Below, in pieces: positions 1 through 64,000 of a stretch of 64,000 nucleotides of DNA. The notes below the pieces were generated by a model. That model ran no database searches. It saw only the letters and a program-made list of their open reading frames with translations, and was not told the origin of the DNA. The translations under genes and the position numbers were made by a program. Within the stretch, counting starts at the first letter, position 1. Each line of letters begins with the position of its first letter. The stretch is from a virus (lineage: Duplodnaviria > Caudoviricetes), in IMG/VR virus record IMGVR_UViG_3300028833_000075, positions 32,001 to 96,000 of that record. The stretch is one strand, 5' to 3'.

Positions 1-3000
1 GCTGACAAACCAACTTATCTGAGAGCTTTCTGAACTGATAAGACTTTGTGTTGATGCAGTCATATCGGCATAAGAAGGAACATAAATTTTATCCGTAGTA
101 TATTCAAGGTTGTTATAATTTCCTGCACCGCCTTTTGTGACAATGCTTACAGGTTTAATAATAGATTGCCAGCTGTAGGGGAGAGCGTTAAAGCATCGAG
201 TGGAAACAAATGAACGCAGCACCGAATTGCGCCATCCGCCGGTTGTATCGTTCTGGGAGCTCGGATACATCTCGTAGAATTGAGAAAGCGGAGCGTTCGC
301 AATAAAGGAAGCGCTGTCCATTAAGCCCGTTCCATCGTCTTTGTTATAAAGATGGTTTCCGCGATAGTGCATTCTCCATACCTCATGCGGCCAACTCGCA
401 AGCTCATTTGCGGCTTTAGGGCCAAGATCGTCATACCAAATCTTACACCAATGAATCCATCCTTTTGCAGGGAACCGATATCCTTGAGTGCCATAAGCCA
501 TAGCACCAAACGAAAGAACGGAATCTGTAGTTGTCTCTTGAGCTCTGACCATTTCAACTGTAAGCCCTGAAGCGTTATATCCATCGTATTTATTAAGAGA
601 ATACGTTTGGTCAGGGAAATCATCTCCGCCGTAAGAATTAGAGTGACTGATATACCGTCCACCGTTATCGGAGGCTACAAGCAGGTTTTTCGATCCTTTT
701 CTGTGTCTTAACACAAGAATTCCCCTGTTTCTGCCATGTCCAACAATAGCTGTCCTGTCGCCCCATAACACCTGAATACTATGGTTTTCTGTTGTGTTAT
801 TAGACTGATAGAAGTAAACTCTGAATCCTTCGGCGCTTCCTGTTGCATCGCAGCAGCTGATCATAGTTGCGTTTGAAGTTACATCTGTGTATTCATAATC
901 TACAGCAAGAGTAAAGCTTGGAGCATCAGCATCAAACAGTTTTACGTTTTCCATTCGAAGTATCTCGTTACCGTTAAAATACCGATTTTCAACAAGTGTT
1001 TCTGAAACCACGTTATTGAAATTGAAATCTCTGCCGACTGTGATATCTATATAGTCTTCATCTTCAAAGAATTCAGATGCTCGGTTGGTTTTTGTAATAC
1101 CATGAATCTGTGCAACATTCATATCTTTTAGCTCAACTAAGCCAGGTGTAGGAAGACTTCCTTCTTCCCAAAGGGCATATACGTCAATGTTACCGCGTAC
1201 ATATCCGGTGGATTTATCCCAACCTTTGAATACGTTATACACGCCTGCAATTTCTTTGTCTTCCATGACAGGAAAACCAATTGTGCCATCTTGATCGTAA
1301 ACAGCTTCGCCGCCAAATGGAATTCCTTCACGAATATCGTAAAGATTGCCATTCGGTTTATCGTACCATTTGACAGTATATGTATTAATTGCTTGAGAAT
1401 ACATTGCCGTAACGTCTTTAGCAGCATTAACAGCGCCTTCAATATTCTGCCACCCTGTAAATGTATAAGAATATTGCCCTGTTGTATCGATGTATATCGG
1501 TGTATCCACTTCGCCAGCATCGATAGGATCGTATGCTGTGCCGCCAAGATCAATATATTGAATATAATCTCGTCCTTGGCGATCCTTAATCGCAGATCCG
1601 TCCATGTTTTTAAACGTAACGTTGAAGTAAGGAATCGAAGCATCGAAAGTGATGGTTAAATTTGGAGAAGTCCAGATGCGGTTTTCTTCATCAAGACTAT
1701 CTTCCATTGATCCGACGCCCCACATCGCATGAATGGTTTCAAGCTTCTTCTTAGACATCGAAGCTACATGAACAGTTCCCGTAACAACAGGAGCGTCTTG
1801 CTCTTCACCAAGTGCATTGTATCCTTTCCATGTTCCGGCAATCTTATATAACACGTCCAGATTGGCAAACTCCCAATTGACTCCGATGGCTCGGATTCTG
1901 CGGGTTTGAGATTGCTGAACATTCATAGCTTGTGTCATATATGTCGCAATCGCATTGTCAACAACACTATTGCAGTTTTCAATGCGCACAGAGATCAGAT
2001 TGTTTCCGCTTTCCATGGAGAGAGTCTGAACTTTATTAAGGTTGTAGGCCACAATTCCGGTAACGGAATTTAGTTGCACGGTTCTTAACGGAGCAAACGA
2101 AGGCAACGTAATCAAACCTGCCTTTGTTCCTCTTGTATCAAGAGTTTCCAACTCAACATTTGCGGCCATATTTAAAGCCCCTGTGAAGTTAGTCATATTT
2201 CGGATCGAAAGATCACGAAGCAAAACAGAAGGAATGCTAACACCTGTACCTGACGGCCAAGACGTATTAACAGTTTCTCCACCTAAGATTGCTTCTGTAA
2301 GCTTTGTTGCACCGGAAGCTGTAAATGTACTGTTTGCAGTTTCGTTTAACGGACGAATATATTGAACCAGTCTGTCGGGAGTAATATAAAGAGTTGTGTT
2401 GGAACCAACAGAAATATTGTTAAATACAGTTTCCTGCCCAGCGTCTACTTTCTGACTTCCAACACGGTTGTCATCAACGAGTAATGTAATATAGGTTTTC
2501 GCATAAGACTTAATTGCAAACGACCGTCGTCCGCTTTCACAGTTAGTCCGGAATTGAGTGGAGTTTGTCTTGGAGTAATAACCATACTTGCCATCCATAT
2601 AAGCAGTTTGGTAAGTTAAAAATTGTTTACGCCAATACGTTTTAGATCCCTGAAGTCTTGGAAGATAAGAATCGTCATATGACTTAACTTCGCCGTCGAT
2701 AATCATCCCGGAAGTTTTATAAGGAAGGATGTATTTATTGTAAGCGTCTACCATCATAGCTGCATGAGGTCTAATCGCTTGATAATTATCCCATTTTGCA
2801 AGGATGTCGTTCACATTCCATGCTCCTGCAGTACGAAGGGAGATGTACATATTAGATAGTTCAGTCTGGAACGCTTCTTTGATATTAACCCAAATCGGAT
2901 TATCTACGGCATTAAAGTAACTTCTGCCATTATCGGTATCTCCGTAGTCAAGACCGTAATCACCAAATGGTTTACCGTCATTGTCGGCAGCAAGAATTGT

Positions 3001-6000
3001 ATCCATGTCATATGCGGCTTTGATGTTCCACAGATATTTTCCTGCATCTTCATCCCAGTCATAAGAATAAAAGGTATTCTTACTAATGTTATCGTATGCG
3101 GAAAAATACTCAATGAACAGGAAATGATATAACATTGAAGGAATCGCAAAATAATTACCGACTTCACGTTTGAATTTCGCGCTGTCTCCAATCGTAGAAA
3201 CAACCCAGGCTACAGTATTATCCCATGAAGATACAACATCATTCAAGTCGCCATCGTCAGGATTCATTCGCCATTCAAAGTGTTTAATTTTTTTCGTCTG
3301 ACCTTCTTCAATTGTAGTAGTTTGCCATTCTTCATCTTCAGGGTTATAGACAGCAGCAGTACTGCGAAAGCGTTGCGGCTCGGTATCGTTTCCGGATACT
3401 TCAATACACGCTTTTGTTGGATGCTCGCCTTCGCCATCCTGACCAAAAACAGCTTTGTTCTTTTTGCTGTTACAAATATCTCCCATTGCATATAGAATAG
3501 TTTCTCCTGCTTTTACAAGTTGAGAACTGAACCATACGTCTGTTGAATTTGTGTTATGGATAAATACGGCACAAGGCTTACCTTCTACCGTATCACGTAC
3601 GCCGGGACGCTGTCTTGATTCTGTAAGATACGGCTGGAATGTATTATACCAGTCTACCGCGTTAATATTGTTTGCACTTTCAGAGGATGCAACATTTACT
3701 TTTATGTTTAGGTAATTTACGCCAATTGCGTTTTCAGAGATTTTGTATTTTTTACCGCTCCCTTTAAAATCGATATCGAGATTATAAGAAGACCGGCCGT
3801 ATGCAGCAGACGAAGTTCCCTGCACCTTAAATACAGTACCGGAGGATTCCGGAAGTTCCAAAACCGTAGCCCCATCCGTGATCGTGATTGTAGCAGGAAC
3901 GCTATCGCTTTTGCTGATTGTCATTCTCGGCGCATTGATCTGAACAATTGTTAGATTCGGTGCGGCTGTATGAAGAGCTGCAGGCGTAATACGATCTCTG
4001 TCGTCCAGAATTGTGTTAATCTGATATCTGGATACCTTATCTTCTGTTGTGCTTCCTGAAGATACATAATTCTGCATCATTTGTTTCTTGGATAAGTTTG
4101 CGTTATACACGCGAATGGCATAAACCCATACGTCGCAGTGATCCGATCCGATAACGAGCGGATTTTCATTATGAACAAGCATATTTGCATCATATGGATT
4201 TACCTTGGATGGAACACCGTCCAGCCACAATGTCATAATACGCTGTTCAACAATGTTTTCTACGAGAATAGAAAGGTCAATTCGACTTTCTTCGCTGTAT
4301 CTGAAGTCCTGTCCGGCAACATTATTAAGCATAATATCGCCGTTGTTAGCCCTCAGAACAATCCCTTTTGTAGCACCGTTGTTTGTATCTTGCATAGCAA
4401 CAGCTTGATACTCATCACTGTTTGTAACACGAAAAGAAATATCGATTGTTTTTCCGTTAATGTCGCTGTCGGCAAATAGCGACCTTGGGAGCGTTACATG
4501 ATTCCCTTTCTTAACAACAAATGCGGCAGCTCCAGATGGGTCTGTTTTAAACCCACCGTTTTCCCAATCGAATTCTTCGCTGAAGATAAGCTGTGCAAAC
4601 TGTTCACGATCTGCATCTGTATTACTGTGTCCAATCGGATCAAGAACGTACTGAAGACTGTCATCTGTATAATAATCCAACTTATAATCGCTGCGGTTTG
4701 CAACTAAAGTCATAGTTGCTTGAACATTTTTACATGAAAGCGTAACCGTTACTGTTTCTTCTTGCATTGGAGAATACTGGTAATATTGGATTCTGCGGCT
4801 TGCAGTTTGACTTCTGGCATCACCGGATCCAATTTGAATTGTACAGTTTACAACTTCATTATCCGGATCGAAAACGAAATAGGGAATATTAACGAGGTCG
4901 TATTGTGTGCATTCAATAGAAGAAGAGGGGAACGCAACGATTGGTGAGATTGCGCCATATCCCCATATTGCAACAAATTGGATAGTGTTGGCGACGTCTT
5001 CCGGATTGTCAGCAGAAACCATAGTGGCAGTAACGGTATTTAATCCGGTCTCAAAATATTCTTTATTTATTTCTACAGTAATTGTCAGGCTTCCAGTAAC
5101 TGTTCTTGTAATTACATGTTGGCCGATATTGACAGTTACTATATTGTTTGTATTGGCTTCCGCGGATACGTTAATAGGAACATAAATATTACTGTTCGTT
5201 GTATACAGCATAATAGGATTAATAGAAGATCCCCAGTTAATCGCAAAAGCAACGGAACGAACAGTCCAACGTCTTGTTAACGAACTTCCACCTGCAGATT
5301 CAATAGTAGCTTTAACAACACTGTCGTCGGATGGAACAAGACCAGCTTTCGCATTGAAAGAAAATCTTGCTCCGCTTTCTTTGTTTTCTGTGAGATATAA
5401 AGTGTCGTCAACATACCATTTTACAGTAACATCTGTATCGTCTGAGGTAGTTACCACAAAGCTGAATATAGCATCGGCACCATTTCTGACAGTGTTTACC
5501 TTTACAACCTCTGACAAAGAAATGGCTGATCCACCGCCGCCACCGCCGCCGGCAGGAAGCTGAAATGGAGTAAATACATCATTGGAAAGAGTTTCGTCGC
5601 CTTTCTTCAGATAAAGATAATTGTTTTCATCAACAAAACCGCCGTCAAATACAAGCCCGGTTTCAATTTCTTCAATTTGGTTGTTATCGTATCGGACTTC
5701 AATTCCGCCTTCAGAAGGAGTTACTTCTCTGACGAAGTTGCCGAAATTATTCAGACGATCACTTAAATCGTTTACAGTGTTTGAAATCCCGCTGACTTCC
5801 GTTGCTGAAGCGGCGTTAATATTGCTTCTCGCTTGAGCTTTTTGCTCGTTTGTCAATTCCTGTTGGGAATACGTTAAAACGTTTTCCGGGAGCTCATCAG
5901 CTGCAAGTGCGTTGATGTTCTGTCGAGCCTGTGCTTGCTGTTCTGGTGTAAGAACCTGTGGAACATAGCGTACATTGTTGCCTTCCGGCACGTCTTCCGC

Positions 6001-6369
6001 TGCGATAGCACCAATATTTGCGCGTGCCTGTTCTTTTTGTTGTTCGGTAAGTTGTTGTGGTGTATATTTAACACCATTTGGTGATGAAGCGTTAATATAA
6101 GAAGACGTATTAGAGTCCCATCGATAAAGATAGTCGGTAGATTTATCTACATACAGTTTTTCAATTTCTCCTTCAACAGGAAAACTGTCGAACGAATCAT
6201 ACTCCTTAATATTGAAAGCACTTGAATTTATTTGTGAAACAGGAATTTCACCGTCTTCGTTAAGTTGTGCGACGCCACCTGGCTTACCGTATGTGTTTTC
6301 AAGGTTTGATTTAAACCTTTCCAGATTTTCCAGTGTAATTAAAGGGTTATCCGGAGTAATAAACGGCAT
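1..6369 (-). CDS. Giant (>2120 aa, runs off left edge) virion/tail-associated protein: N-terminal tail-fibre-type repeats, LamG-like region, CotH-like kinase domain, LRR-like region
   Basis: Absent from the ORF track, presumably because it has no stop in the window. ATG at 6369 with AAAGGAG RBS at 6380-6386; starts MPFITPDNPLITLENLERF; the same frame is open at the left edge (DKIYVPSYADMTAS...). Three QQLTxxQKxQARxNI repeats at ~5820-6070. Motifs KVQGTSSAAYGRSSYN (~3780-3830), YDNISKNTF (~3070-3096), AYDMD (~3001-3015). Confidence 0.85.
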   Translation of the reverse strand, partial: MPFITPDNPLITLENLERFKSNLENTYGKPGGVAQLNEDGEIPVSQINSSAFNIKEYDSFDSFPVEGEIEKLYVDKSTDYLYRWDSNTSSYINASSPNGVKYTPQQLTEQQKEQARANIGAIAAEDVPEGNNVRYVPQVLTPEQQAQARQNINALAADELPENVLTYSQQELTNEQKAQARSNINAASATEVSGISNTVNDLSDRLNNFGNFVREVTPSEGGIEVRYDNNQIEEIETGLVFDGGFVDENNYLYLKKGDETLSNDVFTPFQLPAGGGGGGGSAISLSEVVKVNTVRNGADAIFSFVVTTSDDTDVTVKWYVDDTLYLTENKESGARFSFNAKAGLVPSDDSVVKATIESAGGSSLTRRWTVRSVAFAINWGSSINPIMLYTTNSNIYVPINVSAEANTNNIVTVNIGQHVITRTVTGSLTITVEINKEYFETGLNTVTATMVSADNPEDVANTIQFVAIWGYGAISPIVAFPSSSIECTQYDLVNIPYFVFDPDNEVVNCTIQIGSGDARSQTASRRIQYYQYSPMQEETVTVTLSCKNVQATMTLVANRSDYKLDYYTDDSLQYVLDPIGHSNTDADREQFAQLIFSEEFDWENGGFKTDPSGAAAFVVKKGNHVTLPRSLFADSDINGKTIDISFRVTNSDEYQAVAMQDTNNGATKGIVLRANNGDIMLNNVAGQDFRYSEESRIDLSILVENIVEQRIMTLWLDGVPSKVNPYDANMLVHNENPLVIGSDHCDVWVYAIRVYNANLSKKQMMQNYVSSGSTTEDKVSRYQINTILDDRDRITPAALHTAAPNLTIVQINAPRMTISKSDSVPATITITDGATVLELPESSGTVFKVQGTSSAAYGRSSYNLDIDFKGSGKKYKISENAIGVNYLNIKVNVASSESANNINAVDWYNTFQPYLTESRQRPGVRDTVEGKPCAVFIHNTNSTDVWFSSQLVKAGETILYAMGDICNSKKNKAVFGQDGEGEHPTKACIEVSGNDTEPQRFRSTAAVYNPEDEEWQTTTIEEGQTKKIKHFEWRMNPDDGDLNDVVSSWDNTVAWVVSTIGDSAKFKREVGNYFAIPSMLYHFLFIEYFSAYDNISKNTFYSYDWDEDAGKYLWNIKAAYDMDTILAADNDGKPFGDYGLDYGDTDNGRSYFNAVDNPIWVNIKEAFQTELSNMYISLRTAGAWNVNDILAKWDNYQAIRPHAAMMVDAYNKYILPYKTSGMIIDGEVKSYDDSYLPRLQGSKTYWRKQFLTYQTAYMDGKYGYYSKTNSTQFRTNCESGRRSFAIKSYAKTYITLLVDDNRVGSQKVDAGQETVFNNISVGSNTTLYITPDRLVQYIRPLNETANSTFTASGATKLTEAILGGETVNTSWPSGTGVSIPSVLLRDLSIRNMTNFTGALNMAANVELETLDTRGTKAGLITLPSFAPLRTVQLNSVTGIVAYNLNKVQTLSMESGNNLISVRIENCNSVVDNAIATYMTQAMNVQQSQTRRIRAIGVNWEFANLDVLYKIAGTWKGYNALGEEQDAPVVTGTVHVASMSKKKLETIHAMWGVGSMEDSLDEENRIWTSPNLTITFDASIPYFNVTFKNMDGSAIKDRQGRDYIQYIDLGGTAYDPIDAGEVDTPIYIDTTGQYSYTFTGWQNIEGAVNAAKDVTAMYSQAINTYTVKWYDKPNGNLYDIREGIPFGGEAVYDQDGTIGFPVMEDKEIAGVYNVFKGWDKSTGYVRGNIDVYALWEEGSLPTPGLVELKDMNVAQIHGITKTNRASEFFEDEDYIDITVGRDFNFNNVVSETLVENRYFNGNEILRMENVKLFDADAPSFTLAVDYEYTDVTSNATMISCCDATGSAEGFRVYFYQSNNTTENHSIQVLWGDRTAIVGHGRNRGILVLRHRKGSKNLLVASDNGGRYISHSNSYGGDDFPDQTYSLNKYDGYNASGLTVEMVRAQETTTDSVLSFGAMAYGTQGYRFPAKGWIHWCKIWYDDLGPKAANELASWPHEVWRMHYRGNHLYNKDDGTGLMDSASFIANAPLSQFYEMYPSSQNDTTGGWRNSVLRSFVSTRCFNALPYSWQSIIKPVSIVTKGGAGNYNNLEYTTDKIYVPSYADMTASTQSLISSESSQISWFVS

Positions 6370-6395
6370 CAGGTTTCATCTCCTTTCGTAGGATA

Positions 6396-6422
6396 AGAGG
6401 TGGGACACGAGGTCCCACCTCT
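6396..6422. other. Intergenic hairpin (AGAGGTGGGAC / GTCCCACCTCT)
   Basis: Perfect 11-bp inverted repeat between two giant genes; no clear U-tract on the minus strand. Confidence 0.5.
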
Positions 6423-6439
6423 GTAATAAACTTTTGTTA

Positions 6440-9400
6440 TCATGTTTGTTCAATGTATCTGTTTACAAAGTTAACAGTAGATACAGAATCTTTTACAACA
6501 GCCAGACAAGATTTAATTTTGACAACAGATGGATCAAGATCGTATCCGGCAACAGTTTCTCCACTTTCGGTGAATGTAATAACAGTTTCAGCCGGGACGT
6601 CTGTGATTGACCATTCGAACGGTGTAGTGATCCCGTCTGCAGTGTTATCTGCATTGTTTAATGTAAATACAGCCCCGTTGTAGTTGTTTGTAATTTGGAA
6701 AGTTTCTGGTAAGGATTCTATGTTTTCGAATAATTTTGTAACCTTTACTGTTCCAACGTCCATCTCATAATGATTCGTAACATAAACTTCAGCAGGGTTG
6801 GATGAAGTGTTCGTACGGGATACAGCAACAGTTCCGGTTGAAGGATTGTATGTTGTTGTTAACGTATAATTTGCAACTGCTTTACCAGACGCAATTGTTT
6901 CAACAACGGAATAATTTCCAACAGGCAAATTATCAATTTGCTTATATCCGTTAGACTCAATATCCGCATACGTAAATGTATCAACAACATTATTGTTCCA
7001 ATCTGATACGGTAAATACAATGCCAGACTTTTGATTGGAAGTCAGATCACTATCAGATAAGTCGCTTGTTGAATCAAACTGTTTAACAATTTGTAAACTT
7101 CCAACATGTTGTGTATAAGTGTTTGTAACTGTAGCAACTTTATTTGAACCATCTGTAATAATAGCATAATTTGTCTCGCTTCCATCAATAGAATAAGATG
7201 TTGTAACATCAAAATCTTGTACACTTGTATTTGTTTCAAACACAGAGTATGTTCCAAGTGTTAGATGTTCGAGAACCATCTGATTGTTTGTCATGTCTGC
7301 ATATGTAAATGTTCTGCTGAACACATCTGCATCGGAAGAGCTTTGCTTCGGTCCGGTAACAGTAAAACTTATTGCATTGCGCTGAGTCGGAGTGAGTTTG
7401 TTATAATCTCCGGCCCACGCTTTTACAATGGTCAAAGTTCCTTCCAGAATATTAACGTTGTTTGTTACAATGATCGTTTTCGATTCGCCGTCGCCAATTG
7501 TAGTTCTGTTGGTTGCATTTCCATTTACAGAATAAGTAGTAGTAATCTGATAATTTTCAATCGTATTATTACTCACTACAACTATATATTCACCAAGTGT
7601 TAACTGTTCAAATGTAACAGCATCGTTAATCATGTCTGCATACGTAAACACCTGATTAAACGAAGATGAATCCGAAGAAGATTGTTTTGGTCCGCTTACG
7701 GTATAAGTAAAAGCATTCTTTTGAGCAGATGTAAGAAGACTATGATCACCGGTCCAGACGTTGCTAATGGTTAACCTGCCTTCAAGTTTATTAACGCTGT
7801 TTGTAACAGCAATCGTCGCAGAATCTCCATCGTTAAGAGCGACGTTATTGCTTGCGTTGGCTCCAACTGAATATGAAGTTGTTACAATGAAATTTTCGAA
7901 TTCAGCGTTTGATTCTGTAACCGTATAAATGCCGAGCGTTAATCCTTCAAATGTCTTTGAACCATTTACCATGTCTTCGTACGTAAATGTTTCTAAGAAT
8001 GTTGTTGCATCTGAAGACTTTTGTTTCGGACCTGTAACTGTAAATGTTACGTCATTTTTCTGTTCGGAGGTAAGCCTTGCATGGTCTCCTGTCCATGTTT
8101 TCGTTATCGTTAATGAAGCTTCGAGCTTATTAACATTATTGGTGACAGTAATTGTTTTTGTTGTTCCGTCAACAAGAGTTACTGAGTTGGTTGCAGTACT
8201 GCCAACTTTATACGTTGTCGTAATCTCAAAATTTTCAAATGAGTTATTTGATTCCGTAACTGTGTATTCGCCAAGAGTAAGATGCTCAAGAGTCTTGCTT
8301 CCGTTTGTCATGTCAGCATACGTAAACGATGAACTATAACCGGCAGGACCAACAACGGAAAAGACGACTGAGTTCTTTTGCGCTGCAGTAAGTTTTGCGT
8401 CGTCTCCGTTCCATACTTTAGAAATAGTCAGGTCGCAAAGTTGTTCGTTTGTAAATGTCGCATCGATGTTTCCAGATGCTGCCGGAGTTTTGGTTACAAT
8501 CAAATTGCCGTTAGTGTCGTCTGAAACACTCACGTTAATCCATTTTTTAATAACGTCATACTTAATATTACCGTTGATATAATTTTGGTCAACAGTTGGG
8601 ACAATTTCTTCCAACATAAACCAATATGACGTCTGAGTGTCGTCGCGGCTGGAATTCTTAACAAACGTTACAACGTCTAAAAAATCAACATCCTGCGTAC
8701 TGCCAATGTCTGCAATTCGAGTAACAGGAGTTGCGAGAACTACATTCGACACAGCTTGGGTCGTACTATTGTTTCCGTCAACCTGTGTAAGTTTTATTGT
8801 AAATGGGTGAGCCGACATATTTCCGTTTGTAAAAACAACACGAGAATTAAAGCTAAGATTACCTGTCGCAGAATAAACGTTTGTAAACAAAACTTTATTA
8901 TTCTGCTGATATGTTGGCGTAACGCTAAGCGTTCCGTCAAACAAATCATGGACTTCAACGGATACGCTATCTGTTGAACTGTCAGGAGTTGTTCCTGTCA
9001 TATTAGCGGTTTCCGTTATAATATAATTAAAAGTTTTTGCTCCGTTTGCTCCAAGGTCTGTGATCTTATATATGATCTGTCCAAACTCAAAGTTTGCAGT
9101 ATTCTCTCCGGTCATAAGAGGTACGGAAATATTTGCAGGAGATGGGAGTTTATCTGTATTTCCGGATATTGCAACGCTTAATGAATCAGCATTTTTAAAT
9201 TTACGATTCAGAAGTGTTTTCATTCCTGGGATGACTAAATATCCGGTAGCATCATAAATACTTTCAAATACAATTCGATTACCGTCGCTGTATGTTGGTG
9301 TAATTTCAAGTATACCGTTATATAAATCAGTAACCTGAATATCTACAGTATGAATTCTTGTATCGTTTGTTGCTCCGGCAATAATTGTCGATTCTGTTAC

Positions 9401-11362
9401 GATGTAGCTGAATGTACGTGTTTGCTGTTCTTCCGTTTCGTTAAGAGTATATGTTAACTCCATGAAATGAAAGTCTGCCGTTTTTTGCCCAACCGGAAGA
9501 GGAACGGCAAACGTTGTAAGATAAGGAAGCTTTCCGCCATTTGTAGCATTTATAGTAACTGACATTGTATCCGATGCAACAAAATTACGATTCTCAAGCG
9601 TTTTAATACCATTGATAATAATCGATCCGGATGCGCTGTATACACCTCCGAAGTTAAGTTTATCGCCGTCTGCATATGTTGCTTCTGGAATAAGATGACC
9701 CTTCTTATCATCAGTAATTCGCACGGCGATGCTATGAACTTTTCCATCACCTGCAACGCCGGGTAAATTTGCTGTTTCCGTTACAAGATAAGAAATGGTT
9801 TTTACGTCGTCATACTGATCCAGTTGATTTTTCATATCAGTTAAAGTATAAGAAATAGTAGCAAAACTAAAATCTGCAGAATATTCTCCTATAGTAATAG
9901 GCACCGATATCGTTGCCGGAGAAGGAAGTTTCCCATTTCCGGTAATAGACATAGAAACAGTATCTCCATTTACATATTTGCGGCGGGAAATAGTTTTCGT
10001 TCCAATAAACGTGATCGATCCGGTCGCCTCATAAGTGTGGATAAAATTAAGATTTTTTTCTGTATCGTTTGTTTCAATTTCGAGAACGCCGTCTCTGATT
10101 TCATCTTTAACAAGAACCGTAACGGTATAGACAACCTTCGAGATCGTAACTCCGTTTTTATCGACGTCAGTTGCTTTAACCGTATAAATATGAGTTCCGA
10201 TATCATCCAGTGTATAATTGATCGGAGGGAATGAAATTGCCGTAGCTTCATCTGAAGCTGCTCCGACAAGAGTTGAAATGTTGTCCGCAATTATTTCGTT
10301 TCCTTCTTTTATTTGAACCATGAACTCTCTTGCGGCCATAGCGCGTCCATTTAATTGCATATTCCCCTGGAAGACAACACGCCCCATAGCTGAATATGTA
10401 TGGACAAAATAAACTGAATTGAAATTATCGCTTTTAGTTATTTTTAACGTACCGTTTCCTTTATCTTCAATTGTAACGGAAACGGTATACACGGTGTCGT
10501 CAAAAGACGCTCCGTTTATAGTGTGCCTTATTTCTCGAATGTGATACTCAAATGTTTTTATTGTTTGACCTGTTGGTAAATCTCCCGTGTCAAAGAAAAT
10601 ATCACCGAATGTAAATTTACTGCTATTGCCTCTCGATGGATAAATCGTAACTTCCGTGTTGTCCGGCATTGGAGCACCTGATGTTACAGCTTCGATACCA
10701 AGAGTTACAGAATCTCCGGTTTCAAATCTTCGGCCGGAAAGAAAAACCGCACCTGAAAAGAATACCATTGAAAACATTGCATCTATTTCATCGTCAGTTG
10801 CAGTATCCAGATCATCATTTTCGTCAATATATTCTTTGATTGTCTGATCTGATGTACTGGTAATAGGTAGCATAGATCCGTGCAGGATTACATCTCCGGT
10901 TTCACCATTGACGCTTTCCACTTGTCCGTTTTGACCTTGATATGCAGGAAAATATAACGGTGTATGTGTTCCGTCAATCCATTTCAAATCAAGTTTTGTC
11001 CATGTAAACTTTCCGCGTTCAAACACTGGGATAAGAGACCATTCGGAATCTTCTGCCGGATGATTTACGCCATCGTCTGACACTTGATAGGAAGCTGTAA
11101 CTTCCGATCCTGAAACAAGATCAGAAACACTCATAATCATTTGAAGCCATTGAGCTTCTGTGCCAGTATAACCGTTTTCAACAGCTGTTCTATATAAAGA
11201 AACAGAACCGAGTTCTGTATAATGTCCGTCTCTATATTCGGCATACAGCATACCTGCGGTTCCGGTGTCAATGCCGTTTCCGATCCAAACACGGGTAACA
11301 TCTTTATAAGCAGGGAGGAGCTCCTGGAACTGTGCAGAAAATGTAAAAATACCATCAGCCAT
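6440..11362 (-). CDS. Large tail-fibre/adhesin-like protein with ~6 FctA/Spy0128-like and ~6 CnaB-type pilin-like Ig domains
   Basis: 1640-aa ORF. N-terminal YRTAVENGYTGTEAQWL motif typical of phage fibre proteins. Tandem repeats G-x-K-T-L...F-x-F..I-x-Y..Y-x-V-T-E..V-x-D-xx-G-x-L and L-T-I-x-K-x-W..L-T-L-G-x-Y-x-V-x-E..V-T-N. Confidence 0.8.
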   Translation of the reverse strand: MADGIFTFSAQFQELLPAYKDVTRVWIGNGIDTGTAGMLYAEYRDGHYTELGSVSLYRTAVENGYTGTEAQWLQMIMSVSDLVSGSEVTASYQVSDDGVNHPAEDSEWSLIPVFERGKFTWTKLDLKWIDGTHTPLYFPAYQGQNGQVESVNGETGDVILHGSMLPITSTSDQTIKEYIDENDDLDTATDDEIDAMFSMVFFSGAVFLSGRRFETGDSVTLGIEAVTSGAPMPDNTEVTIYPSRGNSSKFTFGDIFFDTGDLPTGQTIKTFEYHIREIRHTINGASFDDTVYTVSVTIEDKGNGTLKITKSDNFNSVYFVHTYSAMGRVVFQGNMQLNGRAMAAREFMVQIKEGNEIIADNISTLVGAASDEATAISFPPINYTLDDIGTHIYTVKATDVDKNGVTISKVVYTVTVLVKDEIRDGVLEIETNDTEKNLNFIHTYEATGSITFIGTKTISRRKYVNGDTVSMSITGNGKLPSPATISVPITIGEYSADFSFATISYTLTDMKNQLDQYDDVKTISYLVTETANLPGVAGDGKVHSIAVRITDDKKGHLIPEATYADGDKLNFGGVYSASGSIIINGIKTLENRNFVASDTMSVTINATNGGKLPYLTTFAVPLPVGQKTADFHFMELTYTLNETEEQQTRTFSYIVTESTIIAGATNDTRIHTVDIQVTDLYNGILEITPTYSDGNRIVFESIYDATGYLVIPGMKTLLNRKFKNADSLSVAISGNTDKLPSPANISVPLMTGENTANFEFGQIIYKITDLGANGAKTFNYIITETANMTGTTPDSSTDSVSVEVHDLFDGTLSVTPTYQQNNKVLFTNVYSATGNLSFNSRVVFTNGNMSAHPFTIKLTQVDGNNSTTQAVSNVVLATPVTRIADIGSTQDVDFLDVVTFVKNSSRDDTQTSYWFMLEEIVPTVDQNYINGNIKYDVIKKWINVSVSDDTNGNLIVTKTPAASGNIDATFTNEQLCDLTISKVWNGDDAKLTAAQKNSVVFSVVGPAGYSSSFTYADMTNGSKTLEHLTLGEYTVTESNNSFENFEITTTYKVGSTATNSVTLVDGTTKTITVTNNVNKLEASLTITKTWTGDHARLTSEQKNDVTFTVTGPKQKSSDATTFLETFTYEDMVNGSKTFEGLTLGIYTVTESNAEFENFIVTTSYSVGANASNNVALNDGDSATIAVTNSVNKLEGRLTISNVWTGDHSLLTSAQKNAFTYTVSGPKQSSSDSSSFNQVFTYADMINDAVTFEQLTLGEYIVVVSNNTIENYQITTTYSVNGNATNRTTIGDGESKTIIVTNNVNILEGTLTIVKAWAGDYNKLTPTQRNAISFTVTGPKQSSSDADVFSRTFTYADMTNNQMVLEHLTLGTYSVFETNTSVQDFDVTTSYSIDGSETNYAIITDGSNKVATVTNTYTQHVGSLQIVKQFDSTSDLSDSDLTSNQKSGIVFTVSDWNNNVVDTFTYADIESNGYKQIDNLPVGNYSVVETIASGKAVANYTLTTTYNPSTGTVAVSRTNTSSNPAEVYVTNHYEMDVGTVKVTKLFENIESLPETFQITNNYNGAVFTLNNADNTADGITTPFEWSITDVPAETVITFTESGETVAGYDLDPSVVKIKSCLAVVKDSVSTVNFVNRYIEQT

Positions 11363-11684
11363 TTGTATTCACCACCTCGTTAATATGCTGTAATCCGACA
11401 TAACCTTTCATTTCTTTACAAACTCCGCGTACGTTGCCTGTAAGAATGACGTTTAATTGTGTGTAATACCATGCATTATTCTGGAATAGTAACGACTCTT
11501 CCTGAGAAAGAATTACGTTAAACTTACTGCTTAATCCGGCTGTGTTCTGTATTTGACCGGGATACACAATTCTTTCCAGTATAATATCGTCATTCTGCCT
11601 ATACGAAACAATGACTTTAACAATGTCTTCCCGTTGAAATGGCATTGTAAATGAATGCAAAACGGTTTCGCCTGGAATAAACAT
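11355..11684 (-). CDS. Small baseplate/BppU-like structural protein (putative)
   Basis: 109-aa ORF with RBS, coupled to the downstream adhesin; G-x-T..F-x-M-P-F..L-S-Q-E-E-S-L pattern common in Firmicutes phage tail-tip proteins. Confidence 0.6.
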   Translation of the reverse strand: MFIPGETVLHSFTMPFQREDIVKVIVSYRQNDDIILERIVYPGQIQNTAGLSSKFNVILSQEESLLFQNNAWYYTQLNVILTGNVRGVCKEMKGYVGLQHINEVVNTNG

Positions 11685-11749
11685 AGCTTCTCACTTCCTT
11701 TCTCAAAAAGTAGGGGAGCAGGTCCTGTCAATAACAGGACCCGTCTCCG

Positions 11750-13192
11750 TTAAATTGCGGGATTAAAATCTCCGCCTTCAATGTGAACATTTGGTGTTGT
11801 CTCGTTCGAAAGAATTTCAACAGAATGATCTGTTCCGGTAAATAAACCGTCCGTAATAGTTAAACTCATATTTGCCTTTCCGGGGAAATTTGCAGACTCA
11901 TGATAGATTACAGCAGAGGCTGACATTTGCGTTGCATCATCTCCGATTTTTCCGGGAGAATTATCTCCACGTATCGCAGTAATGCTGCCATTGTTTATAG
12001 TAACTGTTCCGGCCCTCATCAGAATGCCGCATCCATCAGAAGAAGTAAGCGTTCCGTTGTTCATAACGAAAGTATCATTATTGGCAATATACACGCAGCA
12101 TGATTCGTATCCTGTTGTAGTTACATTGCCAAACAAATTCCCGTTATTTATAACAATAGAATTGCCGCCATGACCTGATGTTTTGTCTGTAAAAATGGCG
12201 GCAAAATCGTGAGCAACGACATCTCCGCCGTTAATTTCGATGGAACCTTGATTAAATGCACCAATACCGCCGTTGCTTGAATTGATTTCGCCAGCATTAA
12301 GCGTGAACTTGGAACCTATTCCTTCTACAACGAATCCAACAGCATTGGATCTGTAAGATCCTCCGTTAACAATAATCTCTCCTCCGTTTGTTGCTTGTGC
12401 AACACGAGCGTTTGTTTGAATAGTGCCATTTTTAAACGTAATTGTTGCCCCGTTAACAACAAACGCATAATCCGATCCGGAGTATGAAAGAGTATTTCCG
12501 CCAAGGTCTAAAACAACATTTTGCGCGACTGTGATTGGCTCAGAAAAGGTTAAGTTTGCAGCCATGTCTACATTCCCGCCGCGAGCAATAAGTTCTTTTA
12601 ACGCAAGCACCGAAGAAGCAGAGCCTGTAATAATATCCAGTTCATAATTTGAAAGCGCTTCAACTCCTACAAGGCCGCCGAGATTATCCCAGCGTTCTTC
12701 GTTAGCGTTCCATGCGTAGTTCGCACCGTTTTCTTCAACGTCGTACACATCTCCGTTTTCCGGATTTGCAATGTTGTCTAAATCGGCTACAGTCGGAACA
12801 GAGCCTTTATACCTGTATACTTCTGATACCGCTGCTCGAACATCTTCGAGTTCTGTTTTTGTTGCAGCGTCTGTAATTCCATATCCAGCAAGCGTAGTTG
12901 GCAAATCTTGAATATCGTCCCAGTCGATAGGCATTTCAGGATTATATACAGTGTGGACAACGCCATTTTCATCTATTCTTAAACCGTCTCCAATTTTTAT
13001 ACCTCCGAGGACGTTTGTGGTTGCAAATGGAAGTGTGTAATTTCTGAGAATTGCCAGCTTTTCTTTTTCAGCTGCCGAATAGTTTTCGTCAGATAAAACC
13101 TTACCTGCTTCTTTCTGGACGTAAATAGAGGCGGCTTTATCCCATAGGTGTTTCACACCAGTAGAATCGAGATACTTATTTTCGTATGCCAT
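11750..13192 (-). CDS. Tail fibre/spike-like protein with C-terminal beta-helix-like repeats
   Basis: 480 aa. YLDxxG..LW start; LGGIKIG, PTTLAGYGITDA and YRYKGSV...WDNLGG fibre motifs; C-terminal I-N-G-G/N-N-G repeats. Confidence 0.7.
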   Translation of the reverse strand: MAYENKYLDSTGVKHLWDKAASIYVQKEAGKVLSDENYSAAEKEKLAILRNYTLPFATTNVLGGIKIGDGLRIDENGVVHTVYNPEMPIDWDDIQDLPTTLAGYGITDAATKTELEDVRAAVSEVYRYKGSVPTVADLDNIANPENGDVYDVEENGANYAWNANEERWDNLGGLVGVEALSNYELDIITGSASSVLALKELIARGGNVDMAANLTFSEPITVAQNVVLDLGGNTLSYSGSDYAFVVNGATITFKNGTIQTNARVAQATNGGEIIVNGGSYRSNAVGFVVEGIGSKFTLNAGEINSSNGGIGAFNQGSIEINGGDVVAHDFAAIFTDKTSGHGGNSIVINNGNLFGNVTTTGYESCCVYIANNDTFVMNNGTLTSSDGCGILMRAGTVTINNGSITAIRGDNSPGKIGDDATQMSASAVIYHESANFPGKANMSLTITDGLFTGTDHSVEILSNETTPNVHIEGGDFNPAI

Positions 13193-13210
13193 ATTCGTGT
13201 CCTCGTTTCA

Positions 13211-13450
13211 TTATGAATTTACAATTGAGTCAAGTTCCTCGTTGGATAAAGCCTCCATTGGAACATTAGAAAGGTCCGGGATCCCAATCGCTTCCAGTGT
13301 TTTGTTTCCAATAAGTTCAACTCCGTTGATTCTTGGCTTATTTCTTAACACGTTGTAATCCTCTGATCCCGAACCGATTGCCACAGGCGTGGTAAGCATA
13401 AGTTTATAATAGTTATCACTCTGCATTGGATGAATCTCAAGATCGTACAT
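13211..13450 (-). CDS. Small phage structural protein (DYNxLxNKPxINGVELxGNK motif)
   Basis: 79 aa with GGAGGTG RBS; motif recurrent in phage tail-region proteins. Confidence 0.65.
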   Translation of the reverse strand: MYDLEIHPMQSDNYYKLMLTTPVAIGSGSEDYNVLRNKPRINGVELIGNKTLEAIGIPDLSNVPMEALSNEELDSIVNS

Positions 13451-13465
13451 ATGCTCACCTCCCTG

Positions 13466-13807
13466 TCATTCATTTTCATTAAACGTTATTTCTTCTGTCA
13501 GAATAAAATCACCGACAAACGTTTCTTTTAATTGGTCTTCATATGCGATCTGAATATCAAATTTATAATGACCATATTTCATTTTACTTGTATCGTCAGG
13601 TTCGATCTTTACCTCGTAGTCGCCAAGACCAAGTTTGACAATGCCGCCAGCGCTGAGCTTTTTTTGGAAATGATAAACTTTATCTTTAGACGTACTTTTC
13701 ACTGTAAAATAAATTTCTGTGAAATCAATATCTGCGGCAGATCCTTCTGGATCTTTCACTAAAAACCGAACCAGCCGAATATCGCCTCGCGGCATTCGAA
13801 TTGTCAT
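13466..13807 (-). CDS. BppU N-terminal-like baseplate protein (putative)
   Basis: Start moved to ATG 13807 (MTIRMPRGD) behind an AAGGGGG RBS; RGD..F-x-V..IYFTVK..I-x-P-x-DT..G-x-Y-x-F-D-I-Q pattern. Confidence 0.6.
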   Translation of the reverse strand: MTIRMPRGDIRLVRFLVKDPEGSAADIDFTEIYFTVKSTSKDKVYHFQKKLSAGGIVKLGLGDYEVKIEPDDTSKMKYGHYKFDIQIAYEDQLKETFVGDFILTEEITFNENE

Positions 13808-13826
13808 TGAACTTGGCCCCCTTTTA

Positions 13827-14177
13827 TCACCAGCGACGCTCTTCCGGATAATATGGATAATGACCTGACATATCCGGTCCGGATTCACGGCTGCGCATTC
13901 CTCTCATATTCATATTATTACTATATGCTCCATATGAATTACCTAATGGGCCATCATAAGAACTGGCGGGAAAATTATTATACGAAGAGTTCTGCGTACT
14001 GTTATTTTCGGCTTGTTTCATAGCTGTGTATGTTGCAAGACTTTTCATAGAATGAACAAGCAAGTCAATTCGACGAAGATCTCCTTCGCTCATTTCAGCG
14101 CCTGTGCGATACTTTTCTTCTAATAATTCCAGTTCTTTGCAAAGCTTATTTTCAAGCATCATGTATCTCTTTTCCAT
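13827..14177 (-). CDS. Hypothetical protein (helical N-terminus, S/Y/N-rich tail); accessory cassette member
   Basis: 116 aa with AAGGAG RBS. Confidence 0.7.
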   Translation of the reverse strand: MEKRYMMLENKLCKELELLEEKYRTGAEMSEGDLRRIDLLVHSMKSLATYTAMKQAENNSTQNSSYNNFPASSYDGPLGNSYGAYSNNMNMRGMRSRESGPDMSGHYPYYPEERRW

Positions 14178-14191
14178 ATGCCAACACTCCT

Positions 14192-14647
14192 TTACGCCAA
14201 TCTTGTAACTTCAACCCTCAGGTTACGAAGGTTGAGGGCGGGAGGGACAGCAGCAGGAGTAGCTCCTTCAGACGCGTTTTCAACGGCAACCGTATAACAA
14301 CATCCGACAGGTACGTCTACTATAGAGAATCCTGACACATTCCAGTATGCATCTACAACGGTTGGCGTTGCAGCGCTGATGCTGGCTTGATCAATTTCTC
14401 CGCCGATGGCGATCGCGAGCTGTATTTCTCCGGCGGTGCCTTCGGTTGGAACCGCAATATTACCGCTGTAAGCAACCCTATAACGTGCGAACCTGCCGCA
14501 TGGGTTATTTACAATTCCGCGAAGAGTTAAGATCCCGGAGCCGGGGCGATGAATAACATACCCACGAGAACATCCTATCTCATCGTCCAGAAGGGCAGAA
14601 GCGCCCGGCTGAACAAGCTGAGTAAGAACATAATTATATTGAGCCAT
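14192..14647 (-). CDS. Beta-sandwich protein, possibly BclA C-terminal/C1q-like; accessory cassette member
   Basis: Start at ATG 14647 behind AAAGGAG; HRxGSGILTLRG..Y-x-V-xx-SGNIA..CC pattern. The fold assignment is inference. Confidence 0.6.
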   Translation of the reverse strand: MAQYNYVLTQLVQPGASALLDDEIGCSRGYVIHRPGSGILTLRGIVNNPCGRFARYRVAYSGNIAVPTEGTAGEIQLAIAIGGEIDQASISAATPTVVDAYWNVSGFSIVDVPVGCCYTVAVENASEGATPAAVPPALNLRNLRVEVTRLA

Positions 14648-14687
14648 AAAGCATTTCTCCTTTGTCAAAATTAGATAGAACTAAAAA

Positions 14688-14710
14688 CAGGAGGTCGTAA
14701 AGACCTCCTG
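14688..14710 (-). terminator. Intrinsic terminator
   Basis: CAGGAGGTC/GACCTCCTG stem followed by TTTTT on the minus strand. Confidence 0.6.
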
Positions 14711-14723
14711 AGATGACAATTAA

Positions 14724-15422
14724 TTAAACATTCCCGCAACCGCAACCAAAGTTCTGATTCTGGCAGCAGTTAGGATTCTGAACAATATAAGCCGGGCGAG
14801 CGGTCGGCGCAAGATATTGCTCCAGAGCATTCGTCTGATTGTCCTGACTGGCCTGGAACCGATCTCCAAGAGCGTTAAACGACGCGGCTGTACGATAGTT
14901 CTGATTAGCGTCACGCAGCGCATCAATTGTATTCTGCATGCCCGCAATGCGGTTTTCATAATTCTGCTTAATACCATCCATCTCAAGCTGACAAAGTTTA
15001 TCGATAATCTTCTGATTGTTCGCGTCACAGTTGGCGCGAGTAGCAGCACCCTCCTGAGCAATGGCGGTCTGTACTCCTGCCGTCGCAAGGCGATTTTCAC
15101 AACAACAATTCTGGAAGGAATTCTGCATCTGGAAATATTGATTCATATCTGACATCTGACGGGCATTTGCAGAAATCTCTGCCTGGGCGAATCCGTTTGA
15201 CACGGCGTTTGTCAGCCCGTTAATTCCATTCATGATGGCATTCTGATCAAATCCACGCTGGACGTTTGAGTAAGAATTGTTTCCACCGAAACCATTTCCG
15301 CCCCATCCAAACATAGCCATCCAGATCAGTAAAAACCACAGTCCGTTTCCACCAAACATGTCGTTTCCATAACCTGCGGGTGCAACCGGCATATACATGC
15401 CACCATTGTTGTTTTCCATCAT
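14724..15422 (-). CDS. Gly-rich/hydrophobic N-terminus, coiled-coil, Cys-cluster (CCC, CC, GCGC) protein; accessory cassette member
   Basis: Start at ATG 15422 behind AAAGGAG; 232 aa; GLWFLLIWMAMFGWGG segment, NCCCENR, and PAYIVQNPNCC..GCGCG end. Confidence 0.8.
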   Translation of the reverse strand: MMENNNGGMYMPVAPAGYGNDMFGGNGLWFLLIWMAMFGWGGNGFGGNNSYSNVQRGFDQNAIMNGINGLTNAVSNGFAQAEISANARQMSDMNQYFQMQNSFQNCCCENRLATAGVQTAIAQEGAATRANCDANNQKIIDKLCQLEMDGIKQNYENRIAGMQNTIDALRDANQNYRTAASFNALGDRFQASQDNQTNALEQYLAPTARPAYIVQNPNCCQNQNFGCGCGNV

Positions 15423-15888
15423 AAGGATCACTCCTTTCAGCAATTTGGGTTTAAACCCATGACGATGGAAATAAGTCAACACGAGAACGCGAATTCGCTA
15501 TAGAGTTGTTGACGATCTCTTGGTGTTATGAAATTGTAAACTGCCCTGCGATCAATTAAGGTCGCAGGGCGAAATATTGCAATTAGATTCTCCTATATTC
15601 CATATAGCTTAACGTTTCACTATATATCACTGTCTGTTTCGAGACATGCGAAAGAATCTAATGAACAATTGATTTTAATTAATAAAAGATCTTATTACTT
15701 CGTAGCATAATTTTGTCCGAGGTTGGGCATAAGCCAATTCTCATGCCCGTATCCTCTATCGTACAGATCACTTTAAGGTCTTGATATACTTTCACCCTTT
15801 GCCACAAGTCTTGTGACCTGCTACTTCGTGATACATACTCACTGCACTTTTTGAGTTTGAACAGCACAAGGACGATCGGTTGTGATTA

Positions 15889-16095
15889 TTACAGAGTGAT
15901 ATCACATTTATTTAACGGAATCGCATTGCTAGCCGTTGTCGTATAAGTCCAGCTCGGATAGGTTATCGTGTCATACTTCTTGTTTCCATCCGCATATCCT
16001 TGACTGTAAGCATCGTCAAGCATCTTCTGGAGTTCATCCTTTGTGAGTTCAATTTTTCCATCTTTGTTCTTTTCGATAATAACAATTCGACTCAT
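15889..16095 (-). CDS. Small hypothetical phage protein
   Basis: ATG 16095 with GAAAGGA RBS; MSRIVIIEKNKDGKIELTKDEL..AYSQGYADG. Confidence 0.65.
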   Translation of the reverse strand: MSRIVIIEKNKDGKIELTKDELQKMLDDAYSQGYADGNKKYDTITYPSWTYTTTASNAIPLNKCDITL

Positions 16096-16338
16096 AATTA
16101 TTCCTTTCTGTAGCATTGTGACTGCTACCAACTACTTCGTAATACAGCAATATTGCGACCGTTGCCAGGAAGATCGGTGCATTGAATATCCCGGTTACCG
16201 GAGACACAGGAACGGATATAACAAACATTAGAATCACTTGGACAAGTCAACTTGGTTATCATTTACAAGTCACAACATCAAATGGAACGATTAGGATTAT
16301 AAAATGTGATGCATAATTTTCCTTTTGCGATTTTGTGC

Positions 16339-16752
16339 TTATGTCGGCAGTTTCATGTACTCGGTACGGATAAAGTAAATCGTTAGAGTTACGGTAGTGC
16401 TTGCAAGCGGATTTCCATTTGAATCATAAACACGGAATGTCCAGTTTCCACTACCTCCGACATAGTGTTCCGACCAACAGTTGTTTGTTATCTTTGTGTC
16501 AATAATAATTCGTGTCGGAGATATAGTGGTTGTGATGTATCCGCTTGCAGTTGTTGTTGCCGTTATTTCTATTACGCCAAACAACTCCTCATTAAACAAT
16601 TTGCTGTTTAACGAAGTAATCTGACCTTCTACTGTTTTTCCGGATGGGACAGTTCCAATTTTATTATTTATTGTAGTTATGCTATCGTTTAGTGCATCAA
16701 TCTGCCCCTCAATTCCACCTACGTGGAAAACGCTGTTCGCCATTGCTGTCAC
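16339..16752 (-). CDS. Short tail-fibre-like protein with LNSK-bounded C-terminal module
   Basis: 137 aa; short coiled coil, SLNSK, then a beta-rich module. Confidence 0.6.
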   Translation of the reverse strand: MTAMANSVFHVGGIEGQIDALNDSITTINNKIGTVPSGKTVEGQITSLNSKLFNEELFGVIEITATTTASGYITTTISPTRIIIDTKITNNCWSEHYVGGSGNWTFRVYDSNGNPLASTTVTLTIYFIRTEYMKLPT

Positions 16753-17093
16753 TCCTCTTCTTCAGACTCAGGTTCCGGTTCCGGTTCAGGCAGATCAGCA
16801 ATCGTGCCAAACCGCCTTACCTCAATCTGTATACCGTCTGAACTGCGAATGATATACGCATATCCTACCTGATTGTCACGGGTGGCGAGATAGGATTCTG
16901 CCGCTCCCAGATAGCCGTACGCCGCTCTGCGAGTCTGCTCCAGATCATTGTTGTGTGTACGGCTGTCAACAATCTTCGGATATCCCTCCGGATCGTTGGC
17001 ATGATAACCGTCAGCATTTACATACCCCATGTGTACCTCGTAGATTTCCCGCTTCATTTGAATCATCCACCTTTCCATTTTATAACTAATCAT
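16749..17093 (-). CDS. Hypothetical protein with PE-rich acidic tail (true start may be ~17057)
   Basis: ORF track; GAAAGGTGG RBS precedes the MIQMKREIYE start region. Confidence 0.65.
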   Translation of the reverse strand: MISYKMERWMIQMKREIYEVHMGYVNADGYHANDPEGYPKIVDSRTHNNDLEQTRRAAYGYLGAAESYLATRDNQVGYAYIIRSSDGIQIEVRRFGTIADLPEPEPEPESEEEE

Positions 17094-17137
17094 ATTTAAC
17101 TTTTGGGATGTTTGTTAAACAGCAATTTTGCAGAATA

Positions 17138-18505
17138 TTATGCAACAAGTTCAAACAAATGCACCGATGTCCATTGCGTAGATACTTCAACAGTTATGGT
17201 ATAGCCACTATATGAAACATTAGCTCCGGTAGCCTCCTTTATCGGCGTGATACTACCGCCAGAGGTATTGGCACGCACCATATACATACCAGAGTATTCT
17301 GCGTGTCCATTCCATGATTGGATAAGCAAAATTCCACCTACGCTTCTCCCGATATTAATAACGTGCGTTTTTATGGCTTCTGAGTAATTGGCATAAACTT
17401 GTCTAATTCCCATGTTGAGTATCTTGCTGTTTAAATTGTTAAAACCCCATGCATTATTGAATGAACCAATTACATCGTTAGGATTATTGTTATCATTATA
17501 TGAGTTGACATACAACGAACCATGATTTACATCAATTGCTCTGGATAACATTCCTTGATAGTGTTCTGCTTTGAAACTTGTTGTTGCGGAACTCATAACG
17601 AAATATATTGCTTCTTGCGTATAATTCGACATATTTGCTATTTCAGCAGATAATGCAGTCGCTAAAGAAGATTCTGAAGAAAAAGTGCCAAGATTTTTAT
17701 ATGTAAATTTGCTATTTATGGTATCAAGATCATTCCCTATGTCTGCAACATCCTGTGCATTCTCGTTAATTGCCGCGACCAGACTTGTTTTTGCTGTGGT
17801 ATTCAAATCACCAAGCGTCCCAATCCGTCCGGCGAGAACATCAAACTCATTAGATGTAATCGAACTTGCCCCCGCAACGAACAGTAACCCCACCTTAACG
17901 GTGGAAGTTCCCTTAACACTGGAACAACTCAGCGTGATTGAACCGTCCGCAGGAGTGATTGTGATGTCTGCAAGGAAAGCGGAAGGATCACCCAACTCAA
18001 TCATCACGGCTTTCATGTCTGCCGTAACATCTGCAATCGTTGTGGTGTGAGTATACGCTCCGCTCGTGTTGGTTACAGTATCCAGTGTTTTCTCAATCAG
18101 CTTTGTTCCGGGTGGAACATCCCATGTGCCGTCACCCTTCAGGAAATATTTCTGCGTTCCGGCTCCCGGAGCAGGAACAAGACCGCTCGTTCCTGTTGAG
18201 GATGTGGTTGCTCCGGTGAATACATCTGGTTCAGCGATCTCTTTCCATGTACCATCCCCAAACAACACCTTGTTTTGATCGCCAGCGCTAGGAGCAGGAA
18301 CCAATCCGTGTGTGCCTACGGTAGAAGATGTTGCTCCTGACATGTCTGATGGATCGGCTACATTTTTCCAAGTGCCATCGCCAAATAAAGCTTTTCCTTG
18401 ATCCCCTGCCGCAGGAGCTGGAACGAGACCTGAAGTTCCTGCGGTTGTTGAAGTTGAACCAGTCATTTGAGAAGAGACAGGTACGTCAAAAATTGCTGTA
18501 GGCAA
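17138..18505 (-). CDS. Tail fibre protein
   Basis: 455 aa; three GxxGLVPAPxAGxQxxxLxGDGTW repeats, a LGDLNTTAKTSLVAAINE motif and two C-terminal modules beginning INSK and LNSK. Confidence 0.75.
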   Translation of the reverse strand: MPTAIFDVPVSSQMTGSTSTTAGTSGLVPAPAAGDQGKALFGDGTWKNVADPSDMSGATSSTVGTHGLVPAPSAGDQNKVLFGDGTWKEIAEPDVFTGATTSSTGTSGLVPAPGAGTQKYFLKGDGTWDVPPGTKLIEKTLDTVTNTSGAYTHTTTIADVTADMKAVMIELGDPSAFLADITITPADGSITLSCSSVKGTSTVKVGLLFVAGASSITSNEFDVLAGRIGTLGDLNTTAKTSLVAAINENAQDVADIGNDLDTINSKFTYKNLGTFSSESSLATALSAEIANMSNYTQEAIYFVMSSATTSFKAEHYQGMLSRAIDVNHGSLYVNSYNDNNNPNDVIGSFNNAWGFNNLNSKILNMGIRQVYANYSEAIKTHVINIGRSVGGILLIQSWNGHAEYSGMYMVRANTSGGSITPIKEATGANVSYSGYTITVEVSTQWTSVHLFELVA

Positions 18506-18527
18506 TTACATCAGCTCCTTTCATGCG

Positions 18528-21500
18528 TTATAATGTATGAACTACTTTCTTTTTTCTTTGCAGTGTTTTAGGTAAATCTCTTACTATGGTAATTGTTTCT
18601 TCTTCGTATGTCATTTCAAAAATAATTTGATGATTATCCTCTGTGGAAAAGATCTTTCTGTCATTTGGAAAAATATTTCCATGTGTAGGAGGAGAAGAAA
18701 TGAATTCAGATCCGCTTCTTATAGAATAAGTATTGATGCTTTCCGGTTTGGTATAAGAATATGAACCATATAAACCAAAATTATCGTTGTTGCCACTCTC
18801 ATCGCATCTTGTTACCTGAAACGTTGGGATTACATTATCAAGCGCAGAATATGTTATTCCGGTTATTGTGTCTGTTCCAAGCAAATTTGCTCCGTTGTAT
18901 GTTTCTAATGACAGCGTTCCAGTTCCATATTTAGACATGTAAAAACACCATGCAACTGGAATATAAATAGATACGCTTGATACGCCTGCTGCAACTGAAA
19001 CCCATTCGGTTTCCATATCCGGACCGAAACTGAGATTATACCTGTGCGTAAAATCCATTGAAGCAATATTAATTGTTAATAAGGCAGTATCTCCACCCGT
19101 ATATGCCGTTTTATCAAGTGAGCATGTACTTTTTGTGATATGATAGTGACCAACGACGCTAACATTGCTTGCAGGCATCGTGAATTGATTGTTCGTAATT
19201 GTAACTTCAGGCGTTGTTTCGTATCCATCAAACGCATAACTCATTGATGGAGTTTGGCTTAAAGTGATTGTGTCTCCATAATTAGCGGTATCCGACGAGG
19301 CCGTAACAGTTCCGCCGACAGCAGGATCTGCGCTTGTGGTTATATTATAATCTATTTTTTCGAAAGAAGCAGTAACAGTAGTGTTGGCAGCTGGCATTGT
19401 TATTGTAGTAGATGCAGTTGATGCGCTGCCAATTGTGCCTCCCGTTGTCGTCCATCCGGTAAAACGATAGCCTGTTCCAGCGTTTGCAGTAATAGTTATC
19501 ACATCGTCATAATACCCGGATGTTGAATCAAGTGTAACACTACCGCTTCCATTAGGAGAAACCTCTCCGGTTAATGTATAGGAAACATGAGTAAAGTTAG
19601 CAGTAACCGTTGCGTTTCCTGCGCCCATTGTAAACGTTGTTGGGTTGGTTGTTGTGCTGGATAAAGTACCTGATGTATTCGTCCAGTTTGCAAATGCATA
19701 TCCGGTTGCTGGAGTCGCTGTTAATTCTTTGGTAGATGTATATTGTATTGTGTCGCCTGCCGTAACAGTACCGCCGCCTGTTGGGGAAACGGTTGTTGTT
19801 AATGTATAGTTGTTTTTTGTGAAGTTCGCAGTAACTGTTGCATTTCCGGCACCTATTGTAAACGTTGTTGGATTTGCGGTCGTGCTGGATAATGTTCCTG
19901 CGGTTTTGGACCAACTGCTAAATGAATAACCACTGCTTGCTGTTGCCGTTAATTGTTTCTGGCTGTTGTAGTTCATAGAACCGCCAGCAGTTACGGTGCC
20001 TCCTCCGGTCGGAGAAACAGCAGTAGTTAAAGTATAACTGTTGATTGTAAAATTAGCAGTAACAGTTGCATTGCCGTTTGGCATCGTATATGTCGTTGAC
20101 GCGGCATTGGCATTAGCAAGTGTACCGCCACTTGATGTTGTCCAGTTTTTAAATGTATAACCAGTTGATGCGGTTGCAGAAATACTACACTTATCGTTAT
20201 AGTATTTCGTACCTCCGCCGGAAACAGTACCTCCTCCGGAAGGGCTGACCGATAGCGTTAATGTTCTCTGAATATGTGTGAAGTTTGCTGTAACGGTCGC
20301 ATTGGCATTCGGCATCGTATAAGTAGTTGATGCAGAATTAGCGTTAGCAATCGTACCTCCACTGGAAGTAGTCCAGTTTTTAAATGAATATCCGGTCGCG
20401 GCAGTTGCTGAAATAGTAACTTTATCATTATAATACTTCGTACCGCCTCCGGAAGTTGTACCGCCTCCGGAAGGACTAACTGCCAGCGTAAGTGTTCGTT
20501 GGACGTGTGTGAAATTAGCAGTAACAGTCGCATTGCCAGCACCCATTGTAAATGTCGTGGGATTCGTTGTTGTGCTGGATAGAGTACCGGCATTTTTACT
20601 CCAACTACTAAACGCGTATCCTGTGGAAGCCGTGGCTGTTAAGCTTTTTGTTGAACCGTAGTTCATAGATCCGCCAGCGGTAACGCTTCCTCCTCCGGAA
20701 GGGGAAACTGCAGTCGTCAAAGTATAGCTATTAATTTTAGCATTAGCTGTAACTGTAACGTTTCCAGCCGGCATCGTAAAGGTGGTGCTTGCTGAATTCG
20801 CGTTTCCAAACGTGCCACCGTTATTGGATGTCCAATTCTTAAATGTGTAGCCGGTCGATGCTGTTGCTGAAATATTGTTGGAAGAACCGTAAGATTTGCT
20901 GCCTCCGCCGCTTACGCTGGAAATGCCCGTTCCTTTTGCTACAGTAAGGGTATAACTGTTTGTTCCAAAATTTGCCGTAACGGTGGCCGCGCTGGTCCCC
21001 ATCGTGAATGTGGTAGGGTTTGAGGTTGTACTTGACAGCGTACCAGCGGTTTTACTCCAACTACTAAAGTGACGTCCTGTGCTCGGGGTAGCGGTTAAAC
21101 TCTTGGTCGAATTATAGCTCATTGCTCCACCAGCGGTCACGCTGCCATAACCGCTGGGGGAAACCGTGGTTGTTAAAGTCCATGTTTGGTTTGCGGTTTG
21201 CATTGTGACCGTTGAAGCATTCTGGTGAGCAAAGCCATTGCTTATAATGGCCCCGTCTCTTGCTACTGTGAGATAGATTTGCTTTCCAGCAAGAGCCGTC
21301 CCTCCGGAGCCAATGGTAAAATCGGTTGTGTACACACGACTGGAACCGTAAATATACAACGTCGGTGACAACGCCACCCTGTTGTTGCCTGACGAATCAC
21401 AAAGGTATAATGTAAACGTTCCGGTTTTACCATTGTTTTCTTTCCAGGATGGCTTATCTTTGAATGTAATTGTACCACTCGGGTATTCACCTGTTCCTAA

Positions 21501-21563
21501 CGAGATGCCTAATGAAGCAGGCCATTGGTATACGCCAGAAATGGAACCAGTCTTTGTTCCCAT
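18528..21563 (-). CDS. Virion protein with nine tandem InlB B-repeat-like (Listeria-Bacteroides repeat-like) domains
   Basis: 1011 aa; nine ~77-aa repeats YTLT..SPxGGG..Y..TAT..GY-x-F-xx-W..TM..NATVTANF. Confidence 0.8.
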   Translation of the reverse strand: MGTKTGSISGVYQWPASLGISLGTGEYPSGTITFKDKPSWKENNGKTGTFTLYLCDSSGNNRVALSPTLYIYGSSRVYTTDFTIGSGGTALAGKQIYLTVARDGAIISNGFAHQNASTVTMQTANQTWTLTTTVSPSGYGSVTAGGAMSYNSTKSLTATPSTGRHFSSWSKTAGTLSSTTSNPTTFTMGTSAATVTANFGTNSYTLTVAKGTGISSVSGGGSKSYGSSNNISATASTGYTFKNWTSNNGGTFGNANSASTTFTMPAGNVTVTANAKINSYTLTTAVSPSGGGSVTAGGSMNYGSTKSLTATASTGYAFSSWSKNAGTLSSTTTNPTTFTMGAGNATVTANFTHVQRTLTLAVSPSGGGTTSGGGTKYYNDKVTISATAATGYSFKNWTTSSGGTIANANSASTTYTMPNANATVTANFTHIQRTLTLSVSPSGGGTVSGGGTKYYNDKCSISATASTGYTFKNWTTSSGGTLANANAASTTYTMPNGNATVTANFTINSYTLTTAVSPTGGGTVTAGGSMNYNSQKQLTATASSGYSFSSWSKTAGTLSSTTANPTTFTIGAGNATVTANFTKNNYTLTTTVSPTGGGTVTAGDTIQYTSTKELTATPATGYAFANWTNTSGTLSSTTTNPTTFTMGAGNATVTANFTHVSYTLTGEVSPNGSGSVTLDSTSGYYDDVITITANAGTGYRFTGWTTTGGTIGSASTASTTITMPAANTTVTASFEKIDYNITTSADPAVGGTVTASSDTANYGDTITLSQTPSMSYAFDGYETTPEVTITNNQFTMPASNVSVVGHYHITKSTCSLDKTAYTGGDTALLTINIASMDFTHRYNLSFGPDMETEWVSVAAGVSSVSIYIPVAWCFYMSKYGTGTLSLETYNGANLLGTDTITGITYSALDNVIPTFQVTRCDESGNNDNFGLYGSYSYTKPESINTYSIRSGSEFISSPPTHGNIFPNDRKIFSTEDNHQIIFEMTYEEETITIVRDLPKTLQRKKKVVHTL

Positions 21564-21574
21564 AACACCACCTC

Positions 21575-22912
21575 TTATAATTCAATTACTGCCATAGGAA
21601 CAGCGGCTGAATTTGTTACTGTTAATGTTGTGCTCTGTGCTGATACAGTTATATTGGATCCTTTATGTATGATTGCGTATCTTCCGTTGGAAGCGATAAT
21701 AAGACATCCATCGGCAGAATCCATTATTCCACCTGAAGAACCTGGAGTTGACGCGCTACTCCAAATTAAATATGTTTTGCCGTTTGCTGAAAACGGAACG
21801 GAAACAGTTGTGGTTGTGTTCCAATAACTATGGTAAAAACTGTCCAATGCATCCTCGGCAAAATCACTCGCAGGGATACCAGACGCAGGCTTTGTATACT
21901 TTGATGAAATATTTGTTTTAAGTTGGTTTAGAACGCCTTCTCGAGGATGTGGCATCAAATTATTCATCCCAAGTGTATCACCGTAGGAGATGCTGGTTGT
22001 AGCAACATAATACGCTTCTCGCCAATACACATACGAACCTGCGTTTATATTGTTTCTTGCGGTATCTCCGTCTTCTACGTAAAGCATACCGGAAACATTA
22101 AGTTTGCCTGAAACATCCGGAGCCTGCGTAATATAATCCGAATGCTGATGGCCGGAATCAATTAAATTCCCGTTAGCGTCAATAGCCGCAAAATGTCCGT
22201 TTATCGCGCCTGCAACTTTATCTGCTTTTGCTTCGTTAAGCAAGTCAAATTCAGCAGAGGTCATCGTTCCAGTATTCCCGGCCGACTTAATTGTCGAAAT
22301 AGAAATACTGGATGTACCGACTACAGATTGACAGGAAACTGTAATATAGCCAGTGTTGCATGTTACATAGATTCTGTCGTGAAACACCGACGGTGTACCA
22401 AGTTCAATTCGAATTGCAACCATATCACCTGAAACATCAGGATTCTGAAATGTTCCCGTGTACGCTCCGCTTACGTTTTCAACAGTTCCAGTTGTTGTAA
22501 TAACTCTTGCGCCGGGTACAGCTTTCCACGTTCCGTCACCCATAAGAACTTTTGTATTGTCTCCTGCGGCTGGAGCCGGAGCAAGACCTGCAACTCCGGC
22601 GGATATCATTGTAGCGCCAACCAAAACATCCGTATTGGATACGCTGACATATGCAGAACCGTCCCAATGATATACTTTGTTGTCGTCGAGAGTAATATAT
22701 ATTTTACCGGCCGCCCCAGAAGAAGGAAGACTCTCGAAATCAGGAGCCTCGATGACATCTTTTATGCTTGCTGGTAATTGTGCGCTTGGAATTTTTCCTG
22801 TTGAATCTAAAGAAGCTACACCGCTTGCGGCTCCTTTTTCGGTTTTTGAAATAAAAATTGTCTTGATTTTATTTAAAAAATAGCCAAGACCTGTAAAATC
22901 AAGAAAAGCCAT
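21575..22912 (-). CDS. Tail fibre-like protein, paralogous in part to 17138..18505
   Basis: 445 aa; FLDxxGL start, GVASLDxxGKIPxxQLP, GLAPAPAAGD..GDGTW; shares the SGAYT..DM-x-A..IELG..EFD domain. Confidence 0.75.
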   Translation of the reverse strand: MAFLDFTGLGYFLNKIKTIFISKTEKGAASGVASLDSTGKIPSAQLPASIKDVIEAPDFESLPSSGAAGKIYITLDDNKVYHWDGSAYVSVSNTDVLVGATMISAGVAGLAPAPAAGDNTKVLMGDGTWKAVPGARVITTTGTVENVSGAYTGTFQNPDVSGDMVAIRIELGTPSVFHDRIYVTCNTGYITVSCQSVVGTSSISISTIKSAGNTGTMTSAEFDLLNEAKADKVAGAINGHFAAIDANGNLIDSGHQHSDYITQAPDVSGKLNVSGMLYVEDGDTARNNINAGSYVYWREAYYVATTSISYGDTLGMNNLMPHPREGVLNQLKTNISSKYTKPASGIPASDFAEDALDSFYHSYWNTTTTVSVPFSANGKTYLIWSSASTPGSSGGIMDSADGCLIIASNGRYAIIHKGSNITVSAQSTTLTVTNSAAVPMAVIEL

Positions 22913-23108
22913 CGTAACACTCCTTTCTTATTAATTCGTCGATTTGTTCGTTTGATATGATTGAAATGTTTTGTACTTTTTCTTTGTCTTCAGCCGTATA
23001 GTCATTAGAAGATAAGCCCATCCAACGGGCCTTATCAACCTTATAGCTCATAGCAGACTTAACTTTACCCCATATTTTTCCAAGATCGCGATTCGTATCG
23101 GCTTTCAC
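22899..23108 (-). CDS. Small protein with GLSSNDYT motif (tail-fibre associated)
   Basis: 69 aa overlapping the next gene's start; GLSSNDYTxEDKEK motif typical of phage fibre proteins. Confidence 0.5.
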   Translation of the reverse strand: MKADTNRDLGKIWGKVKSAMSYKVDKARWMGLSSNDYTAEDKEKVQNISIISNEQIDELIRKECYDGFS

Positions 23109-23132
23109 TTTTGCATAGCCCGCATAACGACG

Positions 23133-23390
23133 TTAGAAATTCATAGAGTTATATTGATTGATAATATCTTGGATTTGTTCGCTTGTTATGCCACGGGTTT
23201 GCTGAAGATATTGAAGAATTTGATTAGGATCGTTTTGCATATAAGCAGGAATGTCCGGGAAAGACTGCCGCACAAAAGCGGCCGGGTTACGCATTGCCTG
23301 CATAACCCGACTCACTTTTTGTATGGGATTCATCGGTTGATCCGGCCTGCTAGCCGGATTGCTCATATATTGAGTATATAATGGGTTCAC
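23133..23390 (-). CDS. Small Q/N/P-rich helical protein; accessory cassette member
   Basis: 85 aa, coupled to the upstream gene. Confidence 0.7.
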   Translation of the reverse strand: MNPLYTQYMSNPASRPDQPMNPIQKVSRVMQAMRNPAAFVRQSFPDIPAYMQNDPNQILQYLQQTRGITSEQIQDIINQYNSMNF

Positions 23391-23815
23391 TTGCTGGCAC
23401 CTCTATTCTGAAGTCCACGAGACAGATTCGCGATCTGTTCCTTTATTTCTGCAAATTCTCTTTTAAGTTCTTCGATGTCTTCTTTTGATGCTTCGCCCTT
23501 CATTTCACCGGAAATATTTGCAGGAAACAGGACAGGATTTGCACGTTCTTTAATGGTATACTCAAGTTCCTGAATGGGGTTGGGAGCTCCCATTTGATTC
23601 CAGCTCTTCAAGTAAATTTTCTTTTCGCTATTATCCCATAAAACAATAGGCGTTTCAGACGGCCACCCCTGAGGCATTTGAAATGCCTGAGCGCCAACTT
23701 TACCGTCAACCCATTCCATTGATTTTACGTTTTGAGAATAAGATTGATTTGGCTGGTACATTCCATTCATGTTGTTATAAGGATTATAATAATTATAATA
23801 CGCCATATATAACAC
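23387..23815 (-). CDS. Hypothetical protein (Y/N-rich N-terminus, WVDG..GA motif, C-terminal coiled coil); accessory cassette member
   Basis: 142-aa ORF with AGAGGTG RBS. Confidence 0.7.
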   Translation of the reverse strand: MLYMAYYNYYNPYNNMNGMYQPNQSYSQNVKSMEWVDGKVGAQAFQMPQGWPSETPIVLWDNSEKKIYLKSWNQMGAPNPIQELEYTIKERANPVLFPANISGEMKGEASKEDIEELKREFAEIKEQIANLSRGLQNRGASK

Positions 23816-23819
23816 CTCT

Positions 23820-24206
23820 TTAATTGGTTATTCTCCAGAAAAACGAACAGACTTCGGAACCGGAATCCCAAGAGTCGTAGTAATTTCCAGAAATAACTGC
23901 GACTGCATGGGATCCCGTCCCGATAATATAGATGCCAATAGGAAACTCTTCCGCAAATTGTTGAATTGTAATACACTTAGGACAAACAGAAGGAAGAATA
24001 AAAGGCTCAAACCCTTTAAGGTAAAGATAATGGCCCCACACAGCGTCTGCAGATGGCATATTAAAGTCACTTCTGGCGACGGCATAAAGCTCATCAAACG
24101 TTTGAACCCAAGGTTGATTTAACGCAATAGATATTGCACGGACTACACAATCCGGCACTTCTTTGTTTAATGGATTTGGATTTGCTTTAATCCACATATA
24201 ACCCAT
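23820..24206 (-). CDS. Putative small papain-like (Cys-His-Asp) enzyme
   Basis: 128 aa; DCVVRA, HAVAV and YDSWD motifs in catalytic-triad order. Function is inferred. Confidence 0.55.
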   Translation of the reverse strand: MGYMWIKANPNPLNKEVPDCVVRAISIALNQPWVQTFDELYAVARSDFNMPSADAVWGHYLYLKGFEPFILPSVCPKCITIQQFAEEFPIGIYIIGTGSHAVAVISGNYYDSWDSGSEVCSFFWRITN

Positions 24207-24212
24207 CTCCGA

Positions 24213-24572
24213 TCATTCGGTCGGTTCAAAATTTACAAAGTCTTCAAGCGCTTCAATCTGTTTGAAGTTAATACCTTTAACAAGAGGAAGCACGGGAACA
24301 TCAAATGGTTCTACCTCAACATCCAGATTGTTAATTTCTTCAAGCTCATTTTGATAGTGAATAAAGTCTTCGCCTTTAATAATACCGTTTTCATCTGTTA
24401 CGTTTGCATATTTGTTGTTGAGCATTGAGACTCTTTCATTATAAAAATCAACATTTGATCTGATTGCTTTGCGTACTTTATATATTTGCCAGTGCATATT
24501 CTCATCGATATCTGGATTAGAGACTAACTCTTCGGTAGTACGGTACGCATTAATAATTTTTATCTGTTTCAT
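24213..24572 (-). CDS. Hypothetical protein following Tal
   Basis: Start moved to ATG 24572 (MKQIKI) behind AAGGAG; the longer track ORF overlaps Tal. Confidence 0.65.
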   Translation of the reverse strand: MKQIKIINAYRTTEELVSNPDIDENMHWQIYKVRKAIRSNVDFYNERVSMLNNKYANVTDENGIIKGEDFIHYQNELEEINNLDVEVEPFDVPVLPLVKGINFKQIEALEDFVNFEPTE

Positions 24573-24591
24573 AACAATAATCTCCTTATAG

Positions 24592-27500
24592 TTAAGTATA
24601 ATAAGTATGTAAACTTTGAGCTGAACTTCTATAGTACCAATATCTGTTACCTGCAGATACATATCGGCCGCTGCTGTCTGTATAATAAAGAGCAATTTGA
24701 TTGCCGTTGTTATAACGTGTAAGTCCGGATGCACAGTTAGTATGCGATTCTAACGTTAGCGTTCCGGTGTTGCCGTTGCTTAGTGTCGCTGTGATAGTAT
24801 CGCCGCTTCTTGCTATTGAAGATACAGTTACGTCAGCTACGGCAGGCGGGCCGCTAAACACAATTGTTCTTGTTGAGTTAACTAACGTGGATCCGTCGTA
24901 TCCGCGCACAGGAACAGTAAGACGATAAGTTTCGTCGTAATCTATACTGTATGCATTTGTTTTCAAACTTACTCGGCCGGATGCATCTCCGTATCCGTCG
25001 TTATAACCTTCTGTATGGCCTGCGTTGTATGTTGCAGCTGTTGAGATAGATCCTTTAACAAAAGTGTTTGAAGAAAGCGTAACGGTTTTACTTGAAACGT
25101 TTTCTTTTAATGTCATTTCAGTAGTGTTGATCAGGTTTTCCGAAGAAGGAGAATCGTGATATATATTCGCATATATAGTTTTGCTTGGGTTCGGAGTTCC
25201 TACAATATCTTGATATATTGATGTTGTTGGAATCGTACCTTTAATCGTTCCGGTGATTGCGGATATAGAATAGGTCGTGCCGTCCCATGCTCCGCTTAAT
25301 GAAACGGCCGAATCAAAAGACACGCCCCTCGTTCCGCCGCCTGAAGTTGTTAAATTAATCGTTACTTTACCTGTTACAGAATCGACTTTAATAGATTTTA
25401 CGGTTTGGAACTTCAGTTTACCCATAGCAACAGTCACATCAAAGTCTTCAGGATCATCAGACGAAAACCACTTATTCATATCGACAACCTGATAATTCGG
25501 TGACACTGCTGTTCCGATGTTTACGCGAAGCTGGGATATTGTAACAACACCGTCTTTCGTAACGGAAAATGGCGCGCTGTTAGGAGCATTAGCGCCGCAC
25601 CAGAAAGCATACATTGTATCGACTGGAGTCGTAGTTCCGCTCTTTGGATAAAGTGTAGTGCTGCTGTCCAGTGCGACATATGTCGTTCCGCTGCTGGAAT
25701 CGAGTTTTCCCGTACGGATATTCCAGTCTCCAATTGTGCCTTCTTCTGCCGTGATTTTACCGGAGAACTCTCCGCTTGTTGCTTTCAGGACGCCTGTTGG
25801 TGATACAGAGAAGTTTGATCCAATTGTAATTGAACCTTTATTAATTGTTGCCGATCCGTCTGAAGCTACAATAAAATTATTGTTTACGTTAATTGTGCCG
25901 CCAGAAACATTCAGGTTGGACATTTTAACATAGCCGTCTTGACGTACATAGAATGGAGTGTTTGTCGCGTCTGGGTCTGTTGTTCCTGCCCATATAGCAA
26001 TTGCTGTATCGCTATTTGTTTTTGCCAAACCTGTTTTATTGCCTTTCAAAGTCGCAGAAGAGATGGCCCATCCGGCAATATCGCCATCTCCAGTATGAAT
26101 AGTACCGGTAATATCAACTGTTCCGTCAGCTGTGGCCTTAACGTAATTGCCTCCAACTTTACCGACAATCAATCCATCTGTGCCGTAATACGCCCCGTTG
26201 TGAGTTGTATCTGATAAGGTTGTTTTCCCGTTATAGATATATGCAACCGTGCCGTTTGAACCAATTGTAAAAGGACTGCCTGAATTACCGATCAATACAT
26301 TGCCTCCGCTAAGCAAAGTAAGTGTTTTGCCAGCTCCGATATTAATTGTATTATTGGCAAGAAGATCTACATTGCCGTTGATTGAATCAACTTTTAACGC
26401 AGCTCCGGACAGAACCGACTCGATAGGGTAGTTGTACGTCTGCCCGTTATTGATATACGTTAAATCGCCAAAAAATATTGATTGCGACTTTGCGATAACG
26501 GCAGAACTGTTTCCGGAAAACACTACTTTAAATTTCCCGCCGCCGAAATTAACGCCGTCTGATCCCATGTAAAGACCGTCTGCCGTAGAATTAATATTGT
26601 CGGCACCGTTTGATCTTAAATGGAATTCTCCGCTGGATTGGAGGTCAAGCTTACCTTGACTGGAAATATTAATATCTCCGCCAGTCATATTAAGCTCACC
26701 GCCTGAAATAACATTCACCTGAGCTTTGTCTGTTTCGTTTCCTGCTTTAATTTCAATAATGGCGTCGGTTGTTTTAACGGTTCCCGCTGGCCGCGAACCA
26801 TTAACGGTAGCGTACAGCAATAAAGCTTTATTACTGCTTATTTCAAGTTCCTGCCCAACGTTGCTGGATAGTTTGTCTGTCGTAATTGATCCCGCTTCAA
26901 TTCTGTCTGCACTCATATATCCGGTTGTAATAACATCAGCAGTTAAACCAGTCCCGGTAAGAGCAGATCTATATAGCCAGTCGCCGTCTTCTGTTTTTTG
27001 ATTGCTTATACCTAACCCTCTGCCGCCAAGAATCATTGCAGACAATCCATCTGCAGATTCAAAAATGATATTTCCGTTTGGATCGGTATAATAATTAGAC
27101 GCTCCGCCTTTTAATACTGTCTGGTTAAGCTGAATTGTTCCTTCCAGTTTGTCACTTGGAATCGATCCGGAATTCAGCATTGCGGCCCTGTCGTAAATGT
27201 TCTGTTTTCCTTTGATGTCTTTTGCAACCTCTGCGATTCTCGTCAGAACGTCTGTAAATTCATGCTGCCCGACTAACGAAAGCTTGGTGTTAATATCGAG
27301 AGTTGTCCTCCATTCCTGATCGTAACACTTGTTTATTCGGTCGATGTAAGCCCAGACGCTTTCTTTCAGTTCGGGATCAACTAAATGGGCCGCGTCTGTA
27401 ATCTTGATGTCTGGCCACTCCACGTCGTTGTTTTCGTAATAATGAATGTCGTGATTAGAACCGTACAAGTCAAGGAAATCGAACGTATAAGTAATTTCAG

Positions 27501-30405
27501 GCTTCGCAAGCTCTTCAAGGTTCTCCATCGACTTTGTATAGAGCCGCTGTTCGTCTCCCTGGACGAAGCTTGAATCCTGCCATTTATTTTCTTTGAGAAT
27601 TTCTCCAAGAGTGTCTGTTAGCAAAGCATCTTCCTCTTTAATTCTGGCTTGTGCTTCTTTTAAAGCCGGAAGACATTCACCGTATACTTTATCAGATAAT
27701 TCTGCAAACTTTCTTGTCAGTTCGTTGATGCCATTAAGATCGCTTTCTGTATCAGGAATAAAACTATTTAATACTTGATACATCTTATCGTTTAAATATA
27801 TTTTTGAAGCATATCCCTGAACACGAAAGTAATGTGAAGATAACGGTTCGTTTTGACATACAATACGTACGTGGCGTGTTTTTGCAGGCGTCTGAACTAC
27901 TCCTGCGCCGCCAACAGCTTGAGAAGAAATAAATCTGGAGTTAATGTCATAAAATACACACAAACTGTTATTTGGTAAAGAATACTCATATGGAGTTGAT
28001 TCATACACAATAAGATTGCTGCTGCGGACCATAGAAGACGAATCGATTTCGACGCCATTAAACGGATCGACTGAACCGTTTGTAAAACCTCGGAGTTCAT
28101 TCTCGGCTGGATATGTTACAGCATCGAATGGATATACGGAAGCCGTGACGATGTTTGCCACGTTATCTCCGTTTTGATATACGTATCCTGTTGTGCTTTC
28201 GAGTTTCAATGTATTGGTTGCACGATCTGTTGTAAACGTCCAGTAAAACGCAAACTCATTCGGTATTGCGTAGTTGCCTGCATTTAAGTTCGCAGAACTT
28301 ACATAATGTTCATAAAGCCCTTTGTATAGCATATCCCGTCTGCGGCAATAATAGAAAACTTTTGTAAACATGGCCGCAAGCCGTTGTTCAACAACAGATT
28401 CATATTTTACCCATTTTCCAGACTCTCTGTGATGAAGTGTTCTGTATTTTGTATTGTAAAAATACTGACCATTGGAAGCATTGTTCGGAGCCTCGTTAGC
28501 AACATATGCAATTTGCCATGTTCTGTCTCCTCTGGCACCCCAACAGAAATATAATGTGCCGGGTTCGTAAAGCGTTTCCGAATACTTGTAATACCATCCA
28601 TAACTGGAATGGATCGCAGTTGTATCGGGCTGGAGTTCTGTTGTGGAACCGAAATAAACAGGATGCTTTTCAGTCACCTCTGTTGTTTGTGTTTCAAGGT
28701 TTTCGAGAACTGCTTCATCTTCAACCTGTTTAGCACCAAGCATACCGGACATACTGTTTGTACAGAAAAGATACACCCTGTCTGTATTGGTGTATCCCCA
28801 TCCTTCAGCGTTTATACGAATTGCAGAAGGATAGTCATCTTGTATATTGTAAGAATAATACGTTGGCTCTCCATCCAGTCCGACATACAATGTGTTGTTT
28901 GAGTCGTATATTCCCGTTACGTATGCTTTATCCCATGTTCCGTCCTGATGGACTACGTAAATAACACTTCCGATTCCATCGAAAGGATCTCCATTTGTTT
29001 TAAACTTTTTTGCTACATGCCATTGAAAATAATCCTTCTCAGCCGAATCGTAATCAGATCTGTATATAATACCGTCTGGTGTCTCTGGCGTATTGTTCAG
29101 GTATATCTTAGTGTATCCATTATCTGTACCGTATCGAAGTACGTTAAGTTTGGCGAACCCGGTATTGGATTCTCCGACTTGGCTTAATTCCCATTCGTAT
29201 GCCGCAAGATCACTTGCTGCCTTTTCGCTGATGTCGTAATACACGGACATAGATCGCTGGAATTTAGCGACTTCTTGAAACATATCGTCGGTTAACAAGC
29301 CTACTTCATTGTAATAATTGAAGTCCATCAAATAAGGGAATTTATTGACAACAGATTTCTTTGTCCCGCTGATATGAGAGAACGAACCATCTGGTTCTTT
29401 AACAACTTTATAAGCCTTTTGAGTGTTGTCATTCCAAACATAACTCCGACTTGCAAAATCAAGTTTAGACCATATTAATTTCTGACCTGCTATAAGAGTT
29501 TCTGTAGGAGAAAAATAGTAATAAGCGCCTGTATCATCCTGAAATTCCAGCCATGATCCGGCAGGGGAGGCAGGAGCGGTAAATTCGTACTCGTCATGCT
29601 CGCACGTTTGGATACTGCAATAACCTGTGACTTCGCTTCCGTAAGCACCGTAGCAGTATAAACGGGTAATCATATTCTCCGTGTTGACTGTTTTCTCGAA
29701 GTTCTTGATATTCCTGTCGTAATGAAGTTCTATAACATTGCGGCCGTCCATAACTTCCTGAGGAACTGTACCCGCATCTGTCTTTGAGAACGGATTCATG
29801 CTGACGATGTCAATGGTTCTGTTCCCGCCGTGATATACAGGCGATGCTTCAAATAATTCACAAAGCTGCTGAATCAGACTGAGAGCTCCGGCCCCGGCAG
29901 ATGAAGACATGCTTCGCTTCTTAATGCTTCCATCTTCTTCAGTGAAAACCTCTACATATCCTCGTGTCCATCCGGTTCCTTCCAGAATAGTGTCGAGTAA
30001 AGCGTCTGCTGTTCCAACGTTGTTTCCTTCTTCATCGGAGAATTCAAGATCGATAGCTTTGTTTTTTAAGTTAGATGAAATATGGGGGGCACGAACATCA
30101 ACATCTTCCGAGAAATGATTGTGGACAATCCTCGGCTCGGATATGATGAAATAATCCACCTCGTCATCATCGATTGTCCGCAGGCGGTATTCCGCCTTTA
30201 AGAACGAAAGCCTGTAGTTTTTTTCGATGCCTTCCCCCGTATTGTAAACAGAAGGTACGCTAAAAGTGAGCTCCTTATTTCCGTTCCGTTCTGTAATAAC
30301 AAATACATCGTGCGCACATCCGGATACTTTATTATGATTGTCGTACAGATTGCATAATACGGTATTTGAATAGTCGCATATGTCTAACCGTAAAATTCGC
30401 TTCAC
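24592..30405 (-). CDS. Tail tip/Tal-type minor structural protein (baseplate hub plus spike)
   Basis: 1937 aa directly after Dit; N-terminal LTFSVP..ILEGTGW..ITRLY pattern and GLTADVITTGYMSADRI beta-repeat region. Confidence 0.8.
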   Translation of the reverse strand: MKRILRLDICDYSNTVLCNLYDNHNKVSGCAHDVFVITERNGNKELTFSVPSVYNTGEGIEKNYRLSFLKAEYRLRTIDDDEVDYFIISEPRIVHNHFSEDVDVRAPHISSNLKNKAIDLEFSDEEGNNVGTADALLDTILEGTGWTRGYVEVFTEEDGSIKKRSMSSSAGAGALSLIQQLCELFEASPVYHGGNRTIDIVSMNPFSKTDAGTVPQEVMDGRNVIELHYDRNIKNFEKTVNTENMITRLYCYGAYGSEVTGYCSIQTCEHDEYEFTAPASPAGSWLEFQDDTGAYYYFSPTETLIAGQKLIWSKLDFASRSYVWNDNTQKAYKVVKEPDGSFSHISGTKKSVVNKFPYLMDFNYYNEVGLLTDDMFQEVAKFQRSMSVYYDISEKAASDLAAYEWELSQVGESNTGFAKLNVLRYGTDNGYTKIYLNNTPETPDGIIYRSDYDSAEKDYFQWHVAKKFKTNGDPFDGIGSVIYVVHQDGTWDKAYVTGIYDSNNTLYVGLDGEPTYYSYNIQDDYPSAIRINAEGWGYTNTDRVYLFCTNSMSGMLGAKQVEDEAVLENLETQTTEVTEKHPVYFGSTTELQPDTTAIHSSYGWYYKYSETLYEPGTLYFCWGARGDRTWQIAYVANEAPNNASNGQYFYNTKYRTLHHRESGKWVKYESVVEQRLAAMFTKVFYYCRRRDMLYKGLYEHYVSSANLNAGNYAIPNEFAFYWTFTTDRATNTLKLESTTGYVYQNGDNVANIVTASVYPFDAVTYPAENELRGFTNGSVDPFNGVEIDSSSMVRSSNLIVYESTPYEYSLPNNSLCVFYDINSRFISSQAVGGAGVVQTPAKTRHVRIVCQNEPLSSHYFRVQGYASKIYLNDKMYQVLNSFIPDTESDLNGINELTRKFAELSDKVYGECLPALKEAQARIKEEDALLTDTLGEILKENKWQDSSFVQGDEQRLYTKSMENLEELAKPEITYTFDFLDLYGSNHDIHYYENNDVEWPDIKITDAAHLVDPELKESVWAYIDRINKCYDQEWRTTLDINTKLSLVGQHEFTDVLTRIAEVAKDIKGKQNIYDRAAMLNSGSIPSDKLEGTIQLNQTVLKGGASNYYTDPNGNIIFESADGLSAMILGGRGLGISNQKTEDGDWLYRSALTGTGLTADVITTGYMSADRIEAGSITTDKLSSNVGQELEISSNKALLLYATVNGSRPAGTVKTTDAIIEIKAGNETDKAQVNVISGGELNMTGGDINISSQGKLDLQSSGEFHLRSNGADNINSTADGLYMGSDGVNFGGGKFKVVFSGNSSAVIAKSQSIFFGDLTYINNGQTYNYPIESVLSGAALKVDSINGNVDLLANNTINIGAGKTLTLLSGGNVLIGNSGSPFTIGSNGTVAYIYNGKTTLSDTTHNGAYYGTDGLIVGKVGGNYVKATADGTVDITGTIHTGDGDIAGWAISSATLKGNKTGLAKTNSDTAIAIWAGTTDPDATNTPFYVRQDGYVKMSNLNVSGGTINVNNNFIVASDGSATINKGSITIGSNFSVSPTGVLKATSGEFSGKITAEEGTIGDWNIRTGKLDSSSGTTYVALDSSTTLYPKSGTTTPVDTMYAFWCGANAPNSAPFSVTKDGVVTISQLRVNIGTAVSPNYQVVDMNKWFSSDDPEDFDVTVAMGKLKFQTVKSIKVDSVTGKVTINLTTSGGGTRGVSFDSAVSLSGAWDGTTYSISAITGTIKGTIPTTSIYQDIVGTPNPSKTIYANIYHDSPSSENLINTTEMTLKENVSSKTVTLSSNTFVKGSISTAATYNAGHTEGYNDGYGDASGRVSLKTNAYSIDYDETYRLTVPVRGYDGSTLVNSTRTIVFSGPPAVADVTVSSIARSGDTITATLSNGNTGTLTLESHTNCASGLTRYNNGNQIALYYTDSSGRYVSAGNRYWYYRSSAQSLHTYYT

Positions 30406-30420
30406 CTTTAGTCACCACCT

Positions 30421-31503
30421 TTATGCGAATGTCGGTTTGAAATAGAATGACAGTTTATCTAAACTGATAGATGTAACGGGAACCACTTCGAGTTGATTCA
30501 TACTCATAATTGTGGTTCTGAAAGGTTTCGTAATTGCGCTGATGCCGTCTACTGTTAACGTATGAATATCCGGCTGATCCGTGATTTTACGCCAGCCGTT
30601 AACATAAATATATTTGTCGATATAATCTTCTTCCAGTTTATTTGATACGGTAATATTGTTTCCGCTGTTACCTGTGACATAGATTTTTCTATTGGCAGGA
30701 TAGTCAGGAGCAAGTTCAATAAAACCATAATCGTGATAAAGGAACGCAAGAGAAGCATCACTGCCGTCTTCAAGGGATAATATTGTTTTGCCGCTGATGC
30801 CATCCACGGTAACGACTTTATTTACGTTTGTCGTTTTTGCTTTCGACATAGCAACAAGTTTCATTTCTTGATCGGTTGTTTTGTTTCTGATGATAACACC
30901 TGCTCCGACATCTCCGGCAGCGATAACAGTTAAAGCTGCCCTTTCCGTTCCAGGGTTGCCAAGCGTAAACGAAAATGTATTAGGTTTAGTAAGATTGATA
31001 TTCGTGAACGCTTGATCAGGAGCCATGCCGTCAGTGTCGTACAGGGCTGAGTTTTCCATTATGTTTTCGTGATTCGGTGTTAACCGAAGGCTATACAAAT
31101 CATCACATCTTGCAAAAGGGTAATATGCTTTCATTGTTATTTTGATAATTCCGTTCAGATAGTTGGATAATTCGTGATCATCGTATTCGGTTACGGTTGC
31201 ATAATAATAACACCATGGCCGCCGCTTAAATATCAGTTTTCCGGATTTTCCAACTTTAAACAGATGTTGAATTTTTGTAAATAAGCCTTTGTCAATTACA
31301 GTTTCTTCGAAAAAACACCGCAAGATAAACTGTTTAGGATCTCTGGATGCTCCGTAAAAATATCCACCGTTATGTCCGTCGAACGTCTCTTCGTAAACTT
31401 TTGTAGTTGCAGAACCGTATACATATGTATCTTCCAGTTCAGGAGCATACTCAAGGCCGACGTCCTGAATGTCTACGCCGCAAAAAGAAAACCCACCTTT
31501 CAC
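30421..31503 (-). CDS. Distal tail protein (Dit)
   Basis: 360 aa immediately after the TMP; GFSFCG start, GKLIF..PWCYY..MKAYYPFA motifs; synteny. Confidence 0.8.
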   Translation of the reverse strand: MKGGFSFCGVDIQDVGLEYAPELEDTYVYGSATTKVYEETFDGHNGGYFYGASRDPKQFILRCFFEETVIDKGLFTKIQHLFKVGKSGKLIFKRRPWCYYYATVTEYDDHELSNYLNGIIKITMKAYYPFARCDDLYSLRLTPNHENIMENSALYDTDGMAPDQAFTNINLTKPNTFSFTLGNPGTERAALTVIAAGDVGAGVIIRNKTTDQEMKLVAMSKAKTTNVNKVVTVDGISGKTILSLEDGSDASLAFLYHDYGFIELAPDYPANRKIYVTGNSGNNITVSNKLEEDYIDKYIYVNGWRKITDQPDIHTLTVDGISAITKPFRTTIMSMNQLEVVPVTSISLDKLSFYFKPTFA

Positions 31504-31530
31504 GTTAACACCTCCTTTTCTTTTAAAAAT

Positions 31531-31563
31531 AAGGGAGAAGAGGCGTTAAACCTCTTCTCCCTT
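31531..31563 (-). terminator. Intrinsic terminator after TMP
   Basis: AAGGGAGAAGAGG/CCTCTTCTCCCTT stem followed by ATTTTT on the minus strand. Confidence 0.6.
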
Positions 31564-31633
31564 CCCCTTATATGCGTTTTCGAATGGTTCCATTTTAAAC
31601 AGAATTAAAAGGAATGATAACCATTTAAAAACC

Positions 31634-34600
31634 TTACATCGTATAAGCGGCAAGGTTAAAGCCGTTCTTTGAAAGCTGCTTAGTAAATGCTTTTCCGACC
31701 TTTTGTGCAATAACATCGTAATCGGCGTCATTTTCCAATTTGGCTTCATAAAGATTGACATTAACATCGCCGATTGAAATCATAGGCTCATTACTGCCAA
31801 GAGGAATCTGATCAAACGTGGTTAAAGGCATCGTCCGAATATAATTAAAGGAGTCAAGCATTAACCGAAGAGATTCCGTATCGTAGGAATTAAGGAATGC
31901 TTCCGGTTTTTGCTTTGTGCCGTCGACCCACGCAGGACCAGTGTAATCAACATAGCCACCTTCTTTGAAGATTTTTGTAGCCCAAGTAGGCTTTGTGCTA
32001 TAGTAAGACCCTCCTGAAGAATAATGCTTTCCGAGAGAGCTGCTTGCTTTCGCTTTTGCTTCATTAGGGGAGCTGGCTTTAATAACGTAGTTTGTACGGA
32101 ATCCTCTGTCGTCATAAACTTCGTAATATTTACTCTGATCTGTTGACGTGTTCGAAGAACTACCGCCGCCTCCTCCGCCACCTCCGGCGTTAATGATAAT
32201 CTGAGGTATTTTATATTCTTCATTTTTTGCAAGTTGTTTCTGGTAAGAATCATACAAAGAAGCATAGCTTCCGGTAACAGAACTGTACTGATCGTTTGGA
32301 TCGTAGTTAACAGCATCCGGATCGATCGATTTATCTCTGAAATACATATAATCCAGACTGCTGGAATACATACCGAGAGAATAAGATCTGTCCGCAATCC
32401 TGACATCATAAGTATAATCTTTCAACTGGTCAATCGCGTCAACGACTTCGTGATTGTGATCAAAGGAAGCGTTATCAATGGTTGACTTAGTGTAATTGTC
32501 ATACATCTCGCTCCATTGATTTTCAAGCAGCCACCGGTCTGTTTCGGAACCATTGAGATATTGCTGACTTTGCTTCATATATTCAAGGAATGTATCCTTG
32601 GAAGCCATCGTCACATCAATTTCTTCCCAATATGTATCGGTAAGACCTTTCATCTTCTTCCACGTATCTTCCCAGCCTTGCTCCATTTGAAGTCTTGTTT
32701 CATCTGTGGCATTCTTGTAGTTCTCATCGTGCTCACGCATATAGTTTACGTAATCTTCGAACGAACCGTTCATAATCACATCCATTTCATCTTTGAAATT
32801 ACGTGCGTCTTCAAGCATCTCTCCGAGGTTTTCTTCGTAGATTGCCGTATAGTCGCTATATGCGTTAATCTGATCGTCGATCGCCTGCGTTGCCATTTCG
32901 GCTTCCTTTGTTGCAATGTCCCAAGACAGTTCTTTCTGAAGATCGGTAATCTGTTTACGCAGTTCCTTTGCTTCTTTAGTCCTGGTTGGGTCAGCAGAAA
33001 TTAAGCCAAGCTGGCGCTGAAGTTCTGCAAGACGTTCGTATTTTTCTTCTTGATCTGCGGCGTTCTTTCTTGCGTTGAGCCGTTCGTTAATCAGGTTCTT
33101 TTCTTCGTTAAGCGCTTGTTTCTTTCTTTCAATATCTTTCTTAATCAGATTCCATTCGTCTGTGTATCTTTTTCTGATCTGAGCAAGTATAGAATCTTGA
33201 ATATTAACAGTTCCTGCGAGCATTTCACGTTGTAAACGAATCCGGTCTTTAATTTCTTTATCGACGGTCTGTTCAAGAGTCTGTTGAATTTTATGAATTT
33301 GTTCAACATTCTTCTTAATAGACTCTGTGTTTTTATCAATTGTTTGATTCGTGGATTCCAGCTGCTCTTCCATCTTCATAATCTCGGAAGTGATCTTCTT
33401 GTAGTTTTCGCTTCCGGGCTTAGTGACCTCTTGTTGTTCTTTCAGTAAAGCAATCTGTTCACGAATAAGATCGGCCCGCTTTTCCTGCTCTTCATTTTCT
33501 CTTGTCAGCATTGTATTCTGATTCGTCAGTTCGCCGTTGTTTTGGTAACGGGTTTCCTCGAACTGAATCATCTTAATATTATGCTGAGCAACCTCATCTC
33601 TTTCGTTAAATCTTTCTATAATATGTTCCAGCTGATCCTGTTCAAGCTGCCGGACAAGATTCTCGTATGCTCCTTCCGTGGAGTTAATGGTTTCTCTGAG
33701 TTCGAAGATCTGCTTGTTTAAATCTTTCCATTGAGTTCCGCCTTCTTCGAGAGCGCCGCCGTTCAGTAGTTCCTCCATATCGGCAAGTTTTCTCCGGGAG
33801 AGATCCAGACTTTCGTTTGTCAGATTCATTTCTTCACGGATCATATTTTGATAGTTAGCAAAATCGTTATCGTTGTCATATCTTTCGGCGGTTGTTTTCG
33901 CCATATTAATCTGATGTGCAATAGCGTCTTCTGCCTGAGCGTAGCTGTTCACGAGCTCTGTAATATAGGACTCCTGAATAGCTTCGTTGTTCTCTTGAAC
34001 GGAAGACGTAGCTGTTGCAATAGCTTCTTCGTATTCAAAGACAGCGTCTCTTGCGTTATACCACGCCTGAGAGCCTTCTTCCAGTGTAGCCATCTGAGCC
34101 TGCAGCTCTGCAATTGCCGTCTGATACATGGCAACGTTCAGCTGATAGTAATCATTATTCTGAGCTAAAGTACTACGATATGCTCCGAACTGTTCATTCC
34201 TCTGATACATGCCACCCCAGGTAGACAACATGTTTTGTTCATGTGTTACTGGAGCCATAGCATTCTGAAGATCCGTAGCGATCTGAGAAACAATTGCTTC
34301 ATTTAAAGCGTGGGTATCTTCAAGAACTTTGTTTTCAAGTTCTGCATTTTGTTCTTTAATCTCCCAGATCTTATCGCGGACGTTCATCCAGTTCTGAGAA
34401 CCTTCTTCATATTCCTTGATAAGATCTTCCCATTCTGCCATCTGAGCATTATTCATTGCAATATCGGTACGATAGTTGGCAATCTGTTGCCTTGTTACAA
34501 CAGCGTAACTCTCAAACTGGCCGCGATCCATGTAGTTCTGAGCTTTTAACTGAAGCATAGATGTCGCATGAGAAAGCGGTTTATCCTCGTATCCTTGTTT

Positions 34601-37600
34601 TGTTTCTGTAATATTAATCTTTTTACCGTTGATTTCATCAATAGTATCGGTAATGCCTGCCATTGCTTCGCGGGTAGAATCAATTGATTCCTGAAGCTTA
34701 TACCAGTCTTCCGAACCTTCCTTAACGGTTTCTTTCATCTTTTCCATCTCAGCCATATTAGCTTCGTATTGACTATATAATGCTTGCTGAGCATTCATTT
34801 CATCGTTTAAAGAATTAATATAGCTTTGATAATCATTCATGCGCTCATAATGCGTTTCCGCTTTTTGAGACATGTTCACGAAATGCTCACGGCGTTTAAC
34901 GTAATGTTGCTGACCTTCAAGGAGCGCATCGACTTTGGACTTGCCGCCGCCTCCGCCTCCTCCGCCTTTATAGCCGCCTCCGGCAGAACGGATATTACTG
35001 CTTGCAATGCGAACACTATTTCCGTTTCCGAAAGCTCCGAACGTAACAGAACCTTCCGTTCCGGCTAACGAAGCAATAATTGCATTAATAACACGTTTAG
35101 CTTCACCTGTTGCTTCTGCGGCAACAGCTTCAAGCTGACCGATGTCATACGTTCCGTTAATATTGAAGTGAGGGCCGAAGTCTTCAATCGGAATGTCCCC
35201 GACTTCGCTTTCGATACTTTCGATAACGGCATTTACATCATTGATAATCGCCTGTTGGTCAGCTTCGAATTCCAAATCAAGTTGAGCTTTCGCTTTAAGC
35301 GGATTAGCTTTAACCTGTTCTTCGGTCCAGCCAAGGTATTCAGCAAGGCTCTTATTACTTACTTTGCTTGTACCATAGTTTTCTTTGAAATATGTAGCTT
35401 TAGCGAATGCATCTCTGTTTGCAGCCATCTGCTTTTGCGCTTCAAGCTGATCTTTTGTAGATCCTCTGAGCTGTTTGAAGCGGCTGATTACCTCATCTGT
35501 TTCTTTTTTATACGGACGGAATGCTTTATTTTTTAGTTCGATAAGTCCATCTTTGAAATCTTTATCCGCTAAAATAGCATTTTCAACTGAACCGTAATAT
35601 GTTTCAACGGCTTCAGCTGCTTTATTAAACAGATCTCCGGGTTCAAGATTAGCTAAATCTTCCATTTTAAGGCCGTACTCTTCCAGAGCCATAGATGCAG
35701 CGAGCCACATATCTGCACCTTCGATACCTTGAGTATAATCTTTGTATGCACCAATAGTATCGTCTTTATAAAATCCTCTTAAATTCCTGTCTTGACTATT
35801 AAGTATTTCATCGAGCTTCTCATAACGGTCGTAATCAGTAAGACCAATGCCGCCGTTTTCAAGATTCTGCATAATAATTTTAGCATATTCTTTATCTTGA
35901 TCTGTCAACTCAGACGCCCAATCAAAAACACCTGGATTTTGAGGTACGACACCTTCGTGCTGTAGTGCATATTGATTTTGTTCTGCAAAAGTTAATCGTT
36001 GAAATGCGTTATATTCTTCTAATTGTTCGTCGTATCTTACTCTGGCGTTTCGAACGGCTTGGGCTAATTGTTGGTTCCCGGTAACCTGGCTAAGAGCTTC
36101 AAAGCCTTTTTCTTCGATTCCTTCTCCTTTAAGATATTCTTGCGCTCTATCGTATGATTCTCCTGTTGTAAGAACTTCCTGTATCTTTTTATATGCTTCA
36201 GAAGCATTTGCAACGGATTCTGCAAGAATTCTAAATTGAGCATCTAACTGTTCTCCTGATGCAGTAACACCAGAAAAATCAAGCTTTCCGTTTTCACCAA
36301 TAGCTACACCAAGGTCTTCAAACACTTTGCGAACATCATCTGACGACTCAAGCAAATTCTTCCAGTCATCAGCGTTTCCTTGTCCAAGAACATCCATAAG
36401 CTTTCGAACATTATCAACCTTTTGCCCATCAAGTTGAGCAAACAGATTATTAGCTGCAATACCAGCCTTATTGTTTTGCTCATATCTCACGTTAGCGTAA
36501 TTTAACGCTCCGGCAAAAGATGTTGCTCCAAGCTTAGCTCTATTAAGCCGTTCTTGTTCTTCTGCGTCTATCTCTGCTTGTCTGGCTTCTGCTTCAGCAA
36601 GGGTTTTGTATTCTGCTGCGGAAGCTCTGACTGCTGCATCTGTTGAATTTAATCTGTTTTGATATTCTTTTCCGTAGAACCCAAGAGATTCATATGCAGC
36701 GTTGTAGAGTTCTTTGTCGAAGTTAGCTCCACCTTCAAGAACAGAAGCGTCTCCTCTGATTAATTTTCTGGCATAAGATGCTTTTTGTAAATCAGTATAG
36801 CCAAGTTTTTGTCCTGTAGCAGGATTAATCCAGTCTTGATCTGGGACGCCGATGTCTGTCCATTGGCGTAAATTTAATCCGAAGCCAAGGTTTCTCGCAA
36901 TCTTTTGGATACGATTTCTATCACTCCAATTAGCATTAGTGTATTGAGTCCATAATTGTTCGCCAAGAGCTTTTCTTTGCTGATCGGCCATATTCTCGGC
37001 AAGTTCCATATTGGCTTCGTAGTTGGAATAGAATTGCGTTGAATCCATTCCGAGGATAGACATTGCGGCTTCGTCTTTCTCCGCTTGTGTAGATCCGTTT
37101 TTAAACTGAGAGTATTGTTGCTTAGTGGCAAAAGCATTGTTTTGAATATTAAGTATTTCGTCGAGAGCGATCTTTCCGCCTTTACGAAGCTTCTCAACTG
37201 AAGCGGCTGTGCCTGCCAGTAAATCTCCTGTTTCTTCGAGAGCCTTAAGTCCTTCAACTTCGATAGAGATTTCAAGATTGTTCTTATAATTATTAAACTG
37301 CTGCAATAAAGTCGAAAGCAGCTCTTCTTGGTCTGATGTAAGAGGTTCTTCTGAAGTTAATAAAGCGAGAAGTTCAGGAGCTCCGGAAAATCCTTCAAGA
37401 TATTTTTTTGCAGATTCTTTTGAATATCCAACTAATTTGTTATCTTGAATGTATCCGCTAAGTTCTTTTATACCGGCTAACTTATCACGATTTGTTAATC
37501 CATTAATACCGTTGCCGTAATTTGTAATTAATCGATTAATTAGCGATTCGTCTCCGTTTTCATATCTTCCAATTTTATCTAACAATTCATTTCCGATAAT

Positions 37601-40600
37601 TGGTTGAAGTGCAGTTCTTTCTTCTTGCGTTAATACAGGTCTATCAGTTTTTTCAACAGCTTCATTATATTGACTCTGAATTTTATCACGTTGTTCAGTA
37701 GCCTCTGTTTGTTTTGTCTCTGCAACATTTCTGGTGCGTAAAATTCCTTCATTGTCTTTGTAAACCTCAGTCTTGTCTGCAGGTATGTTTTGAGCTTGAC
37801 GAACGGCTTCTTCGGCGTCTTCAAGTTCTTTCTTTAATTGATTAACACCTGCGGCTTCATATGCCTTTTCCTTTTCAGCTTCAGAATGATACGCGCCTTG
37901 ATTTAATTTTGTTAAAGCTGATCTTGCAATATTAGCTTGCGTTTTTTGTTCAACGTATCCGGTATTATTATATAATCCGGATCTATTAAGAACTCTTCTT
38001 AATTGCGCTATACCATCAGGAGCGTTAAAAGTTCCTGTTTCTTCATCGTATGTACCTACAATTGAATTAAAAACTTCCTGAAAATCAGGATTGTTCATAG
38101 CTAAAGATTGCAAAGCCGTATATGCTTCACTGTTTGTGTTGGCAAAATTCATAAAATCAGTAATATTATCATAATTATCAAGTTGAGATATAATGAAATC
38201 AGCGCTAACAGCAGCTTCATTTTTCTCTTCCCATCCTTTTGGCTGAGAATAAAATTGATTTAATCCTAAGATTCTATTGGGTACAAGCTCATAATCATTT
38301 TTTATTTTTTCTGCTTCTTGGTTAATCTCATCTGCTGCGTCTTTAATGATCTTACCTCCGGCATCAATATAATTTGAAATTGCTAACGTAAGATCTTCAG
38401 GGGCTGCATTTTGAATTTTTTCAAAATTCGGATCGTTCACATCAAATATTTCACTATAATCTACACCTCGAGAAAGATAATCATTAATGACGTCGGTTGC
38501 CATTTTGTTATATCTGCTTTTGTATTCAGCTTGAGCTTGCTCGGGTGTGATACGTTCACCGTTTTTATTATAGTATGATCCACGAGACACCTGATCTAAC
38601 CTGGCTAAACCTTGAGTTTCTGCGCCCTCTAAGTAATCGTTTTCAACTTGCGCCACAAATGAATCGTAATTAAACCCATCAGCTAAACCATAGTGACGAA
38701 CCACGAATTCATCAAGCGTTTCATTTTCTCCTCGTAAAGAGTCTAAATACGATCCAGACATTTTTATTTTATTTGTAACTTCTTCGGGTAAGAGACCTTC
38801 GGTAGATGCTGCAATAATATCACCAATAATAGAACCAGTATCTGCAACATAATGTGCCTCTCCGGGTAAATCACCTTGTTGCGTCGAAAGCCAAGTACCA
38901 TATGCTTGTGATAAAACTCCCAGGTTATATAAAGATATGCTGTTAAGTAATTCCTCATCTTTTGGATCGGACACACCCAAATAGTGGCTTCTGTCATTAT
39001 CAAAATCAATATAATTTCGGTAATAAGTACGAATACCACTTAAAGCATTTTCCATTTCCTCTGTAAATTGTCCGGCATCTTTATATGTTGTTTCAAGATA
39101 ATCTAAAAATCCATCTTCCCAAGTAGTATTTCCATAATAAGAGAACATTTCTCCTAAGTTTATTACTTTATCTCTTTTTGAGCCTTCTCCATTAAAGACA
39201 TCAAGAAAAGTACTTTTAACTTCACCGTTTTCAATGCGGAAATAATTTTGCAATTCTGGAGTTATCTCTTCGTTTCCGTTTTCATTGGTTTCATATAAAA
39301 CAAGAGTGCGTGCAGATTTCTCTGTTTTAGTCGTAAGCTCATCGTTTAACGTTCCGCTTACAAGGTTATCTTTTATGGCTTTCGCTTTTATCTCTTTTTC
39401 TTTTTGCTCTTCTCTGTCTTTAAGATCTTGATAATATTTATCGAGATTATCAGATGAGGTTGTCGATATTTCGCCTAAAAGAGCAATACTGCTTGAAAGA
39501 TCTTTTAATCCGCCGCTGGAATCAGAAATAGATTGTTGAAGCTCATCACTTATTCCGACGTCGACCGCGAAAGATTTTAGGATCTTTCTATATTCATTTA
39601 TCTCATCCTCAGTTTTTGAATTACCCTTTTCGTACAAGACTTTAGCTCTGTCTAAACTGCTTTGTTTGCTGTTTTTACTAAATTCTTTGGCTGTATCTTC
39701 GGTTACTTTTGCATATGTTTTCTTTTCAGATGCAAAAGAAGATGAAGATGAAGGAGATTGAACATTTTGTAAATAAGCTCCTGCTGCAGCTCCAGTCGCA
39801 GCGCCGACAAGAGCGCCAACCCATCCGAATTGTGCACCTTTAATCGCGCCAATTAATCCTAGAATAACCGGGGCTAATAGTTTCATCTGAGACAACCATC
39901 CGACAATCTGACCAAGTCCAGTGATTATATTCGCAATACTTTCAGCAAGAACTTCAAATTGGCCGGTGTCGACCATTTTGTTGACCATTTCATCCCAAGC
40001 TGTACGAACTGTATCGATAGACGCCTGAAGACTATGCATCCGAATTTCATTCTTTTCATCAACAATACCTTCGGATTTTCCAGACAGTTGCATATACTCG
40101 TCGACTTTTCCTTCAGACATTCCCATCATAATCGCTGAGAAGTTTGAATACTGACGAGTGCCTGCAATTGCATTTGCAATTTGTTGCTGCTCGGCATCTG
40201 TCATGCCTTCCCATTTTTGAGACAATGCGTACAATGTGTCGTATGTGGATTTTTTATTACCTTGCTGATCATACATTTCGATGCCTTGTTGCTTAAGTAA
40301 TTTAGCAACAGCAGAGCCCGAAACAGCATTACCATTTTCGTCATAAATAAGTTCGTTTGTACCGATCTTATTCATGCGACCGATAATAGTATTTAATGTA
40401 CGACCTGCAGTATTACCGCCGATCTGGGTTGTAGAAGTAATAGCAGTAAGCATTGAAGCAAGTTCTGCAAAAGTGGTTCCATCTGCAGCCGCTGCAGCAC
40501 CAGCCTTTTCGATACCTTTTTCAATTTCTGATGCATTGGTAGCAGCGCTATCGCCTAAAGAAGTAACAATATCTGCTGCTTGACTTGGATCGGTTACCAA

Positions 40601-43600
40601 TCCGGTATTCATAGCAACAGTAATCAATTTAGTTGCGGCGTTTACATCAGTGCCGGAAACTTTAGAGAACTTGGTAATAACATCCAGTCGTTCATCAACT
40701 TCTTCGTCGCTTAAGCCTTGACGATAAAGAGTTTCGGCAGATTTTGTTATCTCGCCAATAGAAACTTTTAACTCTTTTGCTTTTGCGATTAATCCGTCTC
40801 CCAATGTTGACATTTGCGAATCAGATTTTAAGGTAATCATCTGAATCGATGTCATAGACTTGTCGAATTCTTGAACAAAGCGTTTTGCTTCATTAATCGC
40901 TTTCATAAAAATCTGGCGACCAAGTCTTTGCATGACGCGAGATAATCCAGTATTAATTTTACTGAGTCCCGCAGACATAATAGACGATGCGCCGCCAAAC
41001 TTATTCATCTCGTTAGTTGTATCTTGTATTGCGCTTTTATAACCTGCGATCTTTGTTTCAGATTCTTTAATCTGTCCAGCTAATTGTGCTCCTTCTTTAC
41101 TTTTTTGCTGTTCAGGTGAGAGTTTATTAAAATCTTCACGATAGCGCTGAAGTTTTTCTTCTTCCGCTGTTTTATTTAGATTAAGGGACGCTATCTGCTG
41201 TCCGAGACTAAACCTTTGATCTGCATCGCTTCTAAGTTTGTTGATCAACATAGAGCCGGGTTGACCATATCTATTTCTCCGCCTAACGGCAGCAGCATGT
41301 TCTCTTTGCTGATGAGCAAGATCGTTTTGCGTTTCCATGCGACCAATTTGTTGGTTTTGTATATCAATCGCTCGATTTTGATTAAACATCATGTTTTCGG
41401 CGATTTCATCTTTTCTTCCTGCCCAATCACCATTATAGTATCCATTTAATCTATCATACATATCCTGCATGAATGGCTGTTCAAACGTTCCATCTGGCTG
41501 TTTATATTGCTCTAAAGCCTTCATTTGATTGAATACTTCGAGCCGTTCCTGATCTGCTTGAAGCTGAGCGCCGATTTGCATACGTGCAGTAGGTGTTTCT
41601 ATTTTTGTGAGAGCTTGTTCAATTTCAGATTTTCCAATCTCGGAAACACTTTCTTGCACAGCAGATGAAATAGGTTGAGCATCTGGAGTCTCAGCGGAAG
41701 CTGGAATTTCTGTTCTTACTTGGTCTGCGGTTGCCTGAATAGCCTGTCTTGTACCTTCTGTGATAGCTTCCCCGATTTTTCCTGCATTAGTTGATTGAGG
41801 AACTGGTATTTGTACAGGAGGAATATTCTCTGCAGCCGCAAGACTTGCATCTCTCTCTTTACTTGCAGCAGCCATTCCTTGTTCGTATGTGCTTAATATA
41901 TTTGAACGTTCTGTAGCAAGAGTCTCTTGCTGTTTAGTTAAATCTGCAACTCTTTGTTCTGCGTCTTGAATCTTTTGAGCTCTGTCTCCAGATTGGGATT
42001 TATATGCATCTTCTAATTTTCTTTCAGCAGCAGCTTTTTGGACTTCAATCGCTTCGCGCTGCTCTTGGTTTTTAGCAAGGACCGCGTCTCTGTCCTTTTC
42101 TACATCGTTTATTTCCTTGTTGATTGCGGCTGTTTGTTCTTTTGCAATTATTTCTTTGTTTTCTTTTATCTGAGTATTATATTTATTATTTGCTTCATCG
42201 TTTGCTTTATCTCGATCTTTTTCTGCTTTCTGTAGAGATTCTTTAATCCTTGTTTCTTCTTCTTCTGTAGATTTTATGTTTGTGTCATGTATTTTGCGGA
42301 TGTTTTCTTTTTGCCTTTCAAAATTTTCCGTTCTGTCTGGACTTGAATATTCAGATTTTATTGTTCGTTCCTTTTCGTACAAAGAACTTTCTCTTTTTTC
42401 GTATCTCTCTTTTTCTTCTTCATATGCCTTAGTTTTTAATTCGTTTTCAGTTTCTATTCTTTGTCTGTATTTTTCATCTGCATATGCTATATCCTTACCG
42501 TGATCTCTATTTGCGGCTTCTATTCTCCTTTGTTTTTCATATTTATCGTAACCTGTATAATCATCATTTTCTATTCTAGCAAGTTTTTCTTCGAGAGATA
42601 AATCGGCAGCAGTATAAGCTTTTTCTCTTCGTTCTTTATATGTTTCTAACGCATTATTATAATTATCTTCGATTTGTTTCTCGTTTTCTATATTTTTTCT
42701 ATCATTATCTTTCCGTTGAGCTTCAATGTCAGCTAAAGCATCATTTAATCCCTTTGTTTCTTCGCTTTCTATCATTGATAAAGCTTGTTGTTTCGACGAT
42801 TCTTCTTGAGCTTTATAATTATTTATTTCAGTTAATCTATCTTTTAATGGTTTAATTGTTTCTTCGTATTTTGCATTGTTTTCTGCAATAGATTTATCTC
42901 TTATCGCTTCAGCTTTTTTATTGGCTTGTTCAAGCTCTGGGCTAGTTTCTGCCTTTTCTTTTTCTTTAATCCCGTTGAGTTTCTTTTGTGCATTTTCTTT
43001 AATTTCTTGATCAGATTGTTGTAAAGCTTTGAGTTGATCATCAAATGTTGTCGGCAACGTCCCTTTTTCAGCAGCAGGTAAAGCTCTAAGCTCATCTAAA
43101 CTTTTCTGCGCAGCGGCAAGATTCGTTGCAACTTCAGCCTCTTTTGGAGTAAGCTCACTAAGCTGGGAATCCCTGCTTGCTTGAAGTGCTGCAGCTTTTG
43201 CGTCGTATGAAGTTTGAGCTTTTGCTTTTGCTTCTTGGATAGACACTTGCCTGTCTGCTTCAGCTTTTTCTTGAGCTGCTTTAGCTTCTTCAGCTCTCTT
43301 TTGTTCCGCCTCTAAAGCGGCCTGTCGTTCTGCTTCGGCTTTTTCTTGAGCGATTCTGGCTTCTTCAGCTTTTCTTTGTTCTTCTTCCAGTCTCTGTTGT
43401 TCAGCAAGACGTGCTTGTTCTTCTTCCTGTAAACGTTCTTCTTCTGTTTTCTGCGGAGGAAGTTGTTGAGAGGGAAGGGGAGTAGTAGCAGGAACGCCAA
43501 GAGCTTTAGATGTGCTAAGACGATCGATAAGTGCCTGTGCGTTCATCGCGACTTTAGACCTTGAAACTAAACTTTCTTGTTTTAATTCTGTTCTATAATC

Positions 43601-46600
43601 TTCTTCGGTTGCTGAATTAAGCATTTCAGTTAATCGGTTGTAGTCATCTTCTTTTATAATGTCGTTTTGATGCAGATTTTCTAATGAGGTTAAAATCTGT
43701 TCTCTCTGTTGATTGAAGGCGGCAACTCTTAAAGATATTTTTTGATCAATTGGCGCATTTTTTCCCATTGAGGATACGAGAATTTTTTCAACATCCATTT
43801 GCATGGATTTTGTTGCATCTTCAGAAAGTATTTTCTCATAACTTTCTTTCATCTCTTCGCTTGCTTGAAGTTGTTGCTCAGCTTCTTTTAATGCCTTTTC
43901 GTCTTCTGGTGTTTTATTTTCTTTGTTATACAAAAGATTGTATGCAGCTTGCGCACGTTCAAAATCTTCATCAATTGATTTTCGTTCATTTAAAATACGT
44001 TTAGCACTGCTTGTTGTATTATGTGTATATATTTTCTCAGCAATGCTTTCGGAAAAGTTTGCAAGATCTCCTGTCGCTCCAGCTCGAAGTGTTTTTTCAA
44101 ACTGTTCGCGGCCTGTGTTAAAACTAGTTTGAAATAGTGCAATTTCATCAGGCGAAGCATTACGGTTGCGCATCCTTGTTGTAACATCCATATATCCTTC
44201 AGGAGAATACATATATGCATAATTATCCCACTGAGACCTGCTTGGTCTTGTTTTATCATATCCTAACTCTCTTGAACGAAGTTTGTTTTGTATCGCCTCG
44301 TAACGTTCAATTTGCTCATCAATGTAATTTCTATTGGAAAATGCGCTTGTTAATTCTCCGGTATTTTGTACTCCTACATTAACCCCGTTCGGTATTGGTG
44401 CACCGGCTGCAGTAGCGGCCTGTGTGATAAACTCCGAAGACAACGGGCCACCAGAAGGCATTTGACGAACAGATCCACGGACAACATTTGGAAGTAAATA
44501 AGGATCGAAATATCCATTAAGAATTTCTCCTAATATGTCTTTTTTCCCAGCCAAAGGTATTATTGCACTGCTAATTTTTGCCATTCGGTCTTCAACCGAT
44601 GAAACGAGTTCTGGTGTTACTTCTATTGATTGAGTTTCCAATTTTCCGCCTTTATAAGAAATAATTCCAGCTCTTTGTGCGCCATTGGCACCTGCATAAA
44701 CAACAGGCTGATCAAATTTGTGGACGCCGATCAACGAAGAGTCGTGATCGAATCCATTCTTTAAGTCCCAGTTCGTTCGAACACCATTTGCATCTTCCGA
44801 AACAACATCGACATAGCCAATGGTTTTTAATCGATTTCCGTTTTGGTCCGTTCCAAAATTTGGATGCACAACTCCGCCATTCTTTTCCGTTCCTACAATC
44901 TTTTGGTCTCTAAGTAAATTCGGGAATTGCTTTGCCGCTTCAACAATTTCTTTATACCGTGTTTTTACTTTTTCGTCATACAAAGGACTATCTTCTGTTG
45001 GAAGTTCAGGGAATAATTTCTGACGAGTATCTGGATCCTGCCAATTCTTCAGATAATTATTTACATAATCGACCATTTCTTCAGGAGTTCCATAATCCTC
45101 ATTATTCTCCATTCTTCTTTTTGCCCAATATGATTGAGTTTCATGAAGAGCTGTACCGAGTAATTGAATAGGTGTTGTAGGTTTTTGCTCGTTTTCTATA
45201 TATTTTTTATACCAATTAAGCGGACCTGCTGTTTCTTTTTCTATAGAATGAAGCTGCGACCATGAAAAATTCCTGCTAAGTAAATTTTGAATTTGTTCCG
45301 ATGTGACTGCTTTTTCAGCGCTTGCTTTTTGTGCAGCCAACAAAGCTTCATCTCCGCCTGAAATAGCGTTCATTCTTGCTTTAATTGCATCTTGTTCTGC
45401 ATTAAAACTTTGATCAAATAAGCTTGTTTCTCCTGTAACTCTACCTTTAGCTAAGCCAGAAAACGGAATAAATCCTTCTCCTCTTAATTTTGCTTGTTCT
45501 GTTAATCCAAATTCTTTTAAATGACGCATCCGTCCGCGTTGAAATTGCACATCATGTAATTGATCCATCCAAGAATTTATTTTATCTTTATTTCCGGGTT
45601 CTGTTATTTTTGTTTTTTGAAGTTCCGTATTAACAAGCGTTTCCCAATTTGCCAGATAACCAAGCATTTCATCTTCGTCTTTTTGAGACACAAACTGAGC
45701 GCGGTTTGATACAAATTGAGCCATTACTTCATTGTTTTTTCTTAAATATTTTGCTTTGGCTAAATCTACAGGGTTTTCAGAGTTTTCTAAATTTTTTATT
45801 CCTTGTAAGTGTTCTTGCATTTGGATGAATTGATTAATAATATTATCGCTATAAGGATTATCCATACCTGCAGCAATAGCACTTGTCGTTAAATTCGAAT
45901 ATCTTGATGGGAAGTTGACTTGAGAAAAATCTTTAACCTTTGAAAAATCTCCTTCTTCTATAGCTCCTTGCAGGTTTTTAAACATACGAACATAAGGAGT
46001 TCCCATTTTTCTGGCTTGATTTGCAGAATGTGACCATTTTGCAAGAATTCCTGTCTTAGCAAAAGTTGTGTCGATATCATACATTGCCCGAAGATCAACG
46101 CCTGCTTGTTGTGCAAAGCGAGCCCACTCCGGATCACTCCAATTTCCCTGGGCTAAAGCATCGTTAGCGTTAGAGACGGCCGCCATATCGAAAACAGAAG
46201 CAGCTTTTCTATATAGAATGTCGGCATAATCAGAAGCTTGTACTTTTCTGGCTTTTCCGTTTTCTGTAAGTGGGATATCGTCGTCACTTTTAACGGACGT
46301 ATTTAGTTTTTCAATATTTTTTCCTCTTGATTCATACGTGCGCTTTACGGTTTCGGCTAACTTTTTTCTAACAGCTTGAATTGTATCTCCGTCAACATCT
46401 CCACCGCCCATCTTTTTTATCGTATTCATGTTGACTATCATTGCATCTCGGCTCATTTGATATTTATCAAGCGCATCAATATACTCTTTTGAATTAAGTA
46501 ATTCAAACTGTTCTCCGAGATTATTAGGATATCTCCATCCGCCAAGTTCAAGTGTATCTGCCCATGAAGCTAAAGCGACTGCATCTGCGTCGCCTTTTCC

Positions 46601-49324
46601 TTTCAAACTCAACGCGTTAGCAAGATGTGTATTTTTAGGTCGTAATTTTACTTTTTGCTTGCCCGCAATCGCAGAAATTAATTCAAAAGGATTGTTTAAT
46701 GCTAACGCATTTATAGCGTCGCCTTTTGAATATAAACGTTGATTACGTCTATCGTCCATAGCTTTTAAAATTGCATCATCTACTCGCTTTCTAGCTTCCG
46801 GATCTGAAAAAAACAAACTTTTATCTTTTTGAACTCTTTGAGCGAGCGGATCGTCCGGGTTTGAGAACAACATATCTATTGTTTTGGCCGGATTTGTTCT
46901 AAGTGTTTGGATGTATTCATTCCATTTTTTGTTATTGCTTTCGATTTCTTCCGGCGTCAAATCTAAGTTTTGCGTCACTTGTCTTGAAATAGAATCAGTT
47001 TTACTTAAAAACCCTTTATCTGTTTCTACTCCATACATTCCGCCAACCATATCCAAAACATCAAAAAATCTATCTTGAATTGCAGAATGTCCTAAGTTTT
47101 TATAAAAAGGAGTTTTATTCATTGAAACATCAATAGCAGCTTGATATTTCAACAAATCAACAAAATCCTCATCAAATGTTTTTAATCCATTGCTTTTATA
47201 AGCGTTTCTTACTGCTTCAATCCCTTTTTTGTTATACAGCTCCTTCATTTCTTTTGGTGCGTTCCATGCAGGAACCATAAATTCATCAATGTCGCCATAT
47301 ACATCTCGAATCATTTTTTGAAAATCCACCTGCATGGCAGAACCTTTAAATCCTGCAGAACGAACGGTCATTGCTTTAGCTGGAAGATAACCCGGCATAA
47401 CCATCATTCCACCGTCAAATCCGGTGATTGAATTAAAATCGACAAATGCGGTATCATTCTTCGCTGGCATTTTGCCGCCCAAAGAACTAAATGGGACAGC
47501 TGGAGTATGTAAACGATTTCTTGCGTCAATTGGTTTATTTAAGTCTTTTACTGTAATAAATTCTTCATCATCACTAACAAGATTCTTAAAAATATCAACG
47601 CCATATTTATCAATAAATTGACTTGCTTTTTCGATATAGGCGGATTCTTCCGCTAAATCTATTATTCCGTTTTTATGAATTCCGGTTGGAACATATGTTC
47701 CATGTTCACCATGATTTATTGTCGGATATGAGAATGTGTTTCCACCTGGCGTTTGAATCGTTTTGCTGTTTTTCTCACTGAACAACTCTGTGACAAAAGC
47801 CATAGTTTCAGCATTTGGTTTTACTCTTCCGTTCTCGAAAACAAGATCGCCGTTTTGATTTTTTTCAAATAAACGATCTGTTAAATCAAGTTGAAGCATT
47901 TTACGTGGACCTGAATCAGAACCAAATGAGTTATGCCCAGACATACCTAATAAATTTGTATATATCGAAGAAGAAATCATTCGGTTAACAGATTTGCCTG
48001 CTGCTCTATCGTTATATGCAAATTCACGTCCTGCTTTATCGTCAAGGATTACGCCATTTTTCAAGTCATCTAATGTTAAAGACATGATTTGGAAATAATC
48101 TGGACGAACAGATACAGGCGAATCTACAGCTACTGAATTATCTATTGACCTGCCATATTTTCTTGGTTTATCAACGTACAAAGGCTGATAAATTGGAATT
48201 TTTTCAAGATCTCTTAATGCGCCATATACTTCTGTTACTGTTCTTGATGTTTTTCCCGCCATTGCAATTTGTTCATGGTCGTCAGAATTCAATAACGAAT
48301 GTCGATGCATCGGTGCCCCTTCTAGAGCAGGCCGAAGAATGTCTCTGTCCAAAAACCCTAACGCTGTCGCATACTCACTTTCTTTTATAGGTGTTTTTGG
48401 CATTATAAGTTGACCAGCTTTATTGTCAATTGTTCCTCTTCGAGCAACGCCAGCCATTAACAGAGCGTTTTCTAATGCAGGATATTTGCCTGCTGCATTT
48501 TTTAAGATATCATAATCTTCTTCAGACATATTTCCAGCATACGCCTTACGTCTCGATCCAACAGAATAAGGAACTGAAGTAGGCACATCTGGAAAATTGC
48601 GATACTTTTCTGGCATTCTTTCTTTATACGTGGAATACTCAGGAAGAATAGAAAGTCTTTTTATTGTTCCTTTTGATTTATCAATTGCCGATTGATAAAA
48701 ATCTTCTCTTGCAAAAGAAGGCGTTACCATATTGATAACACCTTGAAGTAATTCAGATACCTGGTCGTCGGAAAATCCAAATTGTCCTGCAATTGCGTCC
48801 ATACCTTTTTTAAAAGGTGCGTGAGATTTTAGTATTGATTCGTAAGCGCTATTTGTTTGTGGCCCCATAGACCTATAAGTTCTTGTAATAACATCGGAAG
48901 CTGCCCTCGAAATATCTGCAAATTCAGATTCAAACCCTTTTGTCATAGACTTTGGGATTGATGTAAACATTTTCCCAAAGTTACCAGAAGTAGAAAATAA
49001 AGTTTCAACGCTTGAAGATAAAAACGCAATACCCTGCTTTAATCCTGAAATCATATCAGAACTAATCGAACTGCCTAAGCCCAAATCTTTCATTGTTGAA
49101 ACAAGTGCATCCCGCTGCTGTTTTATTGTAGAAAGCATGGAATCAACAAAAGAAGACATCATAGCAGGAGCATCTTCCGGTAAAAACGATTTTTTATCTA
49201 TGTTTGCTAAAGAAAATGATTCATCTAATGATTCAAGTTGTGTTTTACATGAATTTAATTCTCCAGCATCAATTGGATTAAGTTTAGGATTAATTTCAAT
49301 TTCAATTGCCATAAATTTACACAT
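31634..49324 (-). CDS. Giant multidomain tape measure protein with N-terminal two-barrel RNA polymerase-like and PD-(D/E)xK nuclease-like domains
   Basis: 5896 aa between the tail chaperones and Dit. TP901-type core (EFDKSMTSIQMIT..LYRQGL..AGRTLNTII..IAGTRQ) at ~40000-40900, hydrophobic G/A-rich segment ~39775-39880, C-terminal FKEGGYVDYTGPAWVDG..PEAFL motif. The start may be ATG 49312. Confidence 0.9.
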   Translation of the reverse strand: MCKFMAIEIEINPKLNPIDAGELNSCKTQLESLDESFSLANIDKKSFLPEDAPAMMSSFVDSMLSTIKQQRDALVSTMKDLGLGSSISSDMISGLKQGIAFLSSSVETLFSTSGNFGKMFTSIPKSMTKGFESEFADISRAASDVITRTYRSMGPQTNSAYESILKSHAPFKKGMDAIAGQFGFSDDQVSELLQGVINMVTPSFAREDFYQSAIDKSKGTIKRLSILPEYSTYKERMPEKYRNFPDVPTSVPYSVGSRRKAYAGNMSEEDYDILKNAAGKYPALENALLMAGVARRGTIDNKAGQLIMPKTPIKESEYATALGFLDRDILRPALEGAPMHRHSLLNSDDHEQIAMAGKTSRTVTEVYGALRDLEKIPIYQPLYVDKPRKYGRSIDNSVAVDSPVSVRPDYFQIMSLTLDDLKNGVILDDKAGREFAYNDRAAGKSVNRMISSSIYTNLLGMSGHNSFGSDSGPRKMLQLDLTDRLFEKNQNGDLVFENGRVKPNAETMAFVTELFSEKNSKTIQTPGGNTFSYPTINHGEHGTYVPTGIHKNGIIDLAEESAYIEKASQFIDKYGVDIFKNLVSDDEEFITVKDLNKPIDARNRLHTPAVPFSSLGGKMPAKNDTAFVDFNSITGFDGGMMVMPGYLPAKAMTVRSAGFKGSAMQVDFQKMIRDVYGDIDEFMVPAWNAPKEMKELYNKKGIEAVRNAYKSNGLKTFDEDFVDLLKYQAAIDVSMNKTPFYKNLGHSAIQDRFFDVLDMVGGMYGVETDKGFLSKTDSISRQVTQNLDLTPEEIESNNKKWNEYIQTLRTNPAKTIDMLFSNPDDPLAQRVQKDKSLFFSDPEARKRVDDAILKAMDDRRNQRLYSKGDAINALALNNPFELISAIAGKQKVKLRPKNTHLANALSLKGKGDADAVALASWADTLELGGWRYPNNLGEQFELLNSKEYIDALDKYQMSRDAMIVNMNTIKKMGGGDVDGDTIQAVRKKLAETVKRTYESRGKNIEKLNTSVKSDDDIPLTENGKARKVQASDYADILYRKAASVFDMAAVSNANDALAQGNWSDPEWARFAQQAGVDLRAMYDIDTTFAKTGILAKWSHSANQARKMGTPYVRMFKNLQGAIEEGDFSKVKDFSQVNFPSRYSNLTTSAIAAGMDNPYSDNIINQFIQMQEHLQGIKNLENSENPVDLAKAKYLRKNNEVMAQFVSNRAQFVSQKDEDEMLGYLANWETLVNTELQKTKITEPGNKDKINSWMDQLHDVQFQRGRMRHLKEFGLTEQAKLRGEGFIPFSGLAKGRVTGETSLFDQSFNAEQDAIKARMNAISGGDEALLAAQKASAEKAVTSEQIQNLLSRNFSWSQLHSIEKETAGPLNWYKKYIENEQKPTTPIQLLGTALHETQSYWAKRRMENNEDYGTPEEMVDYVNNYLKNWQDPDTRQKLFPELPTEDSPLYDEKVKTRYKEIVEAAKQFPNLLRDQKIVGTEKNGGVVHPNFGTDQNGNRLKTIGYVDVVSEDANGVRTNWDLKNGFDHDSSLIGVHKFDQPVVYAGANGAQRAGIISYKGGKLETQSIEVTPELVSSVEDRMAKISSAIIPLAGKKDILGEILNGYFDPYLLPNVVRGSVRQMPSGGPLSSEFITQAATAAGAPIPNGVNVGVQNTGELTSAFSNRNYIDEQIERYEAIQNKLRSRELGYDKTRPSRSQWDNYAYMYSPEGYMDVTTRMRNRNASPDEIALFQTSFNTGREQFEKTLRAGATGDLANFSESIAEKIYTHNTTSSAKRILNERKSIDEDFERAQAAYNLLYNKENKTPEDEKALKEAEQQLQASEEMKESYEKILSEDATKSMQMDVEKILVSSMGKNAPIDQKISLRVAAFNQQREQILTSLENLHQNDIIKEDDYNRLTEMLNSATEEDYRTELKQESLVSRSKVAMNAQALIDRLSTSKALGVPATTPLPSQQLPPQKTEEERLQEEEQARLAEQQRLEEEQRKAEEARIAQEKAEAERQAALEAEQKRAEEAKAAQEKAEADRQVSIQEAKAKAQTSYDAKAAALQASRDSQLSELTPKEAEVATNLAAAQKSLDELRALPAAEKGTLPTTFDDQLKALQQSDQEIKENAQKKLNGIKEKEKAETSPELEQANKKAEAIRDKSIAENNAKYEETIKPLKDRLTEINNYKAQEESSKQQALSMIESEETKGLNDALADIEAQRKDNDRKNIENEKQIEDNYNNALETYKERREKAYTAADLSLEEKLARIENDDYTGYDKYEKQRRIEAANRDHGKDIAYADEKYRQRIETENELKTKAYEEEKERYEKRESSLYEKERTIKSEYSSPDRTENFERQKENIRKIHDTNIKSTEEEETRIKESLQKAEKDRDKANDEANNKYNTQIKENKEIIAKEQTAAINKEINDVEKDRDAVLAKNQEQREAIEVQKAAAERKLEDAYKSQSGDRAQKIQDAEQRVADLTKQQETLATERSNILSTYEQGMAAASKERDASLAAAENIPPVQIPVPQSTNAGKIGEAITEGTRQAIQATADQVRTEIPASAETPDAQPISSAVQESVSEIGKSEIEQALTKIETPTARMQIGAQLQADQERLEVFNQMKALEQYKQPDGTFEQPFMQDMYDRLNGYYNGDWAGRKDEIAENMMFNQNRAIDIQNQQIGRMETQNDLAHQQREHAAAVRRRNRYGQPGSMLINKLRSDADQRFSLGQQIASLNLNKTAEEEKLQRYREDFNKLSPEQQKSKEGAQLAGQIKESETKIAGYKSAIQDTTNEMNKFGGASSIMSAGLSKINTGLSRVMQRLGRQIFMKAINEAKRFVQEFDKSMTSIQMITLKSDSQMSTLGDGLIAKAKELKVSIGEITKSAETLYRQGLSDEEVDERLDVITKFSKVSGTDVNAATKLITVAMNTGLVTDPSQAADIVTSLGDSAATNASEIEKGIEKAGAAAAADGTTFAELASMLTAITSTTQIGGNTAGRTLNTIIGRMNKIGTNELIYDENGNAVSGSAVAKLLKQQGIEMYDQQGNKKSTYDTLYALSQKWEGMTDAEQQQIANAIAGTRQYSNFSAIMMGMSEGKVDEYMQLSGKSEGIVDEKNEIRMHSLQASIDTVRTAWDEMVNKMVDTGQFEVLAESIANIITGLGQIVGWLSQMKLLAPVILGLIGAIKGAQFGWVGALVGAATGAAAGAYLQNVQSPSSSSSFASEKKTYAKVTEDTAKEFSKNSKQSSLDRAKVLYEKGNSKTEDEINEYRKILKSFAVDVGISDELQQSISDSSGGLKDLSSSIALLGEISTTSSDNLDKYYQDLKDREEQKEKEIKAKAIKDNLVSGTLNDELTTKTEKSARTLVLYETNENGNEEITPELQNYFRIENGEVKSTFLDVFNGEGSKRDKVINLGEMFSYYGNTTWEDGFLDYLETTYKDAGQFTEEMENALSGIRTYYRNYIDFDNDRSHYLGVSDPKDEELLNSISLYNLGVLSQAYGTWLSTQQGDLPGEAHYVADTGSIIGDIIAASTEGLLPEEVTNKIKMSGSYLDSLRGENETLDEFVVRHYGLADGFNYDSFVAQVENDYLEGAETQGLARLDQVSRGSYYNKNGERITPEQAQAEYKSRYNKMATDVINDYLSRGVDYSEIFDVNDPNFEKIQNAAPEDLTLAISNYIDAGGKIIKDAADEINQEAEKIKNDYELVPNRILGLNQFYSQPKGWEEKNEAAVSADFIISQLDNYDNITDFMNFANTNSEAYTALQSLAMNNPDFQEVFNSIVGTYDEETGTFNAPDGIAQLRRVLNRSGLYNNTGYVEQKTQANIARSALTKLNQGAYHSEAEKEKAYEAAGVNQLKKELEDAEEAVRQAQNIPADKTEVYKDNEGILRTRNVAETKQTEATEQRDKIQSQYNEAVEKTDRPVLTQEERTALQPIIGNELLDKIGRYENGDESLINRLITNYGNGINGLTNRDKLAGIKELSGYIQDNKLVGYSKESAKKYLEGFSGAPELLALLTSEEPLTSDQEELLSTLLQQFNNYKNNLEISIEVEGLKALEETGDLLAGTAASVEKLRKGGKIALDEILNIQNNAFATKQQYSQFKNGSTQAEKDEAAMSILGMDSTQFYSNYEANMELAENMADQQRKALGEQLWTQYTNANWSDRNRIQKIARNLGFGLNLRQWTDIGVPDQDWINPATGQKLGYTDLQKASYARKLIRGDASVLEGGANFDKELYNAAYESLGFYGKEYQNRLNSTDAAVRASAAEYKTLAEAEARQAEIDAEEQERLNRAKLGATSFAGALNYANVRYEQNNKAGIAANNLFAQLDGQKVDNVRKLMDVLGQGNADDWKNLLESSDDVRKVFEDLGVAIGENGKLDFSGVTASGEQLDAQFRILAESVANASEAYKKIQEVLTTGESYDRAQEYLKGEGIEEKGFEALSQVTGNQQLAQAVRNARVRYDEQLEEYNAFQRLTFAEQNQYALQHEGVVPQNPGVFDWASELTDQDKEYAKIIMQNLENGGIGLTDYDRYEKLDEILNSQDRNLRGFYKDDTIGAYKDYTQGIEGADMWLAASMALEEYGLKMEDLANLEPGDLFNKAAEAVETYYGSVENAILADKDFKDGLIELKNKAFRPYKKETDEVISRFKQLRGSTKDQLEAQKQMAANRDAFAKATYFKENYGTSKVSNKSLAEYLGWTEEQVKANPLKAKAQLDLEFEADQQAIINDVNAVIESIESEVGDIPIEDFGPHFNINGTYDIGQLEAVAAEATGEAKRVINAIIASLAGTEGSVTFGAFGNGNSVRIASSNIRSAGGGYKGGGGGGGGKSKVDALLEGQQHYVKRREHFVNMSQKAETHYERMNDYQSYINSLNDEMNAQQALYSQYEANMAEMEKMKETVKEGSEDWYKLQESIDSTREAMAGITDTIDEINGKKINITETKQGYEDKPLSHATSMLQLKAQNYMDRGQFESYAVVTRQQIANYRTDIAMNNAQMAEWEDLIKEYEEGSQNWMNVRDKIWEIKEQNAELENKVLEDTHALNEAIVSQIATDLQNAMAPVTHEQNMLSTWGGMYQRNEQFGAYRSTLAQNNDYYQLNVAMYQTAIAELQAQMATLEEGSQAWYNARDAVFEYEEAIATATSSVQENNEAIQESYITELVNSYAQAEDAIAHQINMAKTTAERYDNDNDFANYQNMIREEMNLTNESLDLSRRKLADMEELLNGGALEEGGTQWKDLNKQIFELRETINSTEGAYENLVRQLEQDQLEHIIERFNERDEVAQHNIKMIQFEETRYQNNGELTNQNTMLTRENEEQEKRADLIREQIALLKEQQEVTKPGSENYKKITSEIMKMEEQLESTNQTIDKNTESIKKNVEQIHKIQQTLEQTVDKEIKDRIRLQREMLAGTVNIQDSILAQIRKRYTDEWNLIKKDIERKKQALNEEKNLINERLNARKNAADQEEKYERLAELQRQLGLISADPTRTKEAKELRKQITDLQKELSWDIATKEAEMATQAIDDQINAYSDYTAIYEENLGEMLEDARNFKDEMDVIMNGSFEDYVNYMREHDENYKNATDETRLQMEQGWEDTWKKMKGLTDTYWEEIDVTMASKDTFLEYMKQSQQYLNGSETDRWLLENQWSEMYDNYTKSTIDNASFDHNHEVVDAIDQLKDYTYDVRIADRSYSLGMYSSSLDYMYFRDKSIDPDAVNYDPNDQYSSVTGSYASLYDSYQKQLAKNEEYKIPQIIINAGGGGGGGGSSSNTSTDQSKYYEVYDDRGFRTNYVIKASSPNEAKAKASSSLGKHYSSGGSYYSTKPTWATKIFKEGGYVDYTGPAWVDGTKQKPEAFLNSYDTESLRLMLDSFNYIRTMPLTTFDQIPLGSNEPMISIGDVNVNLYEAKLENDADYDVIAQKVGKAFTKQLSKNGFNLAAYTM
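44600..45280 (-). other. PD-(D/E)xK (RecB/Cas4-like) nuclease domain within TMP
   Basis: FSWSQL (S1354), GTALH (1390-1394), E1480, GYVD (D1506), DLK (1520-1522), QPVVYA (Q1539); numbering from 49324. Confidence 0.75.
45950..47500 (-). other. Double-psi beta-barrel (YonO/QDE-1-like) RNA polymerase domain within TMP
   Basis: FDGG (D637), RSAGFKG (655-661), SMNK (734-737), RYP (931-933), GGGDVDGD (D976-D980, nt 46385-46399), AVSNA (N1052), FAKTG (1088-1092). Confidence 0.8.
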
Positions 49325-49338
49325 CCTTTCTTATATAT

Positions 49339-49367
49339 TTGACATTTGCTTATATTATTGGTAACAT
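49339..49367 (+). promoter_or_regulatory. sigmaA-type promoter for the plus-strand zinc-ribbon gene
   Basis: TTGACA (49339-44), 17-bp spacer, extended -10 TG-n-TAACAT (hexamer 49362-67), then AGGAGG RBS and ATG 49393. Confidence 0.6.
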
Positions 49368-49392
49368 GTATAAAAAACAGGAGGTTAACATT

Positions 49393-49737
49393 ATGGAAAT
49401 TCCAGTTTGCCCCACCTGCGGTAATTCTATTTATATCAAAGAATACGAAAAAGATGGTTGCTATGTTTGCGCATATAAACCAAACGGGGAAGATGGCGGC
49501 ATATGCGGAAAAGTAATTGGTTGTATCTGTAACAGATGCGGCCAGCTTCTCGCAGAAGATAGATTTGGATTAAGGAATGACGTTTATGAATGTAAAATAT
49601 GTGGACAACCTCAATGGGGATACACAGAATACAAAAAATCAAGAAAAGAATTTGAAGACATGTTTTCAGATATGATGAAAAATCTTCAAAAAACACAGGA
49701 TGAACTAAGGAGAAAACTTGAAAGCTATAAAAGATAA
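49393..49737 (+). CDS. Multi-CxxC zinc-ribbon protein with C-terminal coiled coil
   Basis: Start moved to ATG 49393 behind AGGAGG; CPTC, CYVC, CNRC, CKIC; QWGYTEYKK. Confidence 0.75.
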   Translation: MEIPVCPTCGNSIYIKEYEKDGCYVCAYKPNGEDGGICGKVIGCICNRCGQLLAEDRFGLRNDVYECKICGQPQWGYTEYKKSRKEFEDMFSDMMKNLQKTQDELRRKLESYKR

Positions 49738-49790
49738 AATTTGACTTACAAACTATAATAACACCAACAATAACTTATAGAGGTGATATA

Positions 49791-50039
49791 ATGACAGTAT
49801 TCTGTCCGAAATGCAATAGCCGCAACAACAATCCGAAGTATGCAAACGATCATTTTTACATATGCTCAGATTGCGGACATATTATCGGGTATGAATGCCA
49901 CGATAGATTCTACGATTATAATCACCTTGCATTTCTTAACAATGCGTTCGTTTGTAAAGAATGTGGAAAAATACAATGGGGTTATACAGAATATAAAAAA
50001 AAAGGGGAGAGATTGTTAATCTCTCCCCTTGATCGCTAA
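49791..50039 (+). CDS. Multi-CxxC zinc-ribbon protein, paralogue of the preceding gene
   Basis: GAGGTG RBS; CPKC, CSDC, CKEC; same QWGYTEYKK motif. Confidence 0.75.
   Translation: MTVFCPKCNSRNNNPKYANDHFYICSDCGHIIGYECHDRFYDYNHLAFLNNAFVCKECGKIQWGYTEYKKKGERLLISPLDR
49995..50030 (-). terminator. Strong intrinsic terminator (minus strand; possibly bidirectional)
   Basis: AAGGGGAGAGATT/AATCTCTCCCCTT stem followed by a long T-run on the minus strand. Confidence 0.75.
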
Positions 50040-50047
50040 TTTAGCTT

Positions 50048-50410
50048 TTACGCAAGAGTGTTTCCCTTTTGAACCTCATGATTAACCTTCATAAACTCGA
50101 TAACATTTTTAATGTAATCGTTTTCCTCTTCCAGCATAGCTGGATCAACCGTGGTAGTTATTAGGTCGTATACCCAATTTATAACTTCCTTCTTTTTACT
50201 GTCGGTTGCGTTTCGTTTTTCTGCTTCGAGCCGCAAAATATTTTCTACATCCCACCAGTCTGTAAGATAACTATCTTCCAAACTGTCAAGATTACTTTCG
50301 ATGTCCCGGCAAATAATATCTTTCCACTCCGGTTCAACATACCACGTTTCGTTATCTAACTGATGTATTGTTTTTTGCATAGCTTCGAAAATAAATTTTG
50401 AATAGAACAT
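50048..50410 (-). CDS. Hypothetical protein
   Basis: 120-aa ORF with AAGGAAGTG RBS. Confidence 0.65.
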   Translation of the reverse strand: MFYSKFIFEAMQKTIHQLDNETWYVEPEWKDIICRDIESNLDSLEDSYLTDWWDVENILRLEAEKRNATDSKKKEVINWVYDLITTTVDPAMLEEENDYIKNVIEFMKVNHEVQKGNTLA

Positions 50411-50423
50411 ATAGTCACTTCCT

Positions 50424-50582
50424 TTAATAAACCTTTACAATTTGACCGTCTCTATAACCGTTGTCGGCCGTCAAATAAATTTCGTCTCGAACTACAATCT
50501 CTGTAATCTCGTATCCGTTTTCAACAACCGGAAGATCCAATGGCAATTCTTCCAATGTTTCAATCAGTTCTCTTACGGTCAT
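50424..50582 (-). CDS. Small hypothetical protein (52 aa, MTVRELIETLEELPLDLPVV...)
   Basis: Read by eye, below the ORF-track cutoff; fills the gap between neighbours; MTVxELIxxL start typical of small phage proteins. Confidence 0.55.
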   Translation of the reverse strand: MTVRELIETLEELPLDLPVVENGYEITEIVVRDEIYLTADNGYRDGQIVKVY

Positions 50583-50587
50583 GAAAC

Positions 50588-51019
50588 TCACCGGCTCTTA
50601 CGTTTGTTGAAAAACTTCGGCTTTTCTTCTTTCGGGCTATCTTCCGGAACGACGCCTAATACATGAACGTGCTCTTTAACCGTAGACCCCTGAATTGCTT
50701 CCGGTTCGTCTGTTAATTTAACCTTTTCCGGATTAATTCCATGTTCCTTTGTTTTAACAGAATATGGATTTGGAAGTTTCTTTTCAACAATCTTGCGTAC
50801 ATATTCAATCATGCGGAGCTTTGAAACACGACCGTTAATTGCTTTATTTCGCCAAGCAGCACAGGCAATCTTAGCCATGCTGAAAAGTTCTTTTGCTTCA
50901 TTGTCTTCAAATGGAGCATCTTCAGATCCTTCAATCCAGTTTCGAGCTGCAGCGTTAAACGTTCCCTCGTCTTCGTTAATAGCGGATAAAACTCTTTCAT
51001 ACAGTTCATAATTACTCAT
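50588..51019 (-). CDS. Hypothetical protein
   Basis: 143-aa ORF with AAGGAG RBS. Confidence 0.65.
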   Translation of the reverse strand: MSNYELYERVLSAINEDEGTFNAAARNWIEGSEDAPFEDNEAKELFSMAKIACAAWRNKAINGRVSKLRMIEYVRKIVEKKLPNPYSVKTKEHGINPEKVKLTDEPEAIQGSTVKEHVHVLGVVPEDSPKEEKPKFFNKRKSR

Positions 51020-51032
51020 GTTAATTTCTCCT

Positions 51033-51428
51033 TTACTTTAAATATTCTTCGAACCAGCTCATATCGCCAAGTGCTTTTGTTGCCTGTTCTTTCTGATGTT
51101 CGCCAGATTCGATAACAGCCATTGCTCCTGGCATACTGAGGAATGTGGCAGCACTGTTTGTCGTACTTGCTTTGATAAGCGGATTTGCCTGTTGAATCAT
51201 CTTGTTGATTGCTTCTCCGCCCTTCTTGTCGAAAACGGTTCTGCCGAACAGGTTTGATATGGACTCGAAATTAATTTTCTTACCAATCGCTGCAAGGACA
51301 TCTTGAAAGAAAACGTAAGACATATTGTTGATTTTTTCCTCGTCTACTTCGCCCAGGTGGGCAGCTACAGCCGCAACTGCTTCGTCTAAACTTAGCGCTT
51401 CGCTTGCTCCTGGGCTTCCCTGTTTTTT
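51033..51428 (-). CDS. Tail assembly chaperone T-type segment, reached by -1 frameshift
   Basis: Frame open from the slippery site at 51422-51428 through SLDEAVAAVAAHLG..NMSYVFF to the stop at 51033. Confidence 0.65.
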   Translation of the reverse strand, partial: KKQGSPGASEALSLDEAVAAVAAHLGEVDEEKINNMSYVFFQDVLAAIGKKINFESISNLFGRTVFDKKGGEAINKMIQQANPLIKASTTNSAATFLSMPGAMAVIESGEHQKEQATKALGDMSWFEEYLK

Positions 51429-51943
51429 CTTGCTGCTTCTTCTTTCTCGTCTATATGATTGATTCGACCGAATATTTTGATAATTCGATCGAACATCTCG
51501 GCGTCCATTTCGTTGTAATTATTCCGAACAAAATTGGAATCGTTGAAAGCCGCAACAAGAAAATCATATACCAGTTGATCCGCGTCACGATCTGGATCCA
51601 GTACGCCTTTTTTATAATTAAACAGCTCGTGAATTGGAACAACCTTGATAATCCCGTAACCTGAAGCACTCTTATTCCGGAAATACTTCAGCTTCGTGGG
51701 CTTGATTTCGATTTTTTGACCGTCGATTTCTACACAGTTTTCTTCTTTAAAATCTGACGGCATTTCCTTATTTTCGGAAGAAGCTTCTGGCATCTCTTCC
51801 TTTACCTTTGTTTCTTCCGGAATTTCAGGTTCTTTTGGATCTTCGTATTTAATTGTAAATCCTGTAGGTTTTTTTGTTGTTTGCTCTACTGGCGGCGGCG
51901 GAATTTCTTTTGTCGGCGTCGGCAGAGGAGTTGTTTTTGGCAT
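51392..51943 (-). CDS. Tail assembly chaperone (G-type)
   Basis: 183 aa after the tail tube gene; A AAA AAC heptamer near the 3' end; Pro-rich N-terminus. Confidence 0.7.
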   Translation of the reverse strand: MPKTTPLPTPTKEIPPPPVEQTTKKPTGFTIKYEDPKEPEIPEETKVKEEMPEASSENKEMPSDFKEENCVEIDGQKIEIKPTKLKYFRNKSASGYGIIKVVPIHELFNYKKGVLDPDRDADQLVYDFLVAAFNDSNFVRNNYNEMDAEMFDRIIKIFGRINHIDEKEEAARKNREAQEQAKR

Positions 51944-51967
51944 TGTTATTCCTTCTTTCCTTCAAAT

Positions 51968-52001
51968 AAAAAGGGGATACTGCAAGGTTTGCAGTATCCC
52001 C
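51968..52001 (-). terminator. Intrinsic terminator after tail tube gene
   Basis: GGGGATACTGCA/TGCAGTATCCCC stem plus T-run on the minus strand. Confidence 0.75.
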
Positions 52002-52059
52002 TCGGAGATTAACTAACTGAAACCTTTATATGAAATCCTTAATCGTTAGCAATCTGCGC

Positions 52060-54772
52060 TTACTTCTTGTAGTAAGCAGTGCTGTAAGCACCTTCGTCAT
52101 TCCGCTTAGCATCCAGAGCCTGCAGCTCAAAAGAGAACGTTGCCAATAAATGTTCAACGTGGGTCGCTAATCCACGTCCGCCTTTCGGCTGCTCTACGTC
52201 ACCGTAGAAGTTCAGATCATATCTTCACCCTATTTTTAGGGGCTTCCCATTTCGGATCGCTTGATCCTACGTCTTTCGACTGATCGTTAGGCTTTTATGA
52301 ACAAACTTTCTCATAATGATAACCTTTGTATTTTTTATTGAAACGAATTGCTCTTGAAAGATTAGAGATTAGCACACCAAGATAATCAGCACATTCCGTC
52401 ATAGAATTAAATTCTTGACCTGTTTCAACTATACGGATATGAATTTTCGATGCTTCTCTTGCGTTTTTATAATCTTCTTCAGTAAATGCGTGTACAGGAG
52501 GATGCTTTATAGAGTATTCACGCATACGTTTGCACATAGCGTCATATCTATCTTTCGGCATTTTCCTTCCTCTTTGGGATTCACTTATTTTACGTTTTGA
52601 TTCTTCTGAATGGTGTTTGCCTGTCATTCCGTTAGGTTTACCTTTTAATGCATCGCTAATTCTTTTTCTAATTTCAGGTGGATATTCCTGATGTTCTCCA
52701 CCTTCTTTTATGTTGTATCCATATTTATCATTGTTTGTCTGATATTCTTTTATGTATCTTCTTTCAAGTTCCATTGCTTCCTTTTCTGTTTCACATGTCG
52801 TAATGATTTCGTGAATGAAATCATTCCATCCATATTTTTTAATTGCGTGCCAGAAATGTACACAATTTCTATATCCACTTCCGTCGCCATTAAATCTTTT
52901 TGTCCATGGGTCTTGACATGTGATTCCAATATATTTCTTTCCAGTTGTTTTACTGGTATGCATATAAACAGTATACAAAGTATTATCCTCCTATTTATTT
53001 GTAGGAGATGTTGTTCATTTTAGCACGGTAGGTTGTCTCTCCCCTTTACGTCACTTTTCGAATGGCAGAATCAGAGAAAGAGTTTCCCCGTTTAAGGAAG
53101 ATTTTTCAAGCACATTGCTGTGCAGGGTGCCACATACGTTTAGCACTCTTATAGGACGTGTCCATACCCGGAATGCTCGTAATACGAGCGCGGAACACCT
53201 TCACGATGTAGTAACCAACAATGGAGCTTTCGGTGCAGTCGTCGCCAGAGCCGTACACGGGCCAGATGGCTGTACATTCGCCGATAGCAGATTCCTTGTT
53301 GGTGATGATGGCTTCAGAGACTTCCTTCGTGTAGTTGTACACAACATCCACAAAATCAATGTCATCGTCAGCAGAGAAGGTGATCGTCTTGCCGTTGATC
53401 AGATAATGACCAGCGGTCACAGTACCGGACTGTGTGGTAATGGGTTCCAGATTCGCGATGTACACAGAACCCTCGATAGGAGTCTGCAGCAGATTAATCT
53501 GGTGGTTCTGATCGGGTTCATGCCGCTCAGCAGTAGGCAGAGCATAGTTAGCATTAGCCGCATACTCAGTCTTGTTCGCCATTGCAAACAGGTCGGCATC
53601 GAACTTACCCATGATGTTCAGTATGATTCGTTACTTCATACCCGTCACTTACGTGACTGCTCTATGTTGCCATAGAGTTCAGACTATATCTTCACCCTAT
53701 AAAATAGGGGCCAGCCATTTCGAACCACTTGGTTCTACTCCCTTATGGGATAGTCGTTAGACTTTTATGTTGTTGTTTATATATCCAATGATATCCGCCA
53801 GCCGTTTTGCTTCTACCCGTTAAAACACTCGATATCGAACCTTGAGAAGTATTTGACATTTTTGCCGCCATTCCAATTGATGGATAAACAGCACCTGTTT
53901 CAACACAAACGACTTCTTTTCTGTTTTTATTGTTCATTGCAATCTTAATTTTTGATTCTTCAGATAAAACATGAGTTTTACCTATATGAGCGATTCGATT
54001 TTTTTGTTTTGATTCTTCAGATTGTTTCTTACCTAAACAATTTGTATTTCCAGTAGAAGCTTTTCGTATCTTTTCTTTTGTTTCTTCTGATCTTTTTATT
54101 CCAGTTAAAGCGTTTTTAATTTTATTTTTTGTTTCTTCTGAATGTCGTGTTCGAGATCCGCCTGAATCTAGATTATATCCATATCCCATATCAGTTGTTT
54201 TAAACTCTGAAATTAATTGCTTTTCTAAATCAGAAGCTTCTTCTGCCGTTAATCCGGAAGCGTAAATTATATGTTCAAATTCACTCCATCCGTATTTCTT
54301 TACGGCGTTAGAAAAATACTTATTGTGGCTGTAGTTTGTTCCATTATGCCATCTTTCATTTGGCTTTTGACTTGTCAATCCTATATATCGTTTATTGTTT
54401 ACTTTGTTTCGATGGATATACACACAATAATCTCTACTCATTTTCATTCTCTCTTTCATAACAACAACAATTTAGTACGGTGAGTTGCCCTTGTAGGGGT
54501 TTCTCCGTTTAAGCTGGGATTTGTACATATCATTACTGATATGCCCTGCAGTTTTGTTTACAGGTAAAGTTCATAGTAAAGGTGGAACTGCCGGGCAGAA
54601 CAGCCACAGGGAACAGAGACCAACCGGCATTAACATCCAGAGTCTCGATGTTCGCACTAACAGTTGCAGCAGTCAGCTCATCAAACGCATAGGCATGGCC
54701 ATCGCACCGACGGAAAATAACCTTCGGGACATCGGCAACATAGCCTTTAAGCGCAGCATTATAGGTCGCCAT
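52060..54772 (-). CDS. Major tail (tube) protein, three exons: 54772-54560, 53609-53142, 52143-52060; spliced product 254 aa
   Basis: Joined exons are in frame (..TMNFTC|GKFDADLF..DTSYKSA|ATFSFELQALDAKRND..YYKK*); GC-rich codon usage like the capsid gene; position between tail terminator and chaperones. Confidence 0.8.
52144..53141 (-). mobile_element. Group I intron 2 (IA2-like) in tail tube gene
   Basis: P1 GUGCU/GGCAC with U.G at the splice site; P3 CUUCC/GGAAG; R CUAACGAUCA (52281-90) and S AAGAUAUGAUC (52215-25); terminal G at 52144. Confidence 0.9.
52295..52978 (-). CDS. Intron-encoded GIY-YIG homing endonuclease (NUMOD3 repeats, C-terminal HTH)
   Basis: VYMH..KKYIGIT, GYNIKEGG, GKHHSEESKRKISES; lies within intron 2. 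Confidence 0.9.
   Translation of the reverse strand: MYTVYMHTSKTTGKKYIGITCQDPWTKRFNGDGSGYRNCVHFWHAIKKYGWNDFIHEIITTCETEKEAMELERRYIKEYQTNNDKYGYNIKEGGEHQEYPPEIRKRISDALKGKPNGMTGKHHSEESKRKISESQRGRKMPKDRYDAMCKRMREYSIKHPPVHAFTEEDYKNAREASKIHIRIVETGQEFNSMTECADYLGVLISNLSRAIRFNKKYKGYHYEKVCS
53610..54559 (-). mobile_element. Group I intron 1 (IA2-like) in tail tube gene
   Basis: P1 CCUGU(A)/UGCAGG with U.G; P3 CCAGC/GCUGG; R CUAACGACUA (53751-60) and S AAGAUAUAGUC (53682-92); terminal G at 53610. Confidence 0.9.
53743..54459 (-). CDS. Intron-encoded GIY-YIG homing endonuclease (NUMOD3, NUMOD1-like HTH); start may be 54441
   Basis: VYIH..KRYIGLT, GYNLDSGG, HSEETKNKI repeats, TAGGYHW; the 3' end overlaps the intron R element. 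Confidence 0.9.
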   Translation of the reverse strand: MKERMKMSRDYCVYIHRNKVNNKRYIGLTSQKPNERWHNGTNYSHNKYFSNAVKKYGWSEFEHIIYASGLTAEEASDLEKQLISEFKTTDMGYGYNLDSGGSRTRHSEETKNKIKNALTGIKRSEETKEKIRKASTGNTNCLGKKQSEESKQKNRIAHIGKTHVLSEESKIKIAMNNKNRKEVVCVETGAVYPSIGMAAKMSNTSQGSISSVLTGRSKTAGGYHWIYKQQHKSLTTIP

Positions 54773-54934
54773 AGTACATGACCTCTCTTATAATTTATTT
54801 ATACCTCGGCCTCAATAATCTGTCCTCCCAGAAACTTCATATGTTGGCTTAGATATAGCAATGTAGAGGCCTTTAAATAACCTTTGCGACGTTAACCCAG
54901 CCGCCGGAGTGTATTATCAGCCCATGCAGGCTAA

Positions 54935-55402
54935 TTAGTACGGCTTCATATAGTAAAAGGAAATACTCCTTCTCTCGTAGCCGTTTGTTCTGGTTCCGGG
55001 GTCATCATTTCCCGGCGCAAGCCAGAAACGATATCCCGTTCCTGCAAGATATCTTTGCTGTGTTAAAAGTTTATAAATACGTTCAACAATCAGATCCATC
55101 CGTGAAACTAAACGATCGTCTCCGATGTTGCGCATTTCTTCTTGCTTTAAATAAATATCAAATGTTAGTATATTTTTTTTGACATTTGGCACTTCGGTAT
55201 CATGTCCCGTAATATCAGAATATATGATTCTGCAAACTTCATCTGTTAAGAGTTTGTTTGTATATCCGGCACGAATAAAATATCTATCGACAAATTGCAA
55301 GATGCCTGTCTTTGGAGGTATTTTCATTAGCCGCTTTAAGTCGAGATCAGGCCAAATGATCTGCCGGATTATTTTATTCCATGCATAAGTCCAGCCAATC
55401 AT
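54935..55402 (-). CDS. Putative tail terminator protein
   Basis: 155 aa immediately upstream of the tail tube gene; synteny only. Confidence 0.55.
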   Translation of the reverse strand: MIGWTYAWNKIIRQIIWPDLDLKRLMKIPPKTGILQFVDRYFIRAGYTNKLLTDEVCRIIYSDITGHDTEVPNVKKNILTFDIYLKQEEMRNIGDDRLVSRMDLIVERIYKLLTQQRYLAGTGYRFWLAPGNDDPGTRTNGYERRSISFYYMKPY

Positions 55403-55815
55403 TTTAAAACACCTCCTAATTGTTCTTGTATTTTTTGAATAATTGGTTCCTTACACGATTCTGCCAGCCGATTTTTTACATCAGCCGTCGCTAATCTGTC
55501 TTGAACCATATCGTTTATTCGTGATTTAATAACAGAATAAGCATTGGAAAGAATAAATTCAGCGTAAGAATCTACTCCGTCCGGGATAGATAAATAATAT
55601 AAACGAGCTGAGATATTGTTGTCAGATATCGTTACCTCTGCTCTTGCTTGTCTTGCAAGATCGCTTAATTTATTTTGCTGTGTTTCAGATTGAGCCGCAG
55701 AAGCTTCGGCCATAATCTCATACTCAAAATATCTTCGACATTCGGATTGCATGTCGAATCCTTGATCTCCAAGGATTTCAGCAAGATTATTAATTTTAAT
55801 ATCCATGCAAACCAC
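55399..55815 (-). CDS. Putative neck/tail completion protein
   Basis: 138 aa; synteny only. Confidence 0.5.
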   Translation of the reverse strand: MVCMDIKINNLAEILGDQGFDMQSECRRYFEYEIMAEASAAQSETQQNKLSDLARQARAEVTISDNNISARLYYLSIPDGVDSYAEFILSNAYSVIKSRINDMVQDRLATADVKNRLAESCKEPIIQKIQEQLGGVLK

Positions 55816-56569
55816 CTGGCTGTTTTTTAGCTTGGATTTTTAGTGTGCCGAATGTGCCTGTTATGTCTACGCCAACCCTGTTAATATCAACGATTTCATA
55901 TGTTTCGTCGCCCCATTCAAATATATCATCGACATGAATATTTTTTGTTTGCTCGTTAAATTGAACAGTTAAAAGCGTTAAAGCGTTAACGACTCCACCT
56001 GGCGTTCCGGATACTGTGACGTATTCCGGTCTTCCATCGTATCTGTATGCGTTGCACGGGATTGGCTCGACAATTGTTTGAAATTGTCCTTCGTTTCCAT
56101 AATCGTACTTTTCTCCGCTTACTACATACCCATCTTCATTAATTACGTAGCCTTCTTCGTCGACTTCAGCCGCTTTAAATCTTTTTATGTTCAGATATAA
56201 ATTACAGCGCACAGCTCTGGATGGAATGTCGTTCGACTCTTTATGACCGTCCCAGTCTAGAATAAAAATTGTTGAATCTGGTTCGACAACCATGTCTCCC
56301 TTTCTGATTCCGCTTGTAAGGGAGCAACGTATATTCATATTATTGTCTGTATTTTCATATCGGCTTTTTGTACTGTCTGGATAGATTTCTCCACGGATAT
56401 AAACTGGTTCATAACCTTCTTTGTTCCTGTTGTACCAATTATGGATAAGTTCAAAATCCATGTTTGTATTAGGGATATCCCTATCCAGGAAAGCATCGAA
56501 GTCTGCGGCTAATGTTCTTGGAACCCTAAACCGCTTGGAGGTACCTTGCGGTACATATGGAATAGACAT
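55796..56569 (-). CDS. Putative head closure/head-tail adaptor protein
   Basis: 257 aa, beta-rich, with AAGGAG RBS; synteny. Confidence 0.55.
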   Translation of the reverse strand: MSIPYVPQGTSKRFRVPRTLAADFDAFLDRDIPNTNMDFELIHNWYNRNKEGYEPVYIRGEIYPDSTKSRYENTDNNMNIRCSLTSGIRKGDMVVEPDSTIFILDWDGHKESNDIPSRAVRCNLYLNIKRFKAAEVDEEGYVINEDGYVVSGEKYDYGNEGQFQTIVEPIPCNAYRYDGRPEYVTVSGTPGGVVNALTLLTVQFNEQTKNIHVDDIFEWGDETYEIVDINRVGVDITGTFGTLKIQAKKQPGGLHGY

Positions 56570-56584
56570 TAGCCGTCACTCCTT

Positions 56585-56914
56585 TTATTTCATAGTTTGG
56601 TTAATAAAATCAGAGATAGATATTTGATCTGCTTTGATTCCCTTGTATGTAAGATTTTGTGGCAGCCGTTTAATTGCGTTTGCCTGATCCAGCATTTTAT
56701 GTCGAATCTTTTTAAAGCGTTCCATCATTTCCGGATCCCATTCTTCTTTCTGTTTGTTCCCGGAAAATACATAGAATGCATCTTCGATTTCCATAATCAG
56801 ACGCATTAATTCAAGATTAAGCATCTCAGTATAGGAAATGAAATCATATTCTTTCTCGACAACTGTCTCGAGATTCTTGTTTTTATATTCTACTTTCACG
56901 ATAAAGTCACTCAT
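56585..56914 (-). CDS. Hypothetical protein
   Basis: 109-aa ORF in the head-tail joining block. Confidence 0.6.
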   Translation of the reverse strand: MSDFIVKVEYKNKNLETVVEKEYDFISYTEMLNLELMRLIMEIEDAFYVFSGNKQKEEWDPEMMERFKKIRHKMLDQANAIKRLPQNLTYKGIKADQISISDFINQTMK

Positions 56915-56929
56915 TTGCCTTCAAATCCT

Positions 56930-57430
56930 TTACGATACGCCAAGAGTATATCGAACCATCTTGTAGTAAATGATTCTTCGCTCGTTGTCGAGTTTGTCAA
57001 TTGTGTCTTTAAGATTAGTATACGGTTTATCTGCATTTGTTACCGTTATTGCATCAGTAGAGTAACCGAAGGCATTATTCACATCGCTTTGCACTTTAGA
57101 AAAAAAATTTATTTCTGCGCAGATTTGAATATATCTTCTTTCGTCTAACGGAAACACCGCGTCGTAACCGTAATATGTAATAGTTTCACTTTCTTCGAAA
57201 GAGCTTTCGGGTTCTTCAATGCCTTCAGGTTCTTCTTCTGTTACTGTTACATACTTTTCTTCGTCGTATTGTTCTGAGCGGCCAGTATCGACGAAGAGCC
57301 TTTCGATTCCATCTATAACCATATTAATATAATTCTTGTCGGTTAATGGAACTGGAGTTTCCTGCCACTCCGTCTTTTCTTTCAGCCATTCGGCTAATTT
57401 TGATATGTTTAACATACTGGCTGCCTCCAA
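56930..57430 (-). CDS. Putative head-tail connector protein (start likely ~57414)
   Basis: Helical protein with GGAGG RBS before MLNISKL; synteny. Confidence 0.55.
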   Translation of the reverse strand: MEAASMLNISKLAEWLKEKTEWQETPVPLTDKNYINMVIDGIERLFVDTGRSEQYDEEKYVTVTEEEPEGIEEPESSFEESETITYYGYDAVFPLDERRYIQICAEINFFSKVQSDVNNAFGYSTDAITVTNADKPYTNLKDTIDKLDNERRIIYYKMVRYTLGVS

Positions 57431-57434
57431 TTAT

Positions 57435-57884
57435 TTACTCGCTAAACACATCTGCTTCGGGAAGTCTTGCCATGATTACCTTCATCTTGCTAGTTGGAAG
57501 ATCCATGCTCTTTGCAACGTCCAAAATAGAATTAAGTTCAATCACGTCTTCAATCTTCTCAAGCCAAACTTCGATCTGTTTAGCTGATTTTTTCAAGTTT
57601 GCGCTGATCTCGTCTTTACTGAAATGTTTTTCAGAATATGTATCTGTATAACCGCCAAGATCCTCCAGCGTCAGATCCTTGCCGTCATCGCTTACGGCAA
57701 CCAATTCTTTGGAAGAGAATGGCTTCTTCTTTCCGCGAGCGATTGTTTCCAGATACAGAATGTCGTTAACTGTCATAGGCAGAAAACTACCTGCCCGAAT
57801 AATGGGCTTAACACCGCTTGTCAGTGTTACACCGATGTCATAACCACAACGGTTGAATACCCTGAATACTTTTGATCCATCCAT
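57435..57884 (-). CDS. Hypothetical protein following capsid gene
   Basis: 149-aa ORF with RBS. Confidence 0.65.
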   Translation of the reverse strand: MDGSKVFRVFNRCGYDIGVTLTSGVKPIIRAGSFLPMTVNDILYLETIARGKKKPFSSKELVAVSDDGKDLTLEDLGGYTDTYSEKHFSKDEISANLKKSAKQIEVWLEKIEDVIELNSILDVAKSMDLPTSKMKVIMARLPEADVFSE

Positions 57885-57907
57885 GTTCCTTCAATCCTTT
57901 CGAAATT

Positions 57908-57938
57908 AAAAAGCGGGGAGAGGCCAAAGCCTCTCCCC
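57908..57938 (-). terminator. Intrinsic terminator after capsid gene
   Basis: GGGGAGAGGC/GCCTCTCCCC stem plus T-run on the minus strand. Confidence 0.75.
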
Positions 57939-57959
57939 TTTATTTTTACCCGTTTTAGT

Positions 57960-58964
57960 TTACGCAATCTCGTGAGCGCCAGCTGTAGGATTCTTGCCAA
58001 CAACGAAGGCCGCGCCAAACCAAGTGTAAAGCAGCACTTCGGTAACGCGATCATCGATGTTCTGAGAAGCCATAGAGTTGATACCGCCTTCATTGACGAT
58101 CTTCAGGTTCCGCATTTCAGCAGACTGTCCGCCAGGAACGATGTAGATCCAGTCAGGATTCAGCACAGGAGTCACGCCATCAGCCTTGTAAGCATTGTTC
58201 ATACCTACAACATCAGCGCCCTTCCACTTGCCGAGGAAGCCATTGCCATTATGCTCATCGATCATGGAGCCGGAGTATGCCCAAGTAGGCGTAGTGTTGA
58301 TAGTCATGCCAGCAGAAGCATCCAGCTGACCCACAGCCGCAATATCGCCCAGCAGTGTCACAGGACCCAGCCGACGGAAATGCAGCACCTGAGCCTCCAG
58401 CAGAGCAGGATTGAAGCCGCCGGTGCTCTTGGCGTACCAAGGAGTTGCATTCACATTCTGGAAGCCAGCCTGCAGAACGTTCTCCACGATCTCCAGCTTC
58501 TTTTCCAGAATCTTGGCATTCGCTTCACGAATCAGGTCGGCCATATTGAAGCGGCCAGCCTTCAGATCAACGATGTTGATAGCAGGACGAGCGGAGATTT
58601 CCTTCGTCCCGACCAGCAGCTGGTGATCTGTAATGTAGCTACGGGCAGTGGTGGCACCCTTAGCCTGAACATAAGCATGGATGCCGTCGGTGCGAACCTT
58701 GAAAGCCGCCTTTTCGCCGTAGTTGATATTCTTTTCGTCGGCAATCGCGCCGAGGAAATCCAGAGCCTTATTCTGCAGCTCTTCAACTGTAAACGCAACG
58801 ATCTGACCGATCTGATGGCAGGTCTGAGGATTCAGGTCTTCCAGCAGTTCAGAGATCAGGCTGTTCGCCTTTTCGATCTGATCGGAGTCGATGCGTTCAT
58901 TCTGATTTTGAGCGGCCAGAACCTTGATCAGCTTTGTGCCGCGTTCAATCTTAATATCAGTCAT
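57960..58964 (-). CDS. Major capsid protein
   Basis: 334 aa with GGAGGTG RBS and strongly biased GC-rich codons, followed by a terminator; position after protease/scaffold and decoration genes. Confidence 0.8.
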   Translation of the reverse strand: MTDIKIERGTKLIKVLAAQNQNERIDSDQIEKANSLISELLEDLNPQTCHQIGQIVAFTVEELQNKALDFLGAIADEKNINYGEKAAFKVRTDGIHAYVQAKGATTARSYITDHQLLVGTKEISARPAINIVDLKAGRFNMADLIREANAKILEKKLEIVENVLQAGFQNVNATPWYAKSTGGFNPALLEAQVLHFRRLGPVTLLGDIAAVGQLDASAGMTINTTPTWAYSGSMIDEHNGNGFLGKWKGADVVGMNNAYKADGVTPVLNPDWIYIVPGGQSAEMRNLKIVNEGGINSMASQNIDDRVTEVLLYTWFGAAFVVGKNPTAGAHEIA

Positions 58965-58980
58965 GTCCGTTCACCTCCGA

Positions 58981-59397
58981 TTAACCGATAGCGCCGGTAG
59001 CCAGAACGCCGTAGGAAGTTCCCACAGTGTACGCACTCGCAGCGCCGCTCACAATAAACTCTTCGCCAACCAGCAGGGGATGAGCGCGAAGCAGGTCCCC
59101 AACCTTCGTGACATATTCACGATTGTCGTATTCTCCGCCATCGTTAAAGTCGTCCATACCATTCTCAACGAAATAGTACCGCTTGTTCAGCTTATCAACA
59201 ACAAAACGATAGCCAAGTTCACCATAGATATCGGTGATTTCCTTACAGACAAACTTGGTAGTAGTATCGGCAGCAGGCAGCACCAGAGAGTCGCCATCCT
59301 GCACCATAATAGTGCCGTTAGCAACAGGAGCGGCTGCGCCGTTTACCAGTTCGCCTTCATACACATAGCCTTGAAGCTTTGTCATATAGCCAGCCAT
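58981..59397 (-). CDS. Head decoration/cement protein (putative)
   Basis: 138 aa between scaffold and capsid with the same high-expression codon bias. Confidence 0.6.
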   Translation of the reverse strand: MAGYMTKLQGYVYEGELVNGAAAPVANGTIMVQDGDSLVLPAADTTTKFVCKEITDIYGELGYRFVVDKLNKRYYFVENGMDDFNDGGEYDNREYVTKVGDLLRAHPLLVGEEFIVSGAASAYTVGTSYGVLATGAIG

Positions 59398-59428
59398 AGT
59401 AAATCATTTCCTTTCGATAGATTTCTGC

Positions 59429-60808
59429 TTATCGACTAAGCAGATCCCGTCCGTTCTTCTTTTCTGCGGGTTGAAGCAGATCGTAGTAATCAGCTTTAGC
59501 CGTCATCGAATCAACAAACGGGTTAATCGCTTCTGCTGCAACATTAAGTTTTTCCGCAGAAGCCGTAACACGCTGTTCCTTCAGAGATTTAACCTCTTCA
59601 GCCAGAGCCTTTACGGTCTCTGTTAATTCAGCAATCAACTGTTCAGCGGTCTTTTTCTTCTCGTCGTCGTTTTCAACGCGAGGCACGGTTTCATCGGCAG
59701 CGGGTTCGGGATCTCCATCACCGGACTCGCCGGAGTTATCCGTGGGTACAGGATCATTCGCAGTAGGTTCCGGATCACCGTCAGCCTCAGCGACACGTAA
59801 ACCTTCTTCGGTCTCTACGAGAGTGCCTTCGATCGTGTCGCTTGCGCCTTCAGTTACTTCAACTCTTTGAAACGCAGACTTTCCAGTTTCGGAATCGTAT
59901 GCATATGTTGTTTCAGTAACAGAAGTTGTAGTGTCTACGTACACTGCCGCAGTTTCTTTTTCGGCTTCTTCAGCCTTTTTTTCTTCCTTTTTACAGGAAG
60001 CATCTTCGGTCTTTTCTTCTTCAGCTTTTACAGTTTCTTCTGTGTTCTCAACAGTTTTTTCAGCTGTTTCTTGGACCTTTGTTTCAGCCGTCTCGGTTTC
60101 CTGTTCGGCTACCGCTTCGGGCTGAGTTGCAGCCTGTTCAGGCTGGGTGGCTTCAGTGTTTTCTTCAGCCATAAGCTCTTGCTTGTTTTCAAGCTTTTCA
60201 ACTTCCGCCATTTCCATCTCACCCCTTTCGGTGTTTCCTGCTTCGCGCTGTGCGACAAATTCAAGCGCAACAGCATCTTCACAAGCAGGGAAGGTCACAA
60301 TGGCCGTGCCTTCCAGGTAATTGTTTTCGGACGCATCGATAATAAGGATTCCTTCTTCATCTTCTTCGTAATCAGAACAGGCAATTTCAAAAGAAAATTT
60401 AAGAGAGCCGTCTGCAAAAAGAGTCGCAATTGCTTGACTTAATTTTTTGTTACGCTTCGGAATCCTGGCATAACCTACAAGATAAGCCCCGCCTTTAAAC
60501 GTTTCTTTTTCGAATTGATAGAAAGATCCAATCTGCGTCGAATAGAATTCTCCGGTCTTAGCATTGTACATGTGACCGAGATTACCGTACTTTCCGCTAA
60601 GTAAAGACTTAACATCTGCGTACAGCGGCAGTCCGACATACCGTTCTTCGTTACCGACGACTTCGTCGATAAAAGCTTCAGTAACTCTAACTCCATTAAG
60701 ATTCGCTTTAGGAGTCTCAAGTATTCGCATCTTTACAGACATGAACATATCGGACTGTTTCATTTCGGAGATGACAGAAGCAAAGCTGATAAATTTGGCC
60801 TTACTCAT
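59429..60808 (-). CDS. Prohead protease-scaffold fusion
   Basis: Start at ATG 60808 behind AAGGAG; N-terminal domain with LGH, FSFEI and VTFPA motifs; long acidic E/A/T-rich C-terminal scaffold region. Confidence 0.7.
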   Translation of the reverse strand: MSKAKFISFASVISEMKQSDMFMSVKMRILETPKANLNGVRVTEAFIDEVVGNEERYVGLPLYADVKSLLSGKYGNLGHMYNAKTGEFYSTQIGSFYQFEKETFKGGAYLVGYARIPKRNKKLSQAIATLFADGSLKFSFEIACSDYEEDEEGILIIDASENNYLEGTAIVTFPACEDAVALEFVAQREAGNTERGEMEMAEVEKLENKQELMAEENTEATQPEQAATQPEAVAEQETETAETKVQETAEKTVENTEETVKAEEEKTEDASCKKEEKKAEEAEKETAAVYVDTTTSVTETTYAYDSETGKSAFQRVEVTEGASDTIEGTLVETEEGLRVAEADGDPEPTANDPVPTDNSGESGDGDPEPAADETVPRVENDDEKKKTAEQLIAELTETVKALAEEVKSLKEQRVTASAEKLNVAAEAINPFVDSMTAKADYYDLLQPAEKKNGRDLLSR

Positions 60809-60988
60809 AAAGTTCTCCTTCTTTGCTTTCAATTGTCAATGCTGGGAGTCAAGGCCAATTGAAGCGAATCTATATCAACACTGTAAAGTGTAGATATCGT
60901 CGGCTGTCAGTTAACGCAAGATAAAAGCGCGCCTCTTGCAAAAACTGTTTAACGATATTTTACGAGCTCGTTTACGGCCAAGTGCTCG

Positions 60989-61064
60989 TGGCTGCCCCTG
61001 TGGGGTTTGAACCCACGGCCTTCGGATTAACAGTCCGCTGCTCATCCAGCCGAGCTCAAGGGCA
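60989..61064 (-). tRNA. tRNA-Asn (GTT), CCA encoded
   Basis: 76 nt; acceptor TGCCCTT/AGGGGCA, D stem GCTC/GAGC, anticodon loop CT-GTT-AA, T arm GTGGG-TTCAAAC-CCCAC, 3' GCCA. Confidence 0.85.
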
Positions 61065-61206
61065 AAGGAAACACCGGGGCCGAAGCCCCGGCTTTCGATA
61101 TCCGTACTTTGAGTGACGGCAACTCAGGTTTTCAGATAAACCTTTTAACATAAAAAAGATATGGATTTGTTTATAACGGGCGTTCCATACTTTACGTCCG
61201 TATATG

Positions 61207-62793
61207 TTAGCCGGAATCTTCCGGTCTTGAACCTTCAGGATTTGACGGCTTAGGATTTTTTGCCCTGTCTGCGCTGTCCGGGTCGGACGTGCGTTCATTA
61301 CTGTCTTTTTCCGGTCTGCCCGCTCCTTCGGACGGCTGTGCGACATTTCCTTCCCTTGAAACAAGTACGGAATCTATTTCTTCAGATTCTTCTTTTCGTT
61401 GTTCGACTTCTTTGTCGATTGAATATCCGTAAGCATCTAAGTAAGTCTTAGTTGAAACAACACCGCGAGACCAGAGTTCTTTACATGCTTCACGAAGAGC
61501 TTTTTTGCCCTCCATAGACAGAGGCATAAATTTAAATTCAGGGATTTCTTTCAGATTGTACGTACCGGGAATTATCTCTGTAAGGCGTTCGTTTATCCGA
61601 TTCATCAACTCACAGAACTTTTCTCTTGCATCGTTGATCCTTGCTTCGGCTGTCTGCATTGAAATTTGAGCAGACGCAAACGTAGAACCGTCTTCGGATA
61701 TGCCGCTTACGACAATACCTGATACACCGCCTGCAGAAAGAATATCGTTATTTACATCACGGTACTTATCCCATTGGAACAAATCTGCTGTATCGGCCTG
61801 AACAAACTTAGAGTTTGCTAAATGGTTCGTAACAACAAGCGGGAATCCGGTCATACCCTTCTTAAAGATATTTGATACCTGCCGAAGCTGATTATTGTCA
61901 GGCAGCATATCGTATCCTTTGGTCGGGTCGCCGTATTGTGCATGAGCAAAACCGTGAGCCGCCAGATTTAAAATTGCTTTTTCGTAAGTTCCGATTAACT
62001 CTTTTCTGGATAATGGTTCTAACGCAGAAGCAATAAAAGGAATTGCATATCTATTCCAGCTTTCTTTGTTCCCTTGCATAACGTAAGTATTTTCTGGATT
62101 AAGTTGGACATATTGTTGTCCTTTGTTGATAGCAGTCTTTACTTCTTCAGGATAACCTTTGAAGTATTGATCTAAACTATTATCTTTAATCCATCCTTCG
62201 TAAATAGAGTATCCCTTTTCTCTCCATTCGTTCTGGATAGATAAACAATCAAAGTCTACAATAGGCATACCATTCAGCATCATATTGCCGATTCTGCATT
62301 TGTGAATAGGCAGAGTAATTAACTGTCCGTTTAAAAGATAACAGACAACGTTAGAATATTTCCAATATTCCAGCATAATCCCGTTAATTTTTTCTCTCAG
62401 TCGCATCCGTTTATATTGTTCTTCGTATAGTTTGATTGTTTTTTCGTTGTTTCCTGTTAACAGCCAATCGGAACAGGTTGAAAAAGGAACAAATACATGA
62501 TGCACAATGCCTTTTACAATCGGATCTGCATCTGTGTAGTAGTCTGCAAGCTGATATAAACTGATGATATTACCTTGTTTATCCCTGAGAATGGAATCGT
62601 AATCGTAACCGGAAAGATCGCCGCTGAATGTAATATTGGAGTTTGTATAACTCTGAAATACATCTGCGTCGTCTTTTGTTGCTCCGATAAACTCGTTTCT
62701 TCGAGTATTATCTATTGGTTCCTGTGAAACAACATTAGGTTTATAGGCAGCCCAAAATCGGGCGGTGGCCCGGAATCTATCGAACATACCCAA
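61207..62793 (-). CDS. Portal protein
   Basis: 528 aa between terminase and protease; low-complexity GAGRP C-terminus typical of portals. Confidence 0.75.
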   Translation of the reverse strand: MGMFDRFRATARFWAAYKPNVVSQEPIDNTRRNEFIGATKDDADVFQSYTNSNITFSGDLSGYDYDSILRDKQGNIISLYQLADYYTDADPIVKGIVHHVFVPFSTCSDWLLTGNNEKTIKLYEEQYKRMRLREKINGIMLEYWKYSNVVCYLLNGQLITLPIHKCRIGNMMLNGMPIVDFDCLSIQNEWREKGYSIYEGWIKDNSLDQYFKGYPEEVKTAINKGQQYVQLNPENTYVMQGNKESWNRYAIPFIASALEPLSRKELIGTYEKAILNLAAHGFAHAQYGDPTKGYDMLPDNNQLRQVSNIFKKGMTGFPLVVTNHLANSKFVQADTADLFQWDKYRDVNNDILSAGGVSGIVVSGISEDGSTFASAQISMQTAEARINDAREKFCELMNRINERLTEIIPGTYNLKEIPEFKFMPLSMEGKKALREACKELWSRGVVSTKTYLDAYGYSIDKEVEQRKEESEEIDSVLVSREGNVAQPSEGAGRPEKDSNERTSDPDSADRAKNPKPSNPEGSRPEDSG

Positions 62794-62811
62794 GGCGCAT
62801 CGCCCCTTTCT

Positions 62812-64000
62812 TTAAAATCTTGAAACTACTCCAATTGCGGGAGTGCCACGATGGAAACGTTTGACGTTTTCTTTTTCAAGTTCGCTTATGTAATCGTTTG
62901 CCATTGCTAAACTTGAATATCTGTCCTTATGCTGTCCTGAATGTGGAACGTCGTATGTTTTGTTGCCGGAAGAAGATGTCTTCTCAACAATGTTCCCCAT
63001 TTCAAACTGAAGAGCATCTGTTTCCAAGAAGATGGCAAGTTCTTCTCTGGACATTCTCTGTTCTTCGTTTTCGATCTCCTGTTGCCTTGCACGCATCGTT
63101 CTTTCCTGAATAGGCAGTTCCAGCATTCTTTTTTCCAAAGCCACTCTAAGGTTTGTATAGATTCTTTGGTTTAATGTGTTGACTGCCCTGAAAGGATGTA
63201 GCACTTGTTTGGCGTCAGGGTTCATGTTAGGTTCGTCGTCCACCACCAAAGGAGGAAACTCTTTTCCTGAAGCCGGATCCAACCATTCTCGGTCGAAGAA
63301 TCTATCAAAACTGTCTCCGACACCCCGTGCGTCATAGATAATCTTCTCTGCGTTAGGGAACTTAATATGATAATATCTTCTGACTTCGTCTGCGAGGTAG
63401 TCTAATGGTTTACCGTTATAGCTCCGCATATTAACTAACTTTCTGGCGTAAGTCCCGTCTTTACATTCCGTATACTTAACTACGCTTAATATGCTGTTAT
63501 CGGAACCTTTTGCCGTAGAAGTAGCGATATCCAGACAGATAACATACTTGGATTTGGAATTCTTCGGCTGTTCCATTTCAATCTTATCCAACGTCCTGCA
63601 AGGAGTTGTTAAAGCAAAAGGTAAAGCCGAGTTGGAATTAGCTCCTACAAATTTAGAACCATACTCCATATCGAACGTGGCTTCAGGCATACGTTCTTTT
63701 TCCTTCATGAAGAAATCCATGTCTGTGATTCCATTCGCAGCCGCAGACCGATAATCCAAAGCACAGCAGAATACAGACTTGTCTCCCTTTGCCATACGAG
63801 TCAGGTCTTTCATAAAGTTTGTGTAATACTGATTGCTCTTTTCGCAGGCTGAAGTAATGGTAATAGTCTTTGAAGCGAAATCTTTGAATCCATAGTTGAA
63901 ACAAACTTCTCTTGTCGTGTTACGAATAGGAGAAACAACCGCCTCCAAAGTATCCTGATCTACATCAAGCGCCTCGTCGATTATTATGATCTTTGCGCGA
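62812..64000 (-). CDS. terL: Terminase large subunit (5' part outside window)
   Basis: Walker B IIIIDEA at ~63970-63990, TITSA coupling motif, FDMEY, RNase H-like CLDIA..SD..YDARG..HKDRYSS. Confidence 0.9.
   Translation of the reverse strand, partial: RAKIIIIDEALDVDQDTLEAVVSPIRNTTREVCFNYGFKDFASKTITITSACEKSNQYYTNFMKDLTRMAKGDKSVFCCALDYRSAAANGITDMDFFMKEKERMPEATFDMEYGSKFVGANSNSALPFALTTPCRTLDKIEMEQPKNSKSKYVICLDIATSTAKGSDNSILSVVKYTECKDGTYARKLVNMRSYNGKPLDYLADEVRRYYHIKFPNAEKIIYDARGVGDSFDRFFDREWLDPASGKEFPPLVVDDEPNMNPDAKQVLHPFRAVNTLNQRIYTNLRVALEKRMLELPIQERTMRARQQEIENEEQRMSREELAIFLETDALQFEMGNIVEKTSSSGNKTYDVPHSGQHKDRYSSLAMANDYISELEKENVKRFHRGTPAIGVVSRF

Follow-up and report, generated by a model that had tools for sequence, protein, structure and literature searches.

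A predicted two-barrel RNA polymerase within the giant tape-measure protein of an uncultured phage

The uncultured phage recorded as IMGVR_UViG_3300028833_000075 encodes a giant tape-measure protein (TMP) that very likely contains, as judged from its predicted structure, a two-barrel RNA polymerase domain close to its N terminus. By analogy with gp96 of the Thermus phage P23-45, the most suitable overall reading is one that we consider likely, namely that the TMP-borne polymerase is delivered by the virion and starts phage transcription. The fusion would not be new in kind, but a sequence-unrelated, nuclease-bearing, YonO/QDE-1-like variant of the one described in 2024.

A giant tape-measure gene

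We analyzed a window of 64,000 nt (positions 32,001 to 96,000 of the record), and all coordinates refer to this window unless they are marked as genome coordinates. The genome is 150 kb long, with 522 ORFs and a mesophilic composition (ca. 40% GC). A single unbroken ORF of 5,896 codons (17.7 kb) runs from 31634 to 49324 on the minus strand. Residues of the TMP are counted here from ATG 49324, a numbering under which the initial, sequence-only reading had placed the motifs correctly; however, an AAAGGA ribosome-binding site suits the second ATG, at 49312, better, and the 5,892-aa database gene call begins there. Because the spacing of the ribosome-binding site and the gene call agree, ATG 49312 is likely the true start, and the real residue numbers may be 4 lower. 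The features of the gene and its neighbors are as follows.

31634 to 49324, minus strand: giant TMP gene, a single ORF with matches to PF10145 and PHROG tape-measure families
48008 to 49324, minus strand: N-terminal region (aa 1 to 439) of no recognizable family, found at the same place in giant homologues with 21 to 75% identity
45365 to 48007, minus strand: predicted two-barrel RNA polymerase domain (aa 440 to 1320)
47114 to 47419, minus strand: first barrel motifs (DPBB-B side) D637-G638, R655, K660-G661, S734, and K737, in columns that are invariant or ≥90% conserved
46352 to 46720, minus strand: predicted second barrel (DPBB-A, aa ~869 to 991) with R931-x-P933 and the metal-binding D976-V-D978-G-D980
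46049 to 46183, minus strand: helix with AVSNA and YD-x-D-x-x-F-x-KTG after the catalytic loop, a candidate bridge helix/trigger region
44615 to 45307, minus strand: predicted PD-(D/E)XK (RecB/Cas4-like) nuclease domain (aa ~1340 to 1570), matching phrog_69, and PF12705 in homologues
41225 to 43537, minus strand: E/K/A/Q-rich coiled-coil spacer (aa ~1930 to 2700), seen in the translation
40160 to 40777, minus strand: tape-measure core (Pfam PhageMin_Tail, aa ~2850 to 3055), matching PF10145 and PHROG
39755 to 39907, minus strand: hydrophobic glycine-zipper-like segment (aa ~3140 to 3190), a candidate membrane-inserting part
30421 to 31503, minus strand: distal tail protein (Dit) gene directly downstream of the TMP gene (phrog_33, E 7.8e-15)
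24592 to 30405, minus strand: Tal-like tail tip protein of 1,937 aa (Pfam Prophage_tail, E 9.7e-14, and YOMG_N)

As judged by its core domain, gene position, and hydrophobic segment, the product is a genuine tape-measure protein. The core scored 58 and 63 bits against PF10145 (PhageMin_Tail; cut-off 33.2) and was also matched by several PHROG tape-measure families, and portal and head genes are located upstream. The hydrophobic segment at aa ~3140 to 3190 is the sole part of the protein where a 19-residue Kyte-Doolittle window exceeds 1.6, and it gave a weak match to a Gly-zipper family of Pfam. The coiled coil of ~770 residues has no counterpart in any homologue, and the tape-measure cores of the homologues begin ~750 residues earlier. 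A Pfam search with the N-terminal region (aa 1 to 439) produced no match.

Polymerase motifs and their conservation

The motifs on which the polymerase had been proposed are all found at the residues given, within one ORF of 5,896 aa: FDGG (aa 636 to 639), TVRSAGFKG (653 to 661, including R655 and K660), VSMNK (733 to 737), WRYP (930 to 933), MGGGDVDGD (972 to 980, with DVDGD at nt 46385 to 46399), AAVSNANDALA (1048 to 1058), and TTFAKTG (1086 to 1092). The distance from R931 to D976 is 45 residues, as claimed. Conservation was assessed in an alignment of 20 homologue sequences with 81 to 23% identity to the query. Twelve residues were invariant (G638, R655, K660, G661, K737, R931, P933, G973, D976, D978, G979, and D980), so that the DxDGD motif, whose conservation the initial reading had singled out, keeps its Asp residues and Gly throughout. 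Less strict columns were D637 and S734 (18/20 each), K1090 (19/20), and N1052 (15/20); D637 is replaced by N in two homologues. Y1082 and T1087, both after the catalytic loop, were also invariant across the 20 homologues. The helices that follow this loop are candidates for the bridge helix and trigger loop, an assignment that we infer.

Eight residues are common to all two-barrel RNA polymerases, which in QDE-1 are D709, R738, K743, R962, P964, D1007, D1009, and D1011 (Ruprich-Robert and Thuriaux, PMC2919709). All eight have counterparts in the same order in the TMP (D637, R655, K660, R931, P933, D976, D978, and D980), seven of them invariant among the homologues and D637 being the exception. 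Spacings are identical to those of QDE-1 between R and K (5), R and P (2), and R and the first Asp (45). The first-barrel motifs also correspond to D709, R738, and K743 by order and spacing, except for the distance from the first Asp to the Arg, which is 29 residues in QDE-1 versus 18 in the TMP domain. The initial description of the motifs as the series of the eukaryotic RNAi polymerases is thus fair for the eight core residues (PMC2919709), but Pfam RdRP misses the domain. The pattern [RK]xP-x(20-100)-DxDxD occurs in 3 of the 522 ORFs of the genome, one of which, besides the TMP, is the second polymerase described below.

Predicted fold and family placement

With the 20-sequence alignment, AlphaFold2 modeled the polymerase domain at a pLDDT of 87.7 and a pTM of 0.81, versus a pLDDT of 36.6 and an unusable model from the single sequence. 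The double-psi beta-barrel pair that had been anticipated is present in the predicted structure, as two DPBB domains forming one active site. A long, well-folded helical connector of ~130 residues separates the two barrels of the model, the second of which is followed by ~330 residues; long helices span model residues 591 to 618 and 626 to 646. When compared to the PDB with Foldseek, the only significant matches were maize and Arabidopsis RDR2 and QDE-1 (E 1.6e-9 to 1e-5), followed by P74 gp62, P32 gp64, and P23-45 gp96 of Thermus phages and the virion polymerase of phi14:2, a crAss-like phage. The best structural match in BFVD was a protein annotated as RNA-dependent RNA polymerase (E 3e-15). 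The structural comparisons gave the following values.

RDR2: 16.4; 503; 4.2 Å
P32 gp64: 15.2; 410
QDE-1: 14.7; 506
P23-45 gp96: 11.2; 388

Sequence relationships are much fainter. Pfam detected no family at E 0.1 or better in aa 1 to 1500, RdRP (PF05183) included, and the PDB, queried with the polymerase domain both by sequence and by profile, returned nothing meaningful; for this reason, the assignment rests on the predicted structure together with weak profile matches. Among the latter, the TMP polymerase matched positions 249 to 586 of the 847 of phrog_8308 (E 1.6e-5). YonO of SPbeta matches this profile end to end (1220 bits), and phrog_8308 is therefore the YonO family. Aligning the family profile to YonO with hhalign covered 293 columns (E 5e-4, probability 32%, identity about 21%), with the DG, R-x4-KG, K, RxP, and DxDGD motifs all in register. 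A look-up with a protein language model provided another weak lead (score 0.92), one neighboring cluster being 60% Pfam RdRP. By these profile matches, the domain appears to be a distant relative of the YonO family and not a clear member of phrog_8308. Fold prediction, family conservation, and the weak links to YonO agree with the original proposal of a two-barrel polymerase in the TMP's N-terminal part, and they support the assignment of aa ~440 to 1320 as a single-chain enzyme on the YonO/QDE-1 side of the superfamily.

A putative nuclease follows the polymerase

Downstream of the polymerase, in the same TMP, the sequence predicts a PD-(D/E)XK (RecB/Cas4-like) nuclease. The segment at aa ~1340 to 1570 matched the exonuclease profile phrog_69 (E 6e-4), and the equivalent segment of 12 of 16 homologues matched Pfam PF12705 PDDEXK_1 (best E 2.7e-12), while the copy in this TMP gave no Pfam match at E 0.1. 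Within the alignment of the nuclease segment, the GxxD motif keeps its G and D in every sequence. The tape-measure core and the hydrophobic segment come ~1,300 residues further on.

Recurrence of the fusion in metagenomes

When 1.84 billion representative proteins were scanned in full by HMMER with aa 440 to 1320, 48 relatives were retrieved, ~20 of which are giant proteins (3,899 to 5,923 aa) carrying the domain at roughly residues 440 to 1350. The order of N-terminal region, polymerase, nuclease, tape-measure core, and C terminus recurs in these ~20 independent assemblies from different sources, and the covalent fusion is retained in ~20 lineages down to 30% identity. Since the layout recurs in so many giant proteins of other metagenomes, and the reading frame is unbroken, the concern that the N-terminal part could be a separate gene or a misassembly falls away: on sequence evidence, the fusion is not a misassembly.

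One relative, L002, has a different arrangement. Its polymerase homologue is a separate gene product of 937 aa that retains all the invariant residues. It is encoded immediately upstream of a tape-measure gene (1,204 aa), and their operon also contains the SPbeta-type Pfam families YonB and YomU_Tube. This suggests that the fusion was formed within this lineage. Searching 50,697 phage records by tblastn with the polymerase domain and the stand-alone homologue yielded no match, and a scan of 185,579 prokaryote genomes yielded no relative, hence no prophage copy and no host clue.

A free polymerase and repeated T-rich cassettes

The second polymerase gene of the genome lies outside the window.

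Genome 99592 to 102924 (L003:3592 to 6924), plus strand: P0050, free YonO-like polymerase of 1,110 aa with RFP and DVDGD motifs

By its sequence matches, P0050 is a clearer YonO relative than the TMP-fused domain. Its match to phrog_8308 had an E of 1e-24 and that to YonO, by BLASTP, one of 4e-7, and against Pfam RdRP it scored 23.0 bits (cut-off 23.8); a PDB search with the free polymerase family gave nothing meaningful. Profile-profile comparison linked the fused and free families over 385 columns (E 6.6e-5). At ~98 kb of the genome, a plus-strand block begins that runs divergently to the structural genes, and P0050 is its first large gene. Free polymerase-like ORFs were found in four of five related phage records, two of which carry two each, and none was seen in the closest relative genome (G001, 92% complete).

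The P0050 gene is flanked by a cassette that appears eight times on the plus strand between genome positions 98100 and 106925. Each consists of a GC-rich hairpin, then TTTTTTTATTTT, then (T/A/C)ACG, ~15 to 35 nt before a ribosome-binding site. The exact 12-mer of the cassette is found seven times in L003, the genome segment holding P0050, versus 0.01 expected. These sites also score as intrinsic terminators, and from its sequence the cassette may be a terminator, a promoter, or both. The T-rich cassette was not found in the five related phage records, nor did three relatives show an equivalent exact repeat in the vicinity of their free polymerase genes; because of this absence from the relatives examined, conservation does not support a link between cassette and polymerase. 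The genome record ends in an exact overlap of 127 bp, which indicates a circular assembly, and the contig ends therefore cannot tell which DNA enters first.

Possible role during infection

In siphophages, the C terminus of the TMP sits at the tail tip. With the same orientation, the tail would incorporate the whole protein with the enzyme block nearest the head. The TMP would be expelled upon infection, its hydrophobic part helping to form a channel, and the enzyme block, next to the leading DNA end, would enter last, just ahead of or with the DNA. In the cytoplasm, the N-terminal polymerase, presumably active and DNA templated, would transcribe the first genes without host RNA polymerase. 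These would probably include P0050, which would then take over, and the TTTTTTTATTTT cassettes flanking it are a possible target of the injected enzyme. By analogy, the phage probably delivers a transcription enzyme of its own into the cell, and that the polymerase is injected and also starts transcription seems to us a reasonably good bet.

A real polymerase could have a job other than promoter-driven early transcription, such as RNA- or ssDNA-templated synthesis for replication priming or for making antisense or double-stranded RNA against host defenses. RDR2 and QDE-1, which have the nearest folds, are RNA-dependent but accept ssDNA as well, the adjoining PD-(D/E)XK nuclease could make single-stranded ends, and the promoters are candidates only. 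However, the characterized relatives, YonO (PMC5467207) and gp96 and gp64 (PMC10770324), are DNA-dependent transcription enzymes, and the second polymerase of the same superfamily in the genome fits a virion/non-virion pair, so we regard this option as unlikely.

Alternatively, the polymerase might transcribe late genes in the producing cell, either ahead of its incorporation into the tail or without being incorporated, or it might be released by cleavage during assembly. This is what YonO would suggest, as it transcribes the SPbeta prophage's own genes (PMC5467207), and the virion module is SPbeta-like (YOMG_N in the window, YonB and YomU_Tube in L002, where the polymerase is a separate gene just upstream of the TMP gene). 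Yet an enzyme expressed late could not initiate transcription of the operon that encodes it, the fusion retained across ~20 lineages argues for co-delivery, and the polymerase part of P23-45 was found in virions as full-length gp96 (PMC10770324), which together leave this a rather poor explanation.

It is highly improbable that the domain is an inactive relic that now contributes only structure or length to the tape measure. Its activity is predicted only and D637 is N in 2 of the 20 homologues, but R655, K660, K737, R931, P933, D976, D978, and D980 are invariant at only 23 to 45% overall identity, a pattern of constraint typically seen where purifying selection acts on an active site. As for an assembly or gene-calling artifact, with the polymerase really a separate gene as in L002, the unbroken frame over 17.7 kb and the same domain order in ~20 independent assemblies reduce its probability to almost nothing. 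The reading that we retain is thus that of a virion-delivered polymerase that would start phage transcription.

Comparison with known systems

The initial reading knew of no characterized siphophage example, which needs correction, as gp96 of Thermus phage P23-45 is one (PMC10770324). It is a TMP of 5,002 aa with an N-terminal two-barrel polymerase (aa 327 to 1124, DFDGD at 779 to 783) that virions contain within full-length gp96 and that is active in vitro (Chaban et al. 2024, Nat Commun 15:317, PMC10770324). It transcribes ~9 kb of pre-early genes from T-rich promoters, including the gene of the non-virion polymerase gp64, and its flat, clamp-less shape was tied by its authors to passage through the tail (PMC10770324). 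The group of gp96-type phages comprises P23-45 with P74-26, G20c, and TSP4 (PMC10770324), and outside it a TMP-polymerase fusion was not found in the literature searched.

Both phages have the polymerase in the N-terminal quarter of a giant TMP with a hydrophobic segment further on, and both have a second two-barrel polymerase in the genome (gp64 there, P0050 here). The T-rich motif of P23-45 ends right at the start site, and the cassette described here resembles it as a parallel only. In contrast, sequence similarity between gp96 and the TMP domain was limited to coiled-coil noise by BLASTP and to the DxDGD loop by hhalign (probability 3%), and the two fall in different PHROGs (23188 and 8308, respectively). 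Since similarity is undetectable, the functional analogy has no whole-protein homology behind it. In the predicted model, the domain is structurally nearer to RDR2, QDE-1, and gp64 than to gp96; its inter-barrel connector is long and folded, in contrast to gp96 with its published clamp-less shape. This hints at an element resembling that of QDE-1 more than that of gp96, and at a polymerase that may be bulkier than gp96. Further differences are the PD-(D/E)XK nuclease after the polymerase, the mesophilic composition (ca. 40% GC), and the SPbeta-like tail genes. A metallopeptidase domain like that of gp96 was sought with Pfam in this TMP, and none was detected. By its sequence, the TMP polymerase looks like a separate lineage from gp96.

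Other systems share one or another of these traits. At sequence level, the best relative of the TMP domain is YonO of the Bacillus prophage SPbeta, a DNA-dependent RNA polymerase with both barrels in a single chain (Forrest et al. 2017, PMC5467207), yet it is a free protein of 839 aa and not part of a virion protein. QDE-1 and RDR2 (PDB 2J7N, 7W82, and 7EU1), with 9 to 13% identity to the TMP domain, are cellular RNA-silencing enzymes. As predicted for this TMP, gp66 of phi14:2, a crAss-like phage (PDB 6VR4; two-barrel, Foldseek E 0.017 to the TMP domain) and gp50 of N4 place a particle-packaged polymerase within a giant multidomain protein, but they are podovirus proteins ejected from the head and not TMPs, and N4 gp50 belongs with the T7-like enzymes, not with the two-barrel ones (PMC5512222). 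The paper on polyvalent proteins covers polymerases of the N4 type only and no tape measure (PMC5512222).

As a tentative proposal, which we hold with less than even confidence, TMP-fused virion polymerases arose more than once: a separate YonO-like gene, compare L002, would have been fused independently of the Thermus lineage and joined to the PD-(D/E)XK nuclease as an injected takeover module, with the eight cassettes of hairpin, TTTTTTTATTTT, and ACG as pre-early promoter/terminator units. Independent fusion is favored because of the lack of similarity to gp96, the different fold affinity, the connector, the nuclease, and the split gene in L002. TMPs may then serve repeatedly as carriers by which polymerases and nucleases are injected, and a search for enzymes is advisable before very long metagenomic tape measures are taken for rulers of tail length. 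Together with its free counterpart and the clustered T-rich cassettes, the fused polymerase offers a concrete system for how a two-polymerase cascade starts. In the literature searched, tail-delivered transcription was represented by one thermophilic phage group only, to which the present TMPs would add a second, sequence-unrelated family, in phages of ~100 to 150 kb with SPbeta-like tail genes.

A free polymerase gene outside the window

Outside the window, in the flanking stretch L003, the structural genes diverge from a plus-strand block whose first large gene encodes a free two-barrel RNA polymerase, likely the non-virion partner of the enzyme fused to the tape-measure protein. This region holds the following features.

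L003:2021-2075, plus strand: tandem array of four to five GATGAGTTGATGA-like 13-bp units, in the intergenic region where the structural genes and the plus-strand block diverge
L003:2100, 2419, 2810, 3120, 3380, 6961, 7467 and 10925, plus strand: eight cassettes of a GC-rich hairpin, TTTTTTTATTTT and (T/A/C)ACG
L003:3592-6924 (genome 99592-102924), plus strand: free YonO-like two-barrel RNA polymerase of 1,110 aa with RFP...DVDGD motifs

At its N terminus, the free polymerase gave a weak helix-hairpin-helix match. The cassettes surround its gene over 8.8 kb, all on a single strand, and their 12-mer was found in 7 exact copies against an expectation of 0.01. They could serve as terminators, as promoters for a phage polymerase, or as both, and were not conserved in the related phages. 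The 13-bp array is possibly a protein-binding array, an origin or a packaging site. An exact 127-bp overlap, within coding sequence, joins the ends of the record (1-127 and 150452-150578 of the whole genome, G000) and shows that it was assembled as a circle of about 150,451 bp.

Tape-measure protein and neighboring tail genes

Within the window, the tape-measure protein carries a long coiled coil and several other genes lie beside or among the tail genes.

18528-21563, minus strand: tail-region protein of 1,011 aa containing InlB B-repeat domains in nine divergent copies (Pfam Flg_new_2, E 9e-142)
41225-43537, minus strand: coiled coil of ~770 residues, rich in E/K/A/Q, separating the enzyme block from the tape-measure core
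49339-49737 and 49791-50039, plus strand, opposite to the tail genes: two small Cys-rich zinc-ribbon genes
52295-52978 and 53743-54459, minus strand: one GIY-YIG homing endonuclease gene each (phrog_314; E 1e-38 and 1e-39)

The coiled coil, with no counterpart in any homologue, may provide extra tail length or a tether. The zinc-ribbon pair is squeezed between the tape-measure start and the tail gene upstream of it, at whose end lies a strong hairpin terminator (about 50000-50030); one of the two matched two Pfam zinc-ribbon models, YjdM and TFIIB, with scores below the cut-offs. Both endonuclease genes are insertions amid the tail genes. The InlB B-repeat protein is likely a host-binding protein and hints at a Gram-positive host.

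Polymerases in related phages

Polymerase homologues were present in related phages, one of them a 110-kb metagenomic phage (L002).

L002:10001-12814: polymerase homologue of 937 aa, as a separate gene
L002:12908-16522: tape-measure gene (1,204 aa), directly downstream

This gene pair represents the fusion in split form, within an operon that also carries the SPbeta-type families YonB and YomU_Tube. Two other records, G004 (loci L013 and L017) and G005 (L014 and L018), each carry, besides a tape-measure-fused polymerase, a pair of free polymerase-like ORFs (about 1,000-1,090 aa), for a total of three two-barrel polymerases per genome.

Follow-up and report, generated by a model that had tools for sequence, protein, structure and literature searches.

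Why would a phage tail tape-measure protein (TMP) carry the motifs of a RecB-family nuclease, and what might such an enzyme do from that position? The first seconds of an infection are decided by the proteins ejected with the phage DNA, and very few of those known are enzymes: the virion RNA polymerases (RNAPs) of N4 and crAss-like phages, the TMP-polymerase of P23-45, and TMP peptidases. The question arises in a 64,000-nucleotide stretch of phage DNA (hereafter, the window), where an initial annotation had placed a PD-(D/E)xK domain, free of the Cas4 cysteines and next to a polymerase, within one very long gene. The phage is uncultivated.

The gene in question is a stop-free single frame whose translation runs to 5,896 aa. 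Adjacent pieces of the product match Pfam PhageMin_Tail (PF10145; E = 1.9e-15 and 2e-6), and the genes that follow encode a distal tail protein (Dit) and a Tal-like protein (Table 1). In homologous loci, Sipho_tail occupies the Dit position, and YOMG_N/Prophage_tail is present in the genes syntenic with the Tal-like gene. The ORF is a real siphovirus TMP, with a PhageMin_Tail core and then the Dit and Tal genes. No known family was detected in TMP residues 1–555, 1601–1950 or 1951–2650. Flexible linkers and a long coiled coil separate the nuclease domain from the TMP core.

To what family does the domain belong? The initial annotation had pointed to a PDDEXK_1 profile, and 9 of the 12 homologous domains do match Pfam PDDEXK_1 (PF12705; best E = 3e-15), whereas the window's own domain matches nothing in Pfam at E ≤ 1. 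A fragment (P0007) reaches 51.2 bits on the same profile against a cut-off of 22, and homologue P0019 carries a precomputed PF12705 assignment. For the window's domain, NCBIfam and PDB sequences were likewise empty, and tblastn against 50,697 phage records gave no match; when PDB sequences were searched with a profile of the nuclease alignment, and with one homologous domain (L007) as a single sequence, chance matches alone came up. The PHROG family phrog_69, 'exonuclease', does match the window's domain (E = 2.8e-9). In addition, an hhalign comparison of the TMP domain with the canonical PDDEXK_1 nuclease that the phage also encodes put every motif in register (Prob 98%, E = 1.5e-13).

Structure prediction gave a consistent picture. 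AlphaFold run on the single sequence of the domain returned a pLDDT of 36.5, and a confident model needed a 12-row alignment, with which the AF2 domain model reached pLDDT 91.8 and pTM 0.88. The model predicts, with high confidence, the restriction-endonuclease-like fold that the motifs had led the initial annotation to look for, namely an α-β-β-β-α-β core. Its strands lie at model residues 136–140 (core strand 1, which E1480 follows), 168–171, 177–183 and 212–217, and the helix bearing Q-xxx-Y lies at 194–208. With VIA-align, the top 49 entries are all nucleases of the RecB/AddB/Cas4 clade, the best being AddB (Z = 12.8, 248 of 281 residues aligned), with AdnA at Z = 12.5 (224 of 281). Foldseek gave its best score to ACE1 (E = 2.4e-6). 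Top matches from the two programs comprise ACE1, AdnA, AddB, Cas4, MGME1, Dna2, RecE and lambda exonuclease, all of the RecB clade, and every BFVD match is a PD-(D/E)XK or PDDEXK_1 protein. PDDEXK_1 clusters of the ESM Atlas match the model at TM 0.66–0.69; in eight of nine rows the neighbours there are 93–100% PDDEXK_1, the other row being a UvrD-helicase cluster, and Cas_Cas4 is found in 11–59% of members. There is thus very little doubt that this is a PD-(D/E)xK nuclease of the RecB/AddB/Cas4 clade. A chance motif match was rejected on the phrog_69, hhalign, Foldseek and VIA-align scores given above. A mobile insertion (intein or homing endonuclease) was also rejected, as the domain has the same position in all collinear homologues.

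The motifs themselves lie where the initial annotation had read them. In the translated ORF, FSWSQL begins at residue 1353, WYKKYI at 1371, GTALHE at 1390 and QPVVYA at 1539, with E1480 in VGTEKN, GYVD at 1503–1506 and WDLK at 1519–1522. The span originally proposed, 44600–45280 (aa ~1349–1575), falls within the domain, but the folded unit is slightly larger (Table 1). Conservation of these positions is high. Among the 12 aligned sequences, S1354 and G1390 are invariant, and S1356 and H1394 are each present in at least 90%. D1506 and D1520-x-K1522 are unchanged in 12 of 12 and in three held-out sequences, so the D..DxK residues are not variable down to ~21% identity. Overall, the catalytic residues show little or no variation across 21–70% identity, held-out sequences included. 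The predicted metal-binding and catalytic set (H1394, E1480, D1506, D1520-x-K1522 and Q1539-xxx-Y1543) is complete and conserved.

Table 1. Coordinates in the window of the tape-measure gene, its domains and motifs, and neighbouring tail genes.
Feature	Position	Strand	Basis
Giant tape-measure gene, 5,896 aa	31634..49324	(-)	Open frame; Pfam PhageMin_Tail E = 1.9e-15; collinear homologues
RNA-polymerase-like module, aa 556–1336, directly upstream of nuclease	45317..47659	(-)	Invariant motifs; weak RdRP matches
Cys-less RecB/AddB/Cas4-type PD-(D/E)xK nuclease domain, aa ~1341–1603	44516..45304	(-)	AF2 model; structural matches; phrog_69
S1354-x-S1356, N-terminal motif	45257..45265	(-)	Aligns with YSYSQL of the phage's own Cas4-like nuclease
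G1390-xxx-H1394 helix motif	45143..45157	(-)	In register with GSLIH of canonical paralogue
E1480, acidic residue just past core strand 1	44885..44887	(-)	Nearly invariant; kept in held-out sequences
G1503-xx-D1506, 'PD' aspartate of motif II	44807..44818	(-)	G and D invariant in 12/12 and in held-out P0012, P0018, P0019
D1520-x-K1522, (D/E)xK motif III, core strand 3	44759..44767	(-)	Invariant; aligns with D-H-K of canonical paralogue
Q1539-xxx-Y1543, RecB-family motif in following helix	44696..44710	(-)	Invariant; aligns with QQYLY of canonical nuclease
Tape-measure core (PhageMin_Tail), aa ~2850–3055	40160..40777	(-)	Pfam PF10145 E = 1.9e-15, 2e-6
Distal tail protein (Dit) gene, directly downstream of TMP	30421..31503	(-)	phrog_33 Dit E = 7.8e-15
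Tal-like minor tail protein gene	24592..30405	(-)	phrog_6211 minor tail protein E = 4e-24

That the Fe-S cysteines of Cas4 are missing was likewise borne out. Neither the window's domain nor any of nine homologous domains contains a cysteine, and there is therefore no Fe-S cluster; where the canonical paralogue has its first Cys (E-C-P), the TMP domain has G-P. An association with a CRISPR-cas adaptation module is absent as well: the domain lies inside the TMP gene with tail genes flanking, as it does at every homologous locus. Because the four Fe-S cysteines are missing and there is no CRISPR or Argonaute context, the domain is Cas4-like in fold, yet not a Cas4.

Is the arrangement peculiar to this phage? 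Collinear TMP homologues of 3,602–5,641 aa were found in independent assemblies, and in all of them residues 1 to ~1560–1917 form one collinear conserved block. Every one of the 12 distinct giant homologues found has both the nuclease domain and, ~380 residues upstream, a D-x-D-G-D (DxDGD) module, so the proposed co-occurrence with a polymerase-like module recurs throughout the set. The DxDGD polymerase-like module and the nuclease together make up an N-terminal enzymatic block, with the nuclease at its C-terminal end, and this block is conserved and collinear within a rare lineage of giant TMPs. The lineage amounts to about a dozen clusters among 1.8 billion representative proteins, all metagenomic, and has therefore probably escaped notice. 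A locus scan of IMG/VR gave one relative (L011), a scan of 185,579 species genomes gave none, and a word-indexed search for stand-alone relatives of 154–758 aa found none. Two short sequences, P0007 (nearly identical to P0008 in the alignment) and P0011, were not counted as stand-alone forms, being probably fragments of giant proteins. P0010, from the exhaustive search, was discarded as spurious, a repeat protein matched through many short stretches.

The neighbouring module is probably polymerase-like, an assignment based on invariant motifs and weak Pfam RdRP matches rather than on a fold. Ten homologues of the module share GGGD-x-DGD and R-x-P without variation, and in the window's protein the module has its DVDGD at aa 976 (46385–46399); P0012, P0018 and P0019 have the D-x-D-G-D motif too. 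Pfam RdRP (PF05183) is weakly matched by 3 of 10 module members (best E = 0.0029), and a feature search with the module returned an RdRP-bearing cluster at 0.88. Sequence and profile searches of the module against the PDB detected nothing, and hhalign against P23-45 gp96 aa 327–1124 gave no detectable similarity (Prob 1.9%). The same genome encodes a second, separate DVDGD protein, of 1,110 aa and with its gene at G000:99592–102924, with which the module aligns over 76 columns around the motif (hhalign E = 0.0076, Prob 5%); a search of the related IMG/VR record G001 did not recover this protein. The separate stand-alone Cas4-like nuclease, a four-Cys protein of 273 aa, is encoded in the non-structural arm (G000:143142–143963).

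How does the domain compare with characterized nucleases? Its best structural matches, the nuclease domains of AddB and AdnA (PDB 4cei_B and 9np6_A), cover nearly the whole domain and have the RecB-family motif set in common with it, but identity is just 11–16%. The nuclease domain of AddB holds an Fe-S cluster, whereas the TMP domain, having no cysteines, lacks the AddB-type Fe-S 'staple'. Moreover, AddB and AdnA sit in the AddAB and AdnAB helicase-nucleases, whereas the TMP domain has no UvrD-type motor fused to it and is embedded in a virion tape-measure protein. Cas4 proteins (SSO0001, 4ic1; type I-C Cas4, 8d3l; Argonaute-associated ACE1, 9iac/9iab) have the same fold and motifs at Z of 10–11, and differ in the four Fe-S cysteines, in having C-P where the TMP domain has G-P, and in their CRISPR or Argonaute context. 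Stand-alone phage PD-(D/E)XK/RecB-family exonucleases, such as phrog_69 and this phage's own 273-aa protein, are homologous to the TMP domain, and the top BFVD matches are of this kind. These enzymes have 250–400 aa and the phage's own copy has four cysteines, whereas the TMP domain is Cys-less and internal to a 5,896-aa structural protein.

The closest precedent for the architecture as a whole is Thermus phage P23-45, whose gp96 is an experimentally established TMP-fused virion RNAP, for which a place of action at the TMP pore while DNA enters has been proposed (PMC10770324). Like the protein described here, gp96 is a siphovirus TMP of giant size (5,002 aa) that has a D-x-D-G-D module, DFDGD in its case, in the N-terminal part, and the second DVDGD protein of the present genome is analogous to the non-virion RNAP of P23-45, gp64. 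We detected no nuclease domain in gp96, neither by hhalign over aa 1101–2000 (Prob 0.09%) nor as a PDDEXK Pfam match, and the P23-45 paper makes no mention of one (PMC10770324). As gp96 works without it, a nuclease is not generally required by TMP-fused polymerases. In the literature searched, we found no description of a nucleic-acid nuclease within a TMP.

What could the enzyme do during infection? We favour, tentatively, a role at genome entry in which the TMP-delivered nuclease would resect the phage DNA at its leading end as it comes in; as a whole, this explanation falls a little short of an even chance. In lambda and T5 tails, the N-terminus of the TMP lies nearest the head and is the last part to leave. 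At infection, the enzymatic block would leave the tail with the TMP and reach the cytoplasm just before the DNA, bringing with it a folded nuclease domain of ~30 kDa. Because the nuclease is presumably of an end-dependent type, it would be expected to act on the sole free DNA end available, the leading end of the phage genome. That it acts on the incoming phage end at all is, in our estimate, an evenly balanced proposition. Most likely it would resect one strand in the 5′-to-3′ direction and leave a 3′ single-stranded tail. Such a tail could be a template for the adjacent putative single-subunit two-barrel polymerase, because two-barrel polymerases transcribe ssDNA well and native duplex poorly; for host RecBCD/AddAB, too, the tail would make a poor substrate. 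We regard as doubtful the more specific proposal that the nuclease makes template for the fused polymerase. A dedicated entry-stage role is suggested by the presence of a separate Cas4-like nuclease, by the P23-45 TMP-RNAP precedent and by the ssDNA preference of gp66 and QDE-1: the crAss-like virion RNAP gp66 accepts ssDNA and denatured DNA as templates but does not transcribe native dsDNA, and QDE-1 requires ssDNA plus a helicase (10.1101/2020.03.07.982082).

Several other roles can be weighed against this one. The ejected nuclease might process the genome ends for recombination rather than transcription, before phage genes are expressed: resected, terminally redundant ends could anneal into circles or concatemers, or the end could be made unattractive to RecBCD/AddAB. 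This would suit the structural relatives AddB, AdnA, RecE and lambda exonuclease, which are resection enzymes, and the UvrD-like helicase that adjoins the TMP in two distant homologues. The assembly also closes upon itself, as it might with terminal redundancy or circular permutation; its 127-bp 'terminal repeat' resembles an assembly overlap. However, the phage already has a recombination nuclease of the standard stand-alone Cas4-like type, no domain of an annealing protein was detected beside the TMP nuclease, and the strict pairing with the DxDGD module is left unexplained. Furthermore, annealing requires both ends in the cell, whereas the TMP N-terminus meets the leading end only. We therefore think a recombination function unlikely. 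Even less probable is an attack on the host chromosome, plasmids, competing phage DNA or the nucleic acids of defence systems, as a means of immediate takeover or counter-defence. Delivery ahead of gene expression would suit such an immediate-early attack, the linkers and long coiled coil leading to the TMP core could permit reach or cleavage, and the invariance of the catalytic residues suggests that activity is under selection. But the closest relatives (AddB, AdnA, Cas4, MGME1, Dna2 and RecE) require DNA ends and host replicons are circular. There are few TMP copies per virion, those delivered would be tethered, and the phage's own DNA would not be spared.

The two remaining alternatives are both highly improbable. 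One holds that the substrate is RNA, the nuclease trimming or cleaving transcripts of the immediately adjoining polymerase-like module or attacking host RNA, in the manner of the PD-(D/E)xK enzymes DXO/Rai1. Foldseek does list the DXO1 decapping nuclease, at rank 40, but that match (E = 0.053) falls far short of the strong ones, which are all to DNA nucleases, and the RecB-type QxxxY motif is present and invariant. The other sees the domain as a remnant without catalysis that holds the DNA end in the tail, binds it or aids tail assembly. A Cas4-like fold that was exapted for a structural role in the virion has been documented in TTV1 TP1 (PMC4625639), and the loss of the Fe-S cluster might be taken as a sign of decay. 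Against this, every catalytic residue is invariant at ~21–30% identity, which is unexpected for an inactive remnant. Several active relatives likewise have no Fe-S cluster: RecE, MGME1, lambda exonuclease and RecB are all active without one.

Returning to resection of the leading end, a conserved, apparently active DNA-end nuclease beside a TMP polymerase would be a second kind of nucleic-acid enzyme delivered in this way, and it bears on how ssDNA-preferring single-subunit two-barrel polymerases start on a duplex genome. Speculatively, and as a reading that we regard as doubtful, the N-terminal ~1,600 residues could form a self-contained 'resect-and-transcribe' entry machine. The tethered nuclease would strip the 5′ strand of the leading end, and the fused, putative clamp-less two-barrel polymerase would transcribe the exposed 3′ strand co-directionally with DNA entry, strand removal thereby replacing promoter melting. 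If true, this would explain why mesophilic TMP-polymerases have a nuclease (or a neighbouring UvrD helicase), and why the thermophilic P23-45 enzyme, with AT-rich promoters at ~65–70 °C, has none. No UvrD helicase was found encoded in this phage; in two distant homologous loci, a gene for a large UvrD-type helicase lies directly upstream of the TMP gene, which fits the theme of unwinding and resection. P23-45 gp96 also carries an M23 peptidase, which this phage's TMP lacks; it too is a case of a TMP taking a catalytic domain into the cell or its envelope.

The largest feature of the window is a minus-strand ORF (31634-49324), stop-free over the 5,896 residues of its translation. PhageMin_Tail (Pfam) matches aa ~2850-3055 of the product (E=1.9e-15). 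The next gene downstream encodes Dit (phrog_33, E=7.8e-15), and the one after it a Tal-like minor tail protein. By sequence, the product is a tape-measure protein (TMP). On the other strand, immediately upstream of its start, lies an ORF of 132 aa (49339-49737, +) with a weak match to a PHROG of unknown function; the homologous locus L002 has a 111-aa opposite-strand gene at the matching position. Two paralogous GIY-YIG-type homing endonuclease genes (52295-52978 and 53743-54459, both -; phrog_314, E=2.6e-38 and 1.2e-39) sit among the tail genes upstream, and L002 also contains a GIY-YIG/NUMOD3 gene.

The initial annotation had placed a RecB/Cas4-like PD-(D/E)xK nuclease in this TMP, right after a polymerase. 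All the strings it quoted are present, each at its residue number, and its span of 44600-45280 (aa ~1349-1575) is slightly smaller than the folded domain. Searched exhaustively with phmmer, a set of 1.84 billion representative proteins gave 15 matches to the domain. Ten are giant proteins (4,069-5,641 aa) with a constant match position (aa ~1330-1640), and the four short ones probably include fragments of giant proteins; P0010, a repeat protein, was discarded as spurious. The aligned nuclease domains (A1; 12 members, P0007 nearly identical to P0008) are 21-70% identical to that of the window, and DNA was retrieved for nine giant homologues. The PDDEXK_1 profile of Pfam matched 9/12 A1 members scanned one by one (best E=3e-15). 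The window's own domain has no match in Pfam, NCBIfam or PDB sequences; in PHROG it matches phrog_69 'exonuclease' (E=2.8e-9). P0019 (3,602 aa), a homologue found solely via its polymerase-like region, carries precomputed PF12705 and PF10145.

Coordinates of the nuclease domain, its motifs and related features
Feature	Location	Strand	Basis or remark
Nuclease domain, folded extent	aa ~1341-1603 = 44516-45304	-	AlphaFold model
FSWSQL	aa 1353	-	translation
WYKKYI	aa 1371	-	translation
GTALHE	aa 1390	-	translation
E1480	aa 1480	-	translation
GYVD	aa 1503-1506	-	translation
WDLK	aa 1519-1522	-	translation
QPVVYA	aa 1539	-	translation
E/K/A/Q-rich low-complexity stretch, ~740 aa	aa ~1917-2650 of TMP, window ~41375-43574	-	BLASTP alignment
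Stand-alone Cas4-like PDDEXK_1 nuclease, 273 aa	G000:C1:143142-143963 (L012:1468-2289), outside window	+	63.5 bits; four Fe-S cysteines
Second DVDGD protein, 1,110 aa	G000:C1:99592-102924 (L014:593-3925), outside window	+	borderline Pfam RdRP (QDE-1 family)

Residues S1354, W1371, G1390, P1488, G1503, D1506, D1520, K1522, Q1539, Y1543 and Y1557 are invariant across A1, and H1394 and E1480 are present in at least 90% of its sequences. Every catalytic residue is kept in three sequences outside the profile (P0012, P0018 and P0019); variability of the D..DxK residues was seen neither in A1 nor in these held-out homologues.

With the 12-row alignment, AlphaFold predicted the domain at pLDDT 91.8 and pTM 0.88 (pLDDT from the single sequence was just 36.5). 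The secondary structure of the model is that of a PD-(D/E)xK core: E1480 follows directly on strand 1, D1506 directly precedes strand 2, strand 3 holds D1520-x-K1522, and the next helix holds Q1539-xxx-Y1543. Foldseek against the PDB returned the Argonaute-associated Cas4-family ACE1 (E=2.4e-6), together with AdnA, AddB, Cas4 SSO0001, MGME1, RecE, Dna2 and lambda exonuclease. Upon re-scoring with VIA-align, the AddB nuclease domain came first (Z=12.8, 248/281 residues aligned), ahead of AdnA (Z=12.5), and all of the best 49 entries were nucleases of the RecB/AddB/Cas4 clade. Matches in BFVD were stand-alone phage exonucleases (PD-(D/E)XK, RecB or Cas4) ~190-610 aa long, and eight of nine ESM Atlas rows were clusters with 93-100% PDDEXK_1 membership (TM 0.66-0.69). 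A restriction-endonuclease-like fold is predicted, with top structural matches that are all RecB-clade nucleases, and the assignment as a PD-(D/E)xK nuclease domain is confirmed.

The same phage encodes a separate, standard PDDEXK_1 protein, which hhalign aligns with A1 over 173 columns (probability 98%, E=1.5e-13). All motifs are in register (YSYSQL/FSWSQL, GSLIH/GTALH, FVD/YVD, D-H-K/D-L-K, QQYLY/QPVVY), as is the strand-1 glutamate, and by sequence this protein and the TMP domain are distant paralogues. The absence of the Cas4 Fe-S cysteines, noted from the window alone, extends to the homologues: none of ten nuclease domains examined contains a cysteine, and the first Cys position of the paralogue (E-C-P) aligns with G-P in the TMP. 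These data indicate that the whole lineage lacks the Fe-S cluster seen in Cas4 and AddB. The superfamily is very well known; the TMP domain is a new member of it, divergent and Cys-less.

BLASTP of the whole TMP against six homologues gave a single block, conserved and collinear, with its start near residue 5-75. It reaches ~1917 in closer relatives and P0012 and stops at ~1522-1563, inside or just beyond the nuclease core, in P0005, P0008 and P0016, so the nuclease closes a conserved N-terminal enzymatic module. C-terminal to it are a Gly/Pro/Ala-rich linker, the E/K/A/Q-rich stretch and the tape-measure core, and the protein ends in a long C-terminal part. P0002, the closest homologue, lacks the E/K/A/Q-rich stretch (the alignment jumps 1917->2658 here, 1919->1922 in P0002), which makes up most of the extra length of the TMP (5,896 vs 4,991 aa). 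Pairing of the nuclease with a polymerase-like module holds in all 12 distinct giant homologues, where the DxDGD motif lies ~380 residues upstream; two motifs of the module, GGGD-x-DGD and R-x-P, do not vary among 10 homologues.

Thermus phage P23-45 has an established virion RNA polymerase fused to a TMP, gp96, described with metallopeptidase and membrane domains and no nuclease (PMC10770324). Pfam found Peptidase_M23 alone in gp96, and in hhalign A1 matched gp96 aa 1101-2000 with a probability of 0.09%. The P23-45 enzyme is thermophilic, uses AT-rich promoters and lacks a nuclease domain. Full-text literature searches on nuclease domains in tape-measure proteins returned nothing relevant. 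The architecture is new: a nuclease placed inside a tape measure and paired with a polymerase-like module.

The polymerase-like module had no PDB match by sequence or profile search and no detectable profile similarity to gp96. RdRP (PF05183, QDE-1 family) was weakly matched by 3/10 module members (best E=0.0029) and was the only Pfam family matched by more than one; in a feature-based search, an RdRP-bearing cluster ranked second, at 0.88. The second DVDGD protein of this genome scored just below the Pfam RdRP cut-off (E=3.7e-5; 23.0 bits vs 23.8). Its gene is the first large one of the plus-strand arm diverging from the structural arm; a search of the related IMG/VR record G001 yielded no counterpart. 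The protein recalls the non-virion polymerase of P23-45 and is a candidate for such an enzyme, like gp64.

Structural relatives of the nuclease domain need a DNA end, acting as exonucleases or by single-strand threading. In the tails of lambda and T5, the N-terminal end of the TMP faces the head and is the last part to exit, just in front of the DNA. Hence, the free end used by the nuclease may be the end of the phage genome that enters first. In the model we prefer, which is plausible, 5'-to-3' resection there would expose a 3' single-stranded template, and transcription by the fused polymerase would run inward along it, in the direction of DNA entry. The P23-45 authors proposed that the fused polymerase is active at the TMP pore during DNA entry. 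[quoted passage not shown] Resection of this kind fits the absence of a nuclease from the P23-45 enzyme, the presence of a separate standard recombination nuclease in this phage, and the UvrD-type helicase gene upstream of the TMP in two distant homologous loci. It would provide a directly testable answer to template access by ejected two-barrel polymerases. Very few enzymes are known to be delivered by phages with their DNA, and a nuclease would join that list.

Other roles are possible: the nuclease may process ends, for circularisation or protection from RecBCD/AddAB, it may attack host or competitor DNA, or its substrate may be RNA. That the domain is a non-catalytic remnant is unlikely, because its active site is invariant.

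The two helicase genes, both for very large proteins, lie directly upstream of nuclease-bearing TMPs, where tail chaperone genes are expected. The product of one (L015:4247-9874, +) is 1,875 aa long, has two helicase modules in tandem and lacks a PDDEXK domain; the other gene is at L007:1-1927 (+). The phage studied here encodes no UvrD helicase. Just upstream of the L015 helicase-TMP pair, on a 254-kb contig, are an MqsA-antitoxin-like gene and two SocA/Panacea-domain genes (L015:2124-3874, +). The IMG/VR record containing the window (150,578 bp) is rated complete, with an exact 127-bp overlap (G000:C1:1-127 and 150452-150578) recorded as a 'direct terminal repeat'. As this length resembles an assembler k-mer overlap, it looks like a sign that the assembly closes on itself, not like a physical terminal repeat.
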